Shown here: positions 1-64,000 of the stretch, in pieces | Layout: each line of letters begins with the position of its first letter | How positions within the stretch are numbered: position 1 is the first letter of the stretch | Source: Blastocladiella emersonii ATCC 22665 | Lineage: Eukaryota > Fungi > Blastocladiomycota | Length of the DNA: 64,000 nucleotides | Assembly (NCBI GenBank): GCA_025594325.1 | Contig: JANHCV010000002.1 | Location: 1,612,001-1,676,000, forward strand | Direction: 5' to 3' | Translations under genes and position numbers: made by a program | The notes under the pieces: generated by a model | Seen by the model: only the letters and a program-made list of their open reading frames with translations | The model's database searches: none | What the model was told of the DNA's origin: nothing

Positions 1-123
1 AGGGAACTTGCGGTGGTTTTGACCAGCACGCCAGCCAGCACGCGCTTCCCAACTCAGCTTCCGACTTGCTCGCCAGTCACTTCGCCCCTCCCAACTCACA
101 CTCGCTGATGCAACGAATGAATC

Positions 124-1965
124 ATGGACTTTCTGCAACACAAGCTTGATGTTGATGCCATTGTCGAGGCGATCCTCGTCCGCGCCGTCCTGCTACACGG
201 CAACCGCGACGAGGACGTCGCCGGCGTGCTCCCGTACTTGCGCGTTCTGCCGCGGTCCCGCGCTCCAAAGGTTACCAAGGCCGTCCTATACCACATTCCG
301 AGTCTCTCAATCAACGCTGCTACACGGAGTGGAAACGCCAAGCTTCTCCAGCTCTGGCGCAGCATCATCAAGGGGCGCCTCTACATCGAGCGAGGAGACG
401 TCGAACAGGCCATGGACGCTAGCTTCGAGGATGTCCTCGAGTTTTGGCGCAATGAAGACACCTCTGTCAACTATTTGCCTCACGCGATCCCCAAGCTTCG
501 TGTCGCATTCGACCTGTTCGCGCCTTCGCCTGTGCCCGGGGTCGGACCTGGTGACATGGCATTGGTTCGCATTGCCCATGCCGTTTCCGCGGGTACCTTG
601 ACCGAAATCAACCTCAAGGGCCAGCGAGTCACCGCCGCTGGCACCAAGGTGCTTACGCACGCGATGTCTTCACCGTCGCAACGCATCCAGTCCATTCGTC
701 TCGTTCTTTGCGACCTTACTGCTGAAAATTTGCTTCATCTGCGCTTGCCTATGTCGGTCACGACGCTCGTTCTGAGCGAAAATCGGCTCCGTGGATTGGG
801 ACAGTTTATGCCGTACCTGCCCAGCTCCCTGACCAAGCTGACGCTCGACCACTGCGACTTGGACTCGACTACGCTCACTCGTTTGGCGCCGCTGCTACCT
901 CCCGCCCTCCTTCATCTCGATCTGACCTATTGCAGGGCGGACGTCGCGGCGCTCACCGCACTTGGACTTCATCTCCCGCCCAACCTACAAAGCCTTGCAC
1001 TCACCGGCTGTATCGGGATCAACAGGGTCGTGGACGATACTCTTCGACCCATCATCGACCACCTTCCCGCTTCGCTCGTTTCGCTCGATGTCTCGCGCAA
1101 CCGATTCGACGAAACCGACGTACGTATGCTCGTGGATCGCCTCCCCTCGCTCAAACGCCTCGCTCTGCTCGACATCAACACATGCTGTCTTATGGGAATC
1201 TGGCTGGTGGATATCGTTGCGGCACTTCCTGACACGGTCGAGTATCTCAACCTGAGCTTCAACGAGATGCCGGCTTCGGCTATTGACGGGCTAGCCGCCC
1301 GTAATCTGCCGCGGCTTCGCGAGCTCCGCACCACCAACGTTCCGGCTCAGGCGGCGTCAAATTTCCTATCGTCGCTCCCTGCCTCTCTCACCGAACTTTC
1401 GCTTGCGGTGGAGAATGGTGACGTACACGAGCTTCCAGTTGCCCTGCGCGGATTTTTCGCGCGCGCGGCTGGCCTCCAAACATTCAAGTTTGACTACTTC
1501 GATGCTCTAGGGGCCCCCGACCTCCGACAGTTTGTCGACTCACTTCCTCTCACCATCACGTCCTTTTCGGTTAAGTACTGCCAGCCCGGGCTAGATGTGA
1601 TCCCGCGGCTCCTTGCACGTCTGTCTGCGCCGACCGTGACGCACCTCGCGCTCCCGCGTATTCCATTGACTGGTCTTGCGCTCGAGGCTCTTGTCGAGTG
1701 GCTGGCTGACGCGTCGTCCCTGGTTGAGCTCGATATGGAAGGTACTGGGCTCAACAATGCTGGGTTTGCCCAGCTCGTCGTTGCGCTGCCTGTCACGCTC
1801 GAGTCCCTCCATTTCTGCGACAACTTTGTGGACGACGCGATCATTGGCATGCTCGAGGCTCGCGCGTTGCCTCGGCTGACGTATTTGGGGTATTTTGACA
1901 CGCACATGTCTCCAGCAGGGGAGAACTGGATGTATATGTGGAATTTGCAGCGCGGAGGTGATTGA
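124..1965 (+). CDS. RNI-like leucine-rich-repeat protein with family N-terminus (ILVRAV motif, ankyrin-like segment), 613 aa
   Basis: Uninterrupted ORF. Repeated LPxSLxxLxLxxN/C units (LPMSVTTLVLSEN, LPSSLTKLTLDHC, LPASLVSLDVSRN). N-terminus aligns by eye with the ORFs at 7899 and 53988. Confidence 0.85.
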   Translation: MDFLQHKLDVDAIVEAILVRAVLLHGNRDEDVAGVLPYLRVLPRSRAPKVTKAVLYHIPSLSINAATRSGNAKLLQLWRSIIKGRLYIERGDVEQAMDASFEDVLEFWRNEDTSVNYLPHAIPKLRVAFDLFAPSPVPGVGPGDMALVRIAHAVSAGTLTEINLKGQRVTAAGTKVLTHAMSSPSQRIQSIRLVLCDLTAENLLHLRLPMSVTTLVLSENRLRGLGQFMPYLPSSLTKLTLDHCDLDSTTLTRLAPLLPPALLHLDLTYCRADVAALTALGLHLPPNLQSLALTGCIGINRVVDDTLRPIIDHLPASLVSLDVSRNRFDETDVRMLVDRLPSLKRLALLDINTCCLMGIWLVDIVAALPDTVEYLNLSFNEMPASAIDGLAARNLPRLRELRTTNVPAQAASNFLSSLPASLTELSLAVENGDVHELPVALRGFFARAAGLQTFKFDYFDALGAPDLRQFVDSLPLTITSFSVKYCQPGLDVIPRLLARLSAPTVTHLALPRIPLTGLALEALVEWLADASSLVELDMEGTGLNNAGFAQLVVALPVTLESLHFCDNFVDDAIIGMLEARALPRLTYLGYFDTHMSPAGENWMYMWNLQRGGD

Positions 1966-2288
1966 TCGGACCTTGAAAGAAATACGTTGTACGAGTTGTT
2001 ATAGCTTTGACGTAGAGCGGGGCGTGCGTCCGTCGCGGTGCTTCTAGGACATGGATGTCAACGGAGAGTCGTGTCGCGCCACTTCGTGATCACACGAACC
2101 AAGCCAGCCGGTCGGTCATGTTTGTTTGGCCTCGCGCGTTCCAGCTCCCGGGACCTCACTCGTCGAGGAAACGACGGAACCACAGCCTTGACACAACTCA
2201 ATCTTGTCGTTGACGAGATGACCAAAGACATCCTGGTCTGAGCCATCTTGTTGTACCATGGAGCCGACACGAATGCCGCGCCGCGCTG

Positions 2289-2340
2289 ATGATGATGAGA
2301 TGATGAAGACGCTGATGACGATGAGATGATGAAGACGCTG
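2289..2340. repeat. Short tandem duplication (about 27-bp unit GATGAGATGATGAAGACGCTG, two copies)
   Basis: Read directly in the sequence. Confidence 0.7.
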
Positions 2341-3019
2341 TTCGGCGCACTGCTTGACGCCGCTTCGCCCAAGTTGTCGCCGCGCTTCCTGAATCGCTCG
2401 AGTTGTTGAGCTTGTCCGGGAATCCCGTGGACGATGGCGCCGTCGATGCGCTCGTTGCCCCGCTTGATGCCGTGTATGTTTTCAAGCACTGGCGTGCCGA
2501 CTGATGGCGACGCGCATGAGGGTGCTTGATCTCGGCCACTGAAGCAACCGCCAAAACACTCCATCTTCTTTCCTTATGACGAGCAACGTTGCTGCGACGC
2601 CGAAGGGAGGACGCGTCGCGCCACCTGCGCCACCTGCGCCGTTTCGGCCACGGTGACCGACCGCGTGGGCGAGCGCGGCTGATAGGACGGCGGTCGGGGA
2701 CACGTCGGACGCGATGTCCTCTCGATCCTGAGGGCAAGCTGCTCGTCACCACTCTGGCAATGAATCCCACTCTATGCAACGACCGTTTGACGTGATGATG
2801 ACACTGATGTGACTCGGAAGCGAGCGGCGCCAGCGGGTGGGTGTCGCCGGAAGCGCGCGGTCGCACCCGTTTGCACGAAATCGAGGCGCTGGGCGCGCTC
2901 GCGAACCGCAAGAGGGATGAGCGCCCACTTTGGGCGCTGGCCTGGAACCCGCCAATCGCTGCGCTGCTCCCTTCTTTCTCTCGTTCAACGATCCCCGCGT
3001 ATCATATCCAACAACTACC

Positions 3020-5437
3020 ATGCAGTCCGAGGTCCTGATCGGCCTGCTCGAGTACGGCCTCTGGTCGACGCTGGCGCGTCTCGTCCTCGTCGGCCTGATC
3101 ACGAACGCGACGTACCAGCTGTTCCTGGTGCCGCGCCCGGGGCTGGCGCTCGCCATGCAGTTGTCACTGACGGACGGGCTCAAGATGGTCGGCGCCTACG
3201 CCAAGCCGCGGCTGACGCGCGCCCCGCGCAAGGTGCTGCTCGCCGTCGGGCTCGCCCTGATCGCGCTGTCGGCCAAGCTCGGCGACTACGTCGCCACCTC
3301 CTACTTCACCAACTCGCAGGCGCGCAACTCGGTGCGCGTCGCGTGGGTGCGCCAGACCAACGACCTCGTGCGCAAGTTCGTCCCCGACTCGTACCTCGGC
3401 CTGCCCGTGCCGCGCATCGCCGTCGTCGACATCCTCTCGGTCATTGCCGGGAAGTACTACGAAAAGGTCCGCCAGTCGAGCGTGTGGCTGCGCACCTACG
3501 GCGCCTTCACCGAGGCCGATCTCGCCGCCCAGCTGCTCGTCGATGCTGATACCGACGGCAAGCACTGCGGCTCGAACATCAAGGAGTCGTTTGCCGCGAG
3601 CAACATCTCGACGTTCCTCACCAACCTGACGTACTTTGGCCCGACGGGCCGGCTGCGCCTCGACGACCCGATGCGCCCGCAGCTCAACGTGTTCGGCCTC
3701 GAACTGTACCCGATGCGACTACAGTTCGGCCACGCCACCGGGTCCTACTACACGGTCGCGGTGCCCGTCCCCGTCGGGTACGCGGGCGAGTCGTCGTCGC
3801 TCGAGTGGAACGGCGGCCGCAACGTCGCCGACATGGCGAAAAAGGACACCTCGCGCGGCTCGCAGTCTTCGTCGCGCGTCACGCAGCACGGCGTGCTCAA
3901 CGACGAGTACAACCTCGTCGGCTACGAGATCGAGTGCGGGCTGACGCCGAGCGACGTTAATGCGTGGATTGACGGCAAGGCCGCCGACGCCGCCAAGTCG
4001 GCGCGCAAGTACGGGCTGGGCTTCGACTTCCGCACGTCCGGGTCCAACGTGTCCGCGTCGACGCTGCAGCTGCACACGTCCGACGTGAACCTCGCGTACC
4101 TCGACATGTCGCGGTGGGACAACCTCGACGACGACAAGCTGTACTCGAACGGCCGCCACATCGCCATGCTCGCGTCTGTCGACCCGGCGATGCTGGGCAA
4201 CGGCACCACCGAGTTCCTGACGTTCGCGTCGACGTCGGTCGGCGACACGCGCGCGGTGCGGCTCGCCGCGCACACGGTCTCGGACGCGATCGAGGTGCCC
4301 GCGCTGTTCCGCCAGGCCAACGGGCAGTCGGGCATGTACGTGACGTCGACGGGCATCGCGCTGACCGAGAAGCCCAAGGTCGAGTGCGCCAAGACCACGG
4401 GGTCGACGGCGCGGTACGACGTGAGCTCGGGCAAGCCGCAACCAAGCGACGCCGACACGGTCGCGGCGCGCAGTAATCCGTTCGACTGGTCCAAGTCGCG
4501 CGGGTTCACGGCCGACCCGGAGAAGTGCACGCTCGCGCTCAAGGGCGTCCGCGACTCGACGCAGCTGCGAGGGCGCGTCGGGCCCGCCGACACCGCGGCC
4601 ATGACGTACTACGGCGCGGCGCAGGTGTGCCGCGTGCGGCTGCAAAAGTACGAGGTGCGCGGGTTCAAGCCGGCCGACGGGACTGCGCGCGAGACGTACG
4701 CGTCACTGATCACGGCCGTCGAGGCGGTGCCCGTGACGGGCGTGAACGAGGTCGAGGTGCGGTGCCTGCCGCGCGTCGACGGCAAGCCCAAGGCGACGCC
4801 GGGCCAGTTTGGCGCGCTGCTCAGCAACCTGTTCGGCGACGACACGGCCGCGTGGGTGCGGTACCGGCTCATCGGGTCCAACACGGGCGGGCTGCTCGGC
4901 AGCACCGCCTCGACCGCGTACGAGTCGTGGGAGGACCCCGACGGCCCGCAGAGTTACTCGCGCACGCTGATCCGCGTGCCCGTGTGGCACTTCATCGCGT
5001 TCGTCGCCGTCCTCGTCATCTCGGCCGGACTCGCGTACGCCGGGTTCGGGTCCATCTTCGACCTCGTCATGTCGCAGGTCTACGCGTTCGCGTACCTGCC
5101 CGGCGCCGCGCCCGCCAACTCGCACGCGCGCGACGGCGAGGACGACGACAAGGCCGACGCCAACTGCCTCCCGACCGCGGCGGGCGGGACCTCGGACATT
5201 GACATCATGCAGAAGGCGACGCTCGCGCTCGTCGAGATCCCCGACGCACTCGCCAACGGCCACCCGACCAGGGTGATCCGTCTCGTCCCCGTCTCGGACC
5301 GCGGCGAGCCCGTCGTCTACTCGCCCGCCAGCGAATCGGCGGGACCCGTCCTGGCCACGTCCGCGCGGTACGCGACGGTGCACCGGCGCGCGCAGGCGCT
5401 CGATAAGGGCGACGAGGAGTTTGCGACCAAGCCGTAG
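3020..5437 (+). CDS. Intronless membrane protein of unknown family (about 805 aa; two N-terminal hydrophobic segments, large Cys-containing soluble domain, one C-terminal TM)
   Basis: Long ORF with strong GC3 bias. First ATG at 3020 (MQSEVLIG). Hydrophobic stretches [29 protein letters not shown] and WHFIAFVAVLVISAGLAYAGF. Confidence 0.75.
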   Translation: MQSEVLIGLLEYGLWSTLARLVLVGLITNATYQLFLVPRPGLALAMQLSLTDGLKMVGAYAKPRLTRAPRKVLLAVGLALIALSAKLGDYVATSYFTNSQARNSVRVAWVRQTNDLVRKFVPDSYLGLPVPRIAVVDILSVIAGKYYEKVRQSSVWLRTYGAFTEADLAAQLLVDADTDGKHCGSNIKESFAASNISTFLTNLTYFGPTGRLRLDDPMRPQLNVFGLELYPMRLQFGHATGSYYTVAVPVPVGYAGESSSLEWNGGRNVADMAKKDTSRGSQSSSRVTQHGVLNDEYNLVGYEIECGLTPSDVNAWIDGKAADAAKSARKYGLGFDFRTSGSNVSASTLQLHTSDVNLAYLDMSRWDNLDDDKLYSNGRHIAMLASVDPAMLGNGTTEFLTFASTSVGDTRAVRLAAHTVSDAIEVPALFRQANGQSGMYVTSTGIALTEKPKVECAKTTGSTARYDVSSGKPQPSDADTVAARSNPFDWSKSRGFTADPEKCTLALKGVRDSTQLRGRVGPADTAAMTYYGAAQVCRVRLQKYEVRGFKPADGTARETYASLITAVEAVPVTGVNEVEVRCLPRVDGKPKATPGQFGALLSNLFGDDTAAWVRYRLIGSNTGGLLGSTASTAYESWEDPDGPQSYSRTLIRVPVWHFIAFVAVLVISAGLAYAGFGSIFDLVMSQVYAFAYLPGAAPANSHARDGEDDDKADANCLPTAAGGTSDIDIMQKATLALVEIPDALANGHPTRVIRLVPVSDRGEPVVYSPASESAGPVLATSARYATVHRRAQALDKGDEEFATKP

Positions 5438-5689
5438 TGGGTCTACGGCGAGTAATATAGATATAGAAGCTTCAATTTGACGGTGCGATTCGTCAGGTCG
5501 AGTATCTAACCGAGTTGTGCGATTCGAAGCCTTAATGCGCGAATGAAAAGCTCGCAGCGGCTGGGGCTTCAGCACGTCGGCATGCTGATGCCCATGGACG
5601 CGTCGCGAAATCACGTTTCGCACACGTGTTGGAGATCATTGACGATCACAAACGTTACGCGCGTCTATTTCATGTCCTATATGTCGTCT

Positions 5690-6672
5690 CTATGCGGTGC
5701 GAATATTCTTGGGCTCCTCAACTGGCACGCCGGCGGGGGCAGACCCCATCCACCTCGTGGTCGAGCTCGGGACAGCAAGGGCCGCGAACGCTGGCGAGGC
5801 GGGTGAGCCGTACATGGGAACGGGCGGGTAGGGCGACGGAATCACGCTGGCCGCGGACACGTTGGGCGTCGAGAAACCGCCAAACGCAGCGGTGGACGGA
5901 GGGCGCGGCATCGACATGGTCCCGTACATCGGTGCGGGAAGCGCAGAGGCCTGCGGCTGCGGCATGTCCAAGGTCCCGTACGCGGGCGTCGGAGCGGGTC
6001 CCGTGTATAGCGGCTGCGGCTGCGGCATGCTCATGGTCGGGTACGCGGGCGCCGCAGCGGGGCTCGGGTAGTGCGGCGGCGCGTAGCCGGTACTCGCCTG
6101 CGGCAAAGGCGCTGGGGCGTGCGAGCAAGCAGCAGCCTGAGGTGCAGCGTTACTCGGCGGAGTGTTGATAGGTTGGTAAAACTGCACAATCCGAACGCGG
6201 CTGCGACGGACGAGATTCGCAAGGCATCCAAGAATGATCAGGCCGCCAACTGCGACCCCCACGTAAATGAATACAATGCTGCTGGAGCTGTCGTCGGACA
6301 GCGCGTCGCACGAGGACTTGAAGGCGCGGTCGACTAACGTGCCGTCCTCGTTGTAGAAGATGCATCCGCTCGCGCCCGAGGACGACTTGCGCACCCAGTA
6401 GCCCGGAGACCCGTTGTAGAAGGAAAGCGGGTAAATGTCTAGACGGATGCCGCGATCAGCGACTCGGGCGACGGGACGGAGAAGGCGCAAGGCGGTCCCG
6501 TACCGCCATACCGCGCAGTCCCTGCTGGAACGAACGCGGTTGAGTTGCTGGGCGGAAATGCCGAGGAGACACTGGACCCGAAGGAACCCTTGGGCATGGG
6601 CACGGGCTCGGCGAGGACAGCGGCCGCCGCGATGAGGGCGACGAAGGTGAAAGTGCGATACAAGTGCTTCAT
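5690..6672 (-). CDS. Single-pass type I membrane protein with small 2-Cys ectodomain and Pro-rich PPxY tail (one intron)
   Basis: Signal peptide MKHLYRTFTFVALIAAAAVLA. Predicted phase-1 intron GTACGG...CTAG. Ectodomain YPLSFYNGSPGYWV...GCIFYNEDG...C, TM IVFIYVGVAVGGLIILGCLA, tail with PPHY. Confidence 0.75.
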
Positions 6673-7898
6673 GAGGATCCGTAGGTGTCGACGTCGTGTG
6701 TTCCAAAAAGAGCGAGAGCAGCCGCTGGCAAGCTTCATTATTTATTGGGGAGAACGAGTCAAGCGCGCTGCGTGGGCCCGAGGGTTTGGTTTGTGGCGAG
6801 ACGACGACCGTGGCGACGCTGGACCGTCACCAGACCAGACGAATTTGATCATCTGGGCCTCGTGGGCCTCAAATGTCGAGCGCAAGAGTTGTTCTCTCCA
6901 GCATGTTTCAAAGTGCGCAACGCGATCGCATGCGAGGGTGATCCGTTCGAGGTCTAGCGAGCCCTGCTGTCGTGTTCAATCGGGTACCCTCCTTTGCCCG
7001 CCGCCATGAAGATCGCCGCGCTCCCTTGCGTTGCCACAAGTGTTTGGTAATTGATGTCTGGTTCAGCTAGTCTACCGTGAGAGATATCAGGCCTGCATTT
7101 CGAGAGCTGCCCCGTCATCAACCTTCTGATCAGCCTGCGCTTGTAGGGCCAAAACAGAGCGCGTTCCTGGTGCCCGGAGTACACTGCCACGCCACGCACA
7201 GGCGCAGAACTCGATCCGAACAATAGGATCCGTTGAGTTGTAACTGTTGCGTTGAGCAAAGCTGTCGGTGTCGCATCGGTCATCAAGGGCACAATGTCGC
7301 TCAAGTTCGCGGAAGGGTGCCCGAGCGTACGCCGGGTATCTCAGCAACTGCAGCACCGCGCTCACTCAACTGGTTTTCAGTGAATGGCGCTCCAGCACCT
7401 TCGCTGTGCCGCACGAGCGACCGAACGAAGCGCGAGCGAAGTGCGACGGGACGCGTTGCGCCACTCACATGACCCTCGACGCGACCTCGATGTTCTCGAG
7501 GAGCGCCTGGATGAGCAACCTTCCAAAATGTGTTCGCTTAACTAGCTGCGACGTATGCCGTCCGATCAGCTGAAGAGACAGGTCTGTCGTACCAAGTTCG
7601 GTCCTTCGGGCTAATCCCCTCGACGGCCATGGACCCGTTGAGAAGTTGGTGGCGCGGTGCCCTAAGTCTCGACCGCACTGTGCAGTACTGACGTTGGACT
7701 GCACCTGTGTCGCGATACTCAAGGAGCTTGGTCGCAGCGATACCCTCAACGCCAGGACCCAACTTTGGCACCCCGGTGTTCGGGGAGCTGCGAGGACGGC
7801 AGGGTTCGGCTGGGCGCAGGGCCAGGTCGACGCTCGCGGGACGAGCTGCAGTTGTCCTACCTCACACACACACACTCCATGCATTGCAACGTAAGCGG

Positions 7899-9467
7899 AT
7901 GAAACTCTCAATTACCCCGATTCTCGAGCAGATCCTCGTTCGCGCCGTCTGGGCGCACGATGACCCCGACGACGTGCCCGGCCTCTTGGCGTACTCGCGC
8001 GTGCTGAGCGAGGATGACGCACCGGGCGTTCATCTTGCTGTGCTTCAGCGCTCGCCGCGACTGTCGCCCGACAGCGCGAGCAGCCGCGGCGCGGTCCCGG
8101 TCCTCGACAAGTGGAAGGCGACGGGCCTCGAGATCGAGTTTACGGAGCTCGCGCTCACTTGCGCCGTCGACGGCGGGCATCTTTCGACGATCGAGTGGTG
8201 GCGCGACTCGGGCCTCGTCCGCCGCGAGCACTACCCGCACGACAACGACGGAGTGCTACCCGCGCTGGGACTTGAGATGTCTACTCCGAGCGTGGCCGAT
8301 CTCCACGCCGCGGTTTTCACGGCCGCCGCCACCGTGGCCTCGGGCGACATGCCAAACGTCCAGCTCATGATGACGCCGATCCGGATGCCCGACATCCACG
8401 CGCTCAACGAGGCGTTTGCGAGCCCGACGCAGGCGGTGCAGTCGCTCCACCTGTGGGGGTGCACCGTCGACTGGCCGCGCTTCTTTGCGTTCAAGCTTCC
8501 GCCGACGATCATCCACCTCGACTTTTTCTCGCAGTGGTGCGTCGCGCCGCCCAACCCGGACGACGTCGCGCGCTGGACGTGGCCGCCGCTGCTTGCCGCC
8601 ATGGGACTCCGGTTCCATATCGGCGGGCCGGTGTTCCCGCTGCGCACGCTTCCAGCGACGCTCGTGGAGCTCGATGTCTCGCGCTGCAAGATGGACGATG
8701 CGCTGGTCCTCGATCTCCTCTCGCTGTTGCCTCACTCGCTGAATGCGCTCGATCTGAGCGAGAACTCGCTGACTGGAACTGGGCTCACGCGCGCCGGACC
8801 GCTTCTCCCGCCGCAGCTCCAGAGTCTCCGCCTTGCGAGCACCAAGATCAGCACGCGCACCAACGAGCTCCACTTGGACTGGCACTTCCCGCTTACTCTC
8901 ACAAAACTTGTCGTCTCGAGCTGCGAGCTCAACGCTGATGCGGCGCATGCGCTTGCTCGCGCGATCCCGAGCTCGCTCACCTCGCTTGACATGCAGTACT
9001 GCACGCTCGACGACACGGCGGCCCACCGCGCACTCGCCGCCGCGCTTCCGCCCACGCTCGAGGTCTTGATCATGGGCAACATGGCCCTCGGCCACGACGC
9101 GCTGCACGAGTACACGACGCGTCTCCCGCCATCGCTGCGCGAGCTCAATGCGCCCGGGAACGCGTTTAGCGAGAGCAACATGCGCGAGCTCGCCGCGCAC
9201 ATGCCCGCGCAGCTCAAAGAGCTGTGGCTCGAGCGGACCGGGATCACCGACACATGTACGGCGGTTTTCGTGCCAGCGCTGCCGCGCACGCTCACGGTGC
9301 TGTGCATGAGCAAGAACAGGGGGTTGACGGATACGACGGCGTGCCTGCTCGCCGAGCATCTCGCGCCGCCGAACGTGGAGCGGCTGTACCTCTACAGTTG
9401 CAGTATCAGCCGCGAGGGGAAGGAGGTGATGTGCCGCAATATCCCAGCGACGTCCGTCTATTGCTGA
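7899..9467 (+). CDS. RNI-like LRR protein, paralog of 124..1965 (about 522 aa)
   Basis: ATG at 7899 (MKLSITPILEQILVRAV). Ankyrin-like ASSRGAVPVLDKW and AVDGGHLSTIEWW. LRRs LPATLVELDVSRC, LPHSLNALDLSEN. Confidence 0.85.
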   Translation: MKLSITPILEQILVRAVWAHDDPDDVPGLLAYSRVLSEDDAPGVHLAVLQRSPRLSPDSASSRGAVPVLDKWKATGLEIEFTELALTCAVDGGHLSTIEWWRDSGLVRREHYPHDNDGVLPALGLEMSTPSVADLHAAVFTAAATVASGDMPNVQLMMTPIRMPDIHALNEAFASPTQAVQSLHLWGCTVDWPRFFAFKLPPTIIHLDFFSQWCVAPPNPDDVARWTWPPLLAAMGLRFHIGGPVFPLRTLPATLVELDVSRCKMDDALVLDLLSLLPHSLNALDLSENSLTGTGLTRAGPLLPPQLQSLRLASTKISTRTNELHLDWHFPLTLTKLVVSSCELNADAAHALARAIPSSLTSLDMQYCTLDDTAAHRALAAALPPTLEVLIMGNMALGHDALHEYTTRLPPSLRELNAPGNAFSESNMRELAAHMPAQLKELWLERTGITDTCTAVFVPALPRTLTVLCMSKNRGLTDTTACLLAEHLAPPNVERLYLYSCSISREGKEVMCRNIPATSVYC

Positions 9468-9554
9468 TGGTCAGCTCGCAAGTGGATTCATTTATATATA
9501 TTGCATCGATTGCTTGTATCCTGCACGTCGCTGGTGGCCCGCCGCGCGAGCGCC

Positions 9555-10428
9555 TCACGCAGCACACTTTGCGCCAAGCAACTTATCCGCGCCCGCTCTG
9601 GTGACGCCATTGTTGTCCCTCAAGTTGAGCGCAAGGTCAAGCACTCGAGCGAGGCGAGGCTGGGCGGGAGCGCGCGGAAGAGTGCGGCGGCGACGCTCGC
9701 GGAGATTAGAGTGGACGCGAGGGTGAGATGTACGAGATTGGGTGGCCATGACCAATCGGCGGGAGCGAGGCCATGGAAAAACCACGCGTGCTTGAGAACA
9801 AGCTTCGTCAGCGAGGATGGAAACCGGAGCGCCCCGAGCCGCGCCAGGTTCCAAGTGCAGCTGTCGGAGCTGAGCGAGAGCGAGGTCCGCGTTCGGGGAC
9901 GATATGGCCACGTTGAGCGCGCGCATCCCGTTCACGCTGATCAGCTCGGACCTGAGCGCAAGCTCGGTGGCCATGTCAGTCGCGATCGCAAGCGTGGCCG
10001 CGTAGATCGCCGTGTCTGCGAGGCACAAACTGGCGCAGACCCGCGTCATACGCAAACCCGAGCGCGGCGGTTGCCATGGGGCCGAGATTCAAGGTAGGCA
10101 TGCTGGCGGCGACCGTTCCGGACGTGCGCCTCCAATGAAAGACGTCGAGCCGCCGTTCCCTCGCAGCGGCAAACGCGATCCGCGCGATGGAGAAGTTGGG
10201 CGGGAGGCCCGACGCGACCCAGAGGTCGAATTCACGGGTTGCGCCGCGAGTGCTCGGCTGGTACAGCGAGAGGTATCGTAAGCGGCGCAGGATTGCGCGG
10301 TAGACGGCGATTCTCTCCCGCCCGGGCAGGACGCGCGCGTCGTTCGCCATGCCCGCCACGTCGACGGGCTCGTCGTGTAATTAGACGGCGCGGACGAGGA
10401 TGCTCTCGTTGTGCGAGGTGATGTTCAT
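9555..10428 (-). pseudogene. Decayed copy of the LRR family
   Basis: MNITSHNESILVRAV-stop(10381-10383)-LHDEPVDVAG matches MKLSITPILEQILVRAVWAHDDPDDVPG. Downstream homology continues in shifted frames, with most LRRs missing. Confidence 0.7.
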
Positions 10429-11025
10429 TTGCTATGCATTGAGTGACTTGGTGGAGAGGGGGCCGGTTGCGGCGCTCGCGCGCGCTCGAGTCGGGTGAGC
10501 GGGGGTTCCGCCACCACCAGTCGAACAATCGAGACTTGCCGACCACCGACCACTCTAACACCGGCGTATGCTGGGAGGAGAACGAGGGCAGGGCGGGCGT
10601 GCCACGTCGACGGCGAGAGGACGCGTCGCGGTCGCGTGTGCGGCACGTGCTTGATCGCCGAGCGCCCATGAACCCGTGATCACGGGACGCGAGCGTAATG
10701 CAGAGGCGCCCTCATGTCGCGCGCGCGCCGCGAGTGCGCCCAAGTCGGAGCCGTGCCACGTCGCCGTCGCCCTCCTCCGGCTCCCCTCCCCCGCTCGCTC
10801 TCTCTCTCGGCCGCCCCAACCGCCCGCCCGGATCGCGCCCGTCAGACACTCGACGCAACGCAACGCATCACGGAGCGACGGACCCCCGACGAAGCACACC
10901 CACGACGACGCGCGCGGCTGGACCCTCGCTGCACTACAACCGACCTCGCTGGATCGCCCCTCCTTTGACCTTCACGCCATCCACCCGCCCGCGACTGCAA
11001 CCGCGACTGCACCGACGACGCCACC

Positions 11026-13212
11026 ATGACGCAGTATAGCTACGACGACACGGGCGTCTTCTTCGCCTACTTTGTGCTGACCGTTGCGCTGCTGGTGCTG
11101 GTCCCTGCCACGTACAAGTGGGTCATGGCCGGATCGCGTACGCTTTCTCCTGTGCTGTGGTCGACTCGAGTAGCTGACGCACCCGCCCCCTCAGGCTCGT
11201 TCCGCGACACGTACGCGTGCACCTGCGACCTGTGCAAGCGCAAGCACAAGGCCAACCGCAAGAAGGAGGCCAAGAACCACCGCGTCTCCAACTTTGCCAA
11301 GTACGTTACCCTTCTCTTGTGCTTCCTCGTCGCGTCGCTCACACGCGCTTCCGTCACCTACAGGCTCATTGCCCTCGGCGCCGGCTGGGCCGCCGTCATC
11401 TTCGCCGCGTACCACATCAGCGTGACCGAGCTCGACACGCCCGTCTCGTGGGACCCGTGGAACGTGCTCGGCATCGCCACCTCGGCCACCCGCTCCGAGA
11501 TCCGCAAGGCCTACCACAAGCTGTCGCTCGAGATGCACCCCGACAAGGTGGCCCCCGAGCTCAAGGAGAAGGCCAACTCCATCTTCGCCGACATCTCCAA
11601 GGCCTACAAGGTCCTGACCAACGCCGAGGCCCGTAAGAACTTTGAGGACTGGGGCCACCCCGACGGCAAGCAGTCCTTCTCCATGGGCATCGCGCTCCCG
11701 ACCTTCATGGTCGGCTCCACCTCGGCCCCGGCCGTCCTCGCCGGCTACTTCATCGCGTTCGGCGTGCTCCTCCCCTACGCCCTGCACACGTGGTGGAGCA
11801 AGACCCGCAACTACACCAAGGACAACGTGCACACCCGCTCCATGGGCATCCTGTTCAAGCGCACCCGCGAGGACGGTGGCCTCAAGTCGATCCTCAACAA
11901 CCTCGCCCACGCCCAGGAGCTCGCCGAGGAGTGCCCGCACCGCGGTGCCGCCGACGACAAGCACCTCGCCGAGCTCGAGCCGCAGGTCGCCGCCGCCTTC
12001 GAGGCGCTCGGCGAGACGTGGGACCCCAAGGAGGACCTCAAGCCCGCCACCACGCCGACCGCGCGCAAGGCCCTGGTGCACCTGCTCGCGCACTTCACGC
12101 GGCCCAAGGGGTACACGGCGTCGGCCGACGCGCAGCGCGCCGTCGTCAAGGCCGCGCACCTCCTGCACCGCGGCGTGCTGCAGATCACGCTGGCGCGCGG
12201 GTGGCTGATCCCGTCGCTGTACGCCATGGACCTGTCGCAGCTGCTCGCCCAGGGCGTGTGGCACTCGCGGTCGCCGCTGTTCCAGGTGCCCCACGCCACG
12301 GTCGACCTCGTCAAGCAGTGCGCGACGCGCGACCCGCCCGTGCGCTCGCTCCAGGATCTCGCCCTGCTCGACGACGCGGACCGCCGCGCCATCTTCAAGG
12401 GCCTCAAGAACGACCAGTACGCGGACGTGACCGCCTTCCTCCACGCGTTCCCGCGCATCGTGCTCGAGAAGCTCGACTTCAAGGTCGTTGGCGAGCCCAA
12501 CATCACCCCCGGGTCGCTCGTCACCTGCACCATCCGCCTGCGCCTCGTGTCCATCACGGTCCCGCTCGACTCGCTCAACGCCGAGTACGAGGCCAAGAAG
12601 GCGGCGCGCGCCGCCAAGATCGAGGCCGGCGAGCCCGTCTCGGACGACGAGGAGGACGTGGACGCGCTCGGGCTCGACGGCGAGGGCGACGGCGGCCGCG
12701 GCACCGCCGCCAAGGTCGACCTCGCGTCCAAGGTCAAGTTCTCGCACGCGCCCCGGTTCCCCGCCGACAAGCGGCCCGGGTGGTGGGTGTTCATCGGCAA
12801 CCTCGAGTCGAATCGCGTCATCACGGCCTCGCGCATCCCCGACCACTCGGAGGCCAAGAAGAAGGGCGCCAAGGGCGGCGACGACTCGGACCGGTTCACG
12901 GTCAAGCTCCAGTTCCAGGCGCCCGGCCAGGTCGGCGTGTACCCGTTCTCGGTGTTCCTCAAGTCGGACCACTGGGTCGGCGCCGACATGCGCCTCGACA
13001 TCCAGATGAAGGTCGAGCCGCCGCTCGCCGACCGCGTCGTCGAGGAGGAGGACGATATCTCGGACCCCGAGGAGGACACCATCGCCGGCCAGATGGCCAT
13101 CCTCCGCGGCCAGCGCGTCAAGCCCGCCGCCGGGTACGCCCCCGACTCGGGCGTGAATGCCGGCGCCGGGTCCGACTCGGACTCGTCGTCGTCCAGCGAC
13201 GAGGACGAGTAA
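11026..13212 (+). CDS. SEC63: Translocon J-domain subunit Sec63
   Basis: N-terminus MTQYSYDDTGVFF, DPWNVLGI, J-domain with HPD (MHPDKV), YKVLT..GHPDGKQSFSMGIALP, Sec63/Brl domain and acidic C-terminus. Two in-frame introns predicted at 11138-11194 and 11301-11363. Confidence 0.95.
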   Translation: MTQYSYDDTGVFFAYFVLTVALLVLVPATYKWVMAGSRTLSPVLWSTRVADAPAPSGSFRDTYACTCDLCKRKHKANRKKEAKNHRVSNFAKYVTLLLCFLVASLTRASVTYRLIALGAGWAAVIFAAYHISVTELDTPVSWDPWNVLGIATSATRSEIRKAYHKLSLEMHPDKVAPELKEKANSIFADISKAYKVLTNAEARKNFEDWGHPDGKQSFSMGIALPTFMVGSTSAPAVLAGYFIAFGVLLPYALHTWWSKTRNYTKDNVHTRSMGILFKRTREDGGLKSILNNLAHAQELAEECPHRGAADDKHLAELEPQVAAAFEALGETWDPKEDLKPATTPTARKALVHLLAHFTRPKGYTASADAQRAVVKAAHLLHRGVLQITLARGWLIPSLYAMDLSQLLAQGVWHSRSPLFQVPHATVDLVKQCATRDPPVRSLQDLALLDDADRRAIFKGLKNDQYADVTAFLHAFPRIVLEKLDFKVVGEPNITPGSLVTCTIRLRLVSITVPLDSLNAEYEAKKAARAAKIEAGEPVSDDEEDVDALGLDGEGDGGRGTAAKVDLASKVKFSHAPRFPADKRPGWWVFIGNLESNRVITASRIPDHSEAKKKGAKGGDDSDRFTVKLQFQAPGQVGVYPFSVFLKSDHWVGADMRLDIQMKVEPPLADRVVEEEDDISDPEEDTIAGQMAILRGQRVKPAAGYAPDSGVNAGAGSDSDSSSSSDEDE

Positions 13213-13277
13213 GGTGTATCTGTGTGTAGTGGAGAGAGTGTGTCGCGTATATAACTATATCTACGGCTACATTATCA

Positions 13278-14020
13278 TCATGCGACCGTGTTCCGCGGCA
13301 GCGTCCGCGCCGCCGCGTGCTCGGCCTGCTTCGCGCAAGCGACGATCTCCGCCGCCATGGCCGCGCCCGCGTACTGGTTCGACGGCGGCGCGCACGTGTA
13401 GTGCTCGAGCAGCATACCATCCGTCGAGGCGACGCGTGGCGCGGGAGTGCGCGGCTGCACCGACGTTGACGCGACGCGGATCGAGCGCGGCGTGCTGCCG
13501 GATGCAACCGCGGGACGCAGCGGCACACTCGCAAACGTCAGGTCCTTGTGCGTGTCGGGATCCTCGAACCTGCTCAGGGCCACAGCGCCGCCGACCACCG
13601 CCACGTCGAGCCCGAACCACACCATCGGCTCGGTCGGGACTAGCGGCAGGCCCGCGAACCGGAGCGCGACGAGGATCTGCGTCGCGGCCTGGTACGCGGC
13701 GAACCCGAGCTTCCACGTGCGCAGGGCCGACGAGGTTTCGCCAGCGACGAGCTCGCGGCGCAGATGCGCGGCGTGGACGCACACGTCGGCGACGAGGGCC
13801 AGGAGCCACGACGCGACGAAGCAAATGGCGATGGTTTGTGCGTCCGTGTTGCCGTCGGGTTCTGGAGAGCGGGGGGAAGGTGGTGAAAAGAGATTGCAGT
13901 GACGCGGCTGAGATGTTCGCGTGGATTCCGGCCATGAGCTCGCAGCCAGTGGTGAGAAGCGTGAGATGAACGTCGCGTCCAAGCGTGGCGTACGAGCAAC
14001 ACTGCGTGAACGGCAAGGTT
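13278..14020 (-). pseudogene. Multi-TM family copy A (probable frameshift; lacks the last intron of its paralogs)
   Basis: Homology to copies B-D (DVCVHAAHLRREL, WKLGFAAY). In-frame TAG at 14021-14023 precedes the first homologous block. Frame switch near the G6 run at 13871-13876, which could be a sequencing error. Confidence 0.6.
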
Positions 14021-14228
14021 CTATATCGACGTGGCCGTGGCGACTGACCGGGAGCGAGCTTGGTTGATGGCACGAATGATGAACTGCGGTGCGATCACGG
14101 TTCCATCACCGCATCGTCCTGGACGCGCTCTTGACGCGTCGGTGCGGCGCGGTCGACTAGTGCACAGAAGATCCGCTTGGAGCGAGTGGATCACAATCAA
14201 GAATGTTTTATGGTCGGACGAGATTAAC

Positions 14229-14893
14229 TTACGACTGCTGACCAGCGACCGACAGGCGACGGGCCTCTGCGCGTTCGTCGTCGCTGTCGAACCGCCCGTC
14301 GTCCTTGTACCAGTACGCCTTAGGAAGAGTGAGGCTCGTCGCACCCGCGAGGGCAATCTTAGCACGCACGATTTCAAGGTCAGCCAGCCAGACGCGCACC
14401 CGGGTCGCAACGAAGTATTATCGCACCATAGCAACGTCCTTGCCGAGCCGAACCCACCAAGCCGAGCTCGGCCACAACGCTTCGGCGGGCCCGTACTTGA
14501 TCACCACCGTCTCCGTCGCCGCAAAGTAGACGGGGAGGACGAGTTTCGGCGCCTGCAAGCCCGCGGAAAAGCGGCCGGTGAGCTCGCGGCGCAAGTAATG
14601 AATGTGCCGCGCGAGGTCGAAGAGGTACGCGGGAATCCAGGTGCAGAGCATGACGAGGAACAGGATGTCTACCCCTTGGTCGCTGCTCTCGCGCTGCTGG
14701 TCCACGGACGAGACGGCGCGAAGCTGCGCGGCGACGGCGCGGATCGCTGGGTACAGGTACACGACGGGAATGAGCTGCGCGGCGTTAGCGAGCGACAACA
14801 AGGCCGAAGACGCGTCGTGTGACGTACCAGCGAGAACGCGTGCGCGATCCAGCGTGCAGTCGGGATGCCGTTGAACAGCTCGCGTTGCCCCAT
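14229..14893 (-). CDS. Multi-TM family copy B (about 4 TM, 2 introns)
   Basis: Spliced model MGQRELFNGIPTARWIAHAFSL|LIPVVYLYP...DLARHIHYLRRELTG...KDVAM|IALAGATSLTLP...QQS-stop, with canonical GT..AG introns. Confidence 0.65.
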
Positions 14894-15556
14894 GTTAGGT
14901 CGGCTTGACTATCTGTACTGAGTATCGGAAGAGAACGAGGGATAACGTTTCGTTGAGGTGAGGAGCGCCGTTTCGCTGGCCGCGCAGGGTCTGCACCCGT
15001 TTGAGCTGTGAGCGCTGCTGCCATTGCGGCGCGAAACGAGCTGTCGCTCAGGCGAAACCCCGCCGACACGAGTTAAGTGCCCATGCGCGTACGGATTTGA
15101 CGGTCATGAAGCAATCGCAGCAGTCAAAGATCTTTTTGCAATCAAGCGATGCATTGACTGGTTGCAGAGTGAGGAGAGAGGACTCGAGACTCGGCCACAA
15201 GCGAGCAAACTCCGCAGATCACAGAGGACAGAGGAGGGAGCCCGGCGTGCTCGTTTGGAGTTTGACCGCACGCGCACGCGCCAAGTCGCAGGCACCACGT
15301 TTGGCATGTCGGCGCTGGCGTTCGCGAGCGCCTTTGAGTTCAGGCCGCCGCGGGCAGGCCGGATGTGAGTTGTCGCGCGCAATACACGTCCGTGTATCTC
15401 GACGCGTCTCACTTCTACCTCCTGCAAGTTGCATGTCAAGGTCGCGCGCCAGTTGTTCCGGCGGGGGCGATAAGAGCCATAACGGCTTGAGAAAAGCAAC
15501 GGATTGAACGATGTATCACGCAAGGAAGACGATGTAAAAGCGAGAGGCTGGCTGCC

Positions 15557-16257
15557 TCAGAGGGCCGTGGCAAGGTCGTAGCTGGGCGGCTGCTCAGCTT
15601 GGTCGCTGAGCGGCCGGTTCACCAGTCGGCCGCTTTCCTTGGTGCGCGTGACGCGAGAGTCGCGGTGAGCCGTGCGGTCGTCAAAGTTGCGCAGGAATCG
15701 CTTGGGCAGGTGGATCGCCGTCTCGATGCCAAGGAAGAGCTACTCGGGTAGGATGCGGTCAGTTCCGGGCTTCAAGGGCCGAGTCCGCCTCACGTACCAT
15801 CGCCACATCCTTGATGAGCCATAGAATGAGGAGGTTGGGCTGCAGCGCGCCCGTGCGGTTGTTGGAGAACCAAATGACCTCGGTGACGGCGAGGTAGACG
15901 GCAAAACCGACCTTCCATGGTCGAATCGCTGTAGCGTCGAACCGGCCGTGAAGCTCGTCGCGCAGGTGGTAGCCGTGAACAGCGAGGTCGGTCAAGTAGA
16001 CGAGGATCCAGCTGGACAGCAGCGCGATGAGACCGGAGCTCTCGGCCTCAGCGTCAGTCGAGCTGCGGCTTGCTGGTCCCACGGCCAGCAGGACGAGCAG
16101 CATGGACGCCGCGGAGATGATCTAGTTGAATGCGAATGAGATCAGACCATCGCTACTGGATATCGGTCCATTGTCGAAGACAGTGGGTGCAGCGTACAAG
16201 GAGCAGCAGGTGGAGGACGAGCCGCTTCGTCGGGAGCTGCTTAATTGCGCTCAGCAT
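15557..16257 (-). CDS. Multi-TM family copy C (about 4 TM, 2 introns, C-terminal PPSY)
   Basis: Spliced model MLSAIKQLPTKRLVLHLLLL|IISAASMLL...DLAVHGYHLRDELHG...WKVGFAVYLAVTEV...KDVAM|LFLGIETAIHLP...PPSYDLATAL-stop. Confidence 0.7.
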
Positions 16258-16673
16258 GGTTCAAGAATGACGTTGCGCCGAGTGAGAGGAGAGGTGGCGA
16301 AAAGCGGCCGCTTTATGTCGAAGGGAACAGTGGAACGAGGGGGAGAAAGGGCCGGAGGTGGGGACCCCACTGCACCGCATCGCTGGTTCGAAAGATTGAA
16401 CCTGGATTCAGGTCCCGCCGGCTGAGCTAACGCACCGCCTAGGCGGTCATCAGCTAAAGACCCGGCGGAGCAGGCGTCCTGTCTCAGCCTGGTTTCAAAT
16501 TGGCACGATAAAACTGAGTATAGCCGAAGGGCCGAACACGAGGGATGCGCCACGGCGGCGCACCGAGGCTGATGGGAACTGATGCGGGAGCACGTGAATA
16601 TCACATGATATCCCGACGCGTCTCAAGGGACCTTCTCGAGCGTCTGGTCAACAAGCGAAGGCTTATCTTATAG

Positions 16674-17000
16674 CTATAAGAACCAAACTAAAACGACTTG
16701 GGAGGTAACCGAGGAGCACTGCTGTGTGCTGAGTGGAGGTGCGAGCGAAGCTTGGCTTGGACGAGGCCGCGACGAGGAGGTCGTCGGATTGCTGAACTCA
16801 GCAATCAGCTTCACGGGAGCCCTCATTATCAAGTAGAATGGGCGATTGCGATGACCTGCATGCGTGTGCTCTGGTATTCAGCGGCACGAAAAGCGCTGCG
16901 AGCTGCCGGACTAACGTACGAGGAGCAGGAAGTGAGTGACTCTGCGTGCCGGCGAGACGCGCGAGCCGCTCTTGTTCGGCGACTGGGTAGAGGATGACAT
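16674..17000 (-). pseudogene. Multi-TM family copy E, frameshifted 5' fragment
   Basis: MSSSTQSPNKSGSRVSPARRVTHFLLL|GTACGT intron|VIAIA(frameshift)FYLIMRAPVKL...VWFL-stop matches copy D (RISPLRWLTHVLLA|AISIAPFYFIVVALFKL). Confidence 0.6.
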
Positions 17001-17953
17001 GTTCGAAAAGAGTGTTATGGTCAACACATCTTTGCGGGCCCCAGCGGGTTTTGATGTTCATCCGCTGCGAGGCGGCAGAGACCATCGTGGTAAGAACGCC
17101 ACTGGGGCCACCGCACACGTCCGCATCGCGCCAACCTCATCGATTTCCGTTGTCTTGCACAGTACATGAGCAAGCCCGTCGACGGCGGAACGTGCTGTGC
17201 TGCGGTGACCCGTTGATGAGCGTAGTGATCGCACGTCGCTGTGGCGCAACGCGATAACGCGTCCATCACCGCTGTCCGCGCACGCCAACCTTGCACTCGG
17301 AGAACAGCATGTAAGGTACTCTAAGCCTAGCCCTGCTCAAGACTGGTTTAGATATCACCATCAACGTTGAATGGAGGTGTGCGCTTCAAGTGGTTCGCAA
17401 GCATCTCCCACCCACCAAGTGTCGGAAAGGTTCCCCGCGCTCACACGCGCGCGTTGCCCCCCTTTTTGCTGGGTCTCGGCGCAGAGCACTCGTTGGTCCG
17501 TGGCTCACAAGCTTTGGGCGCAGCGCGTGCACACTTCGTCTGAAAGCCCCTGATAATAATAAATTAAATGTGTAAGCGTCGTGTGTATTGACGCTGCGTC
17601 GTATTCGGGCTGGCGGGAGCGATCCCTAAAATCGTTTTGCTTTAGTGTTGCGACAAGCTTTGAGTGTCCGGGTCGCTGTTGTCAAGGGCAAAAGCCCTGT
17701 AGCTGACGACCGCTACAGGACAACAGCCTTGATGGTAGTAAGCTCTGACGCGGCCATCCATCGATGGTGCTGCGCGTGCCCCGCCCTTCTCTACGCCGGG
17801 TAACAGCTGAGATTGATTGCGCGAACGTCCAGTTCCTTCGCGGTTCGTACTTAACCTCACCACTCGTCGACTAACATGAGAGAATCAGCGAAACCACTAG
17901 TTTATCCTTCGCACAACACACATGACAAGCATTGTACCGCCTTGGCCAAGGTT

Positions 17954-18847
17954 TCAAGAGGAAGTCGACGCAGCACTCGGTGGGACCAGCATCGTGTTGC
18001 TCGCCACAGAGTACGACGACTGCGGGCGCGGAGAAAGCAGTAGAGACGCCGTGGTCGAGCTGGGCCGGGCCGATCTGGATCTGGAACTGGAACTGATACT
18101 TGAGCGTGTACGCCGCAATGAGCGCTCGTCGCCCATGCCAGCTTTGGCGATCTCGCTTGGAAGAGTGAATCCGAGAGACATGGCCACGAAGAACTACACG
18201 AACGCTCCGCGCTGATGAGTCTACCGTGGTATTCGTAACGACAGTATCCGCGCGTACCAGGACCATATCCTTGATCAGCCAGACGAGGACCGAAGTCGGC
18301 CGAAGCGCCGTCTCCTTGCTTCCCGCGAACCAGAGGATCTCGGTGCTCGCCAGGAAAACTGAACCGAAGAGCTTCCAGTTGCGCAAGGTCATGGACGGGT
18401 TGCCGTGGAGCTCGTGGCGGACCTGTACCGCATGGAACACGAGGTCAAAGGGGGTGTACGCGAGCCACACCGAGAGAATGGAGATGTGGACGATGCGGTC
18501 GTTCTTTGCACTACCGAAACGGACGGCGCTTGTCGAGCCGCTGGACGATGGCTCAGCGCTCGGTGCGCCAGGACCTGCATCAAACTTGTCATCAAAAGTC
18601 AGCGGGTCGGTGCCCGCGGTGCCGGAGGACTCGTTCAGCTCGTTGGCGAGCTTGAAGAGCGCCACTACGATGAAGTAGAAGGGAGCAATGGAGATGGCCT
18701 ACGCCGCGGGTGCAAGGGTCAGTGAACAAACACGCTCCCATGCTCCGACACGGATAACCGTACAGCGAGGAGCACATGGGTCAACCAGCGCAGCGGCGAG
18801 ATACGCGGGCGGCTACTGTTTAGCTTCGTATACTCATTGCTGAACAT
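17954..18847 (-). CDS. Multi-TM family copy D (about 4 TM, 2 introns, Ser-rich tail)
   Basis: Spliced model MFSNEYTKLNSSRPRISPLRWLTHVLLA|AISIAPFY...DLVFHAVQVRHELHG...WKLFGSVFLASTEILW...KDMVL|FFVAMSLGFTLP...STSS-stop. Confidence 0.7.
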
Positions 18848-19249
18848 GGTTGCAGGGCGGCTACAAAGGGGAAGGAGACGGCGAGAAGGGAAGGAATCGA
18901 GAGAGTGGTTTCTGAGGCTCCTGAGAAACGCCGCGCGCCGTCCCCTTGTCTTCTCGCACCGGCATGGCTTGCGTGCGTGTGATGGTGCGCGCGGTTAATC
19001 GCATGTGGCGCTGCACGTCAAACGCGGTGTGGTGGCTCATGTGGCGCAGCGCGTGGACGGGATGTTTCAAGACATTTGAGGCACGAAAGCGCTCAGGCAG
19101 ACCTTGCACCGTCGTCGAGGCGACTTGACAGTAAAGAATCTGATATATTCAGCGTTGAATCATGTGCAAGCGATTAAAATTATGGTGATGAAAGAGCCCG
19201 GACCCAAACCGTTCTGGGTGCGCGCCCCGAGTTCGCAGGTATATGACGG

Positions 19250-20077
19250 TCAGCGAGATTCCTTGAATTTATCAAGCTTGGCCTTCTGCACGATCCAGTC
19301 GAGAACCTCGGTGTTGTTCTTGCTGCTCGCGTACTCAGCGACTTGCGCCCAGAAGCCGTCGCTGCCGCACTCGAGTTCGCGACCCGGATCCGCAGTGACG
19401 AGCCACGCGAGAAACCCGAGCTGGTTGTGATCGACAGCAACCTTGGCGACGCCGAGCCAGTCGACGGCCTCACTCTCGATCAAATGAGACTTTTGTTCAA
19501 GCAGCATGGTGTAACCGATCCGCGCCGCGAGCGGCAGAAACGACGGGAGGATGAAGAACTCGAGGTCCGAGGAGGCCCACCAGTCGAGCGCGTCGACGTG
19601 GCCTTCGCGAGCTGCAATGTCGAGAGAGTCGGGCATGTACTCGTCGATCAGCTCGTGCTCGTACATCCATTCGAGAACCTGGGCGTGGCCGTTTTCAGTC
19701 GCGACGTTGGCGGCGCTGACGTAATAATCGAGAAGCCAGTTCTGGTCCCGCCACGATTCGACCACGCCCACGCTCATCCAATAGTCCAAGAGGTCGACGT
19801 GACCCGATGCGCACAGGAGCAAGTAGTAAAAGTCGCGCTGATCGGGATCTTTCGTCGGTCCACGGTTGCGGATAAGCTCGTCGCGGAGAGCCTGGTGGCG
19901 AGGCGCGAGTGCGGGTTTGTAGATAGACTTGTGCAGCGACCAGCAGAAGACGGCTTTCCGCAGGCGCTTGAGGTCTGGCGCGACGTGAAGTAGCGCGCGA
20001 GGGTCGGTCTCCTTGACGTCGAGCAGCAGCGTCCGGATGAGGATTTCCTCGATGAGCTCATAGGGCAAGATCTTCAT
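19250..20077 (-). CDS. F-box-like N-terminus plus degenerate ankyrin-repeat protein (275 aa)
   Basis: Starts MKILPYELIEEILIRTL. Repeats ASGHVDLLDYW, ATENGHAQVLEW, AAREGHVDALDWW. Confidence 0.75.
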   Translation of the reverse strand: MKILPYELIEEILIRTLLLDVKETDPRALLHVAPDLKRLRKAVFCWSLHKSIYKPALAPRHQALRDELIRNRGPTKDPDQRDFYYLLLCASGHVDLLDYWMSVGVVESWRDQNWLLDYYVSAANVATENGHAQVLEWMYEHELIDEYMPDSLDIAAREGHVDALDWWASSDLEFFILPSFLPLAARIGYTMLLEQKSHLIESEAVDWLGVAKVAVDHNQLGFLAWLVTADPGRELECGSDGFWAQVAEYASSKNNTEVLDWIVQKAKLDKFKESR

Positions 20078-20291
20078 TGTTGCATCAAGTCTGGTTGCAT
20101 CGATGGTGGTGCTTCATGGGATGTGGTTTACGCTGTGAGAGAAGCGGCTGAGCGGCCTCTGCCGCGGTTGATGGGCCACGCGGCGCCAGGAGGGCGAGGC
20201 CGCGCGCGTGTTTCTTCGCGGCGCAAGTCGACGGCGGGTATGAATTCAGTCTATTTGTACAAGCATGTAGCAACGCAGCACGGCGCGTCGC

Positions 20292-21208
20292 CTACTGGGC
20301 GTTGGCCGCGACGGCGGCCTCCTCGTCGTGCTCGGCGGGGTTGGCGATCGACTTCTTGGGCGGCCACAGGACGAAAATGGAGGTGCGGGCCTTGTAGGCC
20401 TGGTACTCGGGGAGGTGGCCGTAGCGCTTGTCGGAGCTCTGCTCGAGGAGGCGCACGCCCGACCCGAAGTAGAGGAGGTAGGTGACGAAGAGCGGCGAAA
20501 GGATGCTGACCCAGTTCCACCCGTCGACGAACCCGTTGATGCACAGCATGAACATGCCGTACCAGAGCGTCACCTCGCCGACTAGATGGGTGAGCAGGGT
20601 GAGTGACGGTCGAGAGAGAACACGAGCAGGCCAAACGGGCACGTACAGTAGTTGGGATGGCGCGAGTACGCCCACAGGCCCGAGGTGATGAACTTGGTCG
20701 GGTTGGCGTTCTTGAACGTATTCTTCTGGTAGTCGGAGATGGCCTCGACGGCGAACCCGAAGACCCAGACGACGATGCCGACGATATCGAGTGCGTTGAG
20801 CGCGGGCTGGCGCGACGCGGGGTTGGTGGCGACGACGTAGACGCCGAGGCCCGTGAGCCAGACCCAGGCGATCTGCGCGACAAAGGCGAAGAGCAGGCGG
20901 AACGGCGCCTTCTTGATCTCGTCGAAGCGGTGGTCCTTGCCCTCGCGCAGGACGCGGCGGAACAGGAAGAAGCCGAGGCGCGAGCACCACACGAGCGAGA
21001 AGGCCACGGCGATGATCTGGCGCGGGTTGAGCGACGCCAGCGGCTCGCCGTCGGGCCGGTTGAGCAGCGCCGTCAGGAAGCACGCCATGTAGGTCAGCGA
21101 CCCGGACAGGTCGTAGAAGCGCTCCGTCTGCAGCGGCGCCGAGATGGCCCACGTCGCGATCTGGATGGCCGCATCGATGATGAAGACGAGGAGGGGCCCG
21201 TTGATCAT
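20292..21208 (-). CDS. DUF1295 / steroid 5-alpha-reductase-like membrane protein (intron 20582-20646)
   Basis: Motifs FYDLSGS, WCSRLGFFLFRR...GKDHRFD, EAISDYQK..FK, FITSGLWAYSRHPNY|FGEVTLW, SGVRLLE, YQAYKARTSIFVLWPP. Confidence 0.9.
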
Positions 21209-21657
21209 GGTTGTCTGCGGCTTCGTTGCGTGTCGTAGAAGAGTTGTGCGTTGGTTCGTTCGATTCGTTGCTGCCGGTTCCCGGTGAGCGGGCAGACGGT
21301 TCCCGTTGAGCGGGCAGACGGCGGGGTTGGGCGGGGACGGGCGGGCCCTTTATACGGTCGAGCGTTGCACGCACTTGGAGCACGATTGGCTCAGGCGCTT
21401 AGCAGATCCATTATTCATCCCTCTCGTAAGGGGAGCGGAGTCGGGGTCGGCGGCGGCGATGGGCCGACCCGATGCCGGCCACCGCCACGCGGAGCCGCCA
21501 CACGGCCGCCCGCGATCGAGAACCCGCCGTGTCTCGCACCGTGTCTCGCACTCGCAACCCTCGCTCTCGCTCTCGTCCTCAAGGACGTGGGGTGGGATGG
21601 AACGGAAGACGTGACATGTATGGATGGATATCTTTCTCATGGAAACTCGCCCGAGGC

Positions 21658-24600
21658 TCACTCGTCGTCCTCGAGCTCCGACGCGGCGACCGCCGCCGCC
21701 ATGGCCGCACTGGCCGCGGCCCCGCCGCCCTTGCGCGACGCGCAGCACGTACACCGGACGAACGTGCGGCGGAGCGCGCCGAGCGTGAACCCGCACCGCG
21801 ACCGGCGCGTCTGGTACCACATGCGGATCCCGTCGAGCGTGTCGCGCAGCGACCGGTGGCGGACGACGCACCCGCACGCGCGCGCGTCGGTGCCGCCCGC
21901 GCACCCCTCGCGGTGGTCAATGTACGTGTGCGCGGCCCGGAAGATGCCCGGCCACTCGGACCGCGGCATGATCAGCAGCGAGTCGCCGCGCCACACGAGC
22001 GACATGCGGTCAACCGTCGCGCGGTCCGCCTCGCCCATGGCGAGCAGCGCCGCCGCCTCCGGGTCGATCCCGTCGCCACCGCCTTCGCCGCCGTCATCCT
22101 CGACGCTCAGCGGGTCGTCGTCATCGTCCCCGCCCTCGCCGTCCTCGCCGTCGGTCAGGACGCCCGCGTCGATCCCGTCCCACCCGGACGCGGTCGCGGC
22201 GCGCACACGGCGGCCGCGGGGCAGCTTGTGGACGACCTCGTCGTGGTTGCCGCCGAGGAACGGCGTCTGCGGCCCGCCGGCCATCCTGTTCTGCGCGGTC
22301 GGGACCGCGAGCCGCGCGCGTTCCGAGACGGGCGGCGCGATCAGGCCGGGCACCGCGACCGAGTCGCGCGGGATCGCCTGCAGGTTGCCCTGCAGGCGCG
22401 CCCACCGCTTCTTGGTGATGACGGGCCGGCGGTCGCGCTTGAGCGCCGCGGCGATCTCGCCCTCGGTTGGGTACTTGAGGTGCACGCCGCCGCGGTCCAG
22501 TTCGCCCGTCTCCATCAGCAGGTACCGCACCATCAGACGGTACGAGTGCGGGCCGAAGATGAAGTACGACTTGTGCCGCGCCGGCGCGGGGACGTGCCCC
22601 GCGCGCAGATCAGCGTCCGGGATCGACGGGAGCGGGACCGTCGTCGTTCCCGGCTTCGATGCGGCTGCGGCAGCGGCGGCACCGCGGACCTGCGCGTTCA
22701 GCGCGCGCCGGCTCGGGCTCGACCGCGGGCTGCCGCCACTCGCTTTCGCCTTACCCTTCTTGCCCGCCGCCGCCGTGGCGCGCGCCTTGCGCTGCTTCGG
22801 CAGCCGCGCCGTCGTCGCCGGCGGACTCGCGTGCTGCTCCTGCTGCTGCTGGTGCTGGTGCGACGGGATCGCCAGCCCGTGAACGAGCGGCGTCAGGCCC
22901 GACTCGGCGGCGGGCGCGAGCGCGCCGAGCGCGCCGAGCGCCGGCATCTCGTTGAACACTGCGGTTGGCGGCGACGGTGCTATGGCCGAGTGCGCGAGCA
23001 GCATCGGGCTCGCGTGCTGCGACGGCACGGTCCACTGCGGCAGCGACACGTCGGCGGCGCTCGCGCCCGCGTGCGACAGATCGAGCGGGAGCATCGACGA
23101 CGGGGTCGAGGTGGAGGAGGAGGGCATCTGGTAGTACCCGAGCGGCGAGTCTTGCGGCGCGTGGTGGTGCTGGTACGAGAGCGGCTGCTGCTGCGGGTGC
23201 TGGTGCGGGAGGTACTGGTGGTGGTGGTGCTGCGCCGGCGGCGGCGGAGGTGGGGGCGGCGGGTAGAACTGCTGGTGGTGCGAGTGGTGGTGGTACTGCT
23301 CCTGCTGCTGGTACTGCGGGTGGTGGTGGTAGTGCGCCTGCGACGCCGACGACCACGACTTCTCGCGCGGCTGTTGGTGCTGCTGCTGGTACGGGTACTC
23401 GTGTGCCAGCCCGTTCATGGGCGCCATGGCGACCGAGGTGATGGTCGGGAGGAACGAGTCGGTGGCCGCCATGTCGCGGCCCTGGAACTGGTACTGCTGC
23501 TGATGGTGGTGCTGGGGCGGGTACTGCAGCGGCTGGTGCGACGAGCGCACAACGTGCTGCTGCTGGATCGGCTGCTGTTGAGCGTCAACCGCGTGCCACG
23601 TCGGAGCCTGCACGATCGAGCCAGCTTCGACGGGCAGCGCCGCGGACGGGTATTCGGCAGCGACCGACCGTGCCGACATGGGCGGCGTGAGCTGCGGCTG
23701 CGACTGCTGCTGCTGGGTCAGGTACGACGGGTACTGCTGCGGGTGCTGCTGGTCGTAGTTATAACCGACCTCGCGCGGGTTCCAGACGTGCGGCGACGTG
23801 ACGTGCGGCGCCTCGGTGACGGCGGGCGAGGGGAGGACGGAGCCGAGCGTGACGGGTAGGCTCGGGGAGAAGTTGCCGAACATGTCGGTGCCGGCGGAAG
23901 GCGCACCGGCGGTGGCGGGGTACGAGGCGACGAGCGGCGAGACGGAGCTCTGCAGCGGGACGGACTGGTCGAGCGGCGCGTACGGCGGCAGCGTCGTCGC
24001 CGTGCTCGAGAGCGTGAGCGCCGGGAAGTTGCGCTGCGCCGAGTCGCCGCCCGTGACGTGGTACTGCGACTGCGGCTGCTGTTGAGGCGGCAGGATCGGG
24101 GCGACGGGGGCAAAGTGCGGCGAGATGAGGTCGGCGACGAGCGGGGCCGGCGAGCCGCACGAGGCCGGGGCAAGCAGGGCGTCGAGCGAGAGCATGGACG
24201 AGGTCGGCGGGACCGCCGATTCAATGGCACCCGGACCGGCCGGTGGCATGGGCGCCACGGCGGCGGCGGCGCCACTCGCGAACGACGAGACCGGCTGCGG
24301 CTGGCTCCACGGCGTGGCGGAGCTGTAGATCAAGATAGAGAAGGCGCCGGATGAACGGGGGTACAGTGCGTGGAGGTGGCGGAGTGGCGGTGGCGGTGGC
24401 GCAGCGCATAGACGGCAGCGGGTGCGCGACGGTTAGTCAACGGTCCTGGGCAACGCGTGTCGTCGTCCGCGGAGGGAGGAGCGGCACACCGATGTACGGA
24501 TGGCCACAAGGCGATCCGATCAGCAACGCGTCGCCCTCCGCTTCGCTCGCGCACGAGCAGAGTGGTGGCACACGTACAGGCCGAGATCGTTGCACAGATC

Positions 24601-24696
24601 AGTCACGGTGTTGGCGGCCGGCGCCGGCGCGGCCGAGTCCGAAGCTTGGTGGTAGTACATCGCGAGGAAGAAGTCGAAGTCTGGGTCGGGAAACAT
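21658..24696 (-). CDS. Q/H/P-rich low-complexity protein with C-terminal integrase-type H2C2 zinc-finger-like domain; 5' exon structure uncertain
   Basis: Open frame 21658-24333 preceded by an acceptor-like TCTTGATCTACAG. Candidate first exon from ATG 24696. C-terminus IMPRSEWPGIFRAAH...HRSLRDTLDGIRMWY...FVRCTCC. Confidence 0.65.
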
Positions 24697-27218
24697 GGTC
24701 GTTTGTTAGTCGAGTCAAGGGCGGGTAGGCGGTAGGATGAGACGATAGGGACAGGGACGGGGCAGGCTTATGAGGGACCGCCGCAGGCCAGGAAGATGGC
24801 CGAGGGCAAGGGTACGAGCAGGAAGGTCGGCGACGATGGCGCGGTGAGGCTTGCGCAGGGTGAGGGCAGCGGCCGAGCGTGTGCGGGAGGCACCGAGCGC
24901 GAGCAATGACACACGCGGCGACGTTTCTGGGTCGCGTCCGAGCCACGAGTCGCATCAGAGGGGATACGCGAGGTATTACCCGACTGACTCGAAGTCGAAG
25001 CGACCTTCGAAGATCCGGAAACGAGGCCCCTGCAGCCAGGTGCTGCACCCTGGCACGCACGGCGGAGGGTCCGCGGGTCCAGCGATCCGATACATCGTCG
25101 CGATGCGTCGCGATGCGTTGCGGTCGGCACAGTCGCAGGGACCGCATCACCGCTCTCGCCCGTTGGCAACGGATGTGGAGGGGGAGGTGTGAAGGAGATC
25201 GCGGCGAGTCGGGCGACGAGGGAGACCGGTCAGAGCGACGGCGTCGAAGCGTACCGTTGCAAGCTGGACGGCGATGTGCGGTGCTGGATGGGGGCGGTGC
25301 GGATCGTGGTGGGGCACGGCCGAGGCGGGCACACGAGAGGAGCAGTGCGCGGTGCGTGATGCGGGTGCAGTCGGCGAGGGCGACGAACAAGGGGGAGCCT
25401 GATTGTCAGGAACTGGGGCTCCGACGGGGGCAGCGGTGAGCGTCGAAGGGAGGGCGAGGGGGTGGCGACTTCGAGATCGTCGCGGCGAGAGCGAGAGGGG
25501 CCGGGAGAAGAGGGCGGCTGGGGGGCGGGCTAAGCTTTAAGGCCGGGTCGCAGCGGGCCGAGCGAGGGCGCAGCGCGAAGCGTGGGGAAGCGAAGCGGAT
25601 GCGAGGGGAGGAGCGGCGGTAAAACGCAGCCTGAAGTCCGTGGTGATGCTACACCCGCCGCGTGTTGCCCGGCATCCCCGACCCTTGCCCTCTGCCGCGC
25701 CGCGTCTCGCGTGCGAGCGCTCTCGAACAGCAAACAACGCCGATGTTATCTTTGAGGTGTGGCGAGCCGCAGCGGGGAAGCACAAGGTGCCGCCTGGCCG
25801 GTTCTGCCGCGCCGCTTCGGCATCTGTGGCTGAGCGCCTCACCTCGGGCGCTCGCGCTGCAGCTGACGCTTGACCGTCGTGACGCGGCCGACGGCGACGG
25901 CGAGGCACCACGACGAGGATCACGGGCAGGACAGCGCTGCGAACCTTGCCGATGCAGCGGCTGCGGCCGGCCGCTGCGGAGAAAGTGGGGCCCTAATTAA
26001 AAAACCAAGAGTCCCGTGTGGGCCACACGGTCCCTCCCCTTCCCAACCTTGCGGCCAGCCTGATGAAATCGATGCTGGCGACTTCGGCACCCTCTCGTCG
26101 GCGGCGACCACGATCCGCCTTGTTCCTCACTATCACCATCACAGAAAAGTCGCTCGCGTGCCGATTTTTACGTCACAGTCGCGGCGATCGCGGTCGCGGC
26201 CGGCAGAGGGTCCGGGGACGCGGCGACGTGGCGTGCTCAAAGCTGAAACGCGGCGCGTCGCGGGCGCAGGGGTCAGCCACTCACGTGCGTGCGGTTGACC
26301 GCAATGGCTAGCAGGGCGTCGCACCGCAATGGCCGTGCGAGTTTCAGCCCGCCGTTTGCCCTGCCTGCCGCGCCGGCGGCCAACGCGCCGCGTCGCCATG
26401 TCTGCTCGCGTCAGTCAGCGCTCGCATGCGAGCTTGCGAGTTGTCCCACTCATTCCCGCCTCATCAACCGCGAGCGGGTCGTGCCAGTCGGCTCATCTCG
26501 TCAAGCGCACCAAAACGTTTTCCGCGGCGACCGCGGCGGCGGCGCCAGCGCTGGGAACCCTCGCGTCTTGCCCGCTTCGGTGGCCTTCCACCTTCCACTC
26601 GAGCGCGGTCCAGCGTCCAGTGGATGACGGGGTGCACTCCGCCGTGTACTTTCGCAGAGGGGGACATCGCGCCCGGAGACGCGGGGACCGTGGCCATGGC
26701 CACGGGCGCGTCGGTGGCCGTGATGGGGCTGTGATCCGGCGGGCTCACTGATCATCTTCGCTGATGGAGCATCGCGGGCTTGTGCGCCTCATCTGACCCT
26801 GCTTTGGGCACGCGACGCTCATCACCAGCGTGGTCTTTTGTGCGCGAGGAGCAGCTGACCATCGCGGCCTGAGCCGCAGCCAGCCCGCTTCGTTTCGAAC
26901 GAAGGCCATCGGGCCTGCTGCGGCTTCCTGAACCTTTCTCATGCTGCTGCGGCACGAAGTTGCTCGTGGCGTGTTCGCACGTTGGTCGTGAGTGAGAGTG
27001 TCTCGCGACGCGCTGCGATCGTCAGCGGCCACGGCCGCGGTGGCGATAGTCATGGCCACGAGCTTCTCCCGAAACCATGCCACACAAATGGAGACCAGTT
27101 TCATGCACAACCTCAACTACTTGTAACTATGTTTGAGCCCATGATGGAAAGAAAGGCACTATGATTCAGTCTTCAACACCCTGCGCGTCAAACTCAAACC
27201 CACCCGCGACCACCACAA

Positions 27219-28494
27219 TCAGAGCTCCGAGCGGCGAGCCTTGATGCCATCAGTCTCGGCGGCCTTGTTACGGCACAGGTAAGCGCGCGGGAGACTCGAA
27301 TCAATGGGCGTCGCGCTGCCGGAAGCCGAACCGCCGTCGACCGAAAACATCATGAGCACGTTGCTCTGCTCCGTGTCCCAGCCGCGGAGCCAGACCTGCG
27401 CCTTCTGGCCGAGCGCCTCGAACACGATACGCGACGCCTCCTTGAACACGGCGTCCTCAGAGCCGTACAGCACGGCGGGCACCTTGCCAACGAGCGCGCA
27501 CTTGGTCCCGTACTCGAGGAACGGCCCAGCCGGACCGACGACCGAGAGACCGTCGAGGTTGCCGATCTTGAGCTCGGTCGCCTCGACCTTGTAGTTGGGC
27601 AGCGCGCCCGGCACCGTCTCGCACAGCGCATAGTGCGGGTTGCCGTCGGCCTGGTTCATGGACGCGCCCTTCTGCGACACGTACAGCGCGAGGTTGACGC
27701 CGCCGTAAGTGTTGCCGTCCCACGACGCGATGAAGAACTGCTCGACAGTCTTGGCACCTGGCAGCGCGAGCGCACCGCTTTCGCGTACGGCTACGGCGTT
27801 GCGTTCACGGTTAGCTTCGTGGGCCAATCGAGCAAATCGAGCGAGCGTACCGATCGCGGCGCTCTTCATGGTGCCCGCGTACACGTCGGCGAGGCGGAAA
27901 CCTTGGCCGCGACACGCACGCGCCGCCGCGTCAACGTCGGCGACCTTGGCCAGCAGGAGCGGAACAAACGCGGGCTTGTCGGACGGGCGCACAAAGGGGC
28001 CCGGCGAGACCTTGAACGCGCCGATGCCGCTATAAAACGGCGACGCCTGCACAACGAACTTGATGAGGTGCTGGCCGGGTGGAAGCGCAAACGCCGACCA
28101 GGAAAACCGACCCAGACGAAGTGCCTCGTCCGGGCTCGTGCCGTAGTCCATGCAGTTGATTTCCGTCGCCTCAAAGTGCTCCACGGCCGAGGAAAATGCT
28201 ATAAAACCGATTTGTAAGCAACTCGTGTAACGTGGCCGGCACGAGACGACTCCAACACGTACTGTACTGCGTGCTGTTGACCACCGGAATGTAAGTATCG
28301 CCAATGCACTGGAAGTCGGTCACGATGAAGTGTCCGGGCTGCGGCAGCGTTACCGTGAACTGCGGCGTGACGAAGCCCTGTTGGACGAATGGAAAGTAGT
28401 TCCAGGGGCCGATTTCCACTGCGCTCGTCTCAGCGGCCGTGGTCGTGGCCGCGATCAGCGCAAGGACGAGGAGGTTGAGGATCTTGATTACCAT
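27219..28494 (-). CDS. Secreted protein, tandem paralog 1 (beta-rich N-domain plus two C-type-lectin-like repeats), several introns
   Basis: Signal peptide MVIKILNLLVLALIAA. Motifs VTDFQCIGD, SPDEALRLGRFSWS, ACRGQGFRLA, FFIASWDGNTYGG. Ends KARRSEL like paralog 2. Confidence 0.75.
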
Positions 28495-28926
28495 GGCGCT
28501 AGCGGTGGTCTTGATGAAGGAGAACGGGTTGAACGAACACGAGGGGAGAATTTGAAGCGCCACGGCGCGCGTGCTGATCGAGCCCTGAAACGCGACGCGT
28601 TGGCTTCGCGCCGACCTCCCTCGGCCGCCGCAAAGTCGCCCGCTCCACCGCGCCTCACCGCACCAACCGCATCCACCGCATTCACCGCACCGCATCACAC
28701 CGCAAAAATACGGATTGCGTGGGAACGTATCACACTCGCGTGAGCGTTTGAGGCACAACTGCACGCGTGACGCGAGGGAAACGGCTCGTCACGGCCATGT
28801 CCGCGGCCACGGAAGCTCGCGACGAAAAGGGAGACGTGTAGTTATGAACTCGCTAGTGAGACAGTATTAGAGAGCAGAGCAATGTATACTGGTATCATGC
28901 ACATCGCTCTCGAGCAGCAAGCGAAC

Positions 28927-30282
28927 CTAGAGCTCAGAGCGGCGCGCCTTGACGACCACGCCCGTGCCGTCAGCCGGCGCCGGCGCGCCGCCGCCGTTGG
29001 CCGCCGTCTCCGTGGTATCGTAGTGACCGACGGGCTTGGTCTCCTTGCCGTTGTGGCACAGGTACGCGCGCGGGCGGTTCGAGCCGGCGATCGTGACCGC
29101 GCCGGGGCCCGAGACGGCGCCGACGGTGAGCGTCATGGACATGTTCTCCTGGTCCGTGTCCCAGCCGCGGAGCCAGACCTGGGCCATCGGGCCGAGCGCC
29201 TCGAACACGATGCGCGACGCCTCCTCGTACTTGGCGTTCTGGCCGCCGTACAGGATCGCGGGCACCTTGCCGACGAGCGCGCACTTGGCCGCGTAGTCCG
29301 AGTTGGGCCCGGCGGGGACCACGACGGCGAGCCCGTCGAGCGTGCCGACCTTGAGCTCGGTCGCCTGCACGGTGAAGTCGGGGATCGCCCCCGCCGTCGT
29401 CTCGCACAGCGGGAAGTGCGGGTTGGCGTCGGCGAGGTTGATGGTCGCGCCCGTCTGCGACACGTACAGCGCGAGGTTGTCACCGCCGTAGTTGTTGCCC
29501 TCCCACGACGCGACGAAGACCTGGTCCGCGCCGCCCGTCTCGGGCATCGTGAGCACGCCGCTCCCGCGCGCCGCTACGCGTGCGTGATTGAATACGGTTA
29601 GTGCGAGGCTTTCGAGCGAACGATATACGATGACACGTACAATCCTGGGCGTCCTTGAAGTTAGTCCCCGTGATCTCAGCGAGCCGCGCGCCCTTGGCGC
29701 CGCACGTGGCCTGGGCCTCGTCGACGTTGGCAACCTTGGCGTCGGCGAGCACGATGAACTGCTGTTTGGGCTTCTCGCTCACGAACGCGCCGGGCGCGAC
29801 CTTGAACTCGGCCTCGCCGCCCCAGTACGGCGACTTGGTGGTGAAGAACTTGATTGAGTGCGTGCCGGCGGCCAGCGGGTACGCCGACCACGAGTAGCGG
29901 CCCGAGTGGCGCGCCTCGTCCGGGTCCGTGATCGGGCGGTCACACGATTTGCCGCTCGCCTCGTAGTGCGCGGTGGCCGAGTCAAAGGCTAGTTGGCGAG
30001 AAGTGGTCAGCAGCTGAGTCGGCGCGGGTCTGAGCAAGGAGGAAAGTGCTGCGTACCGTACTTGACGCCGTCCACGATGGGAACGAGCGTATCACCGACA
30101 CAGTGCGTGTCGGTGACGACGAGGTGCCCGTCCTGTGGCAGGGTGACGGAAAAGTCGCCAAACTCCTTGCCCTCGTCGTAGTACTGGAACGGGGTCCAGG
30201 TGCCGGGCGTCACGTCGACCGACGCGGTGGCCGCGGACGCGAGCAGGGCCAGAACGAGCAGGTTGAGGATCGAGAGCTTCAT
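28927..30282 (-). CDS. Secreted protein, tandem paralog 2, several introns
   Basis: Signal peptide MKLSILNLLVLALLASAA. Motifs VTDTHCVGD, TDPDEARHSGRYSWS, TCGAKGARLAEI, VFVASWEGNNYGG. Ends KARRSEL. Confidence 0.78.
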
Positions 30283-30498
30283 GGTGTGTGGTGCCGACCG
30301 CAGAGAGAGCGTGATCGTGCGGTGGAGGCCCGATCAAGCTCGGCGCGAAGGGCGCGAGCGCGCGCGCGCTCAGCGAAACTCAGCTGCGAAACGCGACGCG
30401 TCACGCCACGTGCGCGTCTCGCACCCTTCGTGAGACCTCCTTCGTGACTTGACACACGCACGCGCTCGCGTATATTAAAAACGTCTCCCACGACTCGC

Positions 30499-31731
30499 TC
30501 ACACGCCGCCCGACGAAAACATATCGGCGTACTTGGCAAAGAACCACTCGGGCGACTTGGGCTCGCGCTCGCCGGGGAGCAGGGCCTCGACGTCGTCGCG
30601 CGGCGCGATGGCGCGGCACCCCGAGTTGGCACGGCGGGCGCACTCGAACACGTCGAGCAGGACCGTGGCGAGCTCGGGCGTCACGTTCTCGAGCGACATG
30701 AAGATATCCCTTGCCTCGGCGCGCGAAATGGACACAAACTCGATGTCGCGGCTGAGCCCGCGCGTCGCGGCGGCCGCAATGTCGGCGCCCGAGACGAGCG
30801 TGTCGGTGGTGAGCGTCATGACCGGCTTGAACCGGGGGTCCGGCGACGCGGCGGCCGCGGCCTGGAACAGCGTGTGCGAGGCCCACGTGGCGTCGTGCAG
30901 CGAGATGGGCGGCATGCGGCCGTCGTTGCCGAGTGGGAGGCGCAGCTGCGACGTGTCCTCGATGTCGGCGGCAATGTTGAGGAACCGCTCGAGCGCAAAC
31001 GCGAGCCGCAGCACCGTGTACCGGCCGATCCCAGCACTCGCGGCGGCAGCGGCCATGGGCGCCTTGATCATGGCGGCGTGCACGGCGCGCTCGAGCGCGC
31101 GGTACCACTGGAACGCCGTGAGGTCCTCGGTGCCGTGCCCGTCGACGCCCTGGCGCGACCACACCACCGTGTGCACGATGCGCGGGTCGCCGCGGATCGC
31201 CGACATGGCTGCGCGCGCCTGGGCGCCCGCCGTGTCGCTCATGTCGGGCACGTACACCACGAACTTGGCGTCGTCGACCTCCTTGAGCACGCGCTTCCAC
31301 GCGTCGGGCGACACCGTGTCGCGCACCTCGTGCACGGTGCACCCGAGGTCGCGCACCAGCTGCGCGTAGTTGGAGTCGGCGTCGGCCACGGTGCAGTGCA
31401 CGCGGTACGGCGGGACCTGCGCGGCCTCGTGCGGCGCCAGGTACGCGTGCTGCTGGACGCGCGGCTCGGCGAAGGCGTGCGTCGACAGCGGGCGGTCCGG
31501 GGCCGGGTACGGCGACGACGAGAAGTGCGACAGAAAGTCCTTGGCCGCAATGTAGCCGTTCAGCTTGTCGGCGTGCGTGATGATGACGGCGGGCGCACCG
31601 GGCGTCGGGCCGGCGGCGGCTACCGGCGGGAGCGAGGCGAGCATGGCGGTGGTGGCGAGCAGGGTCGCGATGAGGGCGGCGAGGAGCGCGGACCGCCGCG
31701 GCGTGTTGCGGCAGGTCGTGGGCAGCTTCAT
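30499..31731 (-). CDS. NmrA-like/atypical NAD(P)-binding Rossmann-fold protein with N-terminal signal or anchor (about 410 aa)
   Basis: Intronless ORF. Hydrophobic LLAALIATLLATTAMLA. AVIITHADKLNG start, PPISLHDA and VSISRAE resemble NmrA-type proteins (fold inferred). Confidence 0.55.
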   Translation of the reverse strand: MKLPTTCRNTPRRSALLAALIATLLATTAMLASLPPVAAAGPTPGAPAVIITHADKLNGYIAAKDFLSHFSSSPYPAPDRPLSTHAFAEPRVQQHAYLAPHEAAQVPPYRVHCTVADADSNYAQLVRDLGCTVHEVRDTVSPDAWKRVLKEVDDAKFVVYVPDMSDTAGAQARAAMSAIRGDPRIVHTVVWSRQGVDGHGTEDLTAFQWYRALERAVHAAMIKAPMAAAAASAGIGRYTVLRLAFALERFLNIAADIEDTSQLRLPLGNDGRMPPISLHDATWASHTLFQAAAAASPDPRFKPVMTLTTDTLVSGADIAAAATRGLSRDIEFVSISRAEARDIFMSLENVTPELATVLLDVFECARRANSGCRAIAPRDDVEALLPGEREPKSPEWFFAKYADMFSSGGV

Positions 31732-32008
31732 GGTTTCGGGGTTGGATTGCAGCGAGACGGCGCGCAGAGCGGACACTGCCCGAGAAGCTTGGAGCGGTCA
31801 ACGCGAGGCGGCTGAAATGCCACGGCCCGGTGATCGGCTGCAGGCGGCACGTGAGCGCGTCTGTCTCGCGCGTGGACGCGTCGCGCCGCACGGGGTCCCC
31901 TGATCCGCGTCACACGCTCGTGCCTGTCCCGTCCCCGTCGATCGCGCGTGTCGCTTTCTCTCTCTGCAACCGCTCAACCAACCACGTAGCACTCCATCCC
32001 CGTCCGCA

Positions 32009-35000
32009 ATGGCCGACCCACCGGCTGCAGCGCCACCAACAACCACCGACGGCGCGGCCGACGCGGGCCCGGCGCCCGGCACCGCCGCCGGCGCCACCAA
32101 GTCCAAGATCAGCGACGTGCGCGTGCAGTGGATCCGCGAGAAGGTGGCGACCGGCCTGCTCCTCGAGGACGCCGTCGCGCACGCGCTCTTCGAGGAGTGC
32201 ATGGCGGTCCCCGACAACGCACAGAAGCTCGACCACTACCTCAACGACGCCGTCGAGGAAGGCGTCGCGCTCTTCTACCTCGACGAGGAGATCCTCCCGC
32301 TGCCCGCCGGCACTCCCGCCGCGCTCGAGTCCGACTCTGCCGCGCTCCATGCAGCCGGCTCGTCCGTCTCCGAGGCCAACTCGACGACAATCGGGTCACA
32401 GCATGCACTCGTCGATCCTGCACCGCCACAAGATGTGCCTGCGGCTGTCGACGGCACCGCACCACCACCAGCCGACGGGTCGGCGCCGACTGGCGACGAT
32501 GCGGCCGAGAGCGCACCGCCCGCCGAGTCGACCGACGAGAACGAGGCCGACCACGACGTCGCCATGAGCCACGCCAGCCTGGCCGAGGTCCCGCTCATCG
32601 GTATCGGCGCGCCGGCACCCGCTGCGCCCGTCCCGTCGCGGCCGCCCGTCAAGCAGATCATCCGCCTCTGCATCCAGCACCTGCCCGAGAAGATTGCCGA
32701 GGTCAACTCCATCTTCTTTATCCGCAACACCAAGGGCGCCATCAAGGAGCCGCGGTCGCTCGAGGGTACGCGTTGCGCTCTCACTCGTGTCCGCCCGCAC
32801 TCACCGCCGTCATTTCTCCGCTGTAGACGCGCGAGGCACCATGCCGCTCGCTCTCGAGATCGGCTACTTTTCGGGCCACACGCTCGTCATGCTCGAGCAG
32901 GTCATCCACGAGGTCTACCTGCCGCTGCTCTCGAACCCGACCATCTTCGAGGCCGAGACCACGCCGGCCGCCGTCGCTGCCGTACCTACCCCAGTAGACG
33001 ATGCGGGCGCGGCCGCCGCCGCGGGCAAGGCGCTGACGCGGCGCGACTCGGGCATCAACGACAACCTGTACACCGAGTTCTACATCAGCATCCAGCGGTT
33101 CGCGACCCAGGTGACGCAGACGGTGCAGCAGGTGACGGGCGACGTGAAGCTGCGGATCCCCGACGACCCGGAGCTCACGCAGATGCTGCGGTCCGACCCG
33201 GCCGCCGTGGCCGCGGACCCGGCCAAGCTGCGCATCCTCGACACGTGCGCCGAGGAGTGGGTCGAGGCGATCCAGGCCACGCTCGCGCGCGAGGCCAAAA
33301 AGACGCCGCACGGCAACGGGCCCGTCGCCGAGGTCGAGTTCTGGCGCGAGCGCCACTTCTCGCTGTCGGCGCTGTACGAGAAGCTCAACTCGCCGCAGGT
33401 GGCCGCGATCCTGACGGCCATCTCCGAGGCCCAGACCCCCGTCTACCACACGATCGAGTTCCACCTCGGCGAGCTGCACAAGTTCCACTCCGAGGCCAAG
33501 GACAACGTCAAGTTCCTCAGCACGCTCGAGCGCCACTTCAAGAACATTGTCACGGGCTCGCTCGGCGCGGTCCAGGACGGCCTGCCGAGCCTCATGAACG
33601 CGGTCCGCATGGTCTGGATCATCTCGCGCCACTACAACAAGGACGAGCGCATGGTCCCGCTCATGGCCCGCATCGCCTGGGAGCTCGCCAACAAGGTCGC
33701 CACCATTGTCAACGTCAAGTCGGTCCTGCGCCTCCCGCCCGCCGAGGCCAAGACCCGCATCTCGGACGGCAAGAACCTCCTCGAGGCGTGGTCGCGAAAC
33801 TACTTTGAGACCCGCGAGAAGATCGAGCAGAGCGGCCGCGACCAGCGCTGGGAGTTTGACCGCAAGAAGCTCTTCGAGCAGACCAACTACATGGCCGCCC
33901 GCTGCGGCGACCTGTTCGAGATCGCCGAGGTCCTCGAGCAGTTCTACGGCATCTTCGGGCCCGAGCTCAAGGGTACGGTTTGATCGGATGCGTCGGCCGC
34001 GCATCGGACACTCACACTCGCTCTCGATGCCCCTCGTAGCCGTCACGGGCGACACGCAGCAGATCGACGAGGTCATCAAGCGCGTGGACCAGCTCGTGGT
34101 GCCCATCGAGCAGCTGCCGTTCGACATCTGGAACAAAAAGTACCACCCGGCGTGGGAGGCGGTGCTCAACAAGTTCCGCGAGCAGATTGTGCAGATCGAG
34201 GACATGGCCAAGCTGTTCATCGACACGTCGTTCAAGAAGCTGCGGTCGGCCGAGGGCGCCTTCGACCTGCTCCAGAACATGAAGAACGTCAAGAGCCGCG
34301 ACTCGATCAACCGCCAGATGATGTCCAAGTTCAACGACATCCTCGCCCAGTACTCCAAGGAGGTCGACACCATCGACGACATGTTCCGCCGCAACCGCGA
34401 CGCGCCGCCGCTCGGTCGCAACCAGCCGCGCGTCGCCGGGTCGATCCAGTGGGCCCGCTCGCTCTTCTTCCGCATCAAGAAGACCATTGTCCGGTTCCAG
34501 TCGCTCCAGGAGCTCCTCGCCACCGAGCAGGGCCGCGTCGTCACCCGCAAGTACCTGACCACGGCCAAGGCCATGCGCCAATACGAGGAGGATGTACGTG
34601 CGCGCCGACGCTACTCGATCAACGGCGACGCGGGACACTCACACTTGGATCGCTCGTTGCCCGTGTGTAGCTGTACCACTCGTGGTGCAACCACGTCGAG
34701 GTCGCGTCGCTGGGGTACCTCAAGTCGTTTGTGCTGGCCAAGCGCATGACGCCCGGCGAGAGCCGCGAAAAGTACATTGTGAACTTCAAGCCCGAGCTGG
34801 CCGACGTGATCAAGGAGTCCAAGTACCTCGAGAAGATCGGGTTCGCGATCCCCGAGACGGCCATCAACATTGCGCTGCAGGAAGAAAAGTTCTCCAACTA
34901 CACCGAGTCGCTCGGCAGCATGCTGCACAACTACCACGACCTGCTCGAGCGGCTCGACGAGGCCGAGCTGACGCTGTTCGAGGGCCACGTCGCCGAGCTG

Positions 35001-38000
35001 CAGCGCGTCATGAAGCCCGGGCTCACGCGGCTCAACTGGACGTCGCTCGGGATCCCGGACTTCATCCAGAAGTGCAACCAGGAGATCTCCAAGTTCACGT
35101 CGCTCATGAACCAGGTGCGCAAGAACTCGGCCAACGTGTCGCACGTCGTCGACCAGATCGCGCGCGCCGTGCTCATCAAGGAGCCGCCGCCCGGCGAGAT
35201 CCCGGACGTGTACGAGTTCCTCGACATGTGCAACAAGAACAAGGCGGCCATCGTCGAGGGGCTCGTGCAAAAGTACTTGACTATCTCGCCGCTGCTCATC
35301 AAGATCGAGTCGCTCGTCGTGACCACCAACACGGGCCGGTCGCCCGCGCTCCGGTCCTACTACGCGCACTGGGAGAAGCGCATCTTCATGGCGCTCAACC
35401 AGATGCTCGTGCACAACATGATGTACCTCGCGGCGCTCATGAAGATCAGCGCCAAGCGGCTCAAGAAGAAGCTGCTGCACCCGCGCGAGGCCCCGCTGTT
35501 CAAGGTGTCGGCCAACCTCAGCGCGCCCGAGATCGTCATCTCGCCGCTCGCGACCGAGATCTACAAGCTCATGATCAAGTTCGTGCGGTCCATCATTGAG
35601 AGCACCAAGGAGTTCAACCGGTGGCAGGCCGGGTCGTGCATCCTGACCCGCCCGATCCGCAGCGCGCAGGGCGAGGAGGTGGCCAACTTCTCCTTCTACT
35701 CGGACGTGTGCAACAACGGCGCCGTCGTCAACACCATGGTGTTCCTCAACCAGGGCATCGCGCGGTGCTTTGCCAACATCGCCAAGTACCTTGACTCGTG
35801 GCGCAAGTACCGCCCGCTGTGGAAGGTCGACAAGGTCATCACGCTCGAGAAGTTCTCGCAGAAGAAGCCGTCGTGCGCGCAGTACGACGAGAAGCTGCTC
35901 TTCTACCTCAAGCTGAACAAGGACGTCGAGGCGCAGCCCGAGGTCCGCGACCTCGACTTCATCCGCGTCATCCTCGTCCCGCTCAAGCTCGCCGTGCAGC
36001 GCGAGGCCGCGCAGTGGATCGCCGCCATTGGCCGGTTCCTCCACGGCATGGCGCAGCAGTCGCTGCTCGACCTCGAGGGCAAGATCGCCAAGTACAACCA
36101 GGACCTGACGCGCGACACGGCGTCGCTCGAGGACCTGACGTTCGTGCTCGAGGTGATCGCCGACATCCGCAGCGTGTCGAGCGACTTTGAGATCGCGTGC
36201 TTCGAGTGCATCGACTGCTACCGCACGCTCAAGATGTACGGCATCACGATCGAGACGCCCGACGAGTTTGAGCGCGCGCCGCAGCTGCTCGACCGGTGGG
36301 CCGCCCTGCTCGCGCTGGCCAAGGAGGTCGACGGCACGCTCATCGCCGTCAAGGCCAAGTTCACGAACCAGACGATCCAGCAGGTCAAGGCTTTCAAGGA
36401 CAACCTGGCGTCGTTCAAGAATACGTTCCAGCTCGAGGGCCCCGCCATGGCCAACGACCTCGAGAAGGGGCTCAAGCAGCTCGAGACGGCCAAGACCACG
36501 CTCGAGCAGCTCAAGGAGAAGTCGCAGTACCTCGTCTTCTGCGAGAAGCTCTTCAACCTCAACGTGTCGTCGTACCCGGACATGAACCAGCTCGACGGCG
36601 ACATCGCCTCGCTCAGCCGCATCTACGACCTGTACGTGAGCGTGCGCAACTCGATTGCCGACTGGAGCGCGACGCTGTGGTCGGCGCTCGACTTGACCAT
36701 CATCACCAAGGGCACCGACGAGTACTCGACGATCCTGCGCAAGATGCCGCCCGAGCTCAAGCAGCTGCTGCCGTACAACGTGATCGCCGACAAGGTGCTC
36801 GCGTTCAAGAACTCGCTCCCGCTGCTCAGCGACCTCAAGAACGAGGCCCTCCGCGAGCGCCACTGGAAGAAGCTCATGGACGTGACGGGCAAGACCTTCG
36901 ACATGAACCCCGAGTCCTTCACCCTCGAGAAGCTCGTGGCCATGAACCTGCACGAGTTCGCCGCCGAGATCGGCGACATCGTCACGGGCGCCATGAAGGA
37001 GCTCAGCATCGAGTCGGCGCTCAAGGAGCTCGAGGGCGCGTGGAAGACCATGAAGTTCAACGTGGTCCGCTACAACAAGGGCGGCGGCGGCGGCGGTGGT
37101 CCCGCGGCCGCGGCACCCGCCGGCGCTCCCGCCGGAGCTGCTGCCGCCGCGACGGCCGCGTCGGGCGCCGACGACAAGGGCTTCATCCTCGGCGGCGTCG
37201 AGGACGTGGTGCTCTCGCTCGACGACAACGCCATGAACCTGCAGTCGATGGCCGCGTCCAAGTTCGTCGCCGCGTTCCTCCCGCAGGTCCAGAAGTGGGA
37301 GAAGCAGCTGTCGCTCATCGGCGAGGTGGTCGAGGTGTGGATGAACGTGCAGCGCAAGTGGATGTACCTCGAGTCCATCTTCCTCGCGGGCGACATCCGG
37401 CAGCAGCTGCCCGAGGAGGCCAAGCGGTTCGACGTCATCGACAAGACGTTCAAGAAGATCATGCTCGAGACGAGCAAGCACCCCGTGGTCCTCGACGCGT
37501 GCAGCACCGAGGGCCGCCTCGACACGCTGCGCGGGCTGTACGCGGACCTCGAGAGCTGCCAGAAGTCGCTCACCGACTACCTCCAGAACAAGCGCAACAC
37601 GTTCCCGCGCTTCTACTTCATCTCGGACGAGGAGCTGCTCTCGATCCTCGGCAGTAGCGACCCCAAGGCCGTCCAGGAGCACATCATCAAGATGTACGAC
37701 AACGTGGCGAAGCTGCTGTTCGTCAAGAACGACAAGGTCGTCAACGGCATGGCGTCGAGCGAGGGCGAGACACTCGAATTCCGCACGCCGGTGCCCGTCG
37801 AGGGCCGCGTCGAGCAGTGGATGAGCGTCGTGGCCGCCGAGATGAAGCGCACCAACCGCGTCGTGCACAAGGAGGCCGTCTTCTACTACGCCAAGATGGA
37901 CCGCTACGAGTGGCTGCGCCAATACCCGGGCATGTGCGGGCTCGCCGGCAGCGCCGTGTGGTGGACGTGGGAGGTCGAGGACACGTTCCAGAAGTTCAAG

Positions 38001-41000
38001 CGCGGCCAGAAGCTCGCCATGAAGCTGCTCTCGTCGCAGCTCGCGCAGCAGCTCGAGCAGCTCATCGTCGCGGTCCGCGGCCCGCTCACGTCCAACGAGC
38101 GCAAGAAGATCAACTCGCAGATCATCGTCGACGTGCACGCGCGCGACATTGTCGACCGGTTCGTCCGCGACTCGATCATGGACGCGTCCGAGTTCGAGTG
38201 GGAGTCGCAGCTGCGCTTCTACTGGAACCAGGAGCGCGACGAGCTCATCGTGTGCCAGTGCAACGGCCAGTTCGACTACGGCTACGAGTACATGGGTCTC
38301 AACGGGCGCCTCGTCATCACGCCGCTCACGGACCGGTGCTACCTCACACTGACGCAGGCGCTCAGCATGAAGCTCGGCGGCGCGCCCGCGGGCCCCGCCG
38401 GGACCGGCAAGACCGAGACGGTCAAGGACCTCGCCAAGGCCATGGGCCTGCTGTGCATGGTCACCAACTGCGGCGAGGGCATGGACTACCAGGCCATGGG
38501 CAAGATCTTCTCGGGCCTCGTGCAGACGGGCGCGTGGGGCTGCCTCGACGAGTTCAACCGCATCGACCTCGCCGTGCTCTCGGTCATCGCCGCGCAGATC
38601 CGCACCATCCAGAGCGCGCTGATCATGAACCTGAAAAAGTTCCAGTTCGAGGGCTACGAGCTCAACCTCGAGAAGACCATGGGCATCTTCATCACCATGA
38701 ACCCGGGCTACGCCGGCCGGTCCGAGCTGCCCGACAACCTCAAGGCGCTGTTCCGCCCCGTCGTCATGGTCGTGCCCGACCTCGAGCTCATCTGCGAGAT
38801 CATGCTCTTCTCCGAGGGGTTCTCGCTCGCCAAGTCGCTAGCCAAGAAGATGGTCGTGCTGTACAAGCTCGCCAAGGGCCAGCTGTCCAAGCAGCACCAC
38901 TACGATTTCGGTCTGCGCGCGCTTAAGTCGGTGCTCGTCATGGCCGGCGCACTCAAGCGCGGGTCGCCCGACCTGAACGAGGACGTGGTGCTGATGCGCG
39001 CGCTCCGCGACATGAACCTGCCCAAATTCGTCTTCGACGATGTGCCGCTGTTCATGGGCCTGATCGGCGACCTGTTCCCGGGCCTCGACTGCCCGCGCGT
39101 GCGGTACCCCGACTTCAACGACGCCGTCGAGCAGGTCGTCCAGGAGCTGCACCTCATCAACGTGCCGATCCAGATCGACAAGGTCGTGCAGGTGTACGAG
39201 ACGTGCATGACGCGCCACACGACCATGATCGTTGGGCCGTCGGGCGGCGGCAAGTCGGTCGTTCTCGACGTGCTGGCGCGTGCGCAGACCAAGCTCGGCG
39301 TGCACACCAAGTTCTACACGCTCAACCCCAAAGCCGTCACGGTCAACGAGCTGTACGGCATCCTGAACCCGGAGACGCGCGACTGGACCGACGGCCTGCT
39401 GTCCAACATCTTCCGCGAGATCAACAAGCCGACCGACAAGAAGGAGAAAAAGTACATCTGCTTCGACGGCGACGTGGACGCCGTGTGGGTCGAGAACATG
39501 AACTCGGTCATGGACGACAACCGGCTGCTCACGCTGCCCAACGGCGAGCGCATCCGGCTCCAGCGGCACTGCGCGCTCTTCTTCGAGGTCGGCGACCTGC
39601 AGTACGCGTCGCCCGCCACGGTCTCGCGGTGCGGCATGGTGTACCTCGACCCCAAGAACCTCGGGTACAAGCCCTTCTACGACCGGTGGTGCAAGTCGTT
39701 TGACGACCGCGCGCTTGGCGAGAACCTGATGAAGCTGTACGTCAAGTACATTCCGCCGCTCATGGACCTCATCTTCGAGGCCGTGTTCGCCGGTGTCAAC
39801 GTCGACCCCATCTCGCGCGTCATCAACACGACGCAGATCGGGATCATCTCGCAGCTCACCAACCTGTGCGAGTCGCAGCTCGGCGACACGCGCATCACGA
39901 CCAACGTGCGCGCCGTCGAGGCCGTGTACATCCAGTCCATCGTGTGGTCGATTGGCGCGCAGCTCGTCGAGCGCGACCGCGTCCAGTTCAGCGACTGCGT
40001 CAAGAAGCTCGCCGAGATGACGCTCATCAACACGGGCGGCGCCATCAACCTCGGCGAGCTGCCCGGCAGCGACAAGCTGCTGTACGACTACCGGTTCGAC
40101 ACCAACGACCTGCAGTGGCGGCCGTGGAGCCACTACGTGCAGCCGTACTCGCACAACCGGTCGCTGCCGTTCCACCAGATCCTGGTCCCGACCACGGACA
40201 CGTCGCGGTACATTTGGCTGCTCGAGCGGTTCGCGTCGCTCAAGAAGCCCGTGCTGTTCGTCGGCGACGTCGGCACGTCAAAGACGGTCACCGTCAACAC
40301 GTTCCTGCGCTCGCTGCCGACGGACCAGTTCATGGTCCTCTTCATGAACCTGTCTTCGCGCACGTCGAGCATGGACGTGCAGCGCAACGTCGAGGCCAAC
40401 GTCGAGAAGCGCACCAAGGACACGTACGGCCCCGCCTCGGGCAAGAAGCTGTTCGTGTTCGTCGACGACCTCAACATGCCGCAAAAGGACACGTACGGCA
40501 CGCAGCAGCCCATCGCGCTGCTCAAGATCCTCATCGAGCGCGGCGGCTTCTACGAGCGCGGCAAGGAGCTGTACTGGAAGAACATGAAGGACCTGCTTTT
40601 CGTCGGCGCCATGGGCACGCCCGGCGGCGGCCGCAACGAGATCGACCCGCGGTTCGCGTCGCTGTTCAACGTGTTCAACATCGCGTTCCCGCCCGCCGTG
40701 TCGCTCGTCAACATCTACTCGTCGATCCTGTCGGGCCACCTGCACCCGACGTTTGCCAAGGAGGTGCAGGCGCTGGTCGAGCCCATCACGCAGATGACGC
40801 TCAAGCTGTACAAGTTCGTCGTCGATACGCTGCTGCCGACGCCGAGCAAGTTCCACTACATCTTCAACCTGCGCGACATCTCGCGCATCTACGAGGGCCT
40901 GCTGCAGTCGACGCCCGACAACTTCAAGTCGGCGACGCAGCTGTTCCGGCTGTGGCGCAACGAGGCGCTGCGCGTGTTCCACGACCGCCTGATCAACGAG

Positions 41001-44000
41001 GAGGACAAGCACCTCGTGGTGCGCCAGATCAACGACCTGATCCGCGTCCAGTTCCCCGCCGACAAGGACGAGGAGTACGTGACGCGGTCGCCGTGCCTGT
41101 TCGGCGACTACCGCCACGCGCTGCACGAGGGCGAGGGCCACCCGCGCCTGTACGAGGACCTGCTCGACTACGCGGCGATCCGCCCGCTGTTCCAGGAGAT
41201 CCTCGAGGAGTACAACGACAAGAACAACCCGATGCACCTTGTGCTGTTCGAGGAGGCCCTCGAGCACCTCACGCGCATCCACCGCGCAATCCGCATGCCC
41301 AAGGGCCACGCGCTGCTCGTCGGTGTCGGCGGCAGTGGCAAGCAGTCGCTGACGCGGCTCGCCGCGTTCACGGCCGGGTACAAGGTGTTCGAGATTGCGC
41401 TGTCGCGCGGGTACTCGGAGGCCGACTTCCGCGAGTCGCTCAAGCTGCTGTACTCGGAGCTCGGCAGCGGCAAGAAAGTGGTGTTCCTTTTCACGGACGC
41501 GCACGTGGTGCAGGAGGGCTTTCTTGAGCTGGTCAACAACATGCTCACGGTCGGCATCATCCCGACGTTGTACGCCGAGGACGAGAAGGAGGCAGTGCTC
41601 GGCACGGTGCGCGACGAGGTGACCAAGGCCGGCATGGTCGCGTCGCGCGAGAACTGCTGGCAGTACTTTGTCCAGAAGTGCAGCATGAACCTGCACATAG
41701 TCCTGTGCATGTCGCCGCAGGGCGACAAGCTGCGCGAGCGGTGCCGCAACTTCCCCGGCCTCGTCAGCAACACGGTCGTCGACTGGTTCCCGCCGTGGCC
41801 CGAGGAGGCGCTGCGGTCCGTCGCCGAGACCTTCCTCGGCACCGTGGTCCCGACCGAGTACAAGGACGCCATCGTCAGCCACATGGTCCAGGTGCACCTC
41901 TCGATCGGCGCGGCCTCGGCCGAGTTCCTCCAGCGCTGGCGCCGCACCAATTTCGTCACGCCCAAGAACTACCTCGACTACGTCAACTTCTACATCTCGC
42001 TCCTCCGCGACCAGCGCGAGACCAACGGCAAGCAGTGCACGCGCCTCGAGTCGGGTCTCTCGAAGCTCGAGGAAGCGTCGGTCCAGATCAAGGACCTCGG
42101 CGCCAAGCTCGCGGTGCAGAACGTCATGGTCAAGGAGAAGTCGGAGGCGTGCGAGGCGCTGCTGCAGGTCATCACGACGCAGACGGCGCAGGCCGAGGAG
42201 AAGAAGGAGCTCGCCATGAAGAAGGAGACGGAGCTCGACGCGCAGAACATCCAGATCGCCAAGGACAAGGAGGAGGCCGAGGTGGCCCTCGCCGAGGCGC
42301 TGCCTGCACTCGAGGAAGCGCGCAACGCGCTCAACAACCTGTCGGCCGCCGACATCACCGAGCTGCGGTCGTTCGCGAAACCGCCGCGCGAGGTGCAGAA
42401 GGTGTGCGAGTGCGTGTGCGTGATCAAGAACATCAAGGACGTGAGCTGGAAGTCGGCCAAGACCATGATGTCGGCCATCGACTTCCGCGCCTCGCTCATC
42501 TCCATGGACGTGGACGCCATCTCGTCGAACCAGGTCAAGACGGTCAAGACGATTCTGCGCGAGCTCGACATCACGTACGACCGCATGGTCGAGATCTCGA
42601 ACGCCGGCTCGGGCCTGTTCAAGTTCGTGCTCGCCGTTGTCGGGTACTGCAACGTGGCCAAGACGATCCAGCCCAAGCGGCTCGCCGTGGCCACGCTCGA
42701 GCGCAACCTCGCGCAGAGTAAAGCCGAGTACGAGAAGATCACGCGCGAGCTCGCCAAGCTCAACCAGAACCTGTCAGAGCTGCAGGCCCAGTTCCAGCAG
42801 GCGCGCACCGAGCAGATGGAGCTCAAGGAGATGGCCGAGGTGATGCAGCGCCGCCTCGACGCGGCCGACAAGCTCATCTCGGGCCTGCAGTCCGAGAAGG
42901 TGCGGTGGAGCAACGACCTGCAGACGCTGCAGGAGGAGCGGCACCAGCTCGTCGGCGACTGCCTGCTCGTGTCCGGGTTCATGAGCTACACGGGCGCCTT
43001 CAACTGGGAGTTCCGTACGGACCTGATGAACGTCAAGTGGATGCAAGACCTCGTCAACCGCAACGTGCCGCTGACCAAGCAGTTCTCCGTGTCGCGCATG
43101 ATGACGACCGAGGTCGAGCTCAGCCGGTGGGCGAGCGAGGGCCTCCCCGCCGACGAGCTGTCGATCCAGAACGGCATCCTGACTACGCGCGGCAGCCGGT
43201 ACCCGCTGTGCATCGACCCGCAGCAGCAGGCCGTGAGCTGGATCAAGCGGCGCGAGGCGAGCAACGGGCTCAAGGTCAGCACGTTCAACGAGGCCGACTT
43301 CCTCAAGCAGCTCGAGATGGCCATCACCTACGGGTTCCCGTTCCTGTTCGAGGACGTGGACGAGTACATTGACCCCGTCATCGACAACGTGCTCGACCGC
43401 AACATCAAGGTCGCGGGCAGCCGCCGGTTCATTGTGCTCGGCGACAAGGAGGTGGATTTCGATCCCAACTTCCGCCTGTACATGACGTCCAAGCTGTCGA
43501 ACCCAACCTACTCGGCCAAGGTGTTTGGCAGCTGCACCGTCATCAACTACTCGGTCACGCTCAAGGGCCTGCAGGACCAGCTGCTCAACGTGGTCGTGGG
43601 CCACGAGCGGCGCGAGCTCGAGGAGCAGCGCGAGCGGCTGGTGCAGGAGATGAGCTCGAACAAGGCGCTGCTCAAGGAGCTCGAGGACACGCTGCTGCGC
43701 GAGCTCGCGTCGTCGACGGGCATGATCCTCGACAACACGGAGCTGATCCGCACGCTCGAGGAGACCAAGACCAAGGCGACCGAGATTGCGCAGAAACTCG
43801 TGCTCGCGAACCAGACGGCCAAGGACGTGGAGCAGTCGCGCGACGGGTACCGCCCCGTGGCCAAGTGCGGGGCGATCCTGTATTTCGTGCTCGCGGAGCT
43901 GTCGGCCATCAACCCCATGTACGAGTACTCGCTGGCGGCGTTCCTCGAGGTGTTCAACGCGTCGCTCGACAAGAGCAAGCCCGACCCGGTGCTGTCGAAA

Positions 44001-46304
44001 CGGCTGGCCAAAATCATGGACACGCTCAAGTACGCCGTGTACAACTACGCGTGCACGGGCCTGTTCGAGCGCGACAAGCTCATGTTCTCGCTGCAGATGA
44101 CGCTCAAGCTGCTCGAGGGCGACGGGCTCATGGACCCGGTCGAGCTCGACTTCTTCCTCAAGGGCAACACGGCGCTCGAGATCCCCGCGCACACGAAACC
44201 CGACTGGATCAGCAACCAAGGGTGGAAGGACATTTGCAAGCTCAACGAGTTCCCGACGTTCGGCAACCTCATCCAGCACGTGCAGCAGAACGCGGCCGCG
44301 TGGCGCAAGTGGGTGTCGCACGAGACCCCCGAGGCGCTGCCCTCGCCGCTGCCCAACGCGGCCAACTTCACGCCGTTCCAGGCCATGTGCCTGCTGCGCT
44401 GCGTGCGGCCCGACCGCATTTACAACGCGGCGACCAACTTTGTGATCCTGCAGATGGGCGAAAAGTACGTGATGCCGCCCGTCATCAACTATCAGCACGT
44501 CTTCGAGCAGTCGTCGCCGACGACGGCCGTCGTGTTCATCCTGAGTCCGGGCGCCGACCCGGCGAGCGACGTGGCCAAGCTCGCCGAGTCGTCCGGGTTC
44601 GGCATCAACCGGCTCAAGTTCCTGTCGCTCGGGCAGGGCCAGGGCCCGATCGCGCTGCAGCTGCTCGACACGGCCGTGGCACGCGGGCAGTGGCTCATGC
44701 TGCAGAACTGCCACCTGCTCGCGGCGTGGCTGCGGCTGCTCGAGAAGGTGCTCGACAAGATCGACAAGCCGCACAAGGACTTCCGCCTGTGGCTCACGAC
44801 GGAGCCAACGCCGCAGTTCCCGATCGGCATCCTGCAGCGGTCGCTCAAGGTGGTCACGGAGCCGCCCAACGGGCTCAAGCTCAACCTGCGCGCGACCTAC
44901 TTCCGCATCAACGAGGAGATGATGGCCGAGTGCTCGCACCCGGCGTTCCGCCCGCTGACGTACGTGCTGGCCTTCTTCCACGCCGTGGTCCAGGAGCGGT
45001 CCAAGTACGGCAAGATCGGGTGGAACGTGAAGTACGACTTCAACGAGTCGGACTTCCGCGTGTCCTTTTCGATCCTCAAGATCTACCTGGCCAAGGGCGC
45101 GGACAAGATCCCGTGGAGCACGCTGCGGTACCTGATCGGCGAGACGACTTACGGCGGGCGCGTGACCGACGACTACGACCGGCGCATCGTCAACACGTAC
45201 CTCGAGGAGTACACGGGCGACTTCCTGTTCGACACGCACCAGCGGTTCTACTTCTTCAAAAGCGACCACGTGCAGTACGCGGTGCCGCTGTCGGGCTCGC
45301 GCGACGACTACCTGGGGGTCATCGAGTCGCTGCCGCTGACCAATGCGCCCGACGTGTTCGGGCTGCACCCGGACGCCGAGATCGGGTACCTGACGAACTT
45401 CGTGCGCGACATCTGGACGCAGCTCGTTGCGCTGCAGCCGCGGCGGACGGCGGGCGCGGGCGGGATGAGCCGCGACGAGATGATCGCGACGACGGCCAAG
45501 GAGGTGCTGAGCCGGATCCCGCCCGTGGTCGACGTGCTCAAGATCCGCAAGCACTTCGGGACGCCGACGCCGACGCAGATCGTGCTGCTGCAGGAGCTCG
45601 AGCGGTGGAACCTGCTGGTCGAGCGCATCGCGTCGACGCTGCGCGACCTGCAGCGCGCCATCAAGGGCGAGATCGGCATGTCGCAGAAGCTCGACGAGCT
45701 CGCCAACAACCTGTACAACGGCACGCTCCCCGCGCAGTGGAAGTCGCTCGCGCCGCAGACGGAGAAGGGTCTGGGCAGCTGGATGGCGCATTTCGACCGG
45801 CGGTTCGCGCAGTTCACGTCGTGGATCAAGAACGGCGAGCCCGTGGTGATGTGGTTGTCGGGCCTCCACGTGCCCGAGAGCTACCTGACGGCGCTGGTGC
45901 AGGTGGCGTGCCGCAAGAACGGGTGGTCGCTGGACCGGTCGACGCTGTACACGGTGGTGACCGAGTACACGGACGCCAAGGAGATCAACGAGCGGCCGGC
46001 GCTCGGGTGCTACATCGAGGGCCTATACCTCGAGGGCGCGCGGTGGAACTCGCAGATCGGCGGGCTCGACCGGCTGGTGCCCGGGTCCGGGCTCGTGCAG
46101 CCGCTGCCGATCCTGCGCATCGTGCCGATCGAGGTGGCCAAGCTCAAGCTCATCAACACGTTCAAGACGCCCGTGTACACGACGCAGCAGCGGCGCAACG
46201 CGGCCGGCGTCGGGTGGGTGTTTGACGCGGACCTCGCGACCCGCGACCACCCGAGCCACTGGGTCCTCCAGGGCGTGTGCCTGGTCATGAACACGAACGA
46301 GTAG
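32009..46304 (+). CDS. DNAH10: Axonemal inner-arm dynein heavy chain 10 (I1/f alpha); introns 32766-32826, 33973-34039, 34594-34670
   Basis: AAA1 [30 protein letters not shown]...[12 protein letters not shown]2 [11 protein letters not shown]3 [11 protein letters not shown]4 [10 protein letters not shown]-terminus [13 protein letters not shown]. The three introns splice in frame. Confidence 0.93.
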
Positions 46305-46659
46305 TAGTGGTAGGTGATGGCATGTCAACTTTCTGTATACAATTTTCTCTCGACTAGTCAGTCCTCCCTATTGCTCGACGCGACGCGCCCCGGTTCGCGT
46401 CGTTCATTAGCCGCGGAAGTGCACGTGGACGGCCCGTCACGGCGGATTGGGCGCATCCGGGCGCCGCCCGCCGACTCTGACGCCGCCACCGCGCTTGCGG
46501 CCCGCCTGTCGCCCCCGCTCCAGATCCCTTGCCGGGCGCGCTCTTGCACCGCTTCATTCATCAACCGATCTGCCTCGGCGGTCGCCCCCCACACTCTCTG
46601 CAACGGATCAAGCAAGCAAATCTCGGTGACCGACCGCGCGCCGCAGAACCCCCCTCGCC

Positions 46660-48480
46660 ATGGCCCCACCATTGACCCGGCCAGCGAGGCTCGCGCTCAG
46701 CCTGCTGGTCCTGCTCGGCGCCGTGCTGGTGCTCGTGGCGCGCAAGCGCGCGGGCCCCGCGCCCGTTGACGAGCTCGACGTGCAGGACCAGCCCACGGAC
46801 CCACCGCGCCACCACCCGCTGCTCGTGTGGTCGACGTGTACGCTGGTTTGAAGATGGTGAGAGGGGATGGACAGCGGGACCAACGACGGCTGCGCTGCCC
46901 TGTGTAGGGTACGGCCGGACCGACTTCTGGGAAGGCCGCCGCATCGACTACTGCGGCACCGGGAAGCCCGCCTGCGTCGCGACCCACGACCGTACGCCTG
47001 TGGGCTCGCGCTGGTGTGTGGTGATGGCGCTGGCTGACGCTCCAGTGGTGTAGGCAACAAGCTCCCGCATAGCGAGGTTGTCCTCATCCACAACGCTGGT
47101 GCGACCCGCTGGCTGCCCTCCGAGCCCGACCCCGGACTCACGAATCTGCGATAACGACGACGTAGACTACAACGCCAAGGACCTGCCACCACGCCAAAAG
47201 GGCAAGCCGTGGGTCGTGTTCGGCCGCGACGCTCCCATCGACGTACGCGTTCACGCGCGCGCACCCGTCGCAGAACCCGTCCGATTGACGTTCTTCGTGT
47301 CTAGAACCCGTGGCAGACGGACGCGCAGAACATGCGCCAGTTCGACCTGTCCATGACGCACCGGACCGACTCAGACTTCCCGATCCCATGGTTCAGCCGG
47401 CCGCTCGTCGACGAGGCGCTGCGGCCGCTAAACGAGAAGCGGATCCGCGGCAAGTTCAGCCGGTGGTACGACCTGCCGCCCATCGTGTGGGCCGAGAACG
47501 ACTGCACCGCGCCCAACAAGTACCCGGCGCTGGTGCGCGAGCTCAACAAGCACATGCCCGTGCACTCGTACGGCGAGTGCGTCAACACGCTACCCGCGGG
47601 GCGCGACCTCGCCCAGGCCGAGGACCACGTGCGCATGATCGAGCCGTACAAGTTCGCGCTCATCACCGAGTACGCCAACTGCGATGGGTTTGTCCAGGAC
47701 AAGCTGATGCGCGCGTTCCGCGCCGGCGTCGTGCCCGTCGTCGACGGGCCGCGCAACTACTCGGCCATCGCGCCCACCCCGAAAGCCGTGATCCACGTCG
47801 ACGACTTCCCGAACCTCGCCGCCCTCGCCGCGTACCTCACGCGCGCCGCCAACAACCGCACGCTGTACCTCGAGCACCTCGACTACCGCCAGAACCGCAC
47901 CAACGTGAGCCCGGCGTGGCGCAAGTACTGGGGCAGCATCATGGACCGCGGCGAGTGGTCCGGGTGGTGCCGCCTGTGCAATTTCGCCGTGCGCCGCCAG
48001 TTCGCGCACCTGCGCCGCGCGTTCCCCGACCGCCAGTCGTTTGTCCGCGCGTTCCGCTACCGCCTCTCGGACCAGATGACCTGGCACGACGCCGACCCGC
48101 GCCAGCCCCCCTCGCCGCACGTCCTCGCCTTCCTCAACTCGATCCCGGACCCGGCACCCGCCGATTCCGCGGTCGTTGACCGCCGCGACCCCGTCGCGAG
48201 TATCCGGTCCGAGTTTACGGTCCAGTTCCCCGACCAGTCGTGCGTCGCGGGCAAGTGGGCCGCGCTCGACGTCAAGCAGAAGATCGAGAAGGAGAAGGCC
48301 GCGCTTCTCGAGACGTGGCACGCGCGTGACGCAAAGGCTTCGGGCGCGGCCAAGAACCAGCACGACGAATCCGACGCCGCAGCAGCACCAGGATCCGCAC
48401 CAAGCGAAGACCACGCCGCGGGTATCGGCAACGAGCGCCACGCACGCGGATCGTGGATGGACGGCGGCGCGCTGCTCTGA
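46660..48480 (+). CDS. Glycosyltransferase family 10 (alpha-1,3-fucosyltransferase-like) type II membrane protein, four 5' introns
   Basis: N-terminal TM. Spliced model gives CVATHDR..EVVLIHNAD..LPPR..PWVVFGRDAP..FDLSMTHRTDSD. GT10-like motif YKFALITEYANCDGFVQDKLMRAFRAGVVPVVDG. Confidence 0.8.
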
Positions 48481-48532
48481 CCTTACTTGCACACTCTTCT
48501 AGCCCTTGATAATAGATTCTTTCTCCTCCCAT

Positions 48533-49719
48533 TCACAGCCCGCGCATCTCCTCAACCAACCGGTCCACATCCGCGCCCGTCGCCGCGCGCACCAGCGCCG
48601 CGTCCACGTCGATCCGATCTTTCGGGTACACCCCCACGACCGCGTCCCACGCACGCTGCCACGTTCCCTGGATCTTGTCCCGCATCTCCGCCGCATCGCG
48701 CGCCGTGATCAGCGCCGCGAGAAGCCGCGGGAGCTGCGCGCGTACGCGTGGGGCAATGCCGATGGGCGGGCACAGGTAAACGTCGACGAGCGCGGTCAGG
48801 GCGACGTCGACTAGATCCAGCAGCACCCCGCCGCGCGCGCCCGTCACGACCGCCCGCGTGCTGCACCACTGCAGCGGCAGGCACAGCTGCGTCACGGCGC
48901 GCCGCGTCCACTGCTGCGCGAGCGCCGGGCCGGAGAGGGAGAGGTAGGTGGCGAGGCCGCGGGTCCATGCCTACACAGCGGGTCAAGTTAGGTTTGGCGA
49001 CGCGAGGAGGGGGGTTGTGAGGCGTACGAGGCGAAGCGGTACGTCGGCCTGCGGCTTGAGCTCCATGACCTTGAGCACGCGCTCGACGACGTCGCCGATG
49101 TCCGTGAACCAGCCCGCCGACGCCTCGGTCTTGGCATTCCGCAGCGCCGCGAGGTCCTTGAGCGCCGCAAACGCGCCAGCGAGCAGCTCCGCGTCCTCGA
49201 ACGCCGCGACGCGGCCTAGGAGCGTCGTCCACAGCACGCCGGTCCAGTTTGCGCGGCGGAGCACGGACGCGGCGCTCGGCGCCGCCGCGCACACGGACAG
49301 GACGTGTCGCGTGACGTCGAGCCCGAGGTACGCGCCGCGCGGGTCCTCGAGGAGCACGAGGGTCGCGGGCATCACGGACGACAGGATGCGGGAGAGGTCG
49401 TCGGGATCGCTTCGTGGTCGGGTCAGTCTGCCTGTTCGCCTCACGGAGCGTGCTCGCAGTACCTGATGAGCGCGACCTCGCTCGCAAACTGCGCCGCGCG
49501 GTCCCTCCGTTCGGCCTCCTGCTCCTTGGACATGCCCGCGAGGTCCTCGGCCGAGACCGTGAGCTGCCTTGCGAGGTCGGCGACGCGCTCGAGCTCGGCG
49601 GACCGCGCGACGTACGCGGGCGTGCGCTGCGGGAGGGGCTCGTCGAGGAGATGGTGGCGGCCGGAGGAGCCGATGCGAACCTCGACGGGCGCGGGCGGGA
49701 TCAGGGTGATGTGTTGCAT
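48533..49719 (-). CDS. TTI2: TTI2-like HEAT-repeat protein (TTT complex), multi-exon
   Basis: VMPATLVLLED..YLGLDVTRHVL and VERVLKVMEL resemble the Tti2 core as recalled. Weak by-eye match. Confidence 0.45.
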
Positions 49720-49774
49720 GGAGTCAATCGAGTTCAAGGTTACATGAGAGTATATGATAGAGGGACAAGGTTCG

Positions 49775-51952
49775 TCAGGTCAGCAGCTGCTGCTTGGAGA
49801 TCTCGTAGATGATGCGGGTGCGCCAGCGCTGCATGTGCGACTGGTCGAAGGTGAGCGGCACGGCGCGCGTGATGTGCTCCATGAAGGCGATAGTGAAGAC
49901 GCCGCAGTCGTAGTGGTTGAGCTGCCGCGGGATCGCGTCCTACACCGCATCACGCGGGAGTCAGTCGTGGAACGAGCACCGCCGTGAGCGAGAACGTGCG
50001 TACCGTCGGGTAGTAGTCGACCCATCCGTCAAAGTCGAACGGCTGGCCGGCGCGCTTGTCCTTGGACTCCTCGTCGAGGTACTCGCGGACGACGGTAAAG
50101 TACGGGTGGGCGGGCCCGTGCAGGCTGTCGTAGTACTCGATGCGCTTCTTGGCAAAGTTGATGACGCCGAGGCACCAGTGCGCGCCGAGGTGGACGGGGA
50201 AGATGGCGAGGTCGAGCTCGAACAGCTTGACGCGGCGGGTCCAGGTGCGCACCGACTTGTGTCCCTGGTCGCGCACGCGCGAGTAGAAGAAGGTGTTGAA
50301 GATGTGCACCTTGGGCACGCCGTGACCCGCCGCAACGCCCGCCTTGGACCGCGCCTGCAGCATCTGGACGTAGATGTTGATGATCTCGTCGTTGAGCCAC
50401 TCGCGCGGCGCCAGCGTCGCGATGTCGCTGTTGGTGATGTTGAAGTTGTCGTTGCTGACCACGGTCCCGCGGATCGCCTTGACGGCGCGCACGTGCGCGT
50501 CGTGCGCGTCCGTCCACTCCCACACCGTCACCTTGGGCGCCAACGCCGCGCGCTGCTTGGCCAGCAGCTGCTCAATCTTCTTGTTGAGCTCGTCCTCCTT
50601 CTTGAGCAGCCGCTCGACCAGCGCCGCGTCCGACAGCGGCGCTACGACCGTCGGCCGGTCGAGGATGCTCGTGACGCGGTTGCGCAGCGCGTACAGCGCG
50701 TCGATCTCGCCCGCGTTCGGGAGCTCGAAGCCGAACGAGGATGGTGGGGCGAGGACGAACGGGCTCGGCGAGAGGGCGGGGGTGGCCCATGGAGACCGTT
50801 TCGCGGAAGTGGTCGACGAGGCGCGCGAGCCGGGGAGCGGCGGGGTGTCGGCGGTCAGGTCGACGACCGAGTGCGCCGACTGCGACGAGTCGACGAGGTT
50901 GACGACCTCGGATGCGGCGGCCGACTGCGACGCCCGCGCGAGCGGCGATAGGATGCGACGCGTGGTCTCGACGGCGGCCTTGATGTCGACGGCTACACGG
51001 TCATGCAACGTGAGTACGCGCATCGGGAGATGTAGGATCCGATCATGAGGCACGTACGCGACTTGTTGTACTTGGGCTGGCGCAGCCCCCAGTACTGCTT
51101 CGAGAGGGCGGGGTCGACCTGGTTGAGCGGCATGCGGCCGGGCGTCGAGCGACCCGAGCTGGCGGCAGATCCGGGCAGTGATCCATGCACAGACTGCGAA
51201 GGCGTGCCGGGAACGGCGAACGGGTTCCCGTTGCGTGTTGGCGTCGGGTCGCGGTCCGACTCGGACTCGAACCCAGGCGTGGTGCGCGCGCGCTTGCTCG
51301 TCGACGACGCCGACCCCGACCCCGACCCCAAACTGCGCATCGCCGCATACCGCGCATCATCGAGCGGGCTCGGCTGCGACGAGGGCGTGGCGAGGATCTC
51401 GTCGGCGATCGACAGGCGCGAGCGGCGGCGCGGCGCCGGCGCCCCCGAGTACACGGGCGGGGTCAGGTTCGGGTCGGGCCGGCGCGCGCGGTGCGACAGG
51501 TGCTTGCGGTGCGACAGGCCGCCGGGCGAGAAGGGTGTCCGGTTGGCGGCGGTCTCGTCGTCGTCCGAGTCGAGGCGCGTGGTCCCGCCCGTGCGCGGCG
51601 GGCTCTCGCCCACGGTCAGGATGCGGCGCGGGCTCGGTGTCCGGTCGACGAGCATCGTGTCCTCGAGGTCTGCGACGGGCTGCTGCGGCAGGCTGCCCAG
51701 CAGGCCGCCGAACGAGAAGGTGCGGGCGACGCCGGTGGCGATCGAGACGGCGGCGGTCTTGATTGACTGGACCGAGCTCGTAACGTGCTCCAGGCCAGCA
51801 TTATAGAGCTCGACGAAGGGCGCGATCAAGGAGTAGCCGCCGCCGCCGCCACCGCCCCTCCGCCGCGGGGTGAAGGCGTAGCCGCCGGCGGCAGGATCGT
51901 CGGCAGGCTCGCCCGCGAACGCGTCGGCGTGCGTGCGCTTGATGGCGGGCAT
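49775..51952 (-). CDS. ULP1: Ulp1/SENP SUMO protease (peptidase C48), two introns
   Basis: WLNDEIIN, HIFNTFFY, catalytic H (AHW), D (YYDS), Q and C (PRQLNHYDCG). Disordered N-terminus. Confidence 0.92.
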
Positions 51953-52460
51953 TGCAGATAGTTTGCGGGTGCTCGATCAGCGTGCGGGATGTTCCATGGG
52001 GCGCGGGCGCCGGTGGGGGAGAGCGGGTGCGCTGCGCGGTCGCGCCGGCCGATGAATGCGAAGTATCACCGTCACGTGCCCCCGCGCGACACATTTTTTC
52101 TCTCGCCCCTCGCGTCGCTCATCTGCTGCTCGAGGGCGCGCGAGGTCGGGTTACCGCACACACCCGCACCATGAAGCGAATTTCAGTCCGTGCAACGGTT
52201 CCAGCACTCGCCGCGGCGCCTTCTCTCGCGCTCGAGTCGCTCGACAACCTGCTCGCCGGCCTCCCACGCGTTGTTGTCCGCGACGGTCGCGCGCGAGGAC
52301 CTTCTTCTCTTCTCATCGGCTGATGCGTGCGGAGTCGTGCGCCCGCCGGCGGAATGAGCTCCGCGGCCCGCGTGGGCATCGATTGCCGTCTCCGCCGCGG
52401 CGGCGGTTCATGTGCGCTATGCGAGCTTGTCGCTCTCGCGCGCGTGAGGAGTTCCTCGGC

Positions 52461-52468
52461 CTATAAAG
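52461..52468 (+). promoter_or_regulatory. Candidate TATA box
   Basis: TATAAA about 60 nt upstream of the ATG at 52521, in otherwise GC-rich DNA. Confidence 0.4.
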
Positions 52469-52520
52469 CTCCCACGCGCCCCCTCCGCCCTCGCGCGCCT
52501 TGCTGATCCAGTCATTTGCC

Positions 52521-53824
52521 ATGAAGTACTCGTCCTTGCCCGTTGCCCTCGTTCTTGCCCTGCTCCTCGTCTGCGTACTCGCGGCACACGGCTCGCCGCT
52601 TCCCAAGGGTGGTGGCGGGAGCGGCGGCAGCAGCGGCAGTGGTGGCAGCAGCAGCGATTCATCGGGATCCGGCTCGTCGACCTTGAGCACCCGCGACTAC
52701 GCGTGTACGAGCAAGCTCGTGTTGCTGCCGTACCGCACAATGCGCTGACCCTCCATCTTTCGAATTTAGCAAAGTACCCGTACGTCGTGCGCGGCCCGCG
52801 CGGCTACCCGGGATACTGGGTCCCGGCGAACCTCTACTACCAGGACTCGCGCCGCGGCTGCGTCTTCGTCTACGAGAACGGCTCCGTCGACGAACGGTCG
52901 TACCAGGCGACGTGTCCCGAGAACAACGACACGCTAATCCTCGCCGCCATGATCGGCGCCGGCCTCGCCCTCTTCGCGTGCGGCTCCTGCTGCATCTGCT
53001 TCCTGCGCCGCAAGTCGCGCCAGCAGGCCGCCGAGCGCGCCAAGGCCGAGAAACCGACCAGCGTCACCGTCGACGGCTCGCTCGCTGCGCCCGTGCACAA
53101 TGCCTCGGGCGACGCGGCCGCGGGCGCGCTCGAGTTCATCCGCGCCAACCCCGCGCGCCAGCTTGTTCTCGATGCGGCTCTACTCGAGCGCATGGCGTCG
53201 CCTGCGAGCTGGGCGTTCGAGGTCCCGCCCAAGCACGAGCCGTTTGTTGAGCTCGAGAACGGCGGCACCTGCGTCACGTTGTTCGGCCAGCCCATTGAGC
53301 GCACTGGCCTCGACACGGACCTCGCCATCACCTCAAACCTGTCGCTGCCGTTCGTCCCGCCGCCCTCGCGCAACACCCGCCCGACGCTCTACTTTGAGGT
53401 CACGATCGCCGCCATGGACCCGCAGACAACGGTTGCTGTCGGCCTGACCACCGTCCCGTGGCCGACGTTCCGCTTGCCCGGCTGGAACGAGTGGTCGGTC
53501 GGCTATCATAGCGACGACGGCCGCGTGTTCGTCTCGGACGACGGCAACGGCACCAACTACGGCAAGCCGTACCGCCTCGACGACGTGGTGGGCGTTGGCG
53601 TCAACACGGCCGATTGCACCGTGTTCTTCACTCGTAACGGCGTCAAGCTCGCGACTGTACCCGGCGCTCGCGTGCCCGCACCTCGCCTCGCCGTGCACCC
53701 TGCGATCGGCGCGGACGGCAAGTGCACGCTCGACGTCAACTTTGGCATGCGGCCGTTCAAGTGGGAGCCCGCGAACGAGGGCAGCTTTGGGCTCGCGCTT
53801 GATGTCCTGCCGCGGTACTCTTGA
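52521..53824 (+). CDS. Type I membrane protein with SPRY/B30.2 domain (Ssh4-like) and C-terminal LPxY, one intron
   Basis: Signal peptide, 2-Cys ectodomain, TM followed by a Cys cluster. SPRY motifs LYFEV, LPGW..SVGYHSDDG, DDVVGVG, VFFTRNG, VNFG..PF. Ends LPRYS. Confidence 0.85.
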
Positions 53825-53987
53825 GCAAGCGGTGTCGACCAGTGTTGTGCCTCCAATTCAACTTCTGTCGGCGAAAGGTGACGGGATCAGGGGAACTGGC
53901 GAGCAGGGGTTGCTGGCGAGCAACGCGGTGATCAACGAGCCGTCCCTGCTTTAATCTCTCCCTCGTACCTGAAAGCAAACCACGAAT

Positions 53988-55218
53988 ATGAAGCTAATGG
54001 AGGAACGACTACATGCAACGCGACTGCCAGACATGGTCATTGACCAAATTCTATGCTACGCCGTGCGGGCGACTGATCCCGACGACGTCAACCAGCTGCT
54101 TCAATACGGCCGCGTCCTGCTTCGCGAAGGAGCCCCTCGCGTCCACCGAGCGATCCAGAACCACATGATCTCAATCTCCATGGACGATGCCAGCGCGACG
54201 GAACGCTTGAACGTGCTTGACGCTTGGCGCCGGTCTGGGAAGCCCCTCGACTACTCTGCGCGCGCCATCACCGATGCGGCCCCGTCGTACAAGACGCTCG
54301 ACTGGTGGCGCCGCTCCGGTCTTCCGCTTCCCGATTGCATGGTCGGGCCGATGGTCAAGGTTCACTTCAACGGAATTTGCCAAATGTCCGAGGATGACGA
54401 TCATGTTGTACGTTGCATTTTTTGCTCAAAAAATTCGGGCCCTCTCGACTAACGCGATCATATCAGCAACTCGTGCGCCGTGACGATCCGCCAGGCGACA
54501 AGTATATCACGTCGAACTTCATCCCCAACGGGCTCGACGGTAAGCATTACCAGACCATGGTGTGGTGCAGTGGGATGCGCGTCACAAAGACTGGAGCGTC
54601 CGCCCTCGCCAAGGCTATGAACAAACCGATGATGAATGTTCAGGACGTCGAACTCAATTATTGTGACTTAACGTTCCCGGTTATCTGCGCGTTACAGCTA
54701 CCCGAATTGGTCTTGGAGCTTGAGCTCGGTTTCAACTGGGCAAGCGAAGGCGCTGCGGACTATGCTGCCAAGGAGGGCAACGTCTCGCCTTTTCCCCGCA
54801 CCTCCGCCGCCTTTCACTTCGCAGTAACATCCTTGGAAGCCCAAACGATGTCGACGCTCTCTTTCGTTCGTTGCCCTCATCGCTCACAGAACTCAACCTC
54901 TTGGGCACTTTTCTTGGCGCTGAAAACGCGGGCGTTCTCGCCGACTATCTCCCGCAAAGTCTCAAAACTCTGAACTTGTCTGAATGTCATCTCGACTCCC
55001 AGTGCGTGGAAGTACTTGCGCCGTGCCTCCCAAAGACTTTGTACAAGCTGTACTTGAACTCCAACAACATCACCGCAGTCGGCGCAGCCGACCTCGCGCA
55101 CCACTTCCCGCCACAGCTCTCCCTGCTTGATCTAAGCAACAACCCGCTTGGCGACAAGGGACTAGCTGCACTCTCCGCTGGACTCGGCGCGAGCCTGCAA
55201 CTGCTGTTGTTGTATTCC
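53988..55218 (+). pseudogene. LRR-family gene with a 1-nt frameshift (near 54801), truncated by the element insertion
   Basis: Family N-terminus (VIDQILCYAVRATDPDDV), intron 54408-54466, FPRT/LRRLSLRSN frame switch. LRRs run to GASLQLLLLYS and homology then stops at a palindrome. Confidence 0.8.
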
Positions 55219-55233
55219 TTAAGGGATACGACA
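55208..55233. repeat. Imperfect 12-bp inverted repeat at the junction (TGTTGTATTCCT-TA-AGGGATACGACA)
   Basis: 10 of 12 positions complementary; both mismatches are transitions. Confidence 0.8.
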
Positions 55234-55359
55234 TGGGCTGACCCACTGCCACTCGGGCTGACCAATTGCTTACCCCGAGCAGTTGGCGGCAGTCACTTGG
55301 GGTAACCACGTGAGACCCAGTTGCTTACCCCAGGTGGTTAATAATATGTTGGATTCTAA

Positions 55360-55386
55360 TGTCGTGTTCCCTTAGGGAACACGACA
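55360..55386. repeat. Perfect 12-bp inverted repeat (TGTCGTGTTCCC-TTA-GGGAACACGACA)
   Basis: Read directly. Each arm matches the junction palindrome arm at 9 of 12 positions. Confidence 0.9.
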
Positions 55387-55686
55387 CGCGGACGGAGGCT
55401 GAAGGCCAAAGCAGGTGGGCGGGAGGGTGGGTGGAAGGGAGGGGGCAAGTGGTCAAGGAGTGAGTCCTTGACCTGACCCCCAAGCCAGTCCCTGACCAAC
55501 CCCTTGGGCTGACCATTGCTTACCCCGAGCGGTCGGCGGCGGCCAGCGAGCGCAGCGAGACGAAGAGCAGCGCAGCTGCAGCTACCCACTGACAGAGTTC
55601 CCTGGTCTGGTCCCTGACCTGACCCCCAAGCCCGTCCCCAACCACCTGCCGCAAGCGGCTGCTATGAAGCCACTCACCGCGCCAAC

Positions 55687-55754
55687 CTCCACTTTCATGG
55701 CATATTGCGACAGAGTATATATATACACTACCCTTTTTTGCCATGAAAGTGGAG
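55687..55754. other. Concentric dyad: perfect 16-bp inverted repeat around a 12-bp AT palindrome (origin-like)
   Basis: CTCCACTTTCATGGCA (55687-55702) and TGCCATGAAAGTGGAG (55739-55754). GTATATATATAC (55715-55726) has the same centre, 55720/55721. Confidence 0.8.
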
Positions 55755-55925
55755 ATTGTCAGAGACAGAGGTCAGGGTACGGGGGGGAGGTCAAGGACAG
55801 GGGAGTGTCCTTAGCAGCATCAATGTATTGGGCAGGACAGGGTCAGGGGTACAAGGTCAAGGCAGAGGAGCGTCTTAGCAGACAGCGTCTTAGCAGGAAG
55901 GCAGCGTGGCAGGTCATGGAGGGTC

Positions 55926-58900
55926 TTAGAGCTCGTTGTTGTCCTCGTTGTCGTCCTCGTCCTTGTCCATCTCCAGGACAAACGGCGCCGAATTGGCCGG
56001 GGGTCGGTTCCAGGTCTTGTACATGACAAAGTACAGAATGTCGTCTGTCCACTTCAGGTTACTGTACTTCTTGCCGCGTACTGAGACCCGGGGTTCGTCC
56101 TTGTCTGGCACAGCAAGGCACTTGTTAAAGTAGGTGCCAAGAAGCCTGTTTAGGACTGTTGCTGTGTCACACTTGTAATACCCAAGCTTCTTGAAGTACT
56201 TGTGGATGTCTGCTTCAAACTTGGCGGGGATGGTGGCCTGGATGTTGAACTCCTTGGACGTGCGGAGGTCCATGTCGTTGTGTTCCAGGAGCTTGTGCAG
56301 GACGTGGCCCTTGTCCTTGGTGTAAAAGTGCTGGATACGCTCCATGAAGCTCTCCGCGTTGTCGTCCCAGATGATCTTCATGTTGTCCATGCTCAGACCA
56401 TTGAACTTGTGGATGAAGAAGGCCTTGCGGATGGAGAGGGAGATGATCCAGTCCGGGTCCTTGATGGTACCTTTGCAGTAGGCACGCATGAGCTCCTTGG
56501 ATGGTGGCTGGACGTTTGCCCATTCGAAAGACCAGCCCGACGTCATGATATCCTTAATCTCAGGGTGCGCCTTGTAGTAGTACTCGGGGGAGTCGTCCAT
56601 GACAACGTTGGCGACCTTGCGGAAGGCGTCAAAGACCTTGAGGCAGAAGGTCACAGCGGCCATCTCGTTCTCAAGATCCGTGTTCTTGACAATAGCCCGG
56701 TGAGGTTTGCCGACCGAGTCCGAGTCAATGACCTGTAACTTGTTCATGTACGCGCCGTGGCAACCATTGCTGATCATAAACACGATCTTGTTGTCAATGG
56801 GGTAGCGCACGCGGTAGATTGCCTGGAAGAAGTTGCGGGCAGGGACCCAGGACTTGTAGCGCGCGTACACCTTGTGGAAGACGTCTGGCTTTGAAAAGTT
56901 GACCCCCACAGTGATCTTGAGGTTGGCAATGACTATACGGACCGTATCATTGCCCCACACAGAGTCAGGGTCAATGAGTTCCTTGTCCTCGTGGTTGGGG
57001 CGGTCGCCGTGGTAGAGCTTGATCTGCTTGCCAATCTTCCACGTCTCCTCGGCAAAGACCCGCTCGAGGTACTTGCCAAAGGTCTGCACCGACCACTTGG
57101 TTGACTTCTTGCATGGTCGTGGGAGGAAGAGGTAGAGCTTCTTGTTGGCCTTGAGGTCGGCAATGATGTTGCTCTCCATGATGTCTTCGGCGGACTTCTT
57201 GTTGTCCTTGTCGTCAGTGATGAGGCTCATCTTGCGCGGCTCAAAATTCTTGCCGAGCGTGTTCGTGATCACCTTGATCTTACCATGGAGTATGGTCTTG
57301 ATGTTGTGCTCGACAGTAAAGGAGCGGAGGACATCCATGGTCAGGTTTGTGACAAACGCGTCCATGAAGATACCCTTGCTGCCCTTGTGCTCGCACAGCG
57401 TCTTGAAGGCCTTGAGGTTGGCCTTGAGGTTGTTGCAAATGGTGGTTGTGTGCAACTTGGCGTCCTGGAACATCTTGAGGACCGTCTCGGACTCATCCAC
57501 CACAACAATGTTGTAGGGCTCGGTCAAGTAGTGCAGCAAGCACGGCGAGACAATGAGTTGCTTGTGATCCCCCAGTGTCTTCTTGTCCTTGATGCTGCGG
57601 TAGTTGACAAAGCCAAGCTTCTGTTCGCGGGCTCGACCCTCGGTGTTGTGGGCCAGGGTGATGCGAGGTGTGATCCAGACCACTCGCGCGTCTGGGTACT
57701 TGGCAATGTAGTCGCAAACAGCGCCTGTCTTGTTGGAGCCCATGCCCGTGGCCAGCACGTTGAACTTGGCCTCGGTAATGTCGTTGCAGCTCAGGAACTG
57801 GTTGGGGCTGGTGACGTCCACCGGTACCTCAAGCGACTGCTCAAACTTGGCCATGGCCTTGGACTTGAACGCGTCTGGGAACCGCTTGTAGAAGATGGCC
57901 TTGACGAACGTGTCCAGCACCTGGTAGTTGTCGTTGCTGGCAATCTCGTTCCATCGGTCCCAGTACTTTTGCATGCGCTGAGCCGAGTTGTCCTGCTGCG
58001 ACGTCCACGCCCAGAACTGGTCAAATGTGACCCCTTTGCGCATGGCCCATGTCATGATCCGCCAGGTCACGTTGTTGTGGAACGCGTTCTTGGGGCTGAT
58101 GGGGATGTTGTGGAGGATCTTGAGGGGCGTGGCGTCGTAGTAGAAGAAGTCAGGGTTGATCTGCACGTCCTTGAACTTGGGGATGTCAAGGTTGTAGTTG
58201 AGGCGACCCGCGTGGCGCTTGGTCCGCGCTTCCTTGGCCTTGGCAGTCACAAACTCTTCAAAGGACAGGTCCGAGACCGACGCGCAGTTGGGGTCAAAGT
58301 CGCACTGGATCAAGTGCTTGGACAGGCGGTCCTTGTTACCCGAGATCCACACGCCAGGTGTCTTCTTGGGCTTGGACTGGTTGATGCACTTCATGAAGCG
58401 GTGCTTGCTGTACACGCTGGAGTCAAAGCCAAGCTTGACGTGGTCGGGGTGGCTGCAGAACAGCTTCAGGAACGGCATGTCCTTGAGCGTGACTGTGTAG
58501 TTGCTGAGGACAATGTGCCATGACTTTTTGAGGTCTGTCTCATAGCCGCAGACCTGGAGGTTGGCGCCGGGGAACTGGGCCAGGATGACCTTCTTGATGA
58601 CGTCCAGGGTCACGTCCTTGCAGTTGCCTGGGCAGTCAATGTCAAAGTAGACCTTGGACAGGCGCTCAGGGTGGACCATCTCCTGGATGCAGCGGTTCTT
58701 GTTGAGGAGCCTGGCCAGGTCAGCTGTCTTGACCTTGGCAAAGTAGTGCGCCGCCTTGGGTTGGCTGTGGTTGTCGACGCCCTTGTTGATGAGGCGCTTG
58801 ATGACCGTCTTGTCGTCTTGCAGCTCGGACAAGAGCTTGCACTGAGGGCCCATTTCATCACCACCTTCATCCTTGCCATGGTACCACTGGAGACCAAAGG

Positions 58901-58940
58901 ATTTGCCACCTGCATTTTTGGGGACCGTCTTGCAGACCAT
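55926..58940 (-). CDS. AEP (PrimPol-like) primase + PriCT-like + herpes UL9-like SF2 helicase fusion (about 1004 aa)
   Basis: ATG at 58940 (MVCKT). AEP motifs YFDID, KSWHIV, FDSSVYSKHRFMK. Helicase motifs TGMGSNKT, VVWITPR, VVVDESE, MDAF, ITVGVNF, FQAIYRVR. Confidence 0.85.
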   Translation of the reverse strand: MVCKTVPKNAGGKSFGLQWYHGKDEGGDEMGPQCKLLSELQDDKTVIKRLINKGVDNHSQPKAAHYFAKVKTADLARLLNKNRCIQEMVHPERLSKVYFDIDCPGNCKDVTLDVIKKVILAQFPGANLQVCGYETDLKKSWHIVLSNYTVTLKDMPFLKLFCSHPDHVKLGFDSSVYSKHRFMKCINQSKPKKTPGVWISGNKDRLSKHLIQCDFDPNCASVSDLSFEEFVTAKAKEARTKRHAGRLNYNLDIPKFKDVQINPDFFYYDATPLKILHNIPISPKNAFHNNVTWRIMTWAMRKGVTFDQFWAWTSQQDNSAQRMQKYWDRWNEIASNDNYQVLDTFVKAIFYKRFPDAFKSKAMAKFEQSLEVPVDVTSPNQFLSCNDITEAKFNVLATGMGSNKTGAVCDYIAKYPDARVVWITPRITLAHNTEGRAREQKLGFVNYRSIKDKKTLGDHKQLIVSPCLLHYLTEPYNIVVVDESETVLKMFQDAKLHTTTICNNLKANLKAFKTLCEHKGSKGIFMDAFVTNLTMDVLRSFTVEHNIKTILHGKIKVITNTLGKNFEPRKMSLITDDKDNKKSAEDIMESNIIADLKANKKLYLFLPRPCKKSTKWSVQTFGKYLERVFAEETWKIGKQIKLYHGDRPNHEDKELIDPDSVWGNDTVRIVIANLKITVGVNFSKPDVFHKVYARYKSWVPARNFFQAIYRVRYPIDNKIVFMISNGCHGAYMNKLQVIDSDSVGKPHRAIVKNTDLENEMAAVTFCLKVFDAFRKVANVVMDDSPEYYYKAHPEIKDIMTSGWSFEWANVQPPSKELMRAYCKGTIKDPDWIISLSIRKAFFIHKFNGLSMDNMKIIWDDNAESFMERIQHFYTKDKGHVLHKLLEHNDMDLRTSKEFNIQATIPAKFEADIHKYFKKLGYYKCDTATVLNRLLGTYFNKCLAVPDKDEPRVSVRGKKYSNLKWTDDILYFVMYKTWNRPPANSAPFVLEMDKDEDDNEDNNEL

Positions 58941-58978
58941 GTTGTTATGATGAGGTAACAGAAAAGGTGACAGGACAG

Positions 58979-58992
58979 GTGCGTTTAAACGC
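58979..58992 (-). promoter_or_regulatory. Element promoter motif GCGTTTAAACGCAC upstream of the primase-helicase
   Basis: Ends 38 nt before ATG 58940; a near-identical motif precedes the recombinase gene. Confidence 0.55.
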
Positions 58993-59104
58993 GCAGGATT
59001 TAGCGTTAATGACTGGGCCCGGGAGCCCTTGCTGGCATGACCCATGACTTGCCACTGTCCAGGCCCATCTAACCTTGCATGACCTGACCCTGACCCAGAC
59101 ACGA

Positions 59105-59540
59105 CCTCCCCCATGAGCCCGACTTGGGAACCAGCAGGGTCCGAGGTCACGACCACCAAACCGTGACCTGGTAAGCGACTGAGTCCGAGGTCACGACCCT
59201 CCCATGCTCCCAACTTGGGAGCCAGCAGGGCCCGAGGTCACGATCCTTGAACTGTGACCTGGGCAGCGACTGAGGGCAAAGTCACCGACCCCCCATGCTC
59301 CCGACTTGGGAGCCAATTGCGTCTCAGGTCACGATCCTTGAACCGTGACCTGGGCAGCAACTGAGGGCAAAGTCACCAACCCCCCATGCTCCCGACTTGG
59401 GAGCCAGTAGGGTCCGAGGTCACAACCCCCATGAGCCCAACTTGGGAGCCAGTAGGGTCCGAGGTCACGACCCCCATGAGACCAACTTGGGAGCCAGTAG
59501 GGTCCAAGGTCACAAACCTCTCAAACCGTGACCTGGGCCC
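59105..59540. repeat. Tandem array: three 91-bp units then 45-bp units, with internal palindromes
   Basis: Anchor CCATG..CCCRACTTGGGA at 59111, 59202, 59293, 59384, 59429, 59474 (spacings 91, 91, 91, 45, 45). Confidence 0.9.
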
Positions 59541-59609
59541 TCCCACGGTCCATGACTTGCCACCATCATGACCCTGACCCAGGCCCAGCTACCCAGAAAA
59601 AAGAACGTT

Positions 59610-59623
59610 GCGTTCAAACGCAC
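59610..59623 (+). promoter_or_regulatory. Element promoter motif GCGTTCAAACGCAC upstream of the recombinase
   Basis: Ends 39 nt before ATG 59663. Confidence 0.55.
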
Positions 59624-59662
59624 TTGAGCCCATGGAGCCTTTTTGTTGACAGTCAGTAAACC

Positions 59663-60805
59663 ATGGCGCTTGACTCTCTTGCCTCCCAGGTCGCCATTGC
59701 CCTCGCTCAGCACTTTGCCGCCGATGTAGTGCACCAAGTGCTCAATGGTATCAAGCCGCTGCTGGCATCCTTTGACGAGCGGCTCAAGGGAGTTGAGACC
59801 AGCCTCGCCGCGCTGGCTGCAGTGTTGCGTAACTGCAATCACCGTCCCAATCACACCCCCGTCGACGAGTCTGGCGAGCCCATGGACACTGATCCCCAGG
59901 TCAAGTACGTGCAGATGACCGAGGAATCCATTGCGGCGTGCGTCAATGCGCGTGTTCAGAACAAGCACGGGGAACTGGTTGAGCTGAGCGACACGGACAA
60001 GGCCAAGGCATCCCGCGTGCTCTGTGCCTTTGCCAAGTCGGGCATGGACATTGAAGACGTTGATGCCGTGTCCAAAGCTGTGGCAGCGTACCACGCGTCC
60101 AAGGGCGAGCAGGGGCTGCAGGTTGAGACGCTCAAGGCCCTGGCCAAGTACTGCACCTGGAATGGTCAGCCTGAACTTGGGGCCAAGTACACAGAGGCCA
60201 AGAAGCAGGACGCTGCCGACTTCTGCAACGCGCGCAAGGAACTCGAGTCTGGTGCGCTCCCGAGCCGTGACGCCATTCGCACTGCTATTGTTGATGCAAA
60301 GGGCTGGGACTCGGGCACGGGGCTTCTGCGTCTGTACCTCCAAGTCGTGAGTGCAGTGCGCAGCGACCCCGCGTTCCTGACCACAAAGCCAATCACTGGG
60401 TACCCGTACTACGACCCAGAGACCCAGATTCTGGCCAGCAATGTCATTGTCAAGACAGAGGGCTGTGGCTACAACTTCTCGCACACAGTTAGTGAGCCCA
60501 AGGTCGCCGCCGCTCTTGAGCGTATCATTGCCCAGCGTCTTGCCAAAGGCCATGACTTTGTCTTCAACAACTACACCTGCGAGGAGCTCAAGGACACCAT
60601 GCTCCGCAAGAGGGTTAGCAACACCTGGTGCAAGTCAATTCACCGGGCTGCAGAGACAGTTGGCTTTGAGGATGGCGGCGTGGCAGTGATCCGCCGTATC
60701 TCCACCAGCGAGAACTTTGCCGCGCAGCAAGCTATTGCTGACCGCGCACACGAGATGGGTCACAGCGTCCCTGTTGCCCTGACCTACTACATGACGCCTC
60801 AGTAA
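59663..60805 (+). CDS. Tyrosine recombinase of the virophage/PLV type (380 aa)
   Basis: Catalytic order R (SAVRSD), K (IVKT), xxxR (AVIRR, His absent), H (MGHS), Y (TYY) near the C-terminus. Confidence 0.75.
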   Translation: MALDSLASQVAIALAQHFAADVVHQVLNGIKPLLASFDERLKGVETSLAALAAVLRNCNHRPNHTPVDESGEPMDTDPQVKYVQMTEESIAACVNARVQNKHGELVELSDTDKAKASRVLCAFAKSGMDIEDVDAVSKAVAAYHASKGEQGLQVETLKALAKYCTWNGQPELGAKYTEAKKQDAADFCNARKELESGALPSRDAIRTAIVDAKGWDSGTGLLRLYLQVVSAVRSDPAFLTTKPITGYPYYDPETQILASNVIVKTEGCGYNFSHTVSEPKVAAALERIIAQRLAKGHDFVFNNYTCEELKDTMLRKRVSNTWCKSIHRAAETVGFEDGGVAVIRRISTSENFAAQQAIADRAHEMGHSVPVALTYYMTPQ

Positions 60806-60833
60806 TCCTTTTGTCTCCGCCTTTGTTAATACA

Positions 60834-61946
60834 ATGTATGCCCACGAAGAGCCGCTCACAGACGCACAGCAAGCATTCCTGACAGACTTGTACTACAAGC
60901 ACGGCCACGTAGGTGTTGGCATCCGTTGGCTCTTTGACATTGTGTCCAGAGAGAACACAGGGAAGCACATCTACCGCGCCCAGCTAGAGAGATGGCTCGG
61001 CAAACAGTCTGTGAGGCAGCAGTACAAACGCGCACCTCAGAAGCGCCAAGACATTCGAAGCATCAACTCAACAAGTCCTGGCCGCAACTTTCAGCTCGAC
61101 CTCATTGACATGGGCGAAAACGGTACGTACAAGGGCTTCCGTTACATTCTCACGTGTGTCAACCTGGCGAGCCGCCGCGTCTACCTCCAACCCATCAAGA
61201 CCAAGGACAAGACGCGGGAAGCATGGTCCAGCGTGGTCGCCAAGCACAGCCTTGCACCTGCCACGATCCAGACGGACAATGGGACCGAGTTCTTTGGAAT
61301 AGAGGCCGGGACCAAGGCCAAGCACATCAAGGGCAAGGCAGGAGTGCCATACGGTCAAGGTGTCATTGAGCGTATGAACGGGACCATCCGCCGGATGCTC
61401 ACACCGTGGCTGTCCATCCCGGGCAACAACGACTGGCCCAAGCACCTCGAGACCATTGAATCTGTCATCAACAGCAGCAAGTCGAGGGCCACGGGCAGGG
61501 CGCCCAACGAGTTCCATGACATGCCCCGCAAAACGGCCAAGGAAGAGCTCAAGGCAATCCGAGCTGCCAAGGGCAAGCCCGAGGGCAACCCTCTGAGCGC
61601 GTTGCTGAAGGTAGGGACCCAGGTCCGAGTCCGCGAGCCGTACAAGACTGCCATGGAGGCCAAGGGGAAGCCGGTCTGGTCGCCGACCGTGAGCCAGGTC
61701 CAGGTCGTGCGCAAGGGGTCGGGCGTGAGCAAGCCAAGCTACAAGGTCCAAGGCCTCAAGGGCTTCTACCCTCGAAGCGACGTCCAGCCAGTCACAGCGA
61801 CCCAGGACCCGCCAACAAGGCAGCGCGTAGGTCCAGGTCTTCCAAGGCTCCCTGTTGCGCGCACCCCAGTCACGCCAAGGGAGCCCTCGACCCGGGTCAG
61901 GCGCGTCCCAGTCCGAGTCCAAGAAAAGTGGGACCGCGGGCTTTAG
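60834..61946 (+). CDS. Retroviral-like (rve) DDE integrase, Maverick/Polinton type (370 aa)
   Basis: QLDLIDM, YILTCVNLASR, IQTDNGTEF, IERMNGTIRR, INSSKSRATGRAP. C-terminal KVGTQVRV..WS..YKV. No gag, RT or RNase H nearby. Confidence 0.92.
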   Translation: MYAHEEPLTDAQQAFLTDLYYKHGHVGVGIRWLFDIVSRENTGKHIYRAQLERWLGKQSVRQQYKRAPQKRQDIRSINSTSPGRNFQLDLIDMGENGTYKGFRYILTCVNLASRRVYLQPIKTKDKTREAWSSVVAKHSLAPATIQTDNGTEFFGIEAGTKAKHIKGKAGVPYGQGVIERMNGTIRRMLTPWLSIPGNNDWPKHLETIESVINSSKSRATGRAPNEFHDMPRKTAKEELKAIRAAKGKPEGNPLSALLKVGTQVRVREPYKTAMEAKGKPVWSPTVSQVQVVRKGSGVSKPSYKVQGLKGFYPRSDVQPVTATQDPPTRQRVGPGLPRLPVARTPVTPREPSTRVRRVPVRVQEKWDRGL

Positions 61947-63886
61947 AGCAGGGTCCAGTGGCTTTGAATGATGACCTGGCAGTCGTTGGCAACTGCGACT
62001 GACGGGATCCAGATGAAAGAGTAGCTCTTGGCCGCGTCAAGGTACTCAATGCTCGAGAACTGAAGGAACTGGACATTGCCTTCAGCACGGCACCCGGTGA
62101 CAAGCGACACTGCAATCATGTCCGTCATATTGTACAGCGCAAAGTTCACAGTGTGGGCTCCAGGGAGCGCGCCGTTTGCGTAGTAGCCCTTTGCATGGAC
62201 GAGGTAGTAGCCACTGACAGGGGGTTTGACGCATCCATTGATCACAGACGTGAACGCGCCCGCTGTGGACTGGAACGCAAAGGTGGCCGGGCCCGTTGAT
62301 GCTGTGCCGCCAATGATCTTGCCGCCCGTGGTCACTCCATTTGTAGAGCGGTGCTCGGCCTGAGCGACGTACCGGGTCGTGCCAGACCGCGAGTCAACGT
62401 ACGCCTTGTTTGCCGCGTTGGTGCCTGCCACTGGAGCAAGGTCAAGGGTGAGCTGCCCTGTGAAGCGACCAGTGCCATTGACGCGGAACCTTTCTGTGCC
62501 AAGCGTCGCCGAGCCCACGACCACATTGCCGCCACCTGCCACAAGGGAGACCCCGCCTGTGGTCGCAGACGCATTCTCAATGTTACCCGCCGCTGTGCAT
62601 GCCAGGTTGCTTCGCAGTACGCCTGCCTGCTTAAAGTCGACGTACGTCAATGTATTGGCAGCCGAGTCAAAGACAAGGTTCGCGCTTGTGGCATTCCGGA
62701 CCAGGACGTTGGGCACAGTCAGTTGCTTGCCAACTCCAAGACCACCAGCAATGGTGACTGCTCCAGTGCTTGATGTCAAACTGTCCGTCGTATTTGCAAA
62801 GGCAAAGGCAGCGCCGAGTCCAAGGGTGGACTGGGGGAGCGTGCCAGTGACCGAGGCTGCGCTCACGGCCGTGACCTTGGCCGAGACGTCGGGGAGTCGT
62901 GCCAGGTCAATGGTCCCTGCAAGCTTGGCCGAGTCAATGCCAGATGCCAGCTTGGCGTTGGTCAGGGTCCCGTTGGCGATGCGGGCAGGGTCAAGGATCC
63001 CAGTGAGCTTGACCGCCGACACGTCCGCGACCTTGGCGTCCGTGACTGCGCCTGCTGCCAGGTGGGCTGTTCCAATGGACCCGACGTTGAGCTTGCCCCC
63101 ATCAATGCCAGTTGCCAGCTTGGCGTTGGTCACGGCCGCGTCTGCCAGGACCAGGGAGCCAACCGTGCCTGCTGCCAGCTTGGACCCGTCGATGCCAGCT
63201 GCCACCTTGGCGTTGGATACAGCACCGTCTGCCAGGGCTCCCGTCCCAATAGTCCCTGCAACGAGCTTGGACCCAGACACAGACGCGACCTTGGCATCTG
63301 TGACTGCCAGGTCGATGAGAGCCACTGTGCCGACTGTGCCTGCCACGAGCTTGGACCCAGACACGGACGCGACCTTGGCATCAGTCACTGAGCCGTCTGC
63401 CAGGACCGAGGTCCCAACTGTGCCTGCCACGAGCTTGGACCCAGACACCGACGCGACCTTGGCATCAGTCACTGAGCCGTCTGCCAGAACCGAGGTCCCA
63501 ATGGCTGGGAGGTTGGACGCACTGAGTACGCCCACAACCTTGGACGCAGACACAGTGTCCAGCTGAGCATCAACGAGCTTGCCTGTGACCTGCCCTGCTG
63601 TAATCGTGGCGACCTTGTCGGCCGTGATGCTGGCTGGGAGCAGCTGTGCCGTACCAACCGACTTGACATAGAGCCCTGCTGCGCCCACGCCAAGGGTCTG
63701 GTTGTCGACCTTGGCCGACACAGTGGTCCCTGAGACTGCCACGCCAGGGCCAGCAACAGGTGTGCCAACCGTGGCGTACACGGCACTGATGGCCGCATCA
63801 ACGTAGGCCTTGGACACGTCCGGGACCCCCGTGGTAGACACGGTCAGAGACGCAGTACTTGAGACGTTAAAGATATTCTTGACCAT
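61943..63886 (-). CDS. Virion fibre/adhesin-like protein with 28-29-aa shaft repeats and a C1q-like head (about 647 aa)
   Basis: ATG at 63886. KAYVD motifs, about 6 repeats of GTSVLADGSVTDAKVASVSGSKLVAGTV, TGAVTIAGGLGVG, head with PPVSGYYLV. Confidence 0.75.
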   Translation of the reverse strand: MVKNIFNVSSTASLTVSTTGVPDVSKAYVDAAISAVYATVGTPVAGPGVAVSGTTVSAKVDNQTLGVGAAGLYVKSVGTAQLLPASITADKVATITAGQVTGKLVDAQLDTVSASKVVGVLSASNLPAIGTSVLADGSVTDAKVASVSGSKLVAGTVGTSVLADGSVTDAKVASVSGSKLVAGTVGTVALIDLAVTDAKVASVSGSKLVAGTIGTGALADGAVSNAKVAAGIDGSKLAAGTVGSLVLADAAVTNAKLATGIDGGKLNVGSIGTAHLAAGAVTDAKVADVSAVKLTGILDPARIANGTLTNAKLASGIDSAKLAGTIDLARLPDVSAKVTAVSAASVTGTLPQSTLGLGAAFAFANTTDSLTSSTGAVTIAGGLGVGKQLTVPNVLVRNATSANLVFDSAANTLTYVDFKQAGVLRSNLACTAAGNIENASATTGGVSLVAGGGNVVVGSATLGTERFRVNGTGRFTGQLTLDLAPVAGTNAANKAYVDSRSGTTRYVAQAEHRSTNGVTTGGKIIGGTASTGPATFAFQSTAGAFTSVINGCVKPPVSGYYLVHAKGYYANGALPGAHTVNFALYNMTDMIAVSLVTGCRAEGNVQFLQFSSIEYLDAAKSYSFIWIPSVAVANDCQVIIQSHWTLL

Positions 63887-63906
63887 GTTTAACCTTAAGC
63901 AACAGA

Positions 63907-64000
63907 ATGATTTCCAGCGACCATGACCTGAGCCTGGACGAGTGGCAGGAGCACCTCGCCGGGACCATGCCCGTGCCAAGCAGCTGGTACAGCAAGAGCG
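63907..64000 (+). CDS. Possible start of the next element gene (MISSDHDLSLDEWQEHL...), open to the window end
   Basis: 31 open codons only, divergent from the fibre gene. Confidence 0.25.
   Translation, partial: MISSDHDLSLDEWQEHLAGTMPVPSSWYSKS

Follow-up and report, generated by a model that had tools for sequence, protein, structure and literature searches.

The right-hand part of a 64,000-nt stretch of the Blastocladiella emersonii ATCC 22665 genome, an aquatic fungus (contig JANHCV010000002.1; the whole stretch is called the window in the following) holds a block of long ORFs next to a broken host gene, which raises the question whether this fungus carries an integrated polinton-like virus (PLV), as a preliminary description had proposed, or some other mobile DNA. 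We consider it probable, at roughly 80%, that the block is the left end of a multi-copy endogenous PLV lying in an LRR gene, with capsid and packaging genes predicted beyond the window. The term virus is used in a predictive sense, since no capsid gene of the element itself was seen.

The left boundary was placed at position 55208 using contig junctions, 11 nt to the left of 55219, where the element had initially been thought to begin. Eight of the 13 loose contig ends listed fall before 55206-55208 and none before 55219, and the summed contig depth, which is not equal to copy number, rises at 55206-55208 from 149 to about 10,000-18,000. These contigs originate from four runs (X1 to X4) of one sample from one study, which is possibly the source of the window itself; only contigs were used. 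Contigs of X2 and X3 cross 55207/55208 and continue for 39 nt in the element without a single difference. Another contig, 9,973 nt long and of single-copy depth, links 55208 to a different flank. The target site is a host gene of the LRR family outside the element (53988..55207, plus strand), which is cut at 55207/55208. LRR_6 was matched with an E-value of 1e-12 in the frame 54763-55218, and blastx aligned three frames with the LRR paralogs at 121 and 7692. Upstream of the insertion, the reading frame of the gene is already broken into several; host contigs span the junction, which lies within an in-frame LRR ORF. The region has single-copy depth and host-like CpG (C3pG1 observed/expected 1.09). 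The proposed insertion into a host gene is confirmed by the in-frame interruption and the bridging contigs, and a zoosporic fungus as host is supported as well.

The element starts with a non-coding region of 718 bp (55208..55925), at whose left end other flanks join at 55206-55208 and in which depth is highest. This region likely holds a TIR and an origin, the TIR being a prediction because the right end lies outside the sequence seen. A near-perfect terminal palindrome of 26 bp (55208..55233) starts with TGT and has two C-to-T mismatches; its DNA fold has a z-score of -3.35, with one of 200 shuffles being equally good. The second palindrome (55360..55386) is of the same build, TGTC...CCC-TTA-GGG...GACA with 12-bp arms, and folds with z -7.29 (0/200 shuffles). 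In an X1 contig with a loose end before 55383, the arms of this second palindrome differ in sequence yet pair fully. A long inverted repeat at 55683..55758, with 20-bp arms and an AT-rich TATATATATA core (z -6.0; 0/200 shuffles), is a candidate replication origin, a role which we assume from its resemblance to herpes oriS. An Rfam match to mir-2059 at 55690-55751 reached 33.8 bits against a gathering threshold of 90 and was dismissed as a hairpin look-alike. The left arm of the terminal palindrome was also considered as a host attB site for a tyrosine recombinase; this was dropped because other flanks join at 55206-55208.

All four long stop-free ORFs of the preliminary description are present, namely 55926-59114 on the minus strand, 59663-60805 and 60834-61946 on the plus strand and 61943-63886 on the minus strand. 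Counted from the left end, they encode a primase-helicase, a likely tyrosine recombinase (YR), an rve integrase and a fibre-like protein. Tight packing had been claimed too, which applies to the 28-nt gap between YR and rve and to the 4-nt overlap of rve and fibre, but not to the spacers of 722 nt between helicase and YR and of 718 nt between the element end and the helicase stop. Tandem repeats of 45/91 bp in the divergent helicase/YR gap (59108..59538) are candidate binding sites (iterons or promoter). A fifth ORF with a likely start (63907..64000, plus strand, 31 codons) runs off the window and has G or C at 28 of 31 third positions. Pfam and PHROGs searches of the four ORFs returned no MCP, penton or ATPase in the 8.8 kb of the element seen. 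Neither pPolB nor giant-virus core genes were found in these 8.8 kb, which contain a different replicase.

This replicase (55926..58940, minus strand, 1004 AA) likely starts at the ATG at 58940, which is common to related copies. Its N-terminal part contains DxD at 100-102 and H142, motifs which we take to be those of an AEP-type primase. The C-terminal part is an SF2 helicase resembling UL9/origin-binding protein (OBP), with the Walker A motif GMGSNKT and the Walker B motif DESET. Close copies of the helicase match PF02399 above the cut-off. The best Foldseek match of a model with pLDDT 50 was the HSV-1 OBP (E 6e-12), and OBP/primase-helicases of giant viruses were further top matches; a PDB sequence search gave nothing useful. 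The P-loop reads GSNKT in 17 of 19 fungal rows and the canonical GxGKT in all five metagenome rows. The primase-helicase is thus supported by domain matches in close copies, fold matches and motifs. AEP-SF2 fusions form a sizable minority among PLVs (10.64898/2026.10.13.758929).

Two integrases had been described. The rve (retrovirus-type DDE) integrase (60834..61946, plus strand, 370 AA) was borne out: D89-D148-E179 are intact, the Pfam rve match of the protein itself has an E-value of 5e-5, which is below the cut-off, and all 17 aligned relatives match rve; D148 and E179 are invariant. The best PDB matches are the integrases of HTLV-2 and PFV, and in the Atlas the protein lies at 0.97 to viral rve clusters, some of which are Nucleocytoviricota. 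These matches support a Polinton-type rve. The other integrase (59663..60805, plus strand, 380 AA) is likely a tyrosine recombinase as judged from its sequence, a cautious assignment because it rests on the motifs R233, K264, xRR at 343-345, H367 and Y375/376 and on Atlas neighbours (0.98 to virus clusters, most commonly Preplasmiviricota, and 0.97 to a cluster with 16% Phage_integrase). Pfam, PHROGs, hhalign, an HMM test and a fold search did not confirm it. The AlphaFold model (pLDDT 40) had 0 fold matches at E 0.001, the PDB sequence search yielded nothing useful, hhalign against metagenome YRs gave E-values of 0.21 and 0.084, and against an HMM built from three YRs the protein had a lower score than five of 500 shuffles. 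A control with an unrelated protein gave E 0.46.

The fibre-like protein (61943..63886, minus strand, 647 AA) contains 28-29-AA repeats, corresponding to DNA repeats of 84/87 bp. It matches Phage_Tail_Tip above the cut-off (E 5e-10) as well as PHROG tail fibres, so that the fibre gene is supported as fibre-like.

A count of copies had been proposed, and at least 22 further loci with conserved order were found in B. emersonii through named relatives, on 11 contigs of megabase size. The named helicases (13), YRs (19) and fibre representatives (nine) fall into 22 tag clusters, two of which are only 12 gene tags apart. A YR tag adjoins 11 of the 13 helicase tags and eight of the nine fibre tags; three helicase-YR-fibre triplets are present, two rve tags extend helicase-YR pairs to helicase-YR-rve, and one gene model is a YR-rve fusion. 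Diverged relatives exist in three Allomyces species (helicase 44-50% and rve 39-40% identity), where no YR or fibre relative was found. The contigs of two Allomyces relatives measure 14.6 and 15.0 kb, a length that would suit a PLV. Searches of viral contigs using the helicase, A1, rve, A2, the L002 helicase, A5 and P0169 as queries yielded no locus, the YR of L001 hit its own genome only, and a genome-contig scan and a phage tblastn were without matches.

The gene content points to PLVs and virophages, as had been suggested. Of the features that define a PLV, a primase/polymerase-helicase replacing pPolB and an integration enzyme (YR or rve, here rve) were found, and the length is at least 8.8 kb compared to about 14-40 kb. 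Maverick/Polintons (Polintoviricetes) share with the element the rve integrase, the multiple copies and a terminal structure, whereas the replication gene visible here is an AEP-SF2 helicase and the end starts with TGT; Polinton ends start with AG. A close known system is an integrated PLV of A. macrogynus with MCP, ATPase and DNA helicase (PMC7805220, Bellas and Sommaruga 2021), which resembles the element in its blastocladiomycete host, integrated state and DNA helicase, and is likely of the same family. The A. macrogynus relatives of the element's helicase are 44-46% identical. In the part of PMC7805220 concerned, this PLV takes up two sentences, which do not cover integrases, ends or copy number; its MCP could not be tied to AMAG_18661 or AMAG_19449, and the supplement holds no Allomyces rows. 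PLVs are likewise integrated in other zoosporic fungi (Spizellomyces punctatus PLV and chytrid A32 ATPases; PMC7805220; 10.64898/2026.06.19.733378), although Spizellomyces belongs to another phylum, Chytridiomycota. The PLV end module of Barth et al. (2024, PMC11296320) has the same arrangement of inverted repeat, primase-helicase and tyrosine recombinase at the genome end, but its helicases are D5-like, whereas the element has a UL9-like SF2 helicase and has kept an rve with intact catalytic residues. According to the replicon-turnover model of that paper, there should be a stage at which YR and rve coexist. The gene set had been called unusual, but it has precedent: every mid-GC EMALE combines YR and rve with a long primase-helicase and lacks pPolB (PMC8547959, Hackl et al. 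2021), and a PLV was already noted in A. macrogynus (PMC7805220).

The mid-GC EMALEs, virophages of Cafeteria burkhardae with many integrated copies, lead to the alternative that the element is a true virophage with a Sputnik/mavirus-type capsid and maturation protease, dependent on a fungal giant virus. We regard this as unlikely; whatever probability it has is part of that given above for the PLV reading. These EMALEs carry the same set of rve, YR and primase-helicase but have a stramenopile host and a mavirus-type capsid (PMC8547959). Seven metagenome loci contain a helicase of the element's type, of which five were read. L001 encodes a virophage-type MCP (PF21915, E 9e-20), an ATPase and a YR-like gene. 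The MCP of L003 is of virophage type as well (PF22031, E 3e-5). In L002, an A32 ATPase (E 2e-13) and a YR-like gene are accompanied by an MCP which we read as PLV-like, without a Pfam match; L004 and L005, of about 5 kb each, contain no capsid gene. The best metagenome helicase in blastp (L001, 30%) and that of L003 thus sit beside virophage-type MCPs, and giant viruses do integrate in Allomyces (PMC13533422). On the other hand, the capsid found together with this helicase in L002 is PLV-like, the MCP of A. macrogynus groups with those of PLVs/Polintons (PMC7805220), and the GC content of the element is ~58%, while the metagenome loci are AT-rich. Moreover, replicases move between virus lineages and their type does not predict that of the MCP (10.64898/2026.10.13.758929). 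L001, L002 and L003 share the primase-SF2 helicase architecture and motifs with the element, and in L001 and L002 the YR-like gene adjoins the helicase as it does here, but with 24-30% identity and long branches in a quick tree these loci with capsid genes are distant from it, and the L001/L009 record has no rve match.

Still less probable is a capsid-less, self-replicating transposon or transpoviron-like element, which has kept a fibre-like gene and spreads only within the genome or in the particles of another virus. The lack of a capsid gene in the 8.8 kb seen would fit, as would transposition by an intact DDE integrase acting on TG ends in more than 20 copies, and in some fungal Polintons an MCP was not detected (PMC7805220). 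Against this, the fibre gene is kept with 77-98% identity in all nine named B. emersonii representatives, capsid genes of virophage or PLV type occur in three of the five metagenome loci read, and the A. macrogynus element was reported with MCP, ATPase and helicase (PMC7805220). It is very improbable that the window shows the border of a large endogenous virus similar to Mycodnaviridae, in which polinton-like integrases and OBP-like helicases can be present: polinton-like integrases do occur on five Mycodnaviridae MCP contigs, OBP helicases of giant viruses are top fold matches and some Atlas rve clusters are Nucleocytoviricota, but 22 dispersed four-gene loci of the same order, two being only 12 tags apart, are at odds with inserts that can reach 350 kb, and two Allomyces relatives lie on contigs of ~15 kb. 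An assembly chimera or contaminant has a negligible chance, for although the four runs come from one sample and consist of contigs only, bridging contigs are exact in X2 and X3, and relatives lie on 11 contigs of megabase size and occur in three species of Allomyces.

If the element is an endogenous PLV, its genome would be linear, with TG-initial ends which the rve integrase would join to host sites of little specificity. The palindromes in the terminal region may be bound by the AEP-SF2 protein, which would also open the AT-rich core and prime DNA synthesis, replacing a protein-primed polymerase. The recombinase could act on the terminal palindromes and excise, circularise or resolve genomes, or insert them into a helper giant virus, and the fibre may serve attachment. 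A more far-reaching version is speculative and, in our view, rather doubtful: an intact, inducible, small dsDNA virus of a fungus, serving as an endogenous virophage-like defence against giant viruses of Blastocladiomycota and caught in the middle of replicon turnover, with rve inserting at TG ends and YR working on paired terminal hairpins, while CpG methylation silences the 20-plus copies until a giant virus or stress appears.

If it is a PLV, the element belongs to a kind already known, of which no virus has been isolated from the kingdom of its host; a 2026 preprint covering 153 fungal assemblies with viral regions (10.1101/2025.04.19.649669) states that fungi have not yielded any dsDNA virus isolate. 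Fungi are excluded from PMC10120064. In literature searches, the B. emersonii family, the terminal hairpins and the CpG decay were not found in print; the element may be listed in the supplements of 10.1101/2025.04.19.649669 and 10.64898/2026.06.19.733378. The PLV reading is directly testable, since the host is a culturable model fungus with more than 20 copies, in at least one of which every catalytic motif of the part seen is intact; if a virus is present, it might be grown from this fungus. The Allomyces giant viruses (PMC13533422) are candidate helpers, which makes a triangle of host, giant virus and parasite testable in fungi. Both integrase types beside an origin-binding helicase and defined hairpins suit a dissection of the enzyme roles in PLV integration.

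Absence of introns had been used to set the ORFs apart from the host genes. The ORFs are indeed unbroken, but the contrast is weak because several host ORFs are equally long and unbroken, e.g. a dynein ORF of 3877 codons in the window. CpG content separates element from host much better. The observed/expected ratio is 0.72 in the element and 1.28 in the host, and at codon junctions 0.53-0.66 in all four element genes versus 1.08-1.31 in all eight host ORFs. CpG methylation by the host likely silences and erodes the copies; alternatively, the virus could already have been poor in CpG when it entered the genome. In Allomyces, a giant-virus insert is CpG-methylated in one strain and unmethylated in another (PMC13533422). 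Among the best-supported 49 of more than 600 variants listed between copies, 33 of 44 transitions are in CpG context, compared to a background of 29%.

The left boundary of the element was mapped by aligning contigs on positions 53000-64000; these came from four runs on one sample in one study. The element, of which 55208-64000 lies in the window, is real, multi-copy and likely viral. On 55150-55420, 8 of the 13 loose contig ends listed precede 55206-55208, and contigs of two runs (X2 and X3) span the junction with 0 differences, reaching 39 nt into the element; the start at 55219 given in the preliminary description was therefore moved to 55208, where the element begins with TGT. Loose ends at 55206-55208 lead into at least four other flanks, one of them on a 9,973-nt contig of single-copy depth. 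In run X1, contig depth, which does not equal copy number, was 149-272 in 5/6 host bins (580 in one) and 1,455-11,601 in 24/24 element bins; the same step was found in the other three runs. The insertion cuts an LRR reading frame of a gene already split over frames upstream. Two other flanks joined to 55208 are alike (consensus agreement 0.72), which may mean that some copies occupy another mobile element or a host target that is itself repeated. Contigs also part from the window sequence at 55415, 55617 and 55679, which may mark subfamilies or the inner edge of a right-hand terminal inverted repeat.

Tags of helicase, tyrosine recombinase (YR) and fibre grouped into 22 clusters on 11 contigs, a YR tag adjoining 11/13 helicase tags and 8/9 fibre tags. 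The nearest named proteins (Blastocladiella emersonii ATCC 22665) were 13 helicases (57-93%), 19 YRs, 9 fibre representatives and 2 models of the retrovirus-type integrase (rve). At two loci an rve gene completes the run, and one gene model fuses rve and YR; the rve thus belongs to the element itself and is no passenger nested at this one site. A quick tree joined the 14 Blastocladiella helicases in a single clade (support 96) whose terminal branches are short, a shape that fits expansion within the genome. Helicase relatives were present in three Allomyces species and rve relatives in two; for YR and fibre, protein searches returned no Allomyces relative.

No capsid gene was found in the window. 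The helicase is encoded by 7 of 81 metagenome candidates, and a capsid gene is present in 3 of the 5 helicase-bearing loci examined: Pfam assigns two of these genes to the virophage type, and the third, beside an A32 ATPase, reads as polinton-like virus (PLV)-like. An integrated PLV with major capsid protein (MCP), ATPase and helicase is described for A. macrogynus in the available text of PMC7805220, whose supplement lists no Allomyces. These loci, this report and the conserved fibre together give a probability of about 0.8 that the element encodes a capsid. The helicase does not decide between PLV and virophage, since replicases pass between virus lineages (10.64898/2026.10.13.758929, in part). 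One metagenome record (L001, 22,795 nt, also L009) is a virophage-like genome, 95% complete; it carries MCP, penton-like, ATPase, protease-like, fibre-like, YR-like and AEP-SF2 helicase genes.

The four ORFs lie where they had been placed before: helicase 55926-58940(-), likely YR 59663-60805(+), rve 60834-61946(+) and fibre-like 61943-63886(-), with 28 nt between YR and rve and a 4-nt rve/fibre overlap. Since related copies begin at ATG 58940, this is the most likely helicase start; the gene is bordered on both sides by non-coding stretches of ~720 nt. The window helicase itself had no Pfam match; 3/3 close relatives tested match Herpes_ori_bp above cut-off. Its low-confidence model had the HSV-1 origin-binding protein as first PDB match, and BFVD matches were giant-virus origin-binding proteins or primase-helicases. 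The N-terminal part carries DxD and His motifs that match the AEP pattern. Walker B (DESET) is intact in the window copy and reads DKSET in 3/13 other B. emersonii copies. The P-loop (residues 397-405) is GMGSNKT in 17/19 fungal rows versus GxGKT in 5/5 metagenome rows, a lineage-wide change.

The rve protein has catalytic residues D89, D148 and E179, and 3,437 relatives were found for it at E 0.001. In the 380-aa protein, the residues R-K-xRR-H-Y follow one another as in tyrosine recombinases, and Atlas placed it among Preplasmiviricota clusters; five other kinds of test (Pfam, PHROGs, hhalign, HMM test, fold/PDB searches) gave no confirmation of this identity. The 647-aa protein is, judged by its sequence, fibre-like. 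Two divergent recombinases, P0039 (H9P43_009747) and P0026, share the N-terminus and differ in the catalytic half, which suggests module swapping among copies.

A 26-bp palindrome occupies the extreme end of the element (shuffle test, z -3.35). A similarly built one follows at 55360-55386 (z -7.29), then an inverted repeat at 55683-55758 (z -6.0) whose 20-bp arms enclose an AT-rich core; the gap that separates helicase and YR holds tandem 45/91-bp repeats. In one X1 contig the second palindrome has different arms that are still fully paired, and the X3 version has one mismatch, which suggests that structure rather than sequence is kept. The rve would insert TG-ended linear genomes into varied sites, and the AEP-SF2 protein would begin replication at the terminal palindromes, where the YR could serve excision, circularisation or resolution of genomes, or insertion into a helper virus; the fibre would mediate particle attachment. 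The order end-helicase-YR is that of a PLV end module (PMC11296320, in part).

CpG o/e was 0.72 in the element, where TpG and CpA were raised, versus 1.28 in host DNA; codon-junction CpG was 0.53-0.66 in 4/4 element genes versus 1.08-1.31 in 8/8 host ORFs, including LRR paralogs. Among the best-supported 49 of >600 inter-copy differences, 44 were transitions, 33/44 of them in CpG context versus 29% expected. Methylation-driven decay is the likely cause, and the depletion is a likely trace of 5mC-based silencing in this blastocladiomycete. A giant-virus insert in Allomyces is CpG-methylated in one strain and not in another (PMC13533422, in part); the accessible text of PMC12019607 yielded no 5mC data for Blastocladiomycota.

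As far as the sections consulted go, dual integrases with a primase-helicase, as in this element, are already described for mid-GC EMALEs (PMC8547959), protist EVEs usually combine primase-helicase with YR or rve (PMC10120064, PMC4642659), and PLVs of zoosporic fungi are on record (including PMC7805220). The B. emersonii family was not found in the available parts of PMC11071308, PMC5294986 and PMC5751038, and those of the genome paper PMC9730499 contain neither the word 'transpos' nor a viral passage. Literature searches gave no paper on the family; two preprint supplements may list it. The importance lies mainly in making a fungal dsDNA virus testable.

A fifth ORF probably begins at 63907; its ATG and that of the fibre gene are divergent and 20 nt apart (63886-63907), leaving no promoter room outside ORFs. 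The 12-bp palindrome GCGTTYAAACGC occurs at 58981-58992 and 59610-59621, preceding each of the two divergent starts by ~40 nt, and is a candidate shared promoter site; its count was matched by 7/100 shuffles with one mismatch allowed. Host genes nearby include SPRY and Ulp1 genes, LRR paralogs and an ORF that reads as dynein heavy chain-like. The three LRR members (121-1965, 7692-9467, 53988-55207) have a GC3 of 0.65-0.70 versus 0.88-0.97 in core host genes. Related ORFs with C-terminal KARRSEL form a tandem cluster at 27219-30091, probably an intron-containing family, secreted or ER-retained.

Follow-up and report, generated by a model that had tools for sequence, protein, structure and literature searches.

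A 70-bp dyad beside AEP-UL9-like primase-helicase genes of virophages and polinton-like viruses, and its candidacy as a replication origin

Inverted iterons flanking an AT-rich region are a known plan for replication origins. Several described systems come close to the case reported here. In the oriS/UL9 system of HSV-1, inverted boxes lie around an AT-rich spacer (PMC12543377). In pRN1 the origin, a stem-loop that directly follows the primase-helicase gene, is needed for replication; for this stem-loop and that of phage BIP-1 the GTG could be dispensed with, and specific binding was not observed (PMC4234260). For polinton-like viruses (PLVs) associated with entomopoxviruses, the 'End module' hypothesis proposes repeats beside the primase-helicase as the origin (PMC11296320). 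AEP-SF2 proteins that are UL9-related and have the same domain plan as the protein described here are found in Mimivirus (R8), ASFV (F1055L), OsHV-1 and some mriyaviruses, and no cis-acting site is named for them in the accessible part of 10.1101/2024.02.29.582850. For virophages and PLVs without a protein-primed polymerase, the accessible literature searched defines no origin and offers terminal repeats or palindromes as hypotheses. That literature holds no description of the dyad family reported below; supplements and most subscription journals lay outside the search, so the family may be in print.

The locus lies in a window of 64,000 nt, the whole stretch of DNA that was analysed, which is eukaryotic and includes host genes for a dynein heavy chain (named from its translation) and a SPRY protein. 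An integrated, multi-copy element starts at about 55219, where the summed contig depth of run X1 (a quantity that is not copy number) rises from 37 to about 1800 and where contigs with different flanks give loose ends at 55208 and 55219. This left end (55208–55233, no strand assigned) is an imperfect palindrome with 11-bp arms around TTAA, at which a host LRR frame breaks off. The element encodes the primase-helicase considered below (55926–58940, minus strand), a probable tyrosine recombinase of Preplasmiviricota type (59663–60805, plus strand), an rve-type integrase (60834–61946, plus strand; PF00665, E 5e-5, below the curated cut-off) and a fibre-like repeat protein (61943–63886, minus strand; PF09327, E 5e-10). 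The recombinase scored 0.94–0.95 to Preplasmiviricota clusters of a protein atlas, one of which has Phage_integrase on 16% of its members; it had no Pfam match, and BLAST related it to the L131 integrase at E 0.044 only. Genes of two integration types, the probable tyrosine recombinase and the rve integrase, thus stand in this one element (59663–61946). Because no capsid gene lies in the 8.8 kb of element in view, which continues past the window end at 64000, we only infer that it is polinton-like, from the recombinase, the integrase, the fibre and the relatives of the helicase. PLVs in chytrid genomes have been published already (PMC7805220; 10.64898/2026.06.19.733378).

The candidate replication origin of this element is a dyad of about 70 bp (55687–55754, strandless), situated some 470 nt inward from the left end and 171 nt past the stop codon of the gene for the AEP and UL9-like SF2 helicase. 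Its 16-bp left arm (55687–55702, plus strand) carries an outer GC box at about 55687–55692 and an inner GC box at about 55696–55701, with an A/T tract between them. The right arm (55739–55754, minus strand) is its perfect reverse complement, and the arms enclose a 36-bp AT-rich core in which a 12-bp TA-repeat palindrome (55715–55726, strandless) is the predicted unwinding point. The initial annotation had placed the 16-bp inverted repeat and the 12-bp AT palindrome on one centre, 55720/55721, and on re-check all these coordinates were right. With loops of up to 60 nt allowed, no perfect inverted repeat of the window is longer than this 16-bp one, which is also the sole one of its kind in the 8.8 kb of element in view; its length was reached in none of 100 dinucleotide shuffles of the window, the shuffle maximum being 15. 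No second copy of the dyad stands upstream of the window helicase gene. An open reading frame that crosses it (55664–56026, plus strand) is probably spurious, because other copies of the element show indels there. Rfam returned only microRNA-precursor matches far below gathering scores, which we dismissed as generic hairpin matches.

The adjoining gene encodes an AEP primase, a helical domain, a UL9-like SF2 helicase and a putative C-terminal DNA-binding domain; it has AEP motifs and a Walker A/B helicase core (motifs YFDID, SWHIV, GMGSNKT and VVDESE), its likely start is at 58940, and its frame is open to 59114. The closest relatives are other Blastocladiella emersonii proteins (58–92% identity, seven clusters), followed by those of Allomyces and chytrids. 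The UL9-like helicase gene that had been claimed beside the dyad is borne out, since the helicase part, and this domain alone, matches HSV-1 OBP at E 3e-20. The protein itself has no Pfam match, PF02399 being found on close paralogues and on the virophage contig L268, and it lacks the RVKNL motif. Its structure model (pLDDT 84.7) has HSV OBP bound to oriS as its top four structure matches, at E 5e-15 for the whole model. For the modelled C-terminal domain (pLDDT 76.8), the OBP DNA-binding domain ranks first of 48,161 chains, aligned to OBP residues 547–824, in a weak match (Z 4.0, rmsd 4.5 over 131 residues) with unrelated rows within 1 Z and winged-helix proteins next; Foldseek with this domain gave nothing at E≤0.001. 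The models are thus suggestive of a resemblance between the C-terminal domain and the OBP DNA-binding domain. A FastTree tree places the window helicase inside a clade of 18 rows (support 99) that also contains L002, L003, L004 and L027, all of which bear dyads.

What the locus shares with HSV-1 is the arrangement of inverted boxes around an AT-rich spacer and an SF2 helicase homologous to OBP, whose DNA-binding domain the C-terminal domain may weakly resemble (PMC12543377). In contrast to UL9, the window protein has an N-terminal AEP; in contrast to oriS, each arm has two boxes within a fully symmetric 70 bp, there is no Box 3–Box 1 side hairpin, the site lies beside the helicase gene itself, and several dyads per 20-kb genome are found in the family. 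No box of Table 1 in PMC12543377 occurs in the window arms, and their box sequence is unlike Box 1, GTTCGCAC. The stem-loops of pRN1 and BIP-1 resemble the dyad as palindromes after a fused primase-helicase gene, in keeping their structure while the sequence drifts and in having GTG/CAC in the stem; they differ in their archaeal or phage SF3 helicase, their length of about 100 nt and their single copy, whereas here the helicase is of SF2 and the box register is fixed (PMC4234260). 'End module' PLVs have the gene order of the window, with terminal repeats on one side of the primase-helicase and a tyrosine recombinase on the other, but their proteins are D5-like SF3, their terminal inverted repeats are large and no motif is defined, whereas the dyad is internal, short and often multi-copy (PMC11296320). 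The window dyad likely works as oriS and the pRN1 downstream origin do, yet its box sequence puts it outside the herpes family.

The helicase alignment fetched one viral and 74 metagenome loci, at 24–41% best-segment identity. Relatives at 24–33% protein identity carry a dyad of about 70 bp with the same anatomy: in each arm the GC boxes are spaced by about 10 bp, and the core is centred on TATA. A position-blind symmetry scan recovered a recurring dyad of this length, in which the outermost sequence is usually AAAAGTGG and the centre is of TATA type. A relatives-only model (R1), built from 41 dyads with the window sequence excluded, was run on 83 loci. The set used for counting leaves out six redundant loci together with L105 and the weak or cut hits L031 and L062, and adds two training dyads that the model missed (L030 at 3450 and L039 at 4190); genes for the junction counts come from our own ORF calling (ATG start, at least 100 aa). 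Of the 46 helicase genes for which 150 nt or more of downstream sequence could be read, 39 have a dyad within 500 nt after the stop codon and the remaining seven have none. Dyads occur at 26/37 helicase 3′ junctions and 17/42 helicase 5′ junctions against 12/155 other junctions (Fisher p 1e-14 and 2e-6, values that overstate independence because many loci are related). By junction type, 20/41 convergent, 23/143 tandem and 12/50 divergent junctions carry one, the last with no annotated gene end; away from the helicase, convergent junctions are favoured (5/24 versus 7/131, p 0.02).

The association was also seen when the helicase was not used for selection. Two helicase-blind motif scans yielded five contigs of at least 8 kb with a family dyad, all five with the helicase; five contigs of 4–6 kb had no helicase in view, and L208 and L105 were unclear matches without helicase. 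A capsid-selected control comprised 121 virophage loci (115 contigs by name; 1.25 Mb, mostly partial genomes), and the four contigs on which the helicase was in view all had model hits, two of them being from training-set viruses, one from a close relative and one, L268, independent. L268 has four dyads (1038, 4711, 11348 and 13716; 23–25 bits), two of which flank the helicase gene, one 64 nt after its stop and one upstream. The only other full-length control hit was on L220, a partial contig with a 100% capsid match to L030; another three hits spanned 35–37 nt each. Virophages with D5-type primase-helicases (L271, L291 and L307) have other kinds of palindrome near the gene. A Sputnik-type MCP is present in the dyad carriers L133 and L030, and A32 with an integrase in L131; carriers span Sputnik-type virophages and A32/integrase PLV-like contigs, and the dyad therefore tracks the replication gene, not the capsid. 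It brackets the gene in L002, L004, L014, L015, L019, L022, L037, L038, L057, L058, L066, L122, L203 and L268, the two copies being direct in some loci and inverted in others (those of L004 lie within a longer direct repeat), and a 20 kb genome may have up to five dyads (L215).

We judge the window dyad to be a diverged member of this family. It has the two GC boxes per arm and the TATA-centred AT core, and its arm register falls within 1–2 bp of the family peaks (offsets 18–22 and 28–35 from the centre). In the 64 kb it is the sole hit of model R1 with E≤10, and a weak one (11.4 bits, E 5.2); the scores of the L268 dyads are low too. A geometry-only, sequence-free template gave it 36.9 bits versus −1.9 for the next site, and scored AT-rich hairpins of the helicase-negative L292 at 25 and 22 bits as well. 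The outer box is inverted with respect to most relatives, as in a separate clade (L022, L030 and L036). In L268 each arm box is itself palindromic, a possible route between the direct and inverted outer-box types.

Other copies in the same organism were read from contigs of four DNA runs, all of one sample that is perhaps the window's own source; they are therefore paralogous copies, not independent support. One variant has GTCCCAAA in the left arm and TTTGGGAC in the right (on separate contigs, paired by complementarity only), and another has TTCCACTTTT in the left arm with matching right-arm changes at 55745, 55754 and 55755 (a single 161-nt contig). Both retain the TA centre. The initial annotation had named lack of conservation among copies as grounds against its origin; what was found is that the copies change both arms and keep the symmetry, a pattern that would suit hairpin pairing or arm-to-arm repair as well.

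That annotation had taken the whole 700-bp region as the origin, with outward-pointing GGTCA/TGACC 5-mers as UL9-like sites for the helicase or primase. The 5-mers are where and as it had described them: eight TGACC copies (55239, 55259, 55469, 55474, 55493, 55510, 55615 and 55620; 55239–55624, plus strand) and one opposite GGTCA copy (55451) in a subterminal non-coding region that is partly duplicated, and five GGTCA copies (55770, 55789, 55841, 55855 and 55912; 55770–55919, plus strand) between the dyad and the helicase stop. Thirteen of the 14 are oriented, above shuffles (mean 2.3, largest 8 in 5000), and they recall the plan of inverted iterons around an AT-rich region; 13 oriented boxes were reached in 10 of 1000 shuffles when the best of all 5-mers was taken. 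Several are local duplicates (55464–55498 resembles 55610–55644, and 55265–55295 resembles 55515–55545), and contigs of other copies skip a 165-bp piece (55445–55609) with five of them, namely four of the eight TGACC and the opposite copy. Measured from the dyad centre, they span −480 to −98 and +51 to +193; concentricity is confined to the two palindromes. The 722 nt that adjoin the 5′ end of the helicase gene (58941–59662) hold the same 5-mer 17 times, in both orientations, a density of 23.5 per kb versus 2.1 per kb in host DNA, and no such arrangement surrounds the 92 relative dyads, where 8 oriented and 14 opposite copies were counted. Because the 5-mers are asymmetric, equally or more densely present in the other gap and absent as boxes around the dyads of relatives, they are probably not origin boxes, and a 700-bp origin built on them is very improbable. 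They form a genuine motif of the whole element, probably a regulatory one, and the analogues of the oriS boxes are more likely the GC blocks within the dyad arms. A 14-nt motif that joins GTGGCA, the usual outer box of the family, to a GTCA core occurs exactly at 55906 (where it holds the last GGTCA), 59042 and 59550. The divergent gap between the helicase and recombinase genes also holds an array of seven 44–47-nt repeat units with inverted GGTCAC/GTGACC pairs (59108–59536, strandless), possibly a set of operators or an accessory part of the origin.

The dyad itself could act in RNA. The hairpin polyadenylation signal of Mimivirus and Sputnik is an RNA stem with a short loop. Like the dyad, it is a palindrome after the stop codon in virophage-type genomes, but it ends most genes (16 of 21 in Sputnik), whereas the dyad is tied to one gene and is also found between divergent genes (PMC6723459). 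That the dyad ends or polyadenylates the helicase transcript as such a hairpin, or as a TATATA-type fungal 3′-end element, is in our estimate unlikely. Its place 171 nt past the stop would suit this, as would the better fold of the helicase sense strand there (−40.3 versus −31.9 kcal/mol), the preference of the family for 3′ and convergent junctions and the preservation of pairing by changes in both arms. The dyads between divergent genes and the lack of a sense-strand G-U bias in the family argue against it: among dyads after the helicase, mismatches are G.T in 17 and A.C in 14 cases (54 versus 37 in all contexts, p 0.09), and the sense strand folds better in 10/31 and worse in 20/31. RNAalifold counted more G-U than A-C pairs, but its fold is fitted to one strand, and the unfitted count is unbiased after the helicase. 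Nor is the dyad a feature of most gene 3′ ends, as the counts at non-helicase and at other convergent junctions indicate, and it is absent from virophages with other replication genes. Its 25–36-nt core is poorly paired and its box spacing is fixed. In 72 non-redundant dyads, symmetry is 0.89–0.99 at the offsets of the GC boxes, 0.69–0.81 in the linker, where 47 of 75 mismatches are A.A or T.T, and 0.40–0.58 over the inner 11 offsets. These sequence data fit an RNA stem less well than a double-stranded site that a symmetric complex of proteins would recognise. Such a site need not be an origin, and might be an operator, an enhancer-like repeat or a gene-bracketing recombination site that enables movement between viruses. 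Many loci do have dyads on both sides of the gene, in L004 as part of a longer direct repeat, a genome may hold up to five, more than a single origin calls for, and replication genes are swapped among such viruses (PMC11296320). Bracketing copies that are direct or inverted according to the locus are unlike one recombination system, however, and a function in unwinding is suggested by the OBP-like protein and by the AT core with its TA palindrome. We hold a purely non-origin function to be improbable, and these roles can be compatible with that of an origin.

The reading that we favour is that 55687–55754 is a diverged member of a symmetric element of about 70 bp that accompanies AEP-UL9-like primase-helicase genes in virophages and PLVs, and that it is probably the replication origin of the integrated element, because dozens of virophages and PLVs that are only distantly related have a same-shaped site next to this gene. 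Comparison with relatives strongly supports the claim of an origin for the dyad, which tracks the helicase across capsids, occurs between divergent genes, shows no wobble bias and is paired with a protein that matches the OBP/oriS structure, and not for the GGTCA 5-mers as its boxes. In a mechanism of this kind, helicase molecules would bind the double-stranded GC boxes on both arms through their C-terminal domain, each arm offering a pair of boxes separated by about one turn of the helix. The bound helicase would then open the 36-bp AT core at its TA palindrome and move outward, and the fused AEP would make the initial primers for use by host polymerases; the template would probably be an excised copy of the element. 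Beyond this, and tentatively, virophages and PLVs may share a portable replicon, in which an AEP-UL9 primase-helicase gene and its own oriS-like 70-bp origin, often bracketing the gene as two copies, move between capsid lineages as a unit and preserve a one-protein form of herpes UL9/oriS initiation. If the dyad is indeed an origin, small eukaryotic DNA viruses would be linked with the oriS/UL9 initiation of herpesviruses, and a compact one-gene replicon would be available. A 70-bp candidate origin with a single cognate protein, and dozens of natural protein-site pairs with differing boxes, make origin use and specificity open to cross-binding experiments, and the dyad can serve as a DNA marker for the AEP-UL9 replication module.

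Several further observations concern the element and the contigs searched. The palindrome at the element end (55208–55233) has a related one just inside (55360–55386), and the host flanks of other insertions end in arm-like sequence of a similar kind; these palindromes may be tyrosine-recombinase sites with a preferred target. A 12-nt palindrome occurs just twice in the window, at 58981–58992 and 59610–59621, each time 41–42 nt upstream of a gene start, that of the helicase and that of the recombinase, and is a candidate promoter element common to both genes. The observed/expected ratio of CpG is 0.34–0.80 in the element (55220–63886) versus 1.28 in host DNA, which may reflect methylation of the element.

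A loose motif scan mostly recovered a different, asymmetric phage element of 66–69 bp, which directly followed a primase-helicase, as recognised with four query proteins, in only 4 of 73 loci and was not counted in the dyad family. An asymmetric 68-bp element with GTGGGC/GCCCAC is widespread in phage contigs (L080, L086, L087, L093, L101, L104 and many others), and a few of its copies directly follow VapE, D5 or AAA_25 replication genes. Other dyad types occur in virophages (L265 at 450 and 5077; L274 at 2788, 7906 and 9592; L271 at 12589; L291 at 18226; L283 at 20561; L307 at 14755–14801), those of L271, L291 and L307 adjoining Prim-Pol/D5 genes, and each type of replication gene may have its own site. 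The dyad-bearing L122 encodes a CAP12/Pycsar-type TIR domain protein (11618–12079) and a SNAP-like protein (13759–14634).

Follow-up and report, generated by a model that had tools for sequence, protein, structure and literature searches.

A putative primase-helicase replication protein with a GxNKTG P-loop beside a candidate origin in Blastocladiella emersonii

The fusion of an archaeo-eukaryotic primase (AEP) to a UL9-like SF2 helicase is already known from YSLV7, Polinton-like viruses (PLVs), mimivirus R8, ASFV F1055L and the Yaraviridae. To our knowledge, virophages and Polinton-like viruses still lack a defined replication origin. In the archaeal plasmid pRN1 of Sulfolobus, ORF904 joins a primase-polymerase to an SF3 helicase. 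A stem-loop just past the gene of this single replication protein is needed for replication of the plasmid (PMC4234260). The virophage and PLV helicases of the YSLV7 type form clusters PC_0108, PC_0233 and PC_0360 (PMC7805220, Tables S6-S7); the accessible sections of that paper on these clusters mention neither a Walker A variant nor an origin, and those of a review (PMC10301787) contain no passage on an origin for virophages or PLVs. The fusions of mimivirus (R8), ASFV (pF1055L), OsHV-1 and Yaraviridae (SF2_hel) belong to giant viruses or to mriyaviruses that bear HUH (PMC11253617), unlike the protein studied here. The closest solved helicase fold is that of HSV-1 UL9 (PDB 9HGI/9HGJ; PMC12543377, PMC13483431), which, unlike our protein, has no primase domain, carries GSGKTT and reads DNA through a C-terminal RVKNL domain. 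In zoosporic fungi, the accessible sections of PMC7805220 list "MCP, ATPase, DNA helicase" for Allomyces macrogynus PLV genes and note PLV-type MCP, mCP and A32 ATPase for Allomyces elements. We found no paper on an endogenous Polinton in Blastocladiella or a virophage in Blastocladiella emersonii (subscription papers and bioRxiv supplements may list one).

We analyzed a stretch of 64 kb of B. emersonii DNA (the window), in which one uninterrupted frame encodes the 1004-residue protein P0001 (Table 1). An upstream ATG at 59114 was ruled out as its start, since relatives start at 58940. P0001 combines an AEP with a UL9-like SF2 helicase. Residues 15 to 224 superimposed on human PrimPol (Z 16.0, rmsd 3.0, 193 aligned residues), and D100-x-D102, S140-x-H142 and D173 were each kept in almost all relatives covering them. 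By these DxD/sxH/D motifs and an RRM-like palm, the N-terminal part is predicted to be a PrimPol-like archaeo-eukaryotic primase. For residues 357 to 794, the best match of all PDB chains was the UL9 helicase domain (Z 24.8, rmsd 3.9, 372 aligned), and this part is predicted to form a UL9-like tandem RecA fold with motifs Ia to VI, the last reading QAIYRVR. A profile of the family matched PrimPol (E 1.7e-4) and UL9-type helicases (E 5e-34), while P0001 itself matched nothing in Pfam or PHROGs, not even PF02399, which was matched by 20 of 33 relatives. The single frame, AEP motifs, DESE and GMGSNKT noticed in a previous sequence-only reading were real, and its AEP and UL9-like helicase calls were borne out by fold and family profile.

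That reading had also called the linker PriCT-like. A Trp-rich helical linker was indeed present, with P280, F309 and W312 conserved among relatives, but its identity as PriCT-2 (PF08707) is a lead: the Atlas score of 0.84 lies below the 0.9 mark, with 10/10 of the best named matches in one family or clan, and no Pfam match to PriCT-2 was obtained in P0001 or the 33 relatives. The C-terminal domain had no Atlas match. The origin-recognition/DNA-binding domain of UL9 did not align to residues 795 to 982, the alignment ending at UL9 residue 508-510, and RVKNL is absent from the P0001 sequence. This domain may be the DNA-recognition part of the protein.

Table 1. Features of P0001 and of the visible part of the element (window coordinates)
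Feature	Positions	Strand	Basis or remark
P0001: AEP primase-polymerase, helical linker, UL9-like SF2 helicase, C-terminal domain	55926-58940	-	sequence, model, fold and profile searches
AEP domain (residues 15-224)	58269-58898	-	PrimPol fold, family profile, motif counts
AEP catalytic D100/D102	58635-58643	-	motif counts
AEP catalytic H142	58515-58517	-	motif counts
AEP catalytic D173	58422-58424	-	motif counts
Trp-rich helical linker, PriCT-2-like (about residues 270-355)	57876-58133	-	Atlas lead
SF2 helicase core (residues 357-794)	56559-57872	-	fold and profile; matches HSV-1 UL9 residues 25-508
Walker A GMGSNKTG (residues 399-406)	57723-57746	-	alignment with HSV-1 UL9
N403	57732-57734	-	
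G406, coupled partner of N403	57723-57725	-	
S468L in conserved SLH motif	57537-57539	-	private to window copy; TTG codon
Walker B DESE (residues 482-485)	57486-57497	-	sequence and motif counts
C-terminal domain (about 795-982)	55995-56558	-	model, pLDDT mostly 80-95
Palindrome, candidate origin	55683-55758	.	20-bp arms (1 mismatch), 36-nt spacer with TATATATATA
Left junction, imperfect palindrome	55207-55233	.	centered on CCTTAAGG (55217-55224); interrupts host LRR frame
Perfect 27-bp palindrome, junction-like	55360-55386	.	sequence
Direct repeats of ~45/91 bp and short inverted repeats (families D1, D3, D7)	59108-59560	.	between divergent helicase and recombinase genes
Tyrosine recombinase, OLV11-like	59663-60805	+	R224, R344, H367, Y376
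rve-type integrase	60834-61946	+	PF00665 E 5e-5, below curated cut-off; transposase PHROGs
Fibre-like repeat protein, 647 aa	61943-63886	-	PF09327 E 5e-10; tail-fibre PHROGs

The best full-length structural match was the "replication origin-binding helicase" of YSLV7 (A0A0A0RKB1; E 8e-50, TM 0.54, 21% identity), followed in the fold search by the giant-virus AEP-SF2 fusions, which share 11 to 16% identity with P0001. A protein of a contig bearing a Sputnik MCP aligned at 30% over 732 columns (E 2e-70), and relatives were found in a small-virus context, with genes for a capsid, an A32 ATPase and a tyrosine recombinase. By its homology over the full length to fusions linked with capsid genes, P0001 belongs to the YSLV7-type AEP-SF2 replication proteins of virophages and PLVs. 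The single-chain architecture and the replication without protein priming proposed in the sequence-only reading are not new; both had already been described for virophages, PLVs and Yaraviridae.

The Walker A motif departs from the canonical GxGKT: GMGSNKTG of P0001 aligns with PMGSGKTT of HSV-1 UL9, N403 standing at the position of UL9 G86. Asparagine was found at this site in 13/14 Blastocladiella-type copies, in 4/4 Allomyces proteins (with identity down to 44%), and in protein P0014 of Spizellomyces punctatus. The 160 rows with the site had G in 79, N in 71, A in 5, R in 4 and S in 1, the share of N being inflated by an N-type query. Glycine at +3 accompanied 70 of the 71 N residues (GxNKTG) versus 5 of the 79 G residues (GxGKT). 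Unlike P0001, the relatives on virophage/PLV contigs were G-type in all 70 readable Walker A motifs of 76 loci; searching viral contigs with the N-type alignment yielded 8 loci, and no readable motif among them was N-type. The fungal helicase alignment, the recombinase and the integrase, used as queries against viral contigs in turn, found no locus. Since the asparagine is shared across copies and relatives, inactivation of Walker A in this copy only, a possibility raised in the sequence-only reading, was ruled out. Our full-text search found no paper on an NKT-type Walker A variant in helicases (subscription papers and bioRxiv supplements may list it).

We then asked how this site behaves on the family tree. 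With the Walker A columns removed, 19 N/G state changes were needed on a FastTree tree of 151 rows and 16 on an IQ-TREE quick tree of 99 rows (both fast, without bootstrap), and at least 11 changes were forced by starred branches. All 11 independent pairs went in the same direction, N403 with G406 (sign test, p 0.001). The N403/G406 pair is coupled and has repeatedly switched together across the family. The residues just upstream of the site remained clade-specific (GCG, PLG, PMG) across switches, which would fit point changes better than block swaps.

GxNKTG is best regarded as a two-residue P-loop variant that is likely functional, as predicted from residue conservation. K404 was present in 71/71 N rows, D482 in 69/70, E483 in 68/70, and R710 and R712 in 63/65; indeed, K404, D482/E483, Q706/R710/R712 and the AEP residues were about equally conserved in the N and G states. 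Asparagine is the commonest non-glycine residue at left-handed backbone positions. N403 would keep the backbone amide with which UL9 G86 serves the alpha-phosphate, while the asparagine side chain would fill the room freed by glycine at +3; in UL9, G86 touches ATP via its backbone amide (PMC12543377).

Alternatively, the variant could be a weak or dead ATPase that is retained because it serves the primase as a DNA-binding scaffold. Glycine before the lysine is nearly universal in P-loops, and in several fungal copies Walker B or motif VI has an E-to-K or R-to-C change. We nevertheless judge this very improbable, because the catalytic residues are kept in the N rows, the N/G state has flipped back and forth repeatedly along with a partner that compensates, and the fungal defects are scattered and resemble CpG decay (CpG o/e of 0.72 in the element versus 1.29 in the host). 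The copy in this window may have decayed in part, as position 468 is serine in 158 of the 159 rows having a residue there and the TTG codon of S468L is compatible with CpG deamination.

A 76-bp palindrome with a TATA spacer lies 168 bp beyond the helicase stop (z -7.5; 0/200 shuffles), and the 53.9 kb of host DNA contained no palindrome whose arms reached 18. Similar palindromes were found within 500 bp of the helicase gene in 23/53 related viral lineages versus 28/388 other, non-adjacent genes, and in 0/53 lineages in four flank shuffles; the other 30 lineages had none near the helicase gene. These palindromes are linked to the AEP-SF2 gene family. In a small SF3-helicase control, 1/9 had one within 500 bp and one more had the same core at 644 bp; because of the size of this control, specificity for the AEP-SF2 helicase is not significant (p 0.14). 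As all readable contig motifs are G-type, this window gives the one link between such a palindrome and an N-type gene. A recombinase site was ruled out: where the recombinase lay more than 1.5 kb from the helicase, the palindrome was beside the helicase in 12/26 cases and beside the recombinase in 0/26.

The palindrome is likely a replication origin, for which it is our candidate, and this lends substance to the origin-dependent replication proposed in the sequence-only reading. It resembles HSV oriS in having inverted sites around an A+T spacer, and pRN1 in its position just past the gene of a single replication protein. A transcription signal, be it a 3' hairpin/terminator or an autoregulatory operator, would leave the description of P0001 unchanged and is a less likely but serious alternative. 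Virophages make use of late promoters of the giant-virus type and of poly(A) hairpins. In keeping with such a signal, 12 of the 23 palindromes are downstream only, several copies occupy other intergenic regions in 13/53 lineages, and many centers hold TCTA-like words. However, 11 of the 23 cases include an upstream copy (6 upstream only and 5 on both sides), some being inverted on both sides, no more than the 28/388 other genes have a palindrome nearby, and the long spacers, each with an A+T core at its center, are more like those of oriS and pRN1 than like the short loops of terminators.

Of the element, 8.8 kb are visible before the window stops. At the left junction, single-depth contigs end at 55236/55246, where depth jumps, and the interrupted host frame matches LRR_6 (E 1e-10); any target-site preference is read from this one junction. 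The 27-bp palindrome nearby may be att-like. The catalytic residues of the tyrosine recombinase align with those of virophage/PLV recombinases (E 4e-6 when a small local set was searched), and its low-confidence model gave weak top ranks for Xer/Int/Cre folds (Z up to 9). The gene adjoins the helicase in 11/13 named copies. Like canonical Polintons, the element has an rve integrase, here a weak match, whose relative P0187 passes rve_3. As in the A. macrogynus and S. punctatus PLVs, we are dealing with endogenous small DNA viruses of zoosporic fungi; the described S. punctatus PLV (PMC7805220) differs in having pPolB, which is absent from the visible part here, and 154-bp TIRs.

The absence of PolB from the visible part, noted in the sequence-only reading, was confirmed over the 8.8 kb. 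A Polinton whose protein-primed polymerase lies beyond position 64000, with P0001 as an accessory, would be compatible with this short visible part, with the rve integrase, a Polinton trait, and with replication modules that mix freely among PLVs (10.64898/2026.06.19.733378). We consider this highly unlikely. DNA polymerase Pfam families had no match in 111 neighboring ORFs of 13 related loci, an uncalibrated PolB motif pattern was not found in 76 loci (1.08 Mb), and a circular-mapping 18.7-kb relative (L014) has no PolB. Furthermore, the left end is att-like with a recombinase adjoining the helicase, and related Allomyces genes lie on contigs of 14.6 and 15.0 kb. PolB-free replication, as proposed in the sequence-only reading, thus fits the relatives. 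The contigs of two relatives (L062/L063 and L081/L082) are whole fold-backs, and a perfect palindrome of 56 bp stands at the end of L002; amplification or assembly artefacts look alike, and we do not count these as proof of hairpin ends.

Overall, P0001 is probably the protein that replicates an endogenous virophage- or Polinton-like virus present in multiple copies. Its family-wide GxNKTG motor is likely to be active, and the protein likely initiates replication at the palindrome next to its gene. The tyrosine recombinase would first release the element, and the C-terminal domain would then bind the palindrome arms. The SF2 motor could melt the TATA spacer and the AEP lay primers on the opened palindrome, to be extended by a host or helper-virus polymerase or by the AEP itself. 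More tentatively, and with somewhat less than even confidence, we propose that virophages and PLVs with a P0001-type protein are self-starting replicons of the oriS/pRN1 type, in which the gene and its lineage-specific palindrome form a swappable cassette and the motor has a second, unnamed P-loop toggling by paired substitution.

Speculatively, the multi-copy element might parasitize the giant viruses that have lately been reported from zoosporic fungi (PMC13533422). The GxNKTG case warns against calling such helicases dead; with the P-loop glycine exchanged for asparagine, together with glycine at +3, on at least 11 occasions, the family offers a natural experiment on the chemistry of Walker A. 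With one protein and a site of 76 bp, a virophage/PLV origin becomes directly testable. If the more tentative proposal holds, one protein would recognize, melt and prime a palindrome beside its own gene.

The primase-helicase of the element, P0001, is encoded on the minus strand by a single open frame of 1,004 amino acids whose start position is common to its relatives, and its predicted structure is a confident model (mean pLDDT 89.5, 70 sequences). Residues 15 to 224 matched human PrimPol (Z 16.0, rmsd 3.0, 193 aligned), with the AEP residues D100/D102, H142, and D173 present, and the best match of all chains for residues 357 to 794 was HSV-1 UL9 residues 25 to 508 (Z 24.8, rmsd 3.9, 372 aligned). 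A family profile of 134 sequences likewise matched UL9 (E = 5e-34) and PrimPol (E = 1.7e-4). The linker resembles PriCT-2, which we treat as a lead only, and the UL9 DNA-reading domain gave no alignment to the C-terminal part of P0001. The Walker A motif is GMGSNKTG, in which N403 stands opposite UL9 G86; the counterparts of the catalytic UL9 residues K87 and E175 are intact. Residue 468, a Ser in 158 of 159 rows, is replaced by Leu in this copy as a private change (S468L). The frame, domain order, domain assignments, and Walker A motif had thus been read correctly from the sequence.

The main novelty then claimed, a single-chain AEP/UL9-like helicase, falls, since AEP-SF2 fusions are already known from virophages, PLVs, giant viruses, and Yaraviridae. 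Of the viral models, A0A0A0RKB1 gave the best match in structure; it is named the origin-binding helicase of Yellowstone Lake virophage 7 (PMC7805220, Table S7), and the supplement of that paper lists fusions of this kind in clusters of virophages and PLVs. Further ones are described in Yaraviridae, mimivirus R8, ASFV pF1055L, and OsHV-1 (PMC11253617), and MCP, ATPase, and helicase genes were already noted in Allomyces macrogynus (PMC7805220). Replacement of pPolB by helicase fusions is reported as frequent, SF2 being unmentioned in the accessible part of that source (10.64898/2026.06.19.733378). DNA polymerase families had no match among 111 neighboring ORFs from 13 related loci, and PolB motif patterns, used without a positive control, found none in 76 loci.

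The closest named relatives of P0001 are Blastocladiella emersonii proteins (identity up to 91%), followed by Allomyces proteins (44 to 50%), which points to a blastoclad fungus as the probable host. Including P0001, there are 14 Blastocladiella-type helicase sequences, and a recombinase occupies the next locus tag in 11 of the 13 named copies, demonstrating multicopy insertion with an adjoining recombinase. An HMM search retrieved 1,246 proteins at E ≤0.001, of which the best 150 were used. Related contigs of about 15 to 30 kb belong to virophages, with a Sputnik-type MCP, and to PLVs, with an A32 ATPase and a lipase; on the virophage contigs L009/L092, L018, and L103, two to three major capsid genes of the Sputnik type stand in tandem. 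The chytrid genome of Spizellomyces punctatus encodes an N-type protein (P0014, SPPG_01932; GMGRNKTG) on a branch separate from the blastoclad proteins.

Asn is close to fixed across copies, being present in 13 of 14 Blastocladiella-type sequences (Ser in one) and all four Allomyces proteins. Among 160 rows (165 aligned), the site is G in 79, N in 71, A in 5, R in 4, and S in 1, the Asn share being raised because the query is N-type; all 70 readable motifs of the contig loci are G-type. Of the 71 N rows, 70 have Gly at +3, versus 5 of 79 G rows. A FastTree phylogeny, built without the motif columns and without 14 rows that were short or gapped, required 19 state changes, of which starred branches force at least 11, and the paired change occurred in 11 of 11 independent pairs (p = 0.001). 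A quick IQ-TREE run used 99 rows, after removal of 46 pure-G clade rows, 5 near-copies, and 1 long branch; it required 16 changes, of which at least 11 are forced, again with 11 of 11 pairs changing together. The two Walker A residues thus switch in a coupled manner; the Asn and +3 side chains may compete for one space. Gly at +3 is absent from 5 of 5 GxAK[S/T] proteins and present in 3 of 4 GxRKT proteins (these further states being P0017, P0043, P0051, P0072, P0082, P0085, P0086, P0094, and P0104), a pattern in line with a size trade-off. UL9 G86 binds ATP via its backbone amide (PMC12543377), and K87A or E175Q abolishes UL9 activity (PMC13483431). Catalytic residues are equally conserved in both states, and we infer that GxNKTG would be an active alternative P-loop. 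Full-text literature searches did not find this motif.

Features of the element and of related contigs
Feature	Position	Strand
LRR gene interruption, att-like palindrome with CCTTAAGG core	window 55207-55233 and 54829-55218	
CpG depletion and TpG/CpA excess versus CpG-rich host	55217-64000	
Palindrome past helicase stop	55683-55758	
P0001	55926-58940	-
Array of 45/91-bp repeats that contains inverted pairs (GGTCACG..CGTGACC) and separates divergent genes	59108-59560	
Tyrosine recombinase beside rve integrase (a small element with two integration systems that are unrelated)	59663-61946	
Tyrosine recombinase	59663-60805	+
rve integrase	60834-61946	+
Perfect 56-bp terminal palindrome	L002:13313-13368	
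TET-associated glycosyltransferase and L544-like nucleotidyltransferase on virophage contig	L116:2233-6812	

Host genes left of the element (dynein heavy chain, SUMO protease, SPRY protein) end at about 55217. There, contigs of single depth break off and, in run X1, summed depth climbs from about 149 to between 1,400 and 11,000, the data being four runs of one sample in which depth does not equal copy number. The host LRR frame is broken at an imperfect palindrome, and a similar perfect one of 27 bp lies 140 bp inside the element. A joint between 54316 and 55217 in the reads of one run hints at other copies within host sequence of a similar kind. Inward, the order is helicase, repeat array (possibly an operator or second origin part), tyrosine recombinase, rve integrase, for which a search found one relative only (31% identity), and a fiber-like gene. 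The element is CpG-poor (o/e 0.72 versus 1.29 in the host) and differences between copies are mostly transitions, which together probably point to silencing by methylation; in several copies, core motifs have undergone E-to-K or R-to-C changes.

The visible element has a single strong long-spacer palindrome, 168 bp beyond the stop codon of the helicase gene (arms of 20 bp, 36-nt spacer containing TATATATATA, z = -7.5), and 53.9 kb of host DNA contained none this long. When 76 nonredundant loci were collapsed at 70% identity into 53 lineages, 23 had a similar palindrome within 500 bp of the helicase gene and 30 had none. The corresponding figures were 28 of 388 for nonadjacent genes (p = 1e-10) and 0 of 53 for every one of four shuffles of the flanks. 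In the 23 lineages, the palindrome lay upstream in 6, downstream in 12, and on both sides in 5. The arms differ among lineages; an A+T word (TATA, TTAA, or similar) is central in 22 of 23. In 26 lineages the recombinase was more than 1.5 kb off; 12 of these have the palindrome beside the helicase and none has it beside the recombinase. The palindrome is linked to the helicase gene. Against an origin role stand the 30 lineages without a nearby palindrome, the lack of alignment between the UL9 DNA-reading domain and the C-terminal part, and an SF3-helicase control (1 of 9, with a further case at 644 bp) that is too small to show specificity (p = 0.14). The layout recalls HSV oriS (PMC12543377) and the pRN1 stem-loop required for replication (PMC4234260); the accessible parts of PMC10301787 and PMC4981718 offer nothing on origins or on this protein.

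We propose that the tyrosine recombinase would release the element, the C-terminal domain would bind the palindrome arms, the SF2 motor would melt the spacer, and the AEP would lay primers, which a host or helper polymerase would then extend. Giant viruses are hosted by zoosporic fungi (PMC13533422), and one could possibly serve as helper. Circularization before integration has been argued for recombinase-bearing PLVs (PMC4642659). One relative, L014, has a circular map of 18.7 kb that lacks PolB, and three have fold-back or palindromic ends. The latter, including the whole fold-back contigs L062/L063 and L081/L082, may be artifacts or else hairpin telomeres that the recombinase produces. Overall, what is new here is a reversible two-residue P-loop variant and, for virophages and PLVs, a testable origin candidate.

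Follow-up and report, generated by a model that had tools for sequence, protein, structure and literature searches.

A gene pair of the fungus Blastocladiella emersonii ATCC 22665 raises the question of whether a single element can carry two integration chemistries, those of a tyrosine recombinase (YR) and of a DDE integrase, and what each of them would do. The DNA studied is a 64-kb stretch (JANHCV010000002.1, positions 1,612,001 to 1,676,000), hereafter the window, whose own numbering is used for all features. A divergent tyrosine recombinase gene (59663..60805, plus strand; 380 aa) is followed by a 28-nt spacer (60806..60833) and by an rve-superfamily DDE integrase gene (60834..61946, plus strand; 370 aa), both genes being intact ORFs with an ATG start. 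The initial annotation had described two intact co-oriented ORFs 28 nt apart, a recombinase without the His of the HxxR motif and an integrase with a D(30)E spacing, and these descriptions are borne out by the ORF list (59663-60805, 60834-61946), by the AVIRR sequence at residues 341-345, which places Ala341 at the His position, and by TDNG from residue 147 (Asp148) with IER at 178 (Glu179). As GC-rich coding DNA also yields long antisense ORFs, here on the minus strand at 59510-60553 and 61068-61922, ORF length alone is little proof; that both genes are real is shown by the homologues of each.

The 380-aa protein is a divergent virophage-type tyrosine recombinase with a long N-terminal helix (residues 1-55), a core-binding domain (approximately 83-200) and a catalytic domain (approximately 200-380). 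It has seven paralogues in the same strain (55-95% identity) and three further, more distant relatives, found in a search of 1.84 billion representatives. Its assignment as a tyrosine recombinase, made initially from the sequence, is supported by its AlphaFold model, which matches YRs first in three fold searches, with a best Z of 8.5. The mean pLDDT of this model is 62, falling under 50 in the C-terminal 20 residues, the presumed nucleophile included. Foldseek against the PDB places lambda Int, Cre, XerA and XerH on top with a probability of 0.9-0.99 and E of about 1e-2, no match reaching E <= 1e-3. The VIA second look has YRs, recombinase-fold relatives or type IB topoisomerases in every one of rows 1-37 (best Z 8.5 over residues 84-377). 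When 48,161 chains are searched by VIA in an unbiased manner, ranks 1-9 are taken without exception by the recombinase/topoisomerase IB fold class, the best match having Z 8.5 and an rmsd of 9.9 over 230 aligned residues. The predicted two-domain fold, a helical core-binding domain joined to a catalytic domain, is hence accepted with moderate confidence, because the pLDDT of the model is 62. Using the BFVD viral library, named integrases are found at ranks 2, 8 and 9, with an Aureococcus anophagefferens virus protein at rank 4 (probability 1.00); according to PMC4642659 this virus encodes an OLV11-like recombinase, which the rank 4 protein may represent. Language-model features of residues 195-380 yield PF00589 in 17 of 30 named clusters, ResT/TelK and Integrase_1 also being present.

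At the level of sequence, the recombinase has no match of its own in Pfam, PHROGs or NCBIfam; with Pfam Phage_integrase there is no match at E <= 1, let alone at the gathering score, and its relative P0011 reaches this model at only E 0.062. Nothing is retrieved from PDB sequences with the single sequence, the 7-sequence profile or the 14-sequence profile. Single-sequence phmmer searches with the recombinase, integrase and fibre protein of the window find no relative among 351 ORFs from viral loci, and neither the recombinase nor the integrase as a query finds a related locus on viral contigs and metagenome contigs. The recombinase family profile, searched against the same 351 ORFs, finds one of them (L025:7743-8714) at E 5.3e-5, and this ORF recruits nine more viral-contig ORFs into the family, one of which (L021) scores 23.3 bits with PF00589 (E 6e-5), under the cutoff of 27.1, and matches XerA at E 6.6e-7. 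Using hhalign, the 7-sequence profile is not significantly similar to canonical recombinases (E 0.2); the 14-sequence family aligns with XerC/XerD/lambda Int/Cre at E 0.0057 over 239 columns and in the right register, and its control alignment with the integrase gives E 0.52 over 22 columns.

The catalytic set of tyrosine recombinases consists of Arg, Lys, Arg, His/Trp and a nucleophilic Tyr. The Oedogonium paper PMC2442088 speaks of 'six active site residues' in these enzymes. In the 380-aa protein the candidate residues are R233, K264, R344, H367 and Y376, which line up with those of XerC/XerD/Int/Cre in the hhalign register. In a MAFFT alignment of the 14 family sequences, 10 of them viral-contig ORFs, K264, R344 and Y376 are invariant in 14/14 down to 12-15% identity and H367 is kept in 11/14, while all sequences that extend over position 233 have an Arg there or close by, the MAFFT columns being 1-2 off between subfamilies. 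The putative set of Arg, Lys, Arg, His/Trp and Tyr is thus conserved. The HxxR His is the exception, since its position holds A, Q, Q, R, S (nine times) and N and never His. As 14/14 members, the 10 viral ORFs included, have no His here, its absence characterizes the family as a whole and is no sign of decay or of a recent loss. Type IB topoisomerases and telomere resolvases are likewise not known to carry a His at the HxxR position, and therefore its absence alone does not exclude catalysis.

For the 370-aa protein, the initial reading as a DDE integrase is supported by a profile built from it and its relative P0008, which matches PDB integrase cores (122 chains, best E 2.1e-11), and on these sequence grounds the protein is assigned to the rve superfamily. 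Its triad comprises D89 (in QLD), D148 and E179, with 30 residues between the last two. IS481-type is the best-scoring model in a bacterial library (E 1.5e-16), the score with Pfam rve is 23.9 bits, under the gathering cutoff of 32.6, and the closest relative, the metagenomic P0008 (31% identical), passes rve_3 with 36.5 against a cutoff of 26.5. Alignment to the PDB cores reveals a 5-residue gap right behind the TD.G.EF motif, and the short D(30)E spacing is due to this deletion. Such a spacing is regarded as a family trait and not as a sign of decay, because P0008, the sole close relative, has D(28)E. The N-terminal HHCC zinc finger is missing, since residues 1-85 contain zero cysteines, and the integrase thus exhibits neither this finger nor the D-35-E spacing. 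Towards the C-terminus the protein is rich in beta structure, with a Pro/Arg-rich tail at its end. The structure prediction reached a pLDDT of 36.8 and was left out of the fold searches.

The recombinase and integrase genes are both part of one repeated unit. The boundary between this element and single-copy DNA lies at approximately 55210-55247, where contigs of single-copy depth (X1 ~150) stop at 55236/55246; starting with bin 55208, the summed depth amounts to 1,400-12,000, 10- to 80-fold that of flanking DNA. The left terminal non-coding region (55210..55925), recognized by this depth step and by its internal repeats, contains two direct-repeat units some 250 bp from each other, at 55238-55290 and 55492-55540, as well as a palindrome (55683-55758). 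The GC content of the element is 0.52-0.64 as compared to 0.62-0.75 in upstream host DNA. The window takes in the left 8.8 kb of the element, which continues past 64000, and in these 8.8 kb no capsid, penton, ATPase or protease gene and no PolB is seen. The spacer between the two enzyme genes is bridged by a contig (60779-60900) at a depth of 1393 versus about 150 for unique DNA, and the summed read depth is similar over both genes. In a divergent subfamily, whose recombinase is about 60% identical, the read-out across the junction gives Val, stop, 20 nt and ATG, and this subfamily appears to keep the order of recombinase and integrase. Helicase and recombinase paralogues also bear consecutive locus tags in three other copies.

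This helicase gene (55926..58940, minus strand) is transcribed divergently from the recombinase gene and encodes a replication protein, about 1004 aa long when Met92 of the 1095-aa ORF is taken as its start, with an SF2 helicase core of the herpes UL9 type (Herpes_ori_bp). It has seven paralogues in B. emersonii (57-91%) and three Allomyces homologues (45-50%). PF02399 is matched by 4/8 fungal family members (best E 3.5e-16), the window copy not being among them, and the viral relatives are SF2 helicases (Herpes_ori_bp/DEAD/ResIII). The protein is labelled a primase because of primase-like DxD and sxH motifs in its N-terminal part, read by eye only; neither 12 viral relatives nor the 8 fungal members, window copy included, match a Pfam primase family, and the helicase profile has no match in the PDB. 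The divergent intergenic region (58941..59662) carries a repeat array at 59108-59521, composed of seven copies of a 45-nt unit with a period of 45/91 and with AGGTCACG/CGTGACCT inverted half-sites, whose length differs between element copies (joint 59290->59426). On either side of the array stands the palindrome GCGTTYAAACGC (58981-58992 and 59610-59621), in each case 40-55 nt upstream of one of the divergent start codons; these are its only two sites in 64 kb, a count reached by 7 of 100 shuffles. This intergenic region is a candidate both for a promoter/operator and for an origin or recombination site. On the other side, the integrase gene faces the convergent gene of a fibre-like protein (61943..63979, minus strand; 678 aa), the two stop codons overlapping by 4 nt. 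This protein consists of repeats of about 28 residues, encoded by 84-nt repeats, and matches Phage_Tail_Tip with 39.2 bits, over the cutoff of 22, as well as PHROG tail-fibre families.

The link to virophages comes from the viral relatives of the helicase. These are encoded on 23 IMG/VR loci, of which 10 also carry the recombinase family and five a Sputnik-type major capsid gene, and all five capsid-bearing loci have the recombinase as well. No rve is detected in the 213 scanned ORFs of those viral contigs. Replication and recombination genes in common with virophage genomes, a multi-copy state and a GC content unlike that of the host render the element EMALE-like. It is thus probably an endogenous virophage-like virus that unites, in one many-copy unit, a tyrosine recombinase of virophage type with an rve-type DDE integrase, its viral nature being suggested by the two shared gene families and the fibre-like gene.

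Among known systems, Polintons/Mavericks and mavirus combine an rve integrase with a protein-primed PolB. The present element resembles them in having an rve-type DDE integrase within a virus-like element integrated in a eukaryotic genome, but differs in that no PolB is seen and in that its integrase has no HHCC zinc finger, has a D(30)E spacing and scores best with IS481-type models. A closer counterpart is provided by the mid-GC EMALEs (endogenous mavirus-like virophages, types 5-7) of Cafeteria burkhardae, for which Hackl et al. 2021 (PMC8547959) report a predicted YR, an rve-INT and a long primase/helicase. As in those elements, a YR is present besides the rve-INT, a long primase/helicase ORF takes the place of a protein-primed polymerase, and many copies are integrated with a GC content lower than that of a GC-rich host. 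By contrast, the host here is a fungus (Blastocladiomycota) and not a stramenopile flagellate, and the two enzyme genes stand in tandem and adjoin the helicase near one end of the element. The initial annotation had set two integration chemistries in one element against the one integrase type that such elements generally carry. This overstates the novelty, because the pairing of YR and rve-INT had already been described in these virophages (PMC8547959); what looks new is the fungal host. The element further resembles Sputnik/Organic Lake-type virophages and PLVs with an OLV11-like YR, as presented by Yutin et al. 2015 (PMC4642659), since the nearest relatives found by the recombinase profile are located on Sputnik-capsid contigs with the same helicase family. 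The recombinase ORFs of these contigs may accordingly be termed 'OLV11-like', although they share only 12-15% identity with the fungal recombinase and the contigs, unlike the element, have no rve (0/213 ORFs).

Other explanations of the gene pair differ in what they make of the two enzymes and of the element. One of them holds that one enzyme is redundant and being lost, the recombinase being an inactive relic of a virophage ancestor left after the gain of the DDE integrase, or reused as a non-catalytic DNA binder. The missing HxxR His would fit such a course, as would the damaged copies (P0004 with an internal deletion, the truncated P0007 and a contig that skips 60768->60880 and would delete the recombinase end and the integrase start) and the DNA-binding-only proteins SroF, MrpR, YopR and Ndc10 among the fold matches, the first three being rows of the VIA second look and Ndc10 occupying row 7 of the 48,161-chain search. 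However, the His is lacking throughout the family, viral ORFs included, which speaks against a recent loss, K264, R344 and Y376 are retained across its most distant members, and five of the seven paralogues, four of them annotated from an internal Met, keep a complete catalytic domain with the equivalents of these residues. Differences between copies, taken from the best-supported listed ones only, also fall in excess on third codon positions in the recombinase (14/25, p 0.016), the integrase showing 9/18 (p 0.11, not significant). Loss of one enzyme is thus judged unlikely, and both may be active. It is equally improbable that the unit is a capsid-less transposon or plasmid-like element, that is, a cassette of helicase, recombinase and integrase with borrowed virophage genes. 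Its high copy number, the lack of a capsid gene in the 8.8 kb within the window and the occurrence in fungi of YR-encoding DNA transposons (Cryptons; PMC12220804) are in line with this explanation, against which stand the five viral loci that unite a Sputnik-type capsid gene with members of the helicase and recombinase families, the fibre-like gene adjoining the integrase and the compact, virus-like gene packing with overlapping stops.

It could also be argued that the integrase or the recombinase is a separate mobile element nested in the other, as in cryptophyte PLVs, where 12 of 12 co-occurrences of rve and YR among 8,300 elements are due to retrotransposons (PMC12220804), and the IS481-type transposases as best bacterial-library match of the integrase would agree with such an origin. 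Here, however, the 28-nt spacer upstream and the 4-nt stop overlap downstream offer no space in which separate ends could lie, flanking inverted repeats were looked for and not found, no reverse transcriptase is fused or adjacent to the integrase, the junction contig is multi-copy and the order appears to be kept in the subfamily of about 60% identity. A nested independent insertion with its own TIR/TSD, which the initial annotation had named as the finding that would overturn its reading, is therefore very unlikely and largely refuted.

With the endogenous virophage-like virus as the preferred reading, a division of labour between the two enzymes is plausible. Insertion of the linear element into the chromosomes of the fungus would be the task of the DDE integrase. 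The tyrosine recombinase probably came from virophage ancestors along with the helicase gene beside it, and its predicted substrate is another one: replication forms that are circular or concatemeric, or else the genome of a giant virus acting as helper. A bolder and rather doubtful extension is that blastocladiomycete endogenous virophages shuttle between two genomes by two chemistries, the DDE integrase serving entry into fungal chromosomes and the His-less YR acting on the palindrome-rich array beside its gene, for integration into or excision from a Mycodnaviridae-type giant virus or for telomere-resolvase-like resolution of concatemers. If true, such a scheme would suggest that giant virus, virophage and host form a triangle in fungi.

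For zoosporic fungi, giant viruses have been reported only of late, namely in the Blastocladiella relative Allomyces (PMC13533422), and relatives of the element's helicase occur in three Allomyces species. Small viruses of the polinton/virophage type are said to be rare in fungi (PMC13348850). Among the literature matches listed, none connects polinton, Maverick, virophage or endogenous viral elements to Blastocladiella, though supplements of bioRxiv surveys may list fungal elements. The locus would add an independent second case to the virophage-like elements in which a YR and a DDE integrase are both retained, and its comparison with the Cafeteria EMALEs could help to explain this retention. 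Moreover, a helicase and a recombinase in common with capsid-bearing virophage contigs suggest that the third partner in the system of giant virus and virophage may be at home in fungi, too.

From about 53.75 kb up to the window end, GC content falls from 0.62-0.75 to 0.52-0.64; the GC-rich host part contains a 3,857-codon open frame (34731-46304). When Logan contigs from four DNA runs of one sample were mapped to 52000-64000, contigs at single-copy depth (~150 in run X1) stopped at 55236/55246, and summed depth was 1,400-12,000 from bin 55208 to 64000, a value that reflects a repeated family and is not a copy number. Since single-copy contigs end and high depth starts there, the left end of the element is placed at ~55210-55247; its right side extends past the window end, and a search for a second copy elsewhere in the 64-kb window found none. 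The visible 8.8 kb comprises, from the left, a terminal non-coding region of ~0.7 kb, a minus-strand gene for a replication protein (~1004 aa), a divergent intergenic region of 722 nt with a repeat array (58941-59662), the recombinase candidate (59663-60805, plus strand, 380 aa), the integrase (60834-61946, plus strand, 370 aa) and a convergent gene for a 678-aa fibre-like protein (Phage_Tail_Tip, 39.2 bits). The recombinase and integrase genes are adjacent, co-oriented, intact and 28 nt apart, exactly as in the initial annotation.

Several features of the boundary and of the mapping deserve mention. Nowhere in the element is summed depth higher than in the terminal region (55208-55608; 12,157 in X1 vs 1,400-6,700 further in), which could be present at both copy ends, in tandem or as solo remnants. 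GC is already 0.54-0.59 in the ~1.5 kb ahead of the repeat boundary (53750-55247), at single-copy depth, with ORFs at 53988-54452 and 54413-54973 and a leucine-rich-repeat-like ORF at 54871-55305; because the latter spans the boundary, insertion may have taken place within a gene or beside one. In run X4, several contigs with loose ends (58182, 60604, 60714, 60740, 63026) are continued by the same short foreign sequence, which resembles the loxP-type linker of some mate-pair libraries and most likely arose in library preparation, with no biological meaning.

The 380-aa protein has no sequence match in Pfam, PHROG, NCBIfam or PDB. Its seven matches are all hypothetical proteins of B. emersonii ATCC 22665 (55-95% identity), which places the window in nuclear DNA of this zoosporic fungus or a very close relative. 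Only four relatives were found among 1.84 billion representatives. Long antisense ORFs are present too in this GC-rich DNA, so that ORF length says little and the argument for real genes rests on homologues. For the AlphaFold model, based on seven sequences (pLDDT 62.4; residues 83-240 good, catalytic domain weaker, last 20 residues poor), the top Foldseek PDB matches are lambda Int, Cre, XerA and XerH (probability 0.9-0.99, E ~1e-2), and an unbiased VIA search of 48,161 chains placed the same fold class at ranks 1-9. As the best Z of 8.5 is middling, the value of this search lies in the uniform top of the list. The separate VIA second look had exclusively tyrosine recombinases, recombinase-fold relatives and type IB topoisomerases in rows 1-37, spanning residues 76-376. 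These matches support the initial identification as a tyrosine recombinase. By language-model features, the whole protein is closest to clusters of unnamed ~288-aa proteins that are 100% viral (Preplasmiviricota), while residues 195-380 retrieve PF00589 in 17 of 30 named clusters, together with ResT/TelK and Integrase_1.

Profile comparisons extend this assignment. Searched against 351 ORFs, the recombinase family profile detected an ORF on a virophage contig (L025:7743-8714, E 5.3e-5), which as a query recruited nine more ORFs at E 8.6e-10 or better, one of them matching PF00589 (E 6e-5) and the XerA model (E 6.6e-7). The resulting 14-sequence family aligns with XerC/XerD/lambda Int/Cre at E 0.0057 over 239 columns and both domains, with Arg-I, LR(H/R) and MGHS...Y blocks in register; the negative control against an integrase alignment gave E 0.52 over 22 columns. 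The 14 sequences show no variation at K264, T265, R344, M365 or Y376, and H367 is found in 11. The missing His of HxxR (AVIRR, residues 341-345), noticed at the outset, is real: that position holds A, Q, Q, R, S (nine times) or N and never His, hence Ala341 characterizes the family and does not reflect decay of the window copy. Fold and profile evidence together make recombinase fold and ancestry very probable, with catalysis as a prediction.

The 370-aa protein is, judged by its sequence, a DDE integrase. Pfam rve scores 23.9 bits, below the cutoff of 32.6, and the structure prediction has a pLDDT of 36.8; against the IS481 transposase model, the match has an E of 1.5e-16. Its only close relative, the metagenomic protein P0008 (31% identity), passes rve_3, and a profile of the two matched 122 PDB integrase chains (best E 2.1e-11). 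The putative triad is D89, Asp148 (TDNG) and Glu179 (IER), with 30 residues between the last two, which bears out the D(30)E spacing reported initially; it is due to a 5-residue gap in this family straight after the TD.G.EF motif in the PDB-profile alignment, and P0008 has D(28)E. Unlike retroviral and Polinton integrases, the protein lacks the HHCC finger, as residues 1-85 contain no cysteine.

Integration genes have been described as either a tyrosine recombinase (YR) or rve (Bellas et al., PMC10120064). All 12 co-occurrences in 8,300 cryptophyte-associated elements were nested retrotransposons (PMC12220804), a precedent for nested insertion of one gene. Nested insertion is rejected here: the integrase gene has only the 28-nt spacer upstream and a 4-nt stop-to-stop overlap with the fibre-like gene downstream, neither gene is flanked by inverted repeats (only weak 23-26-nt pairs within coding DNA), the visible element has no reverse transcriptase, and the junction is multi-copy. 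A contig across 60779-60900 with one mismatch has a depth of 1393 in X1 vs ~150 for unique DNA, and depth is comparable across both genes. In a divergent subfamily, contigs part from the window sequence after 60793 and read Val, stop, 20 nt and ATG, fitting the ...YMV end of the recombinase paralogue P0006 (~60% identity) followed by an integrase start. In three other copies, the locus tags of helicase and recombinase paralogues directly follow each other (007654/007653, 008336/008337, 006650/006649). Integrity of copies is uneven: paralogues P0004 and P0007 are damaged, and in two runs one contig each lacks 111 nt (60768->60880), a deleted variant copy that would lose the last 13 recombinase codons (including the stop and presumed nucleophile Tyr), the spacer and the integrase start. 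The evidence favours recombinase and integrase residing in one element. Of the claim of two integration chemistries in one element, both enzyme assignments are supported, but the pairing is not novel, being already known from mid-GC EMALE virophages of Cafeteria (PMC8547959). Between copies, 14 of 25 recombinase differences (p 0.016; 13 synonymous) and 9 of 18 integrase differences (p 0.11; 7 synonymous) lie at third codon positions, counted on the best-supported differences in partial lists from reads, which weakly suggests purifying selection on both genes.

The replication protein has seven B. emersonii paralogues and homologues in Allomyces arbusculus, A. javanicus and A. macrogynus (P0019, P0020, P0021; 45-50% identity), two of them on contigs of only 14.6-15.0 kb, as long as a complete virophage/PLV genome; four of eight family members match Herpes_ori_bp. 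Its profile detected 23 IMG/VR loci on 22 contigs of 4-25 kb (23-30% identity). A Pfam scan of their 213 ORFs revealed a Sputnik-type major capsid protein on five loci, the V18/19 penton on three, an A32-type ATPase on many, and no rve match. The recombinase family occurs on 10 of the 23, including all five capsid-gene loci. Since helicase and recombinase recur there, the window element has two gene families in common with bona fide virophage genomes, and by these profile searches the integrase is its odd gene out. According to a recent preprint (10.64898/2026.10.13.758929), tyrosine recombinases go with AEP/PolA replicases and DDE enzymes with PolB, an association that a helicase-recombinase module with an added DDE integrase would fit. 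Two viral loci also carry giant ~1,700-aa ORFs (L010:4279-9602, L014:12966-17978) with SF2 helicase (ResIII/Helicase_C) and Eco57I-type methyltransferase domains.

Directly upstream of the recombinase gene, the array repeats a 45-nt unit seven times (59108-59521), with inverted AGGTCACG/CGTGACCT half-sites, and its length varies among copies of the element (skip 59290->59426). The palindrome GCGTTYAAACGC has just two sites in the 64 kb, 58981 and 59610, both of them 40-55 nt ahead of one of the divergent start codons; 7 of 100 shuffles also reach this count. Possible roles of the region are promoter/operator, replication origin and recombination site. If mavirus, EMALEs and Polintons are a guide, the DDE integrase would bring the linear genome into the chromosomes without site specificity, while the recombinase may act on another substrate such as circular forms, replication concatemers or a helper giant-virus genome, the last a target suggested for virophage recombinases in PMC8547959. 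The candidate recombinase site would be the 45-nt array with its inverted AGGTCACG half-sites, which is equally possible as the origin bound by the UL9-type helicase of the element.

Among the papers searched, none was found that ties Blastocladiella to such elements. Allomyces is the genus of reported fungal giant viruses, and the Mycodnaviridae paper on them (PMC13533422) contains neither the word virophage nor the name Blastocladiella. The pairing as such adds little that is new, and the interesting part is its fungal, virophage-like context.
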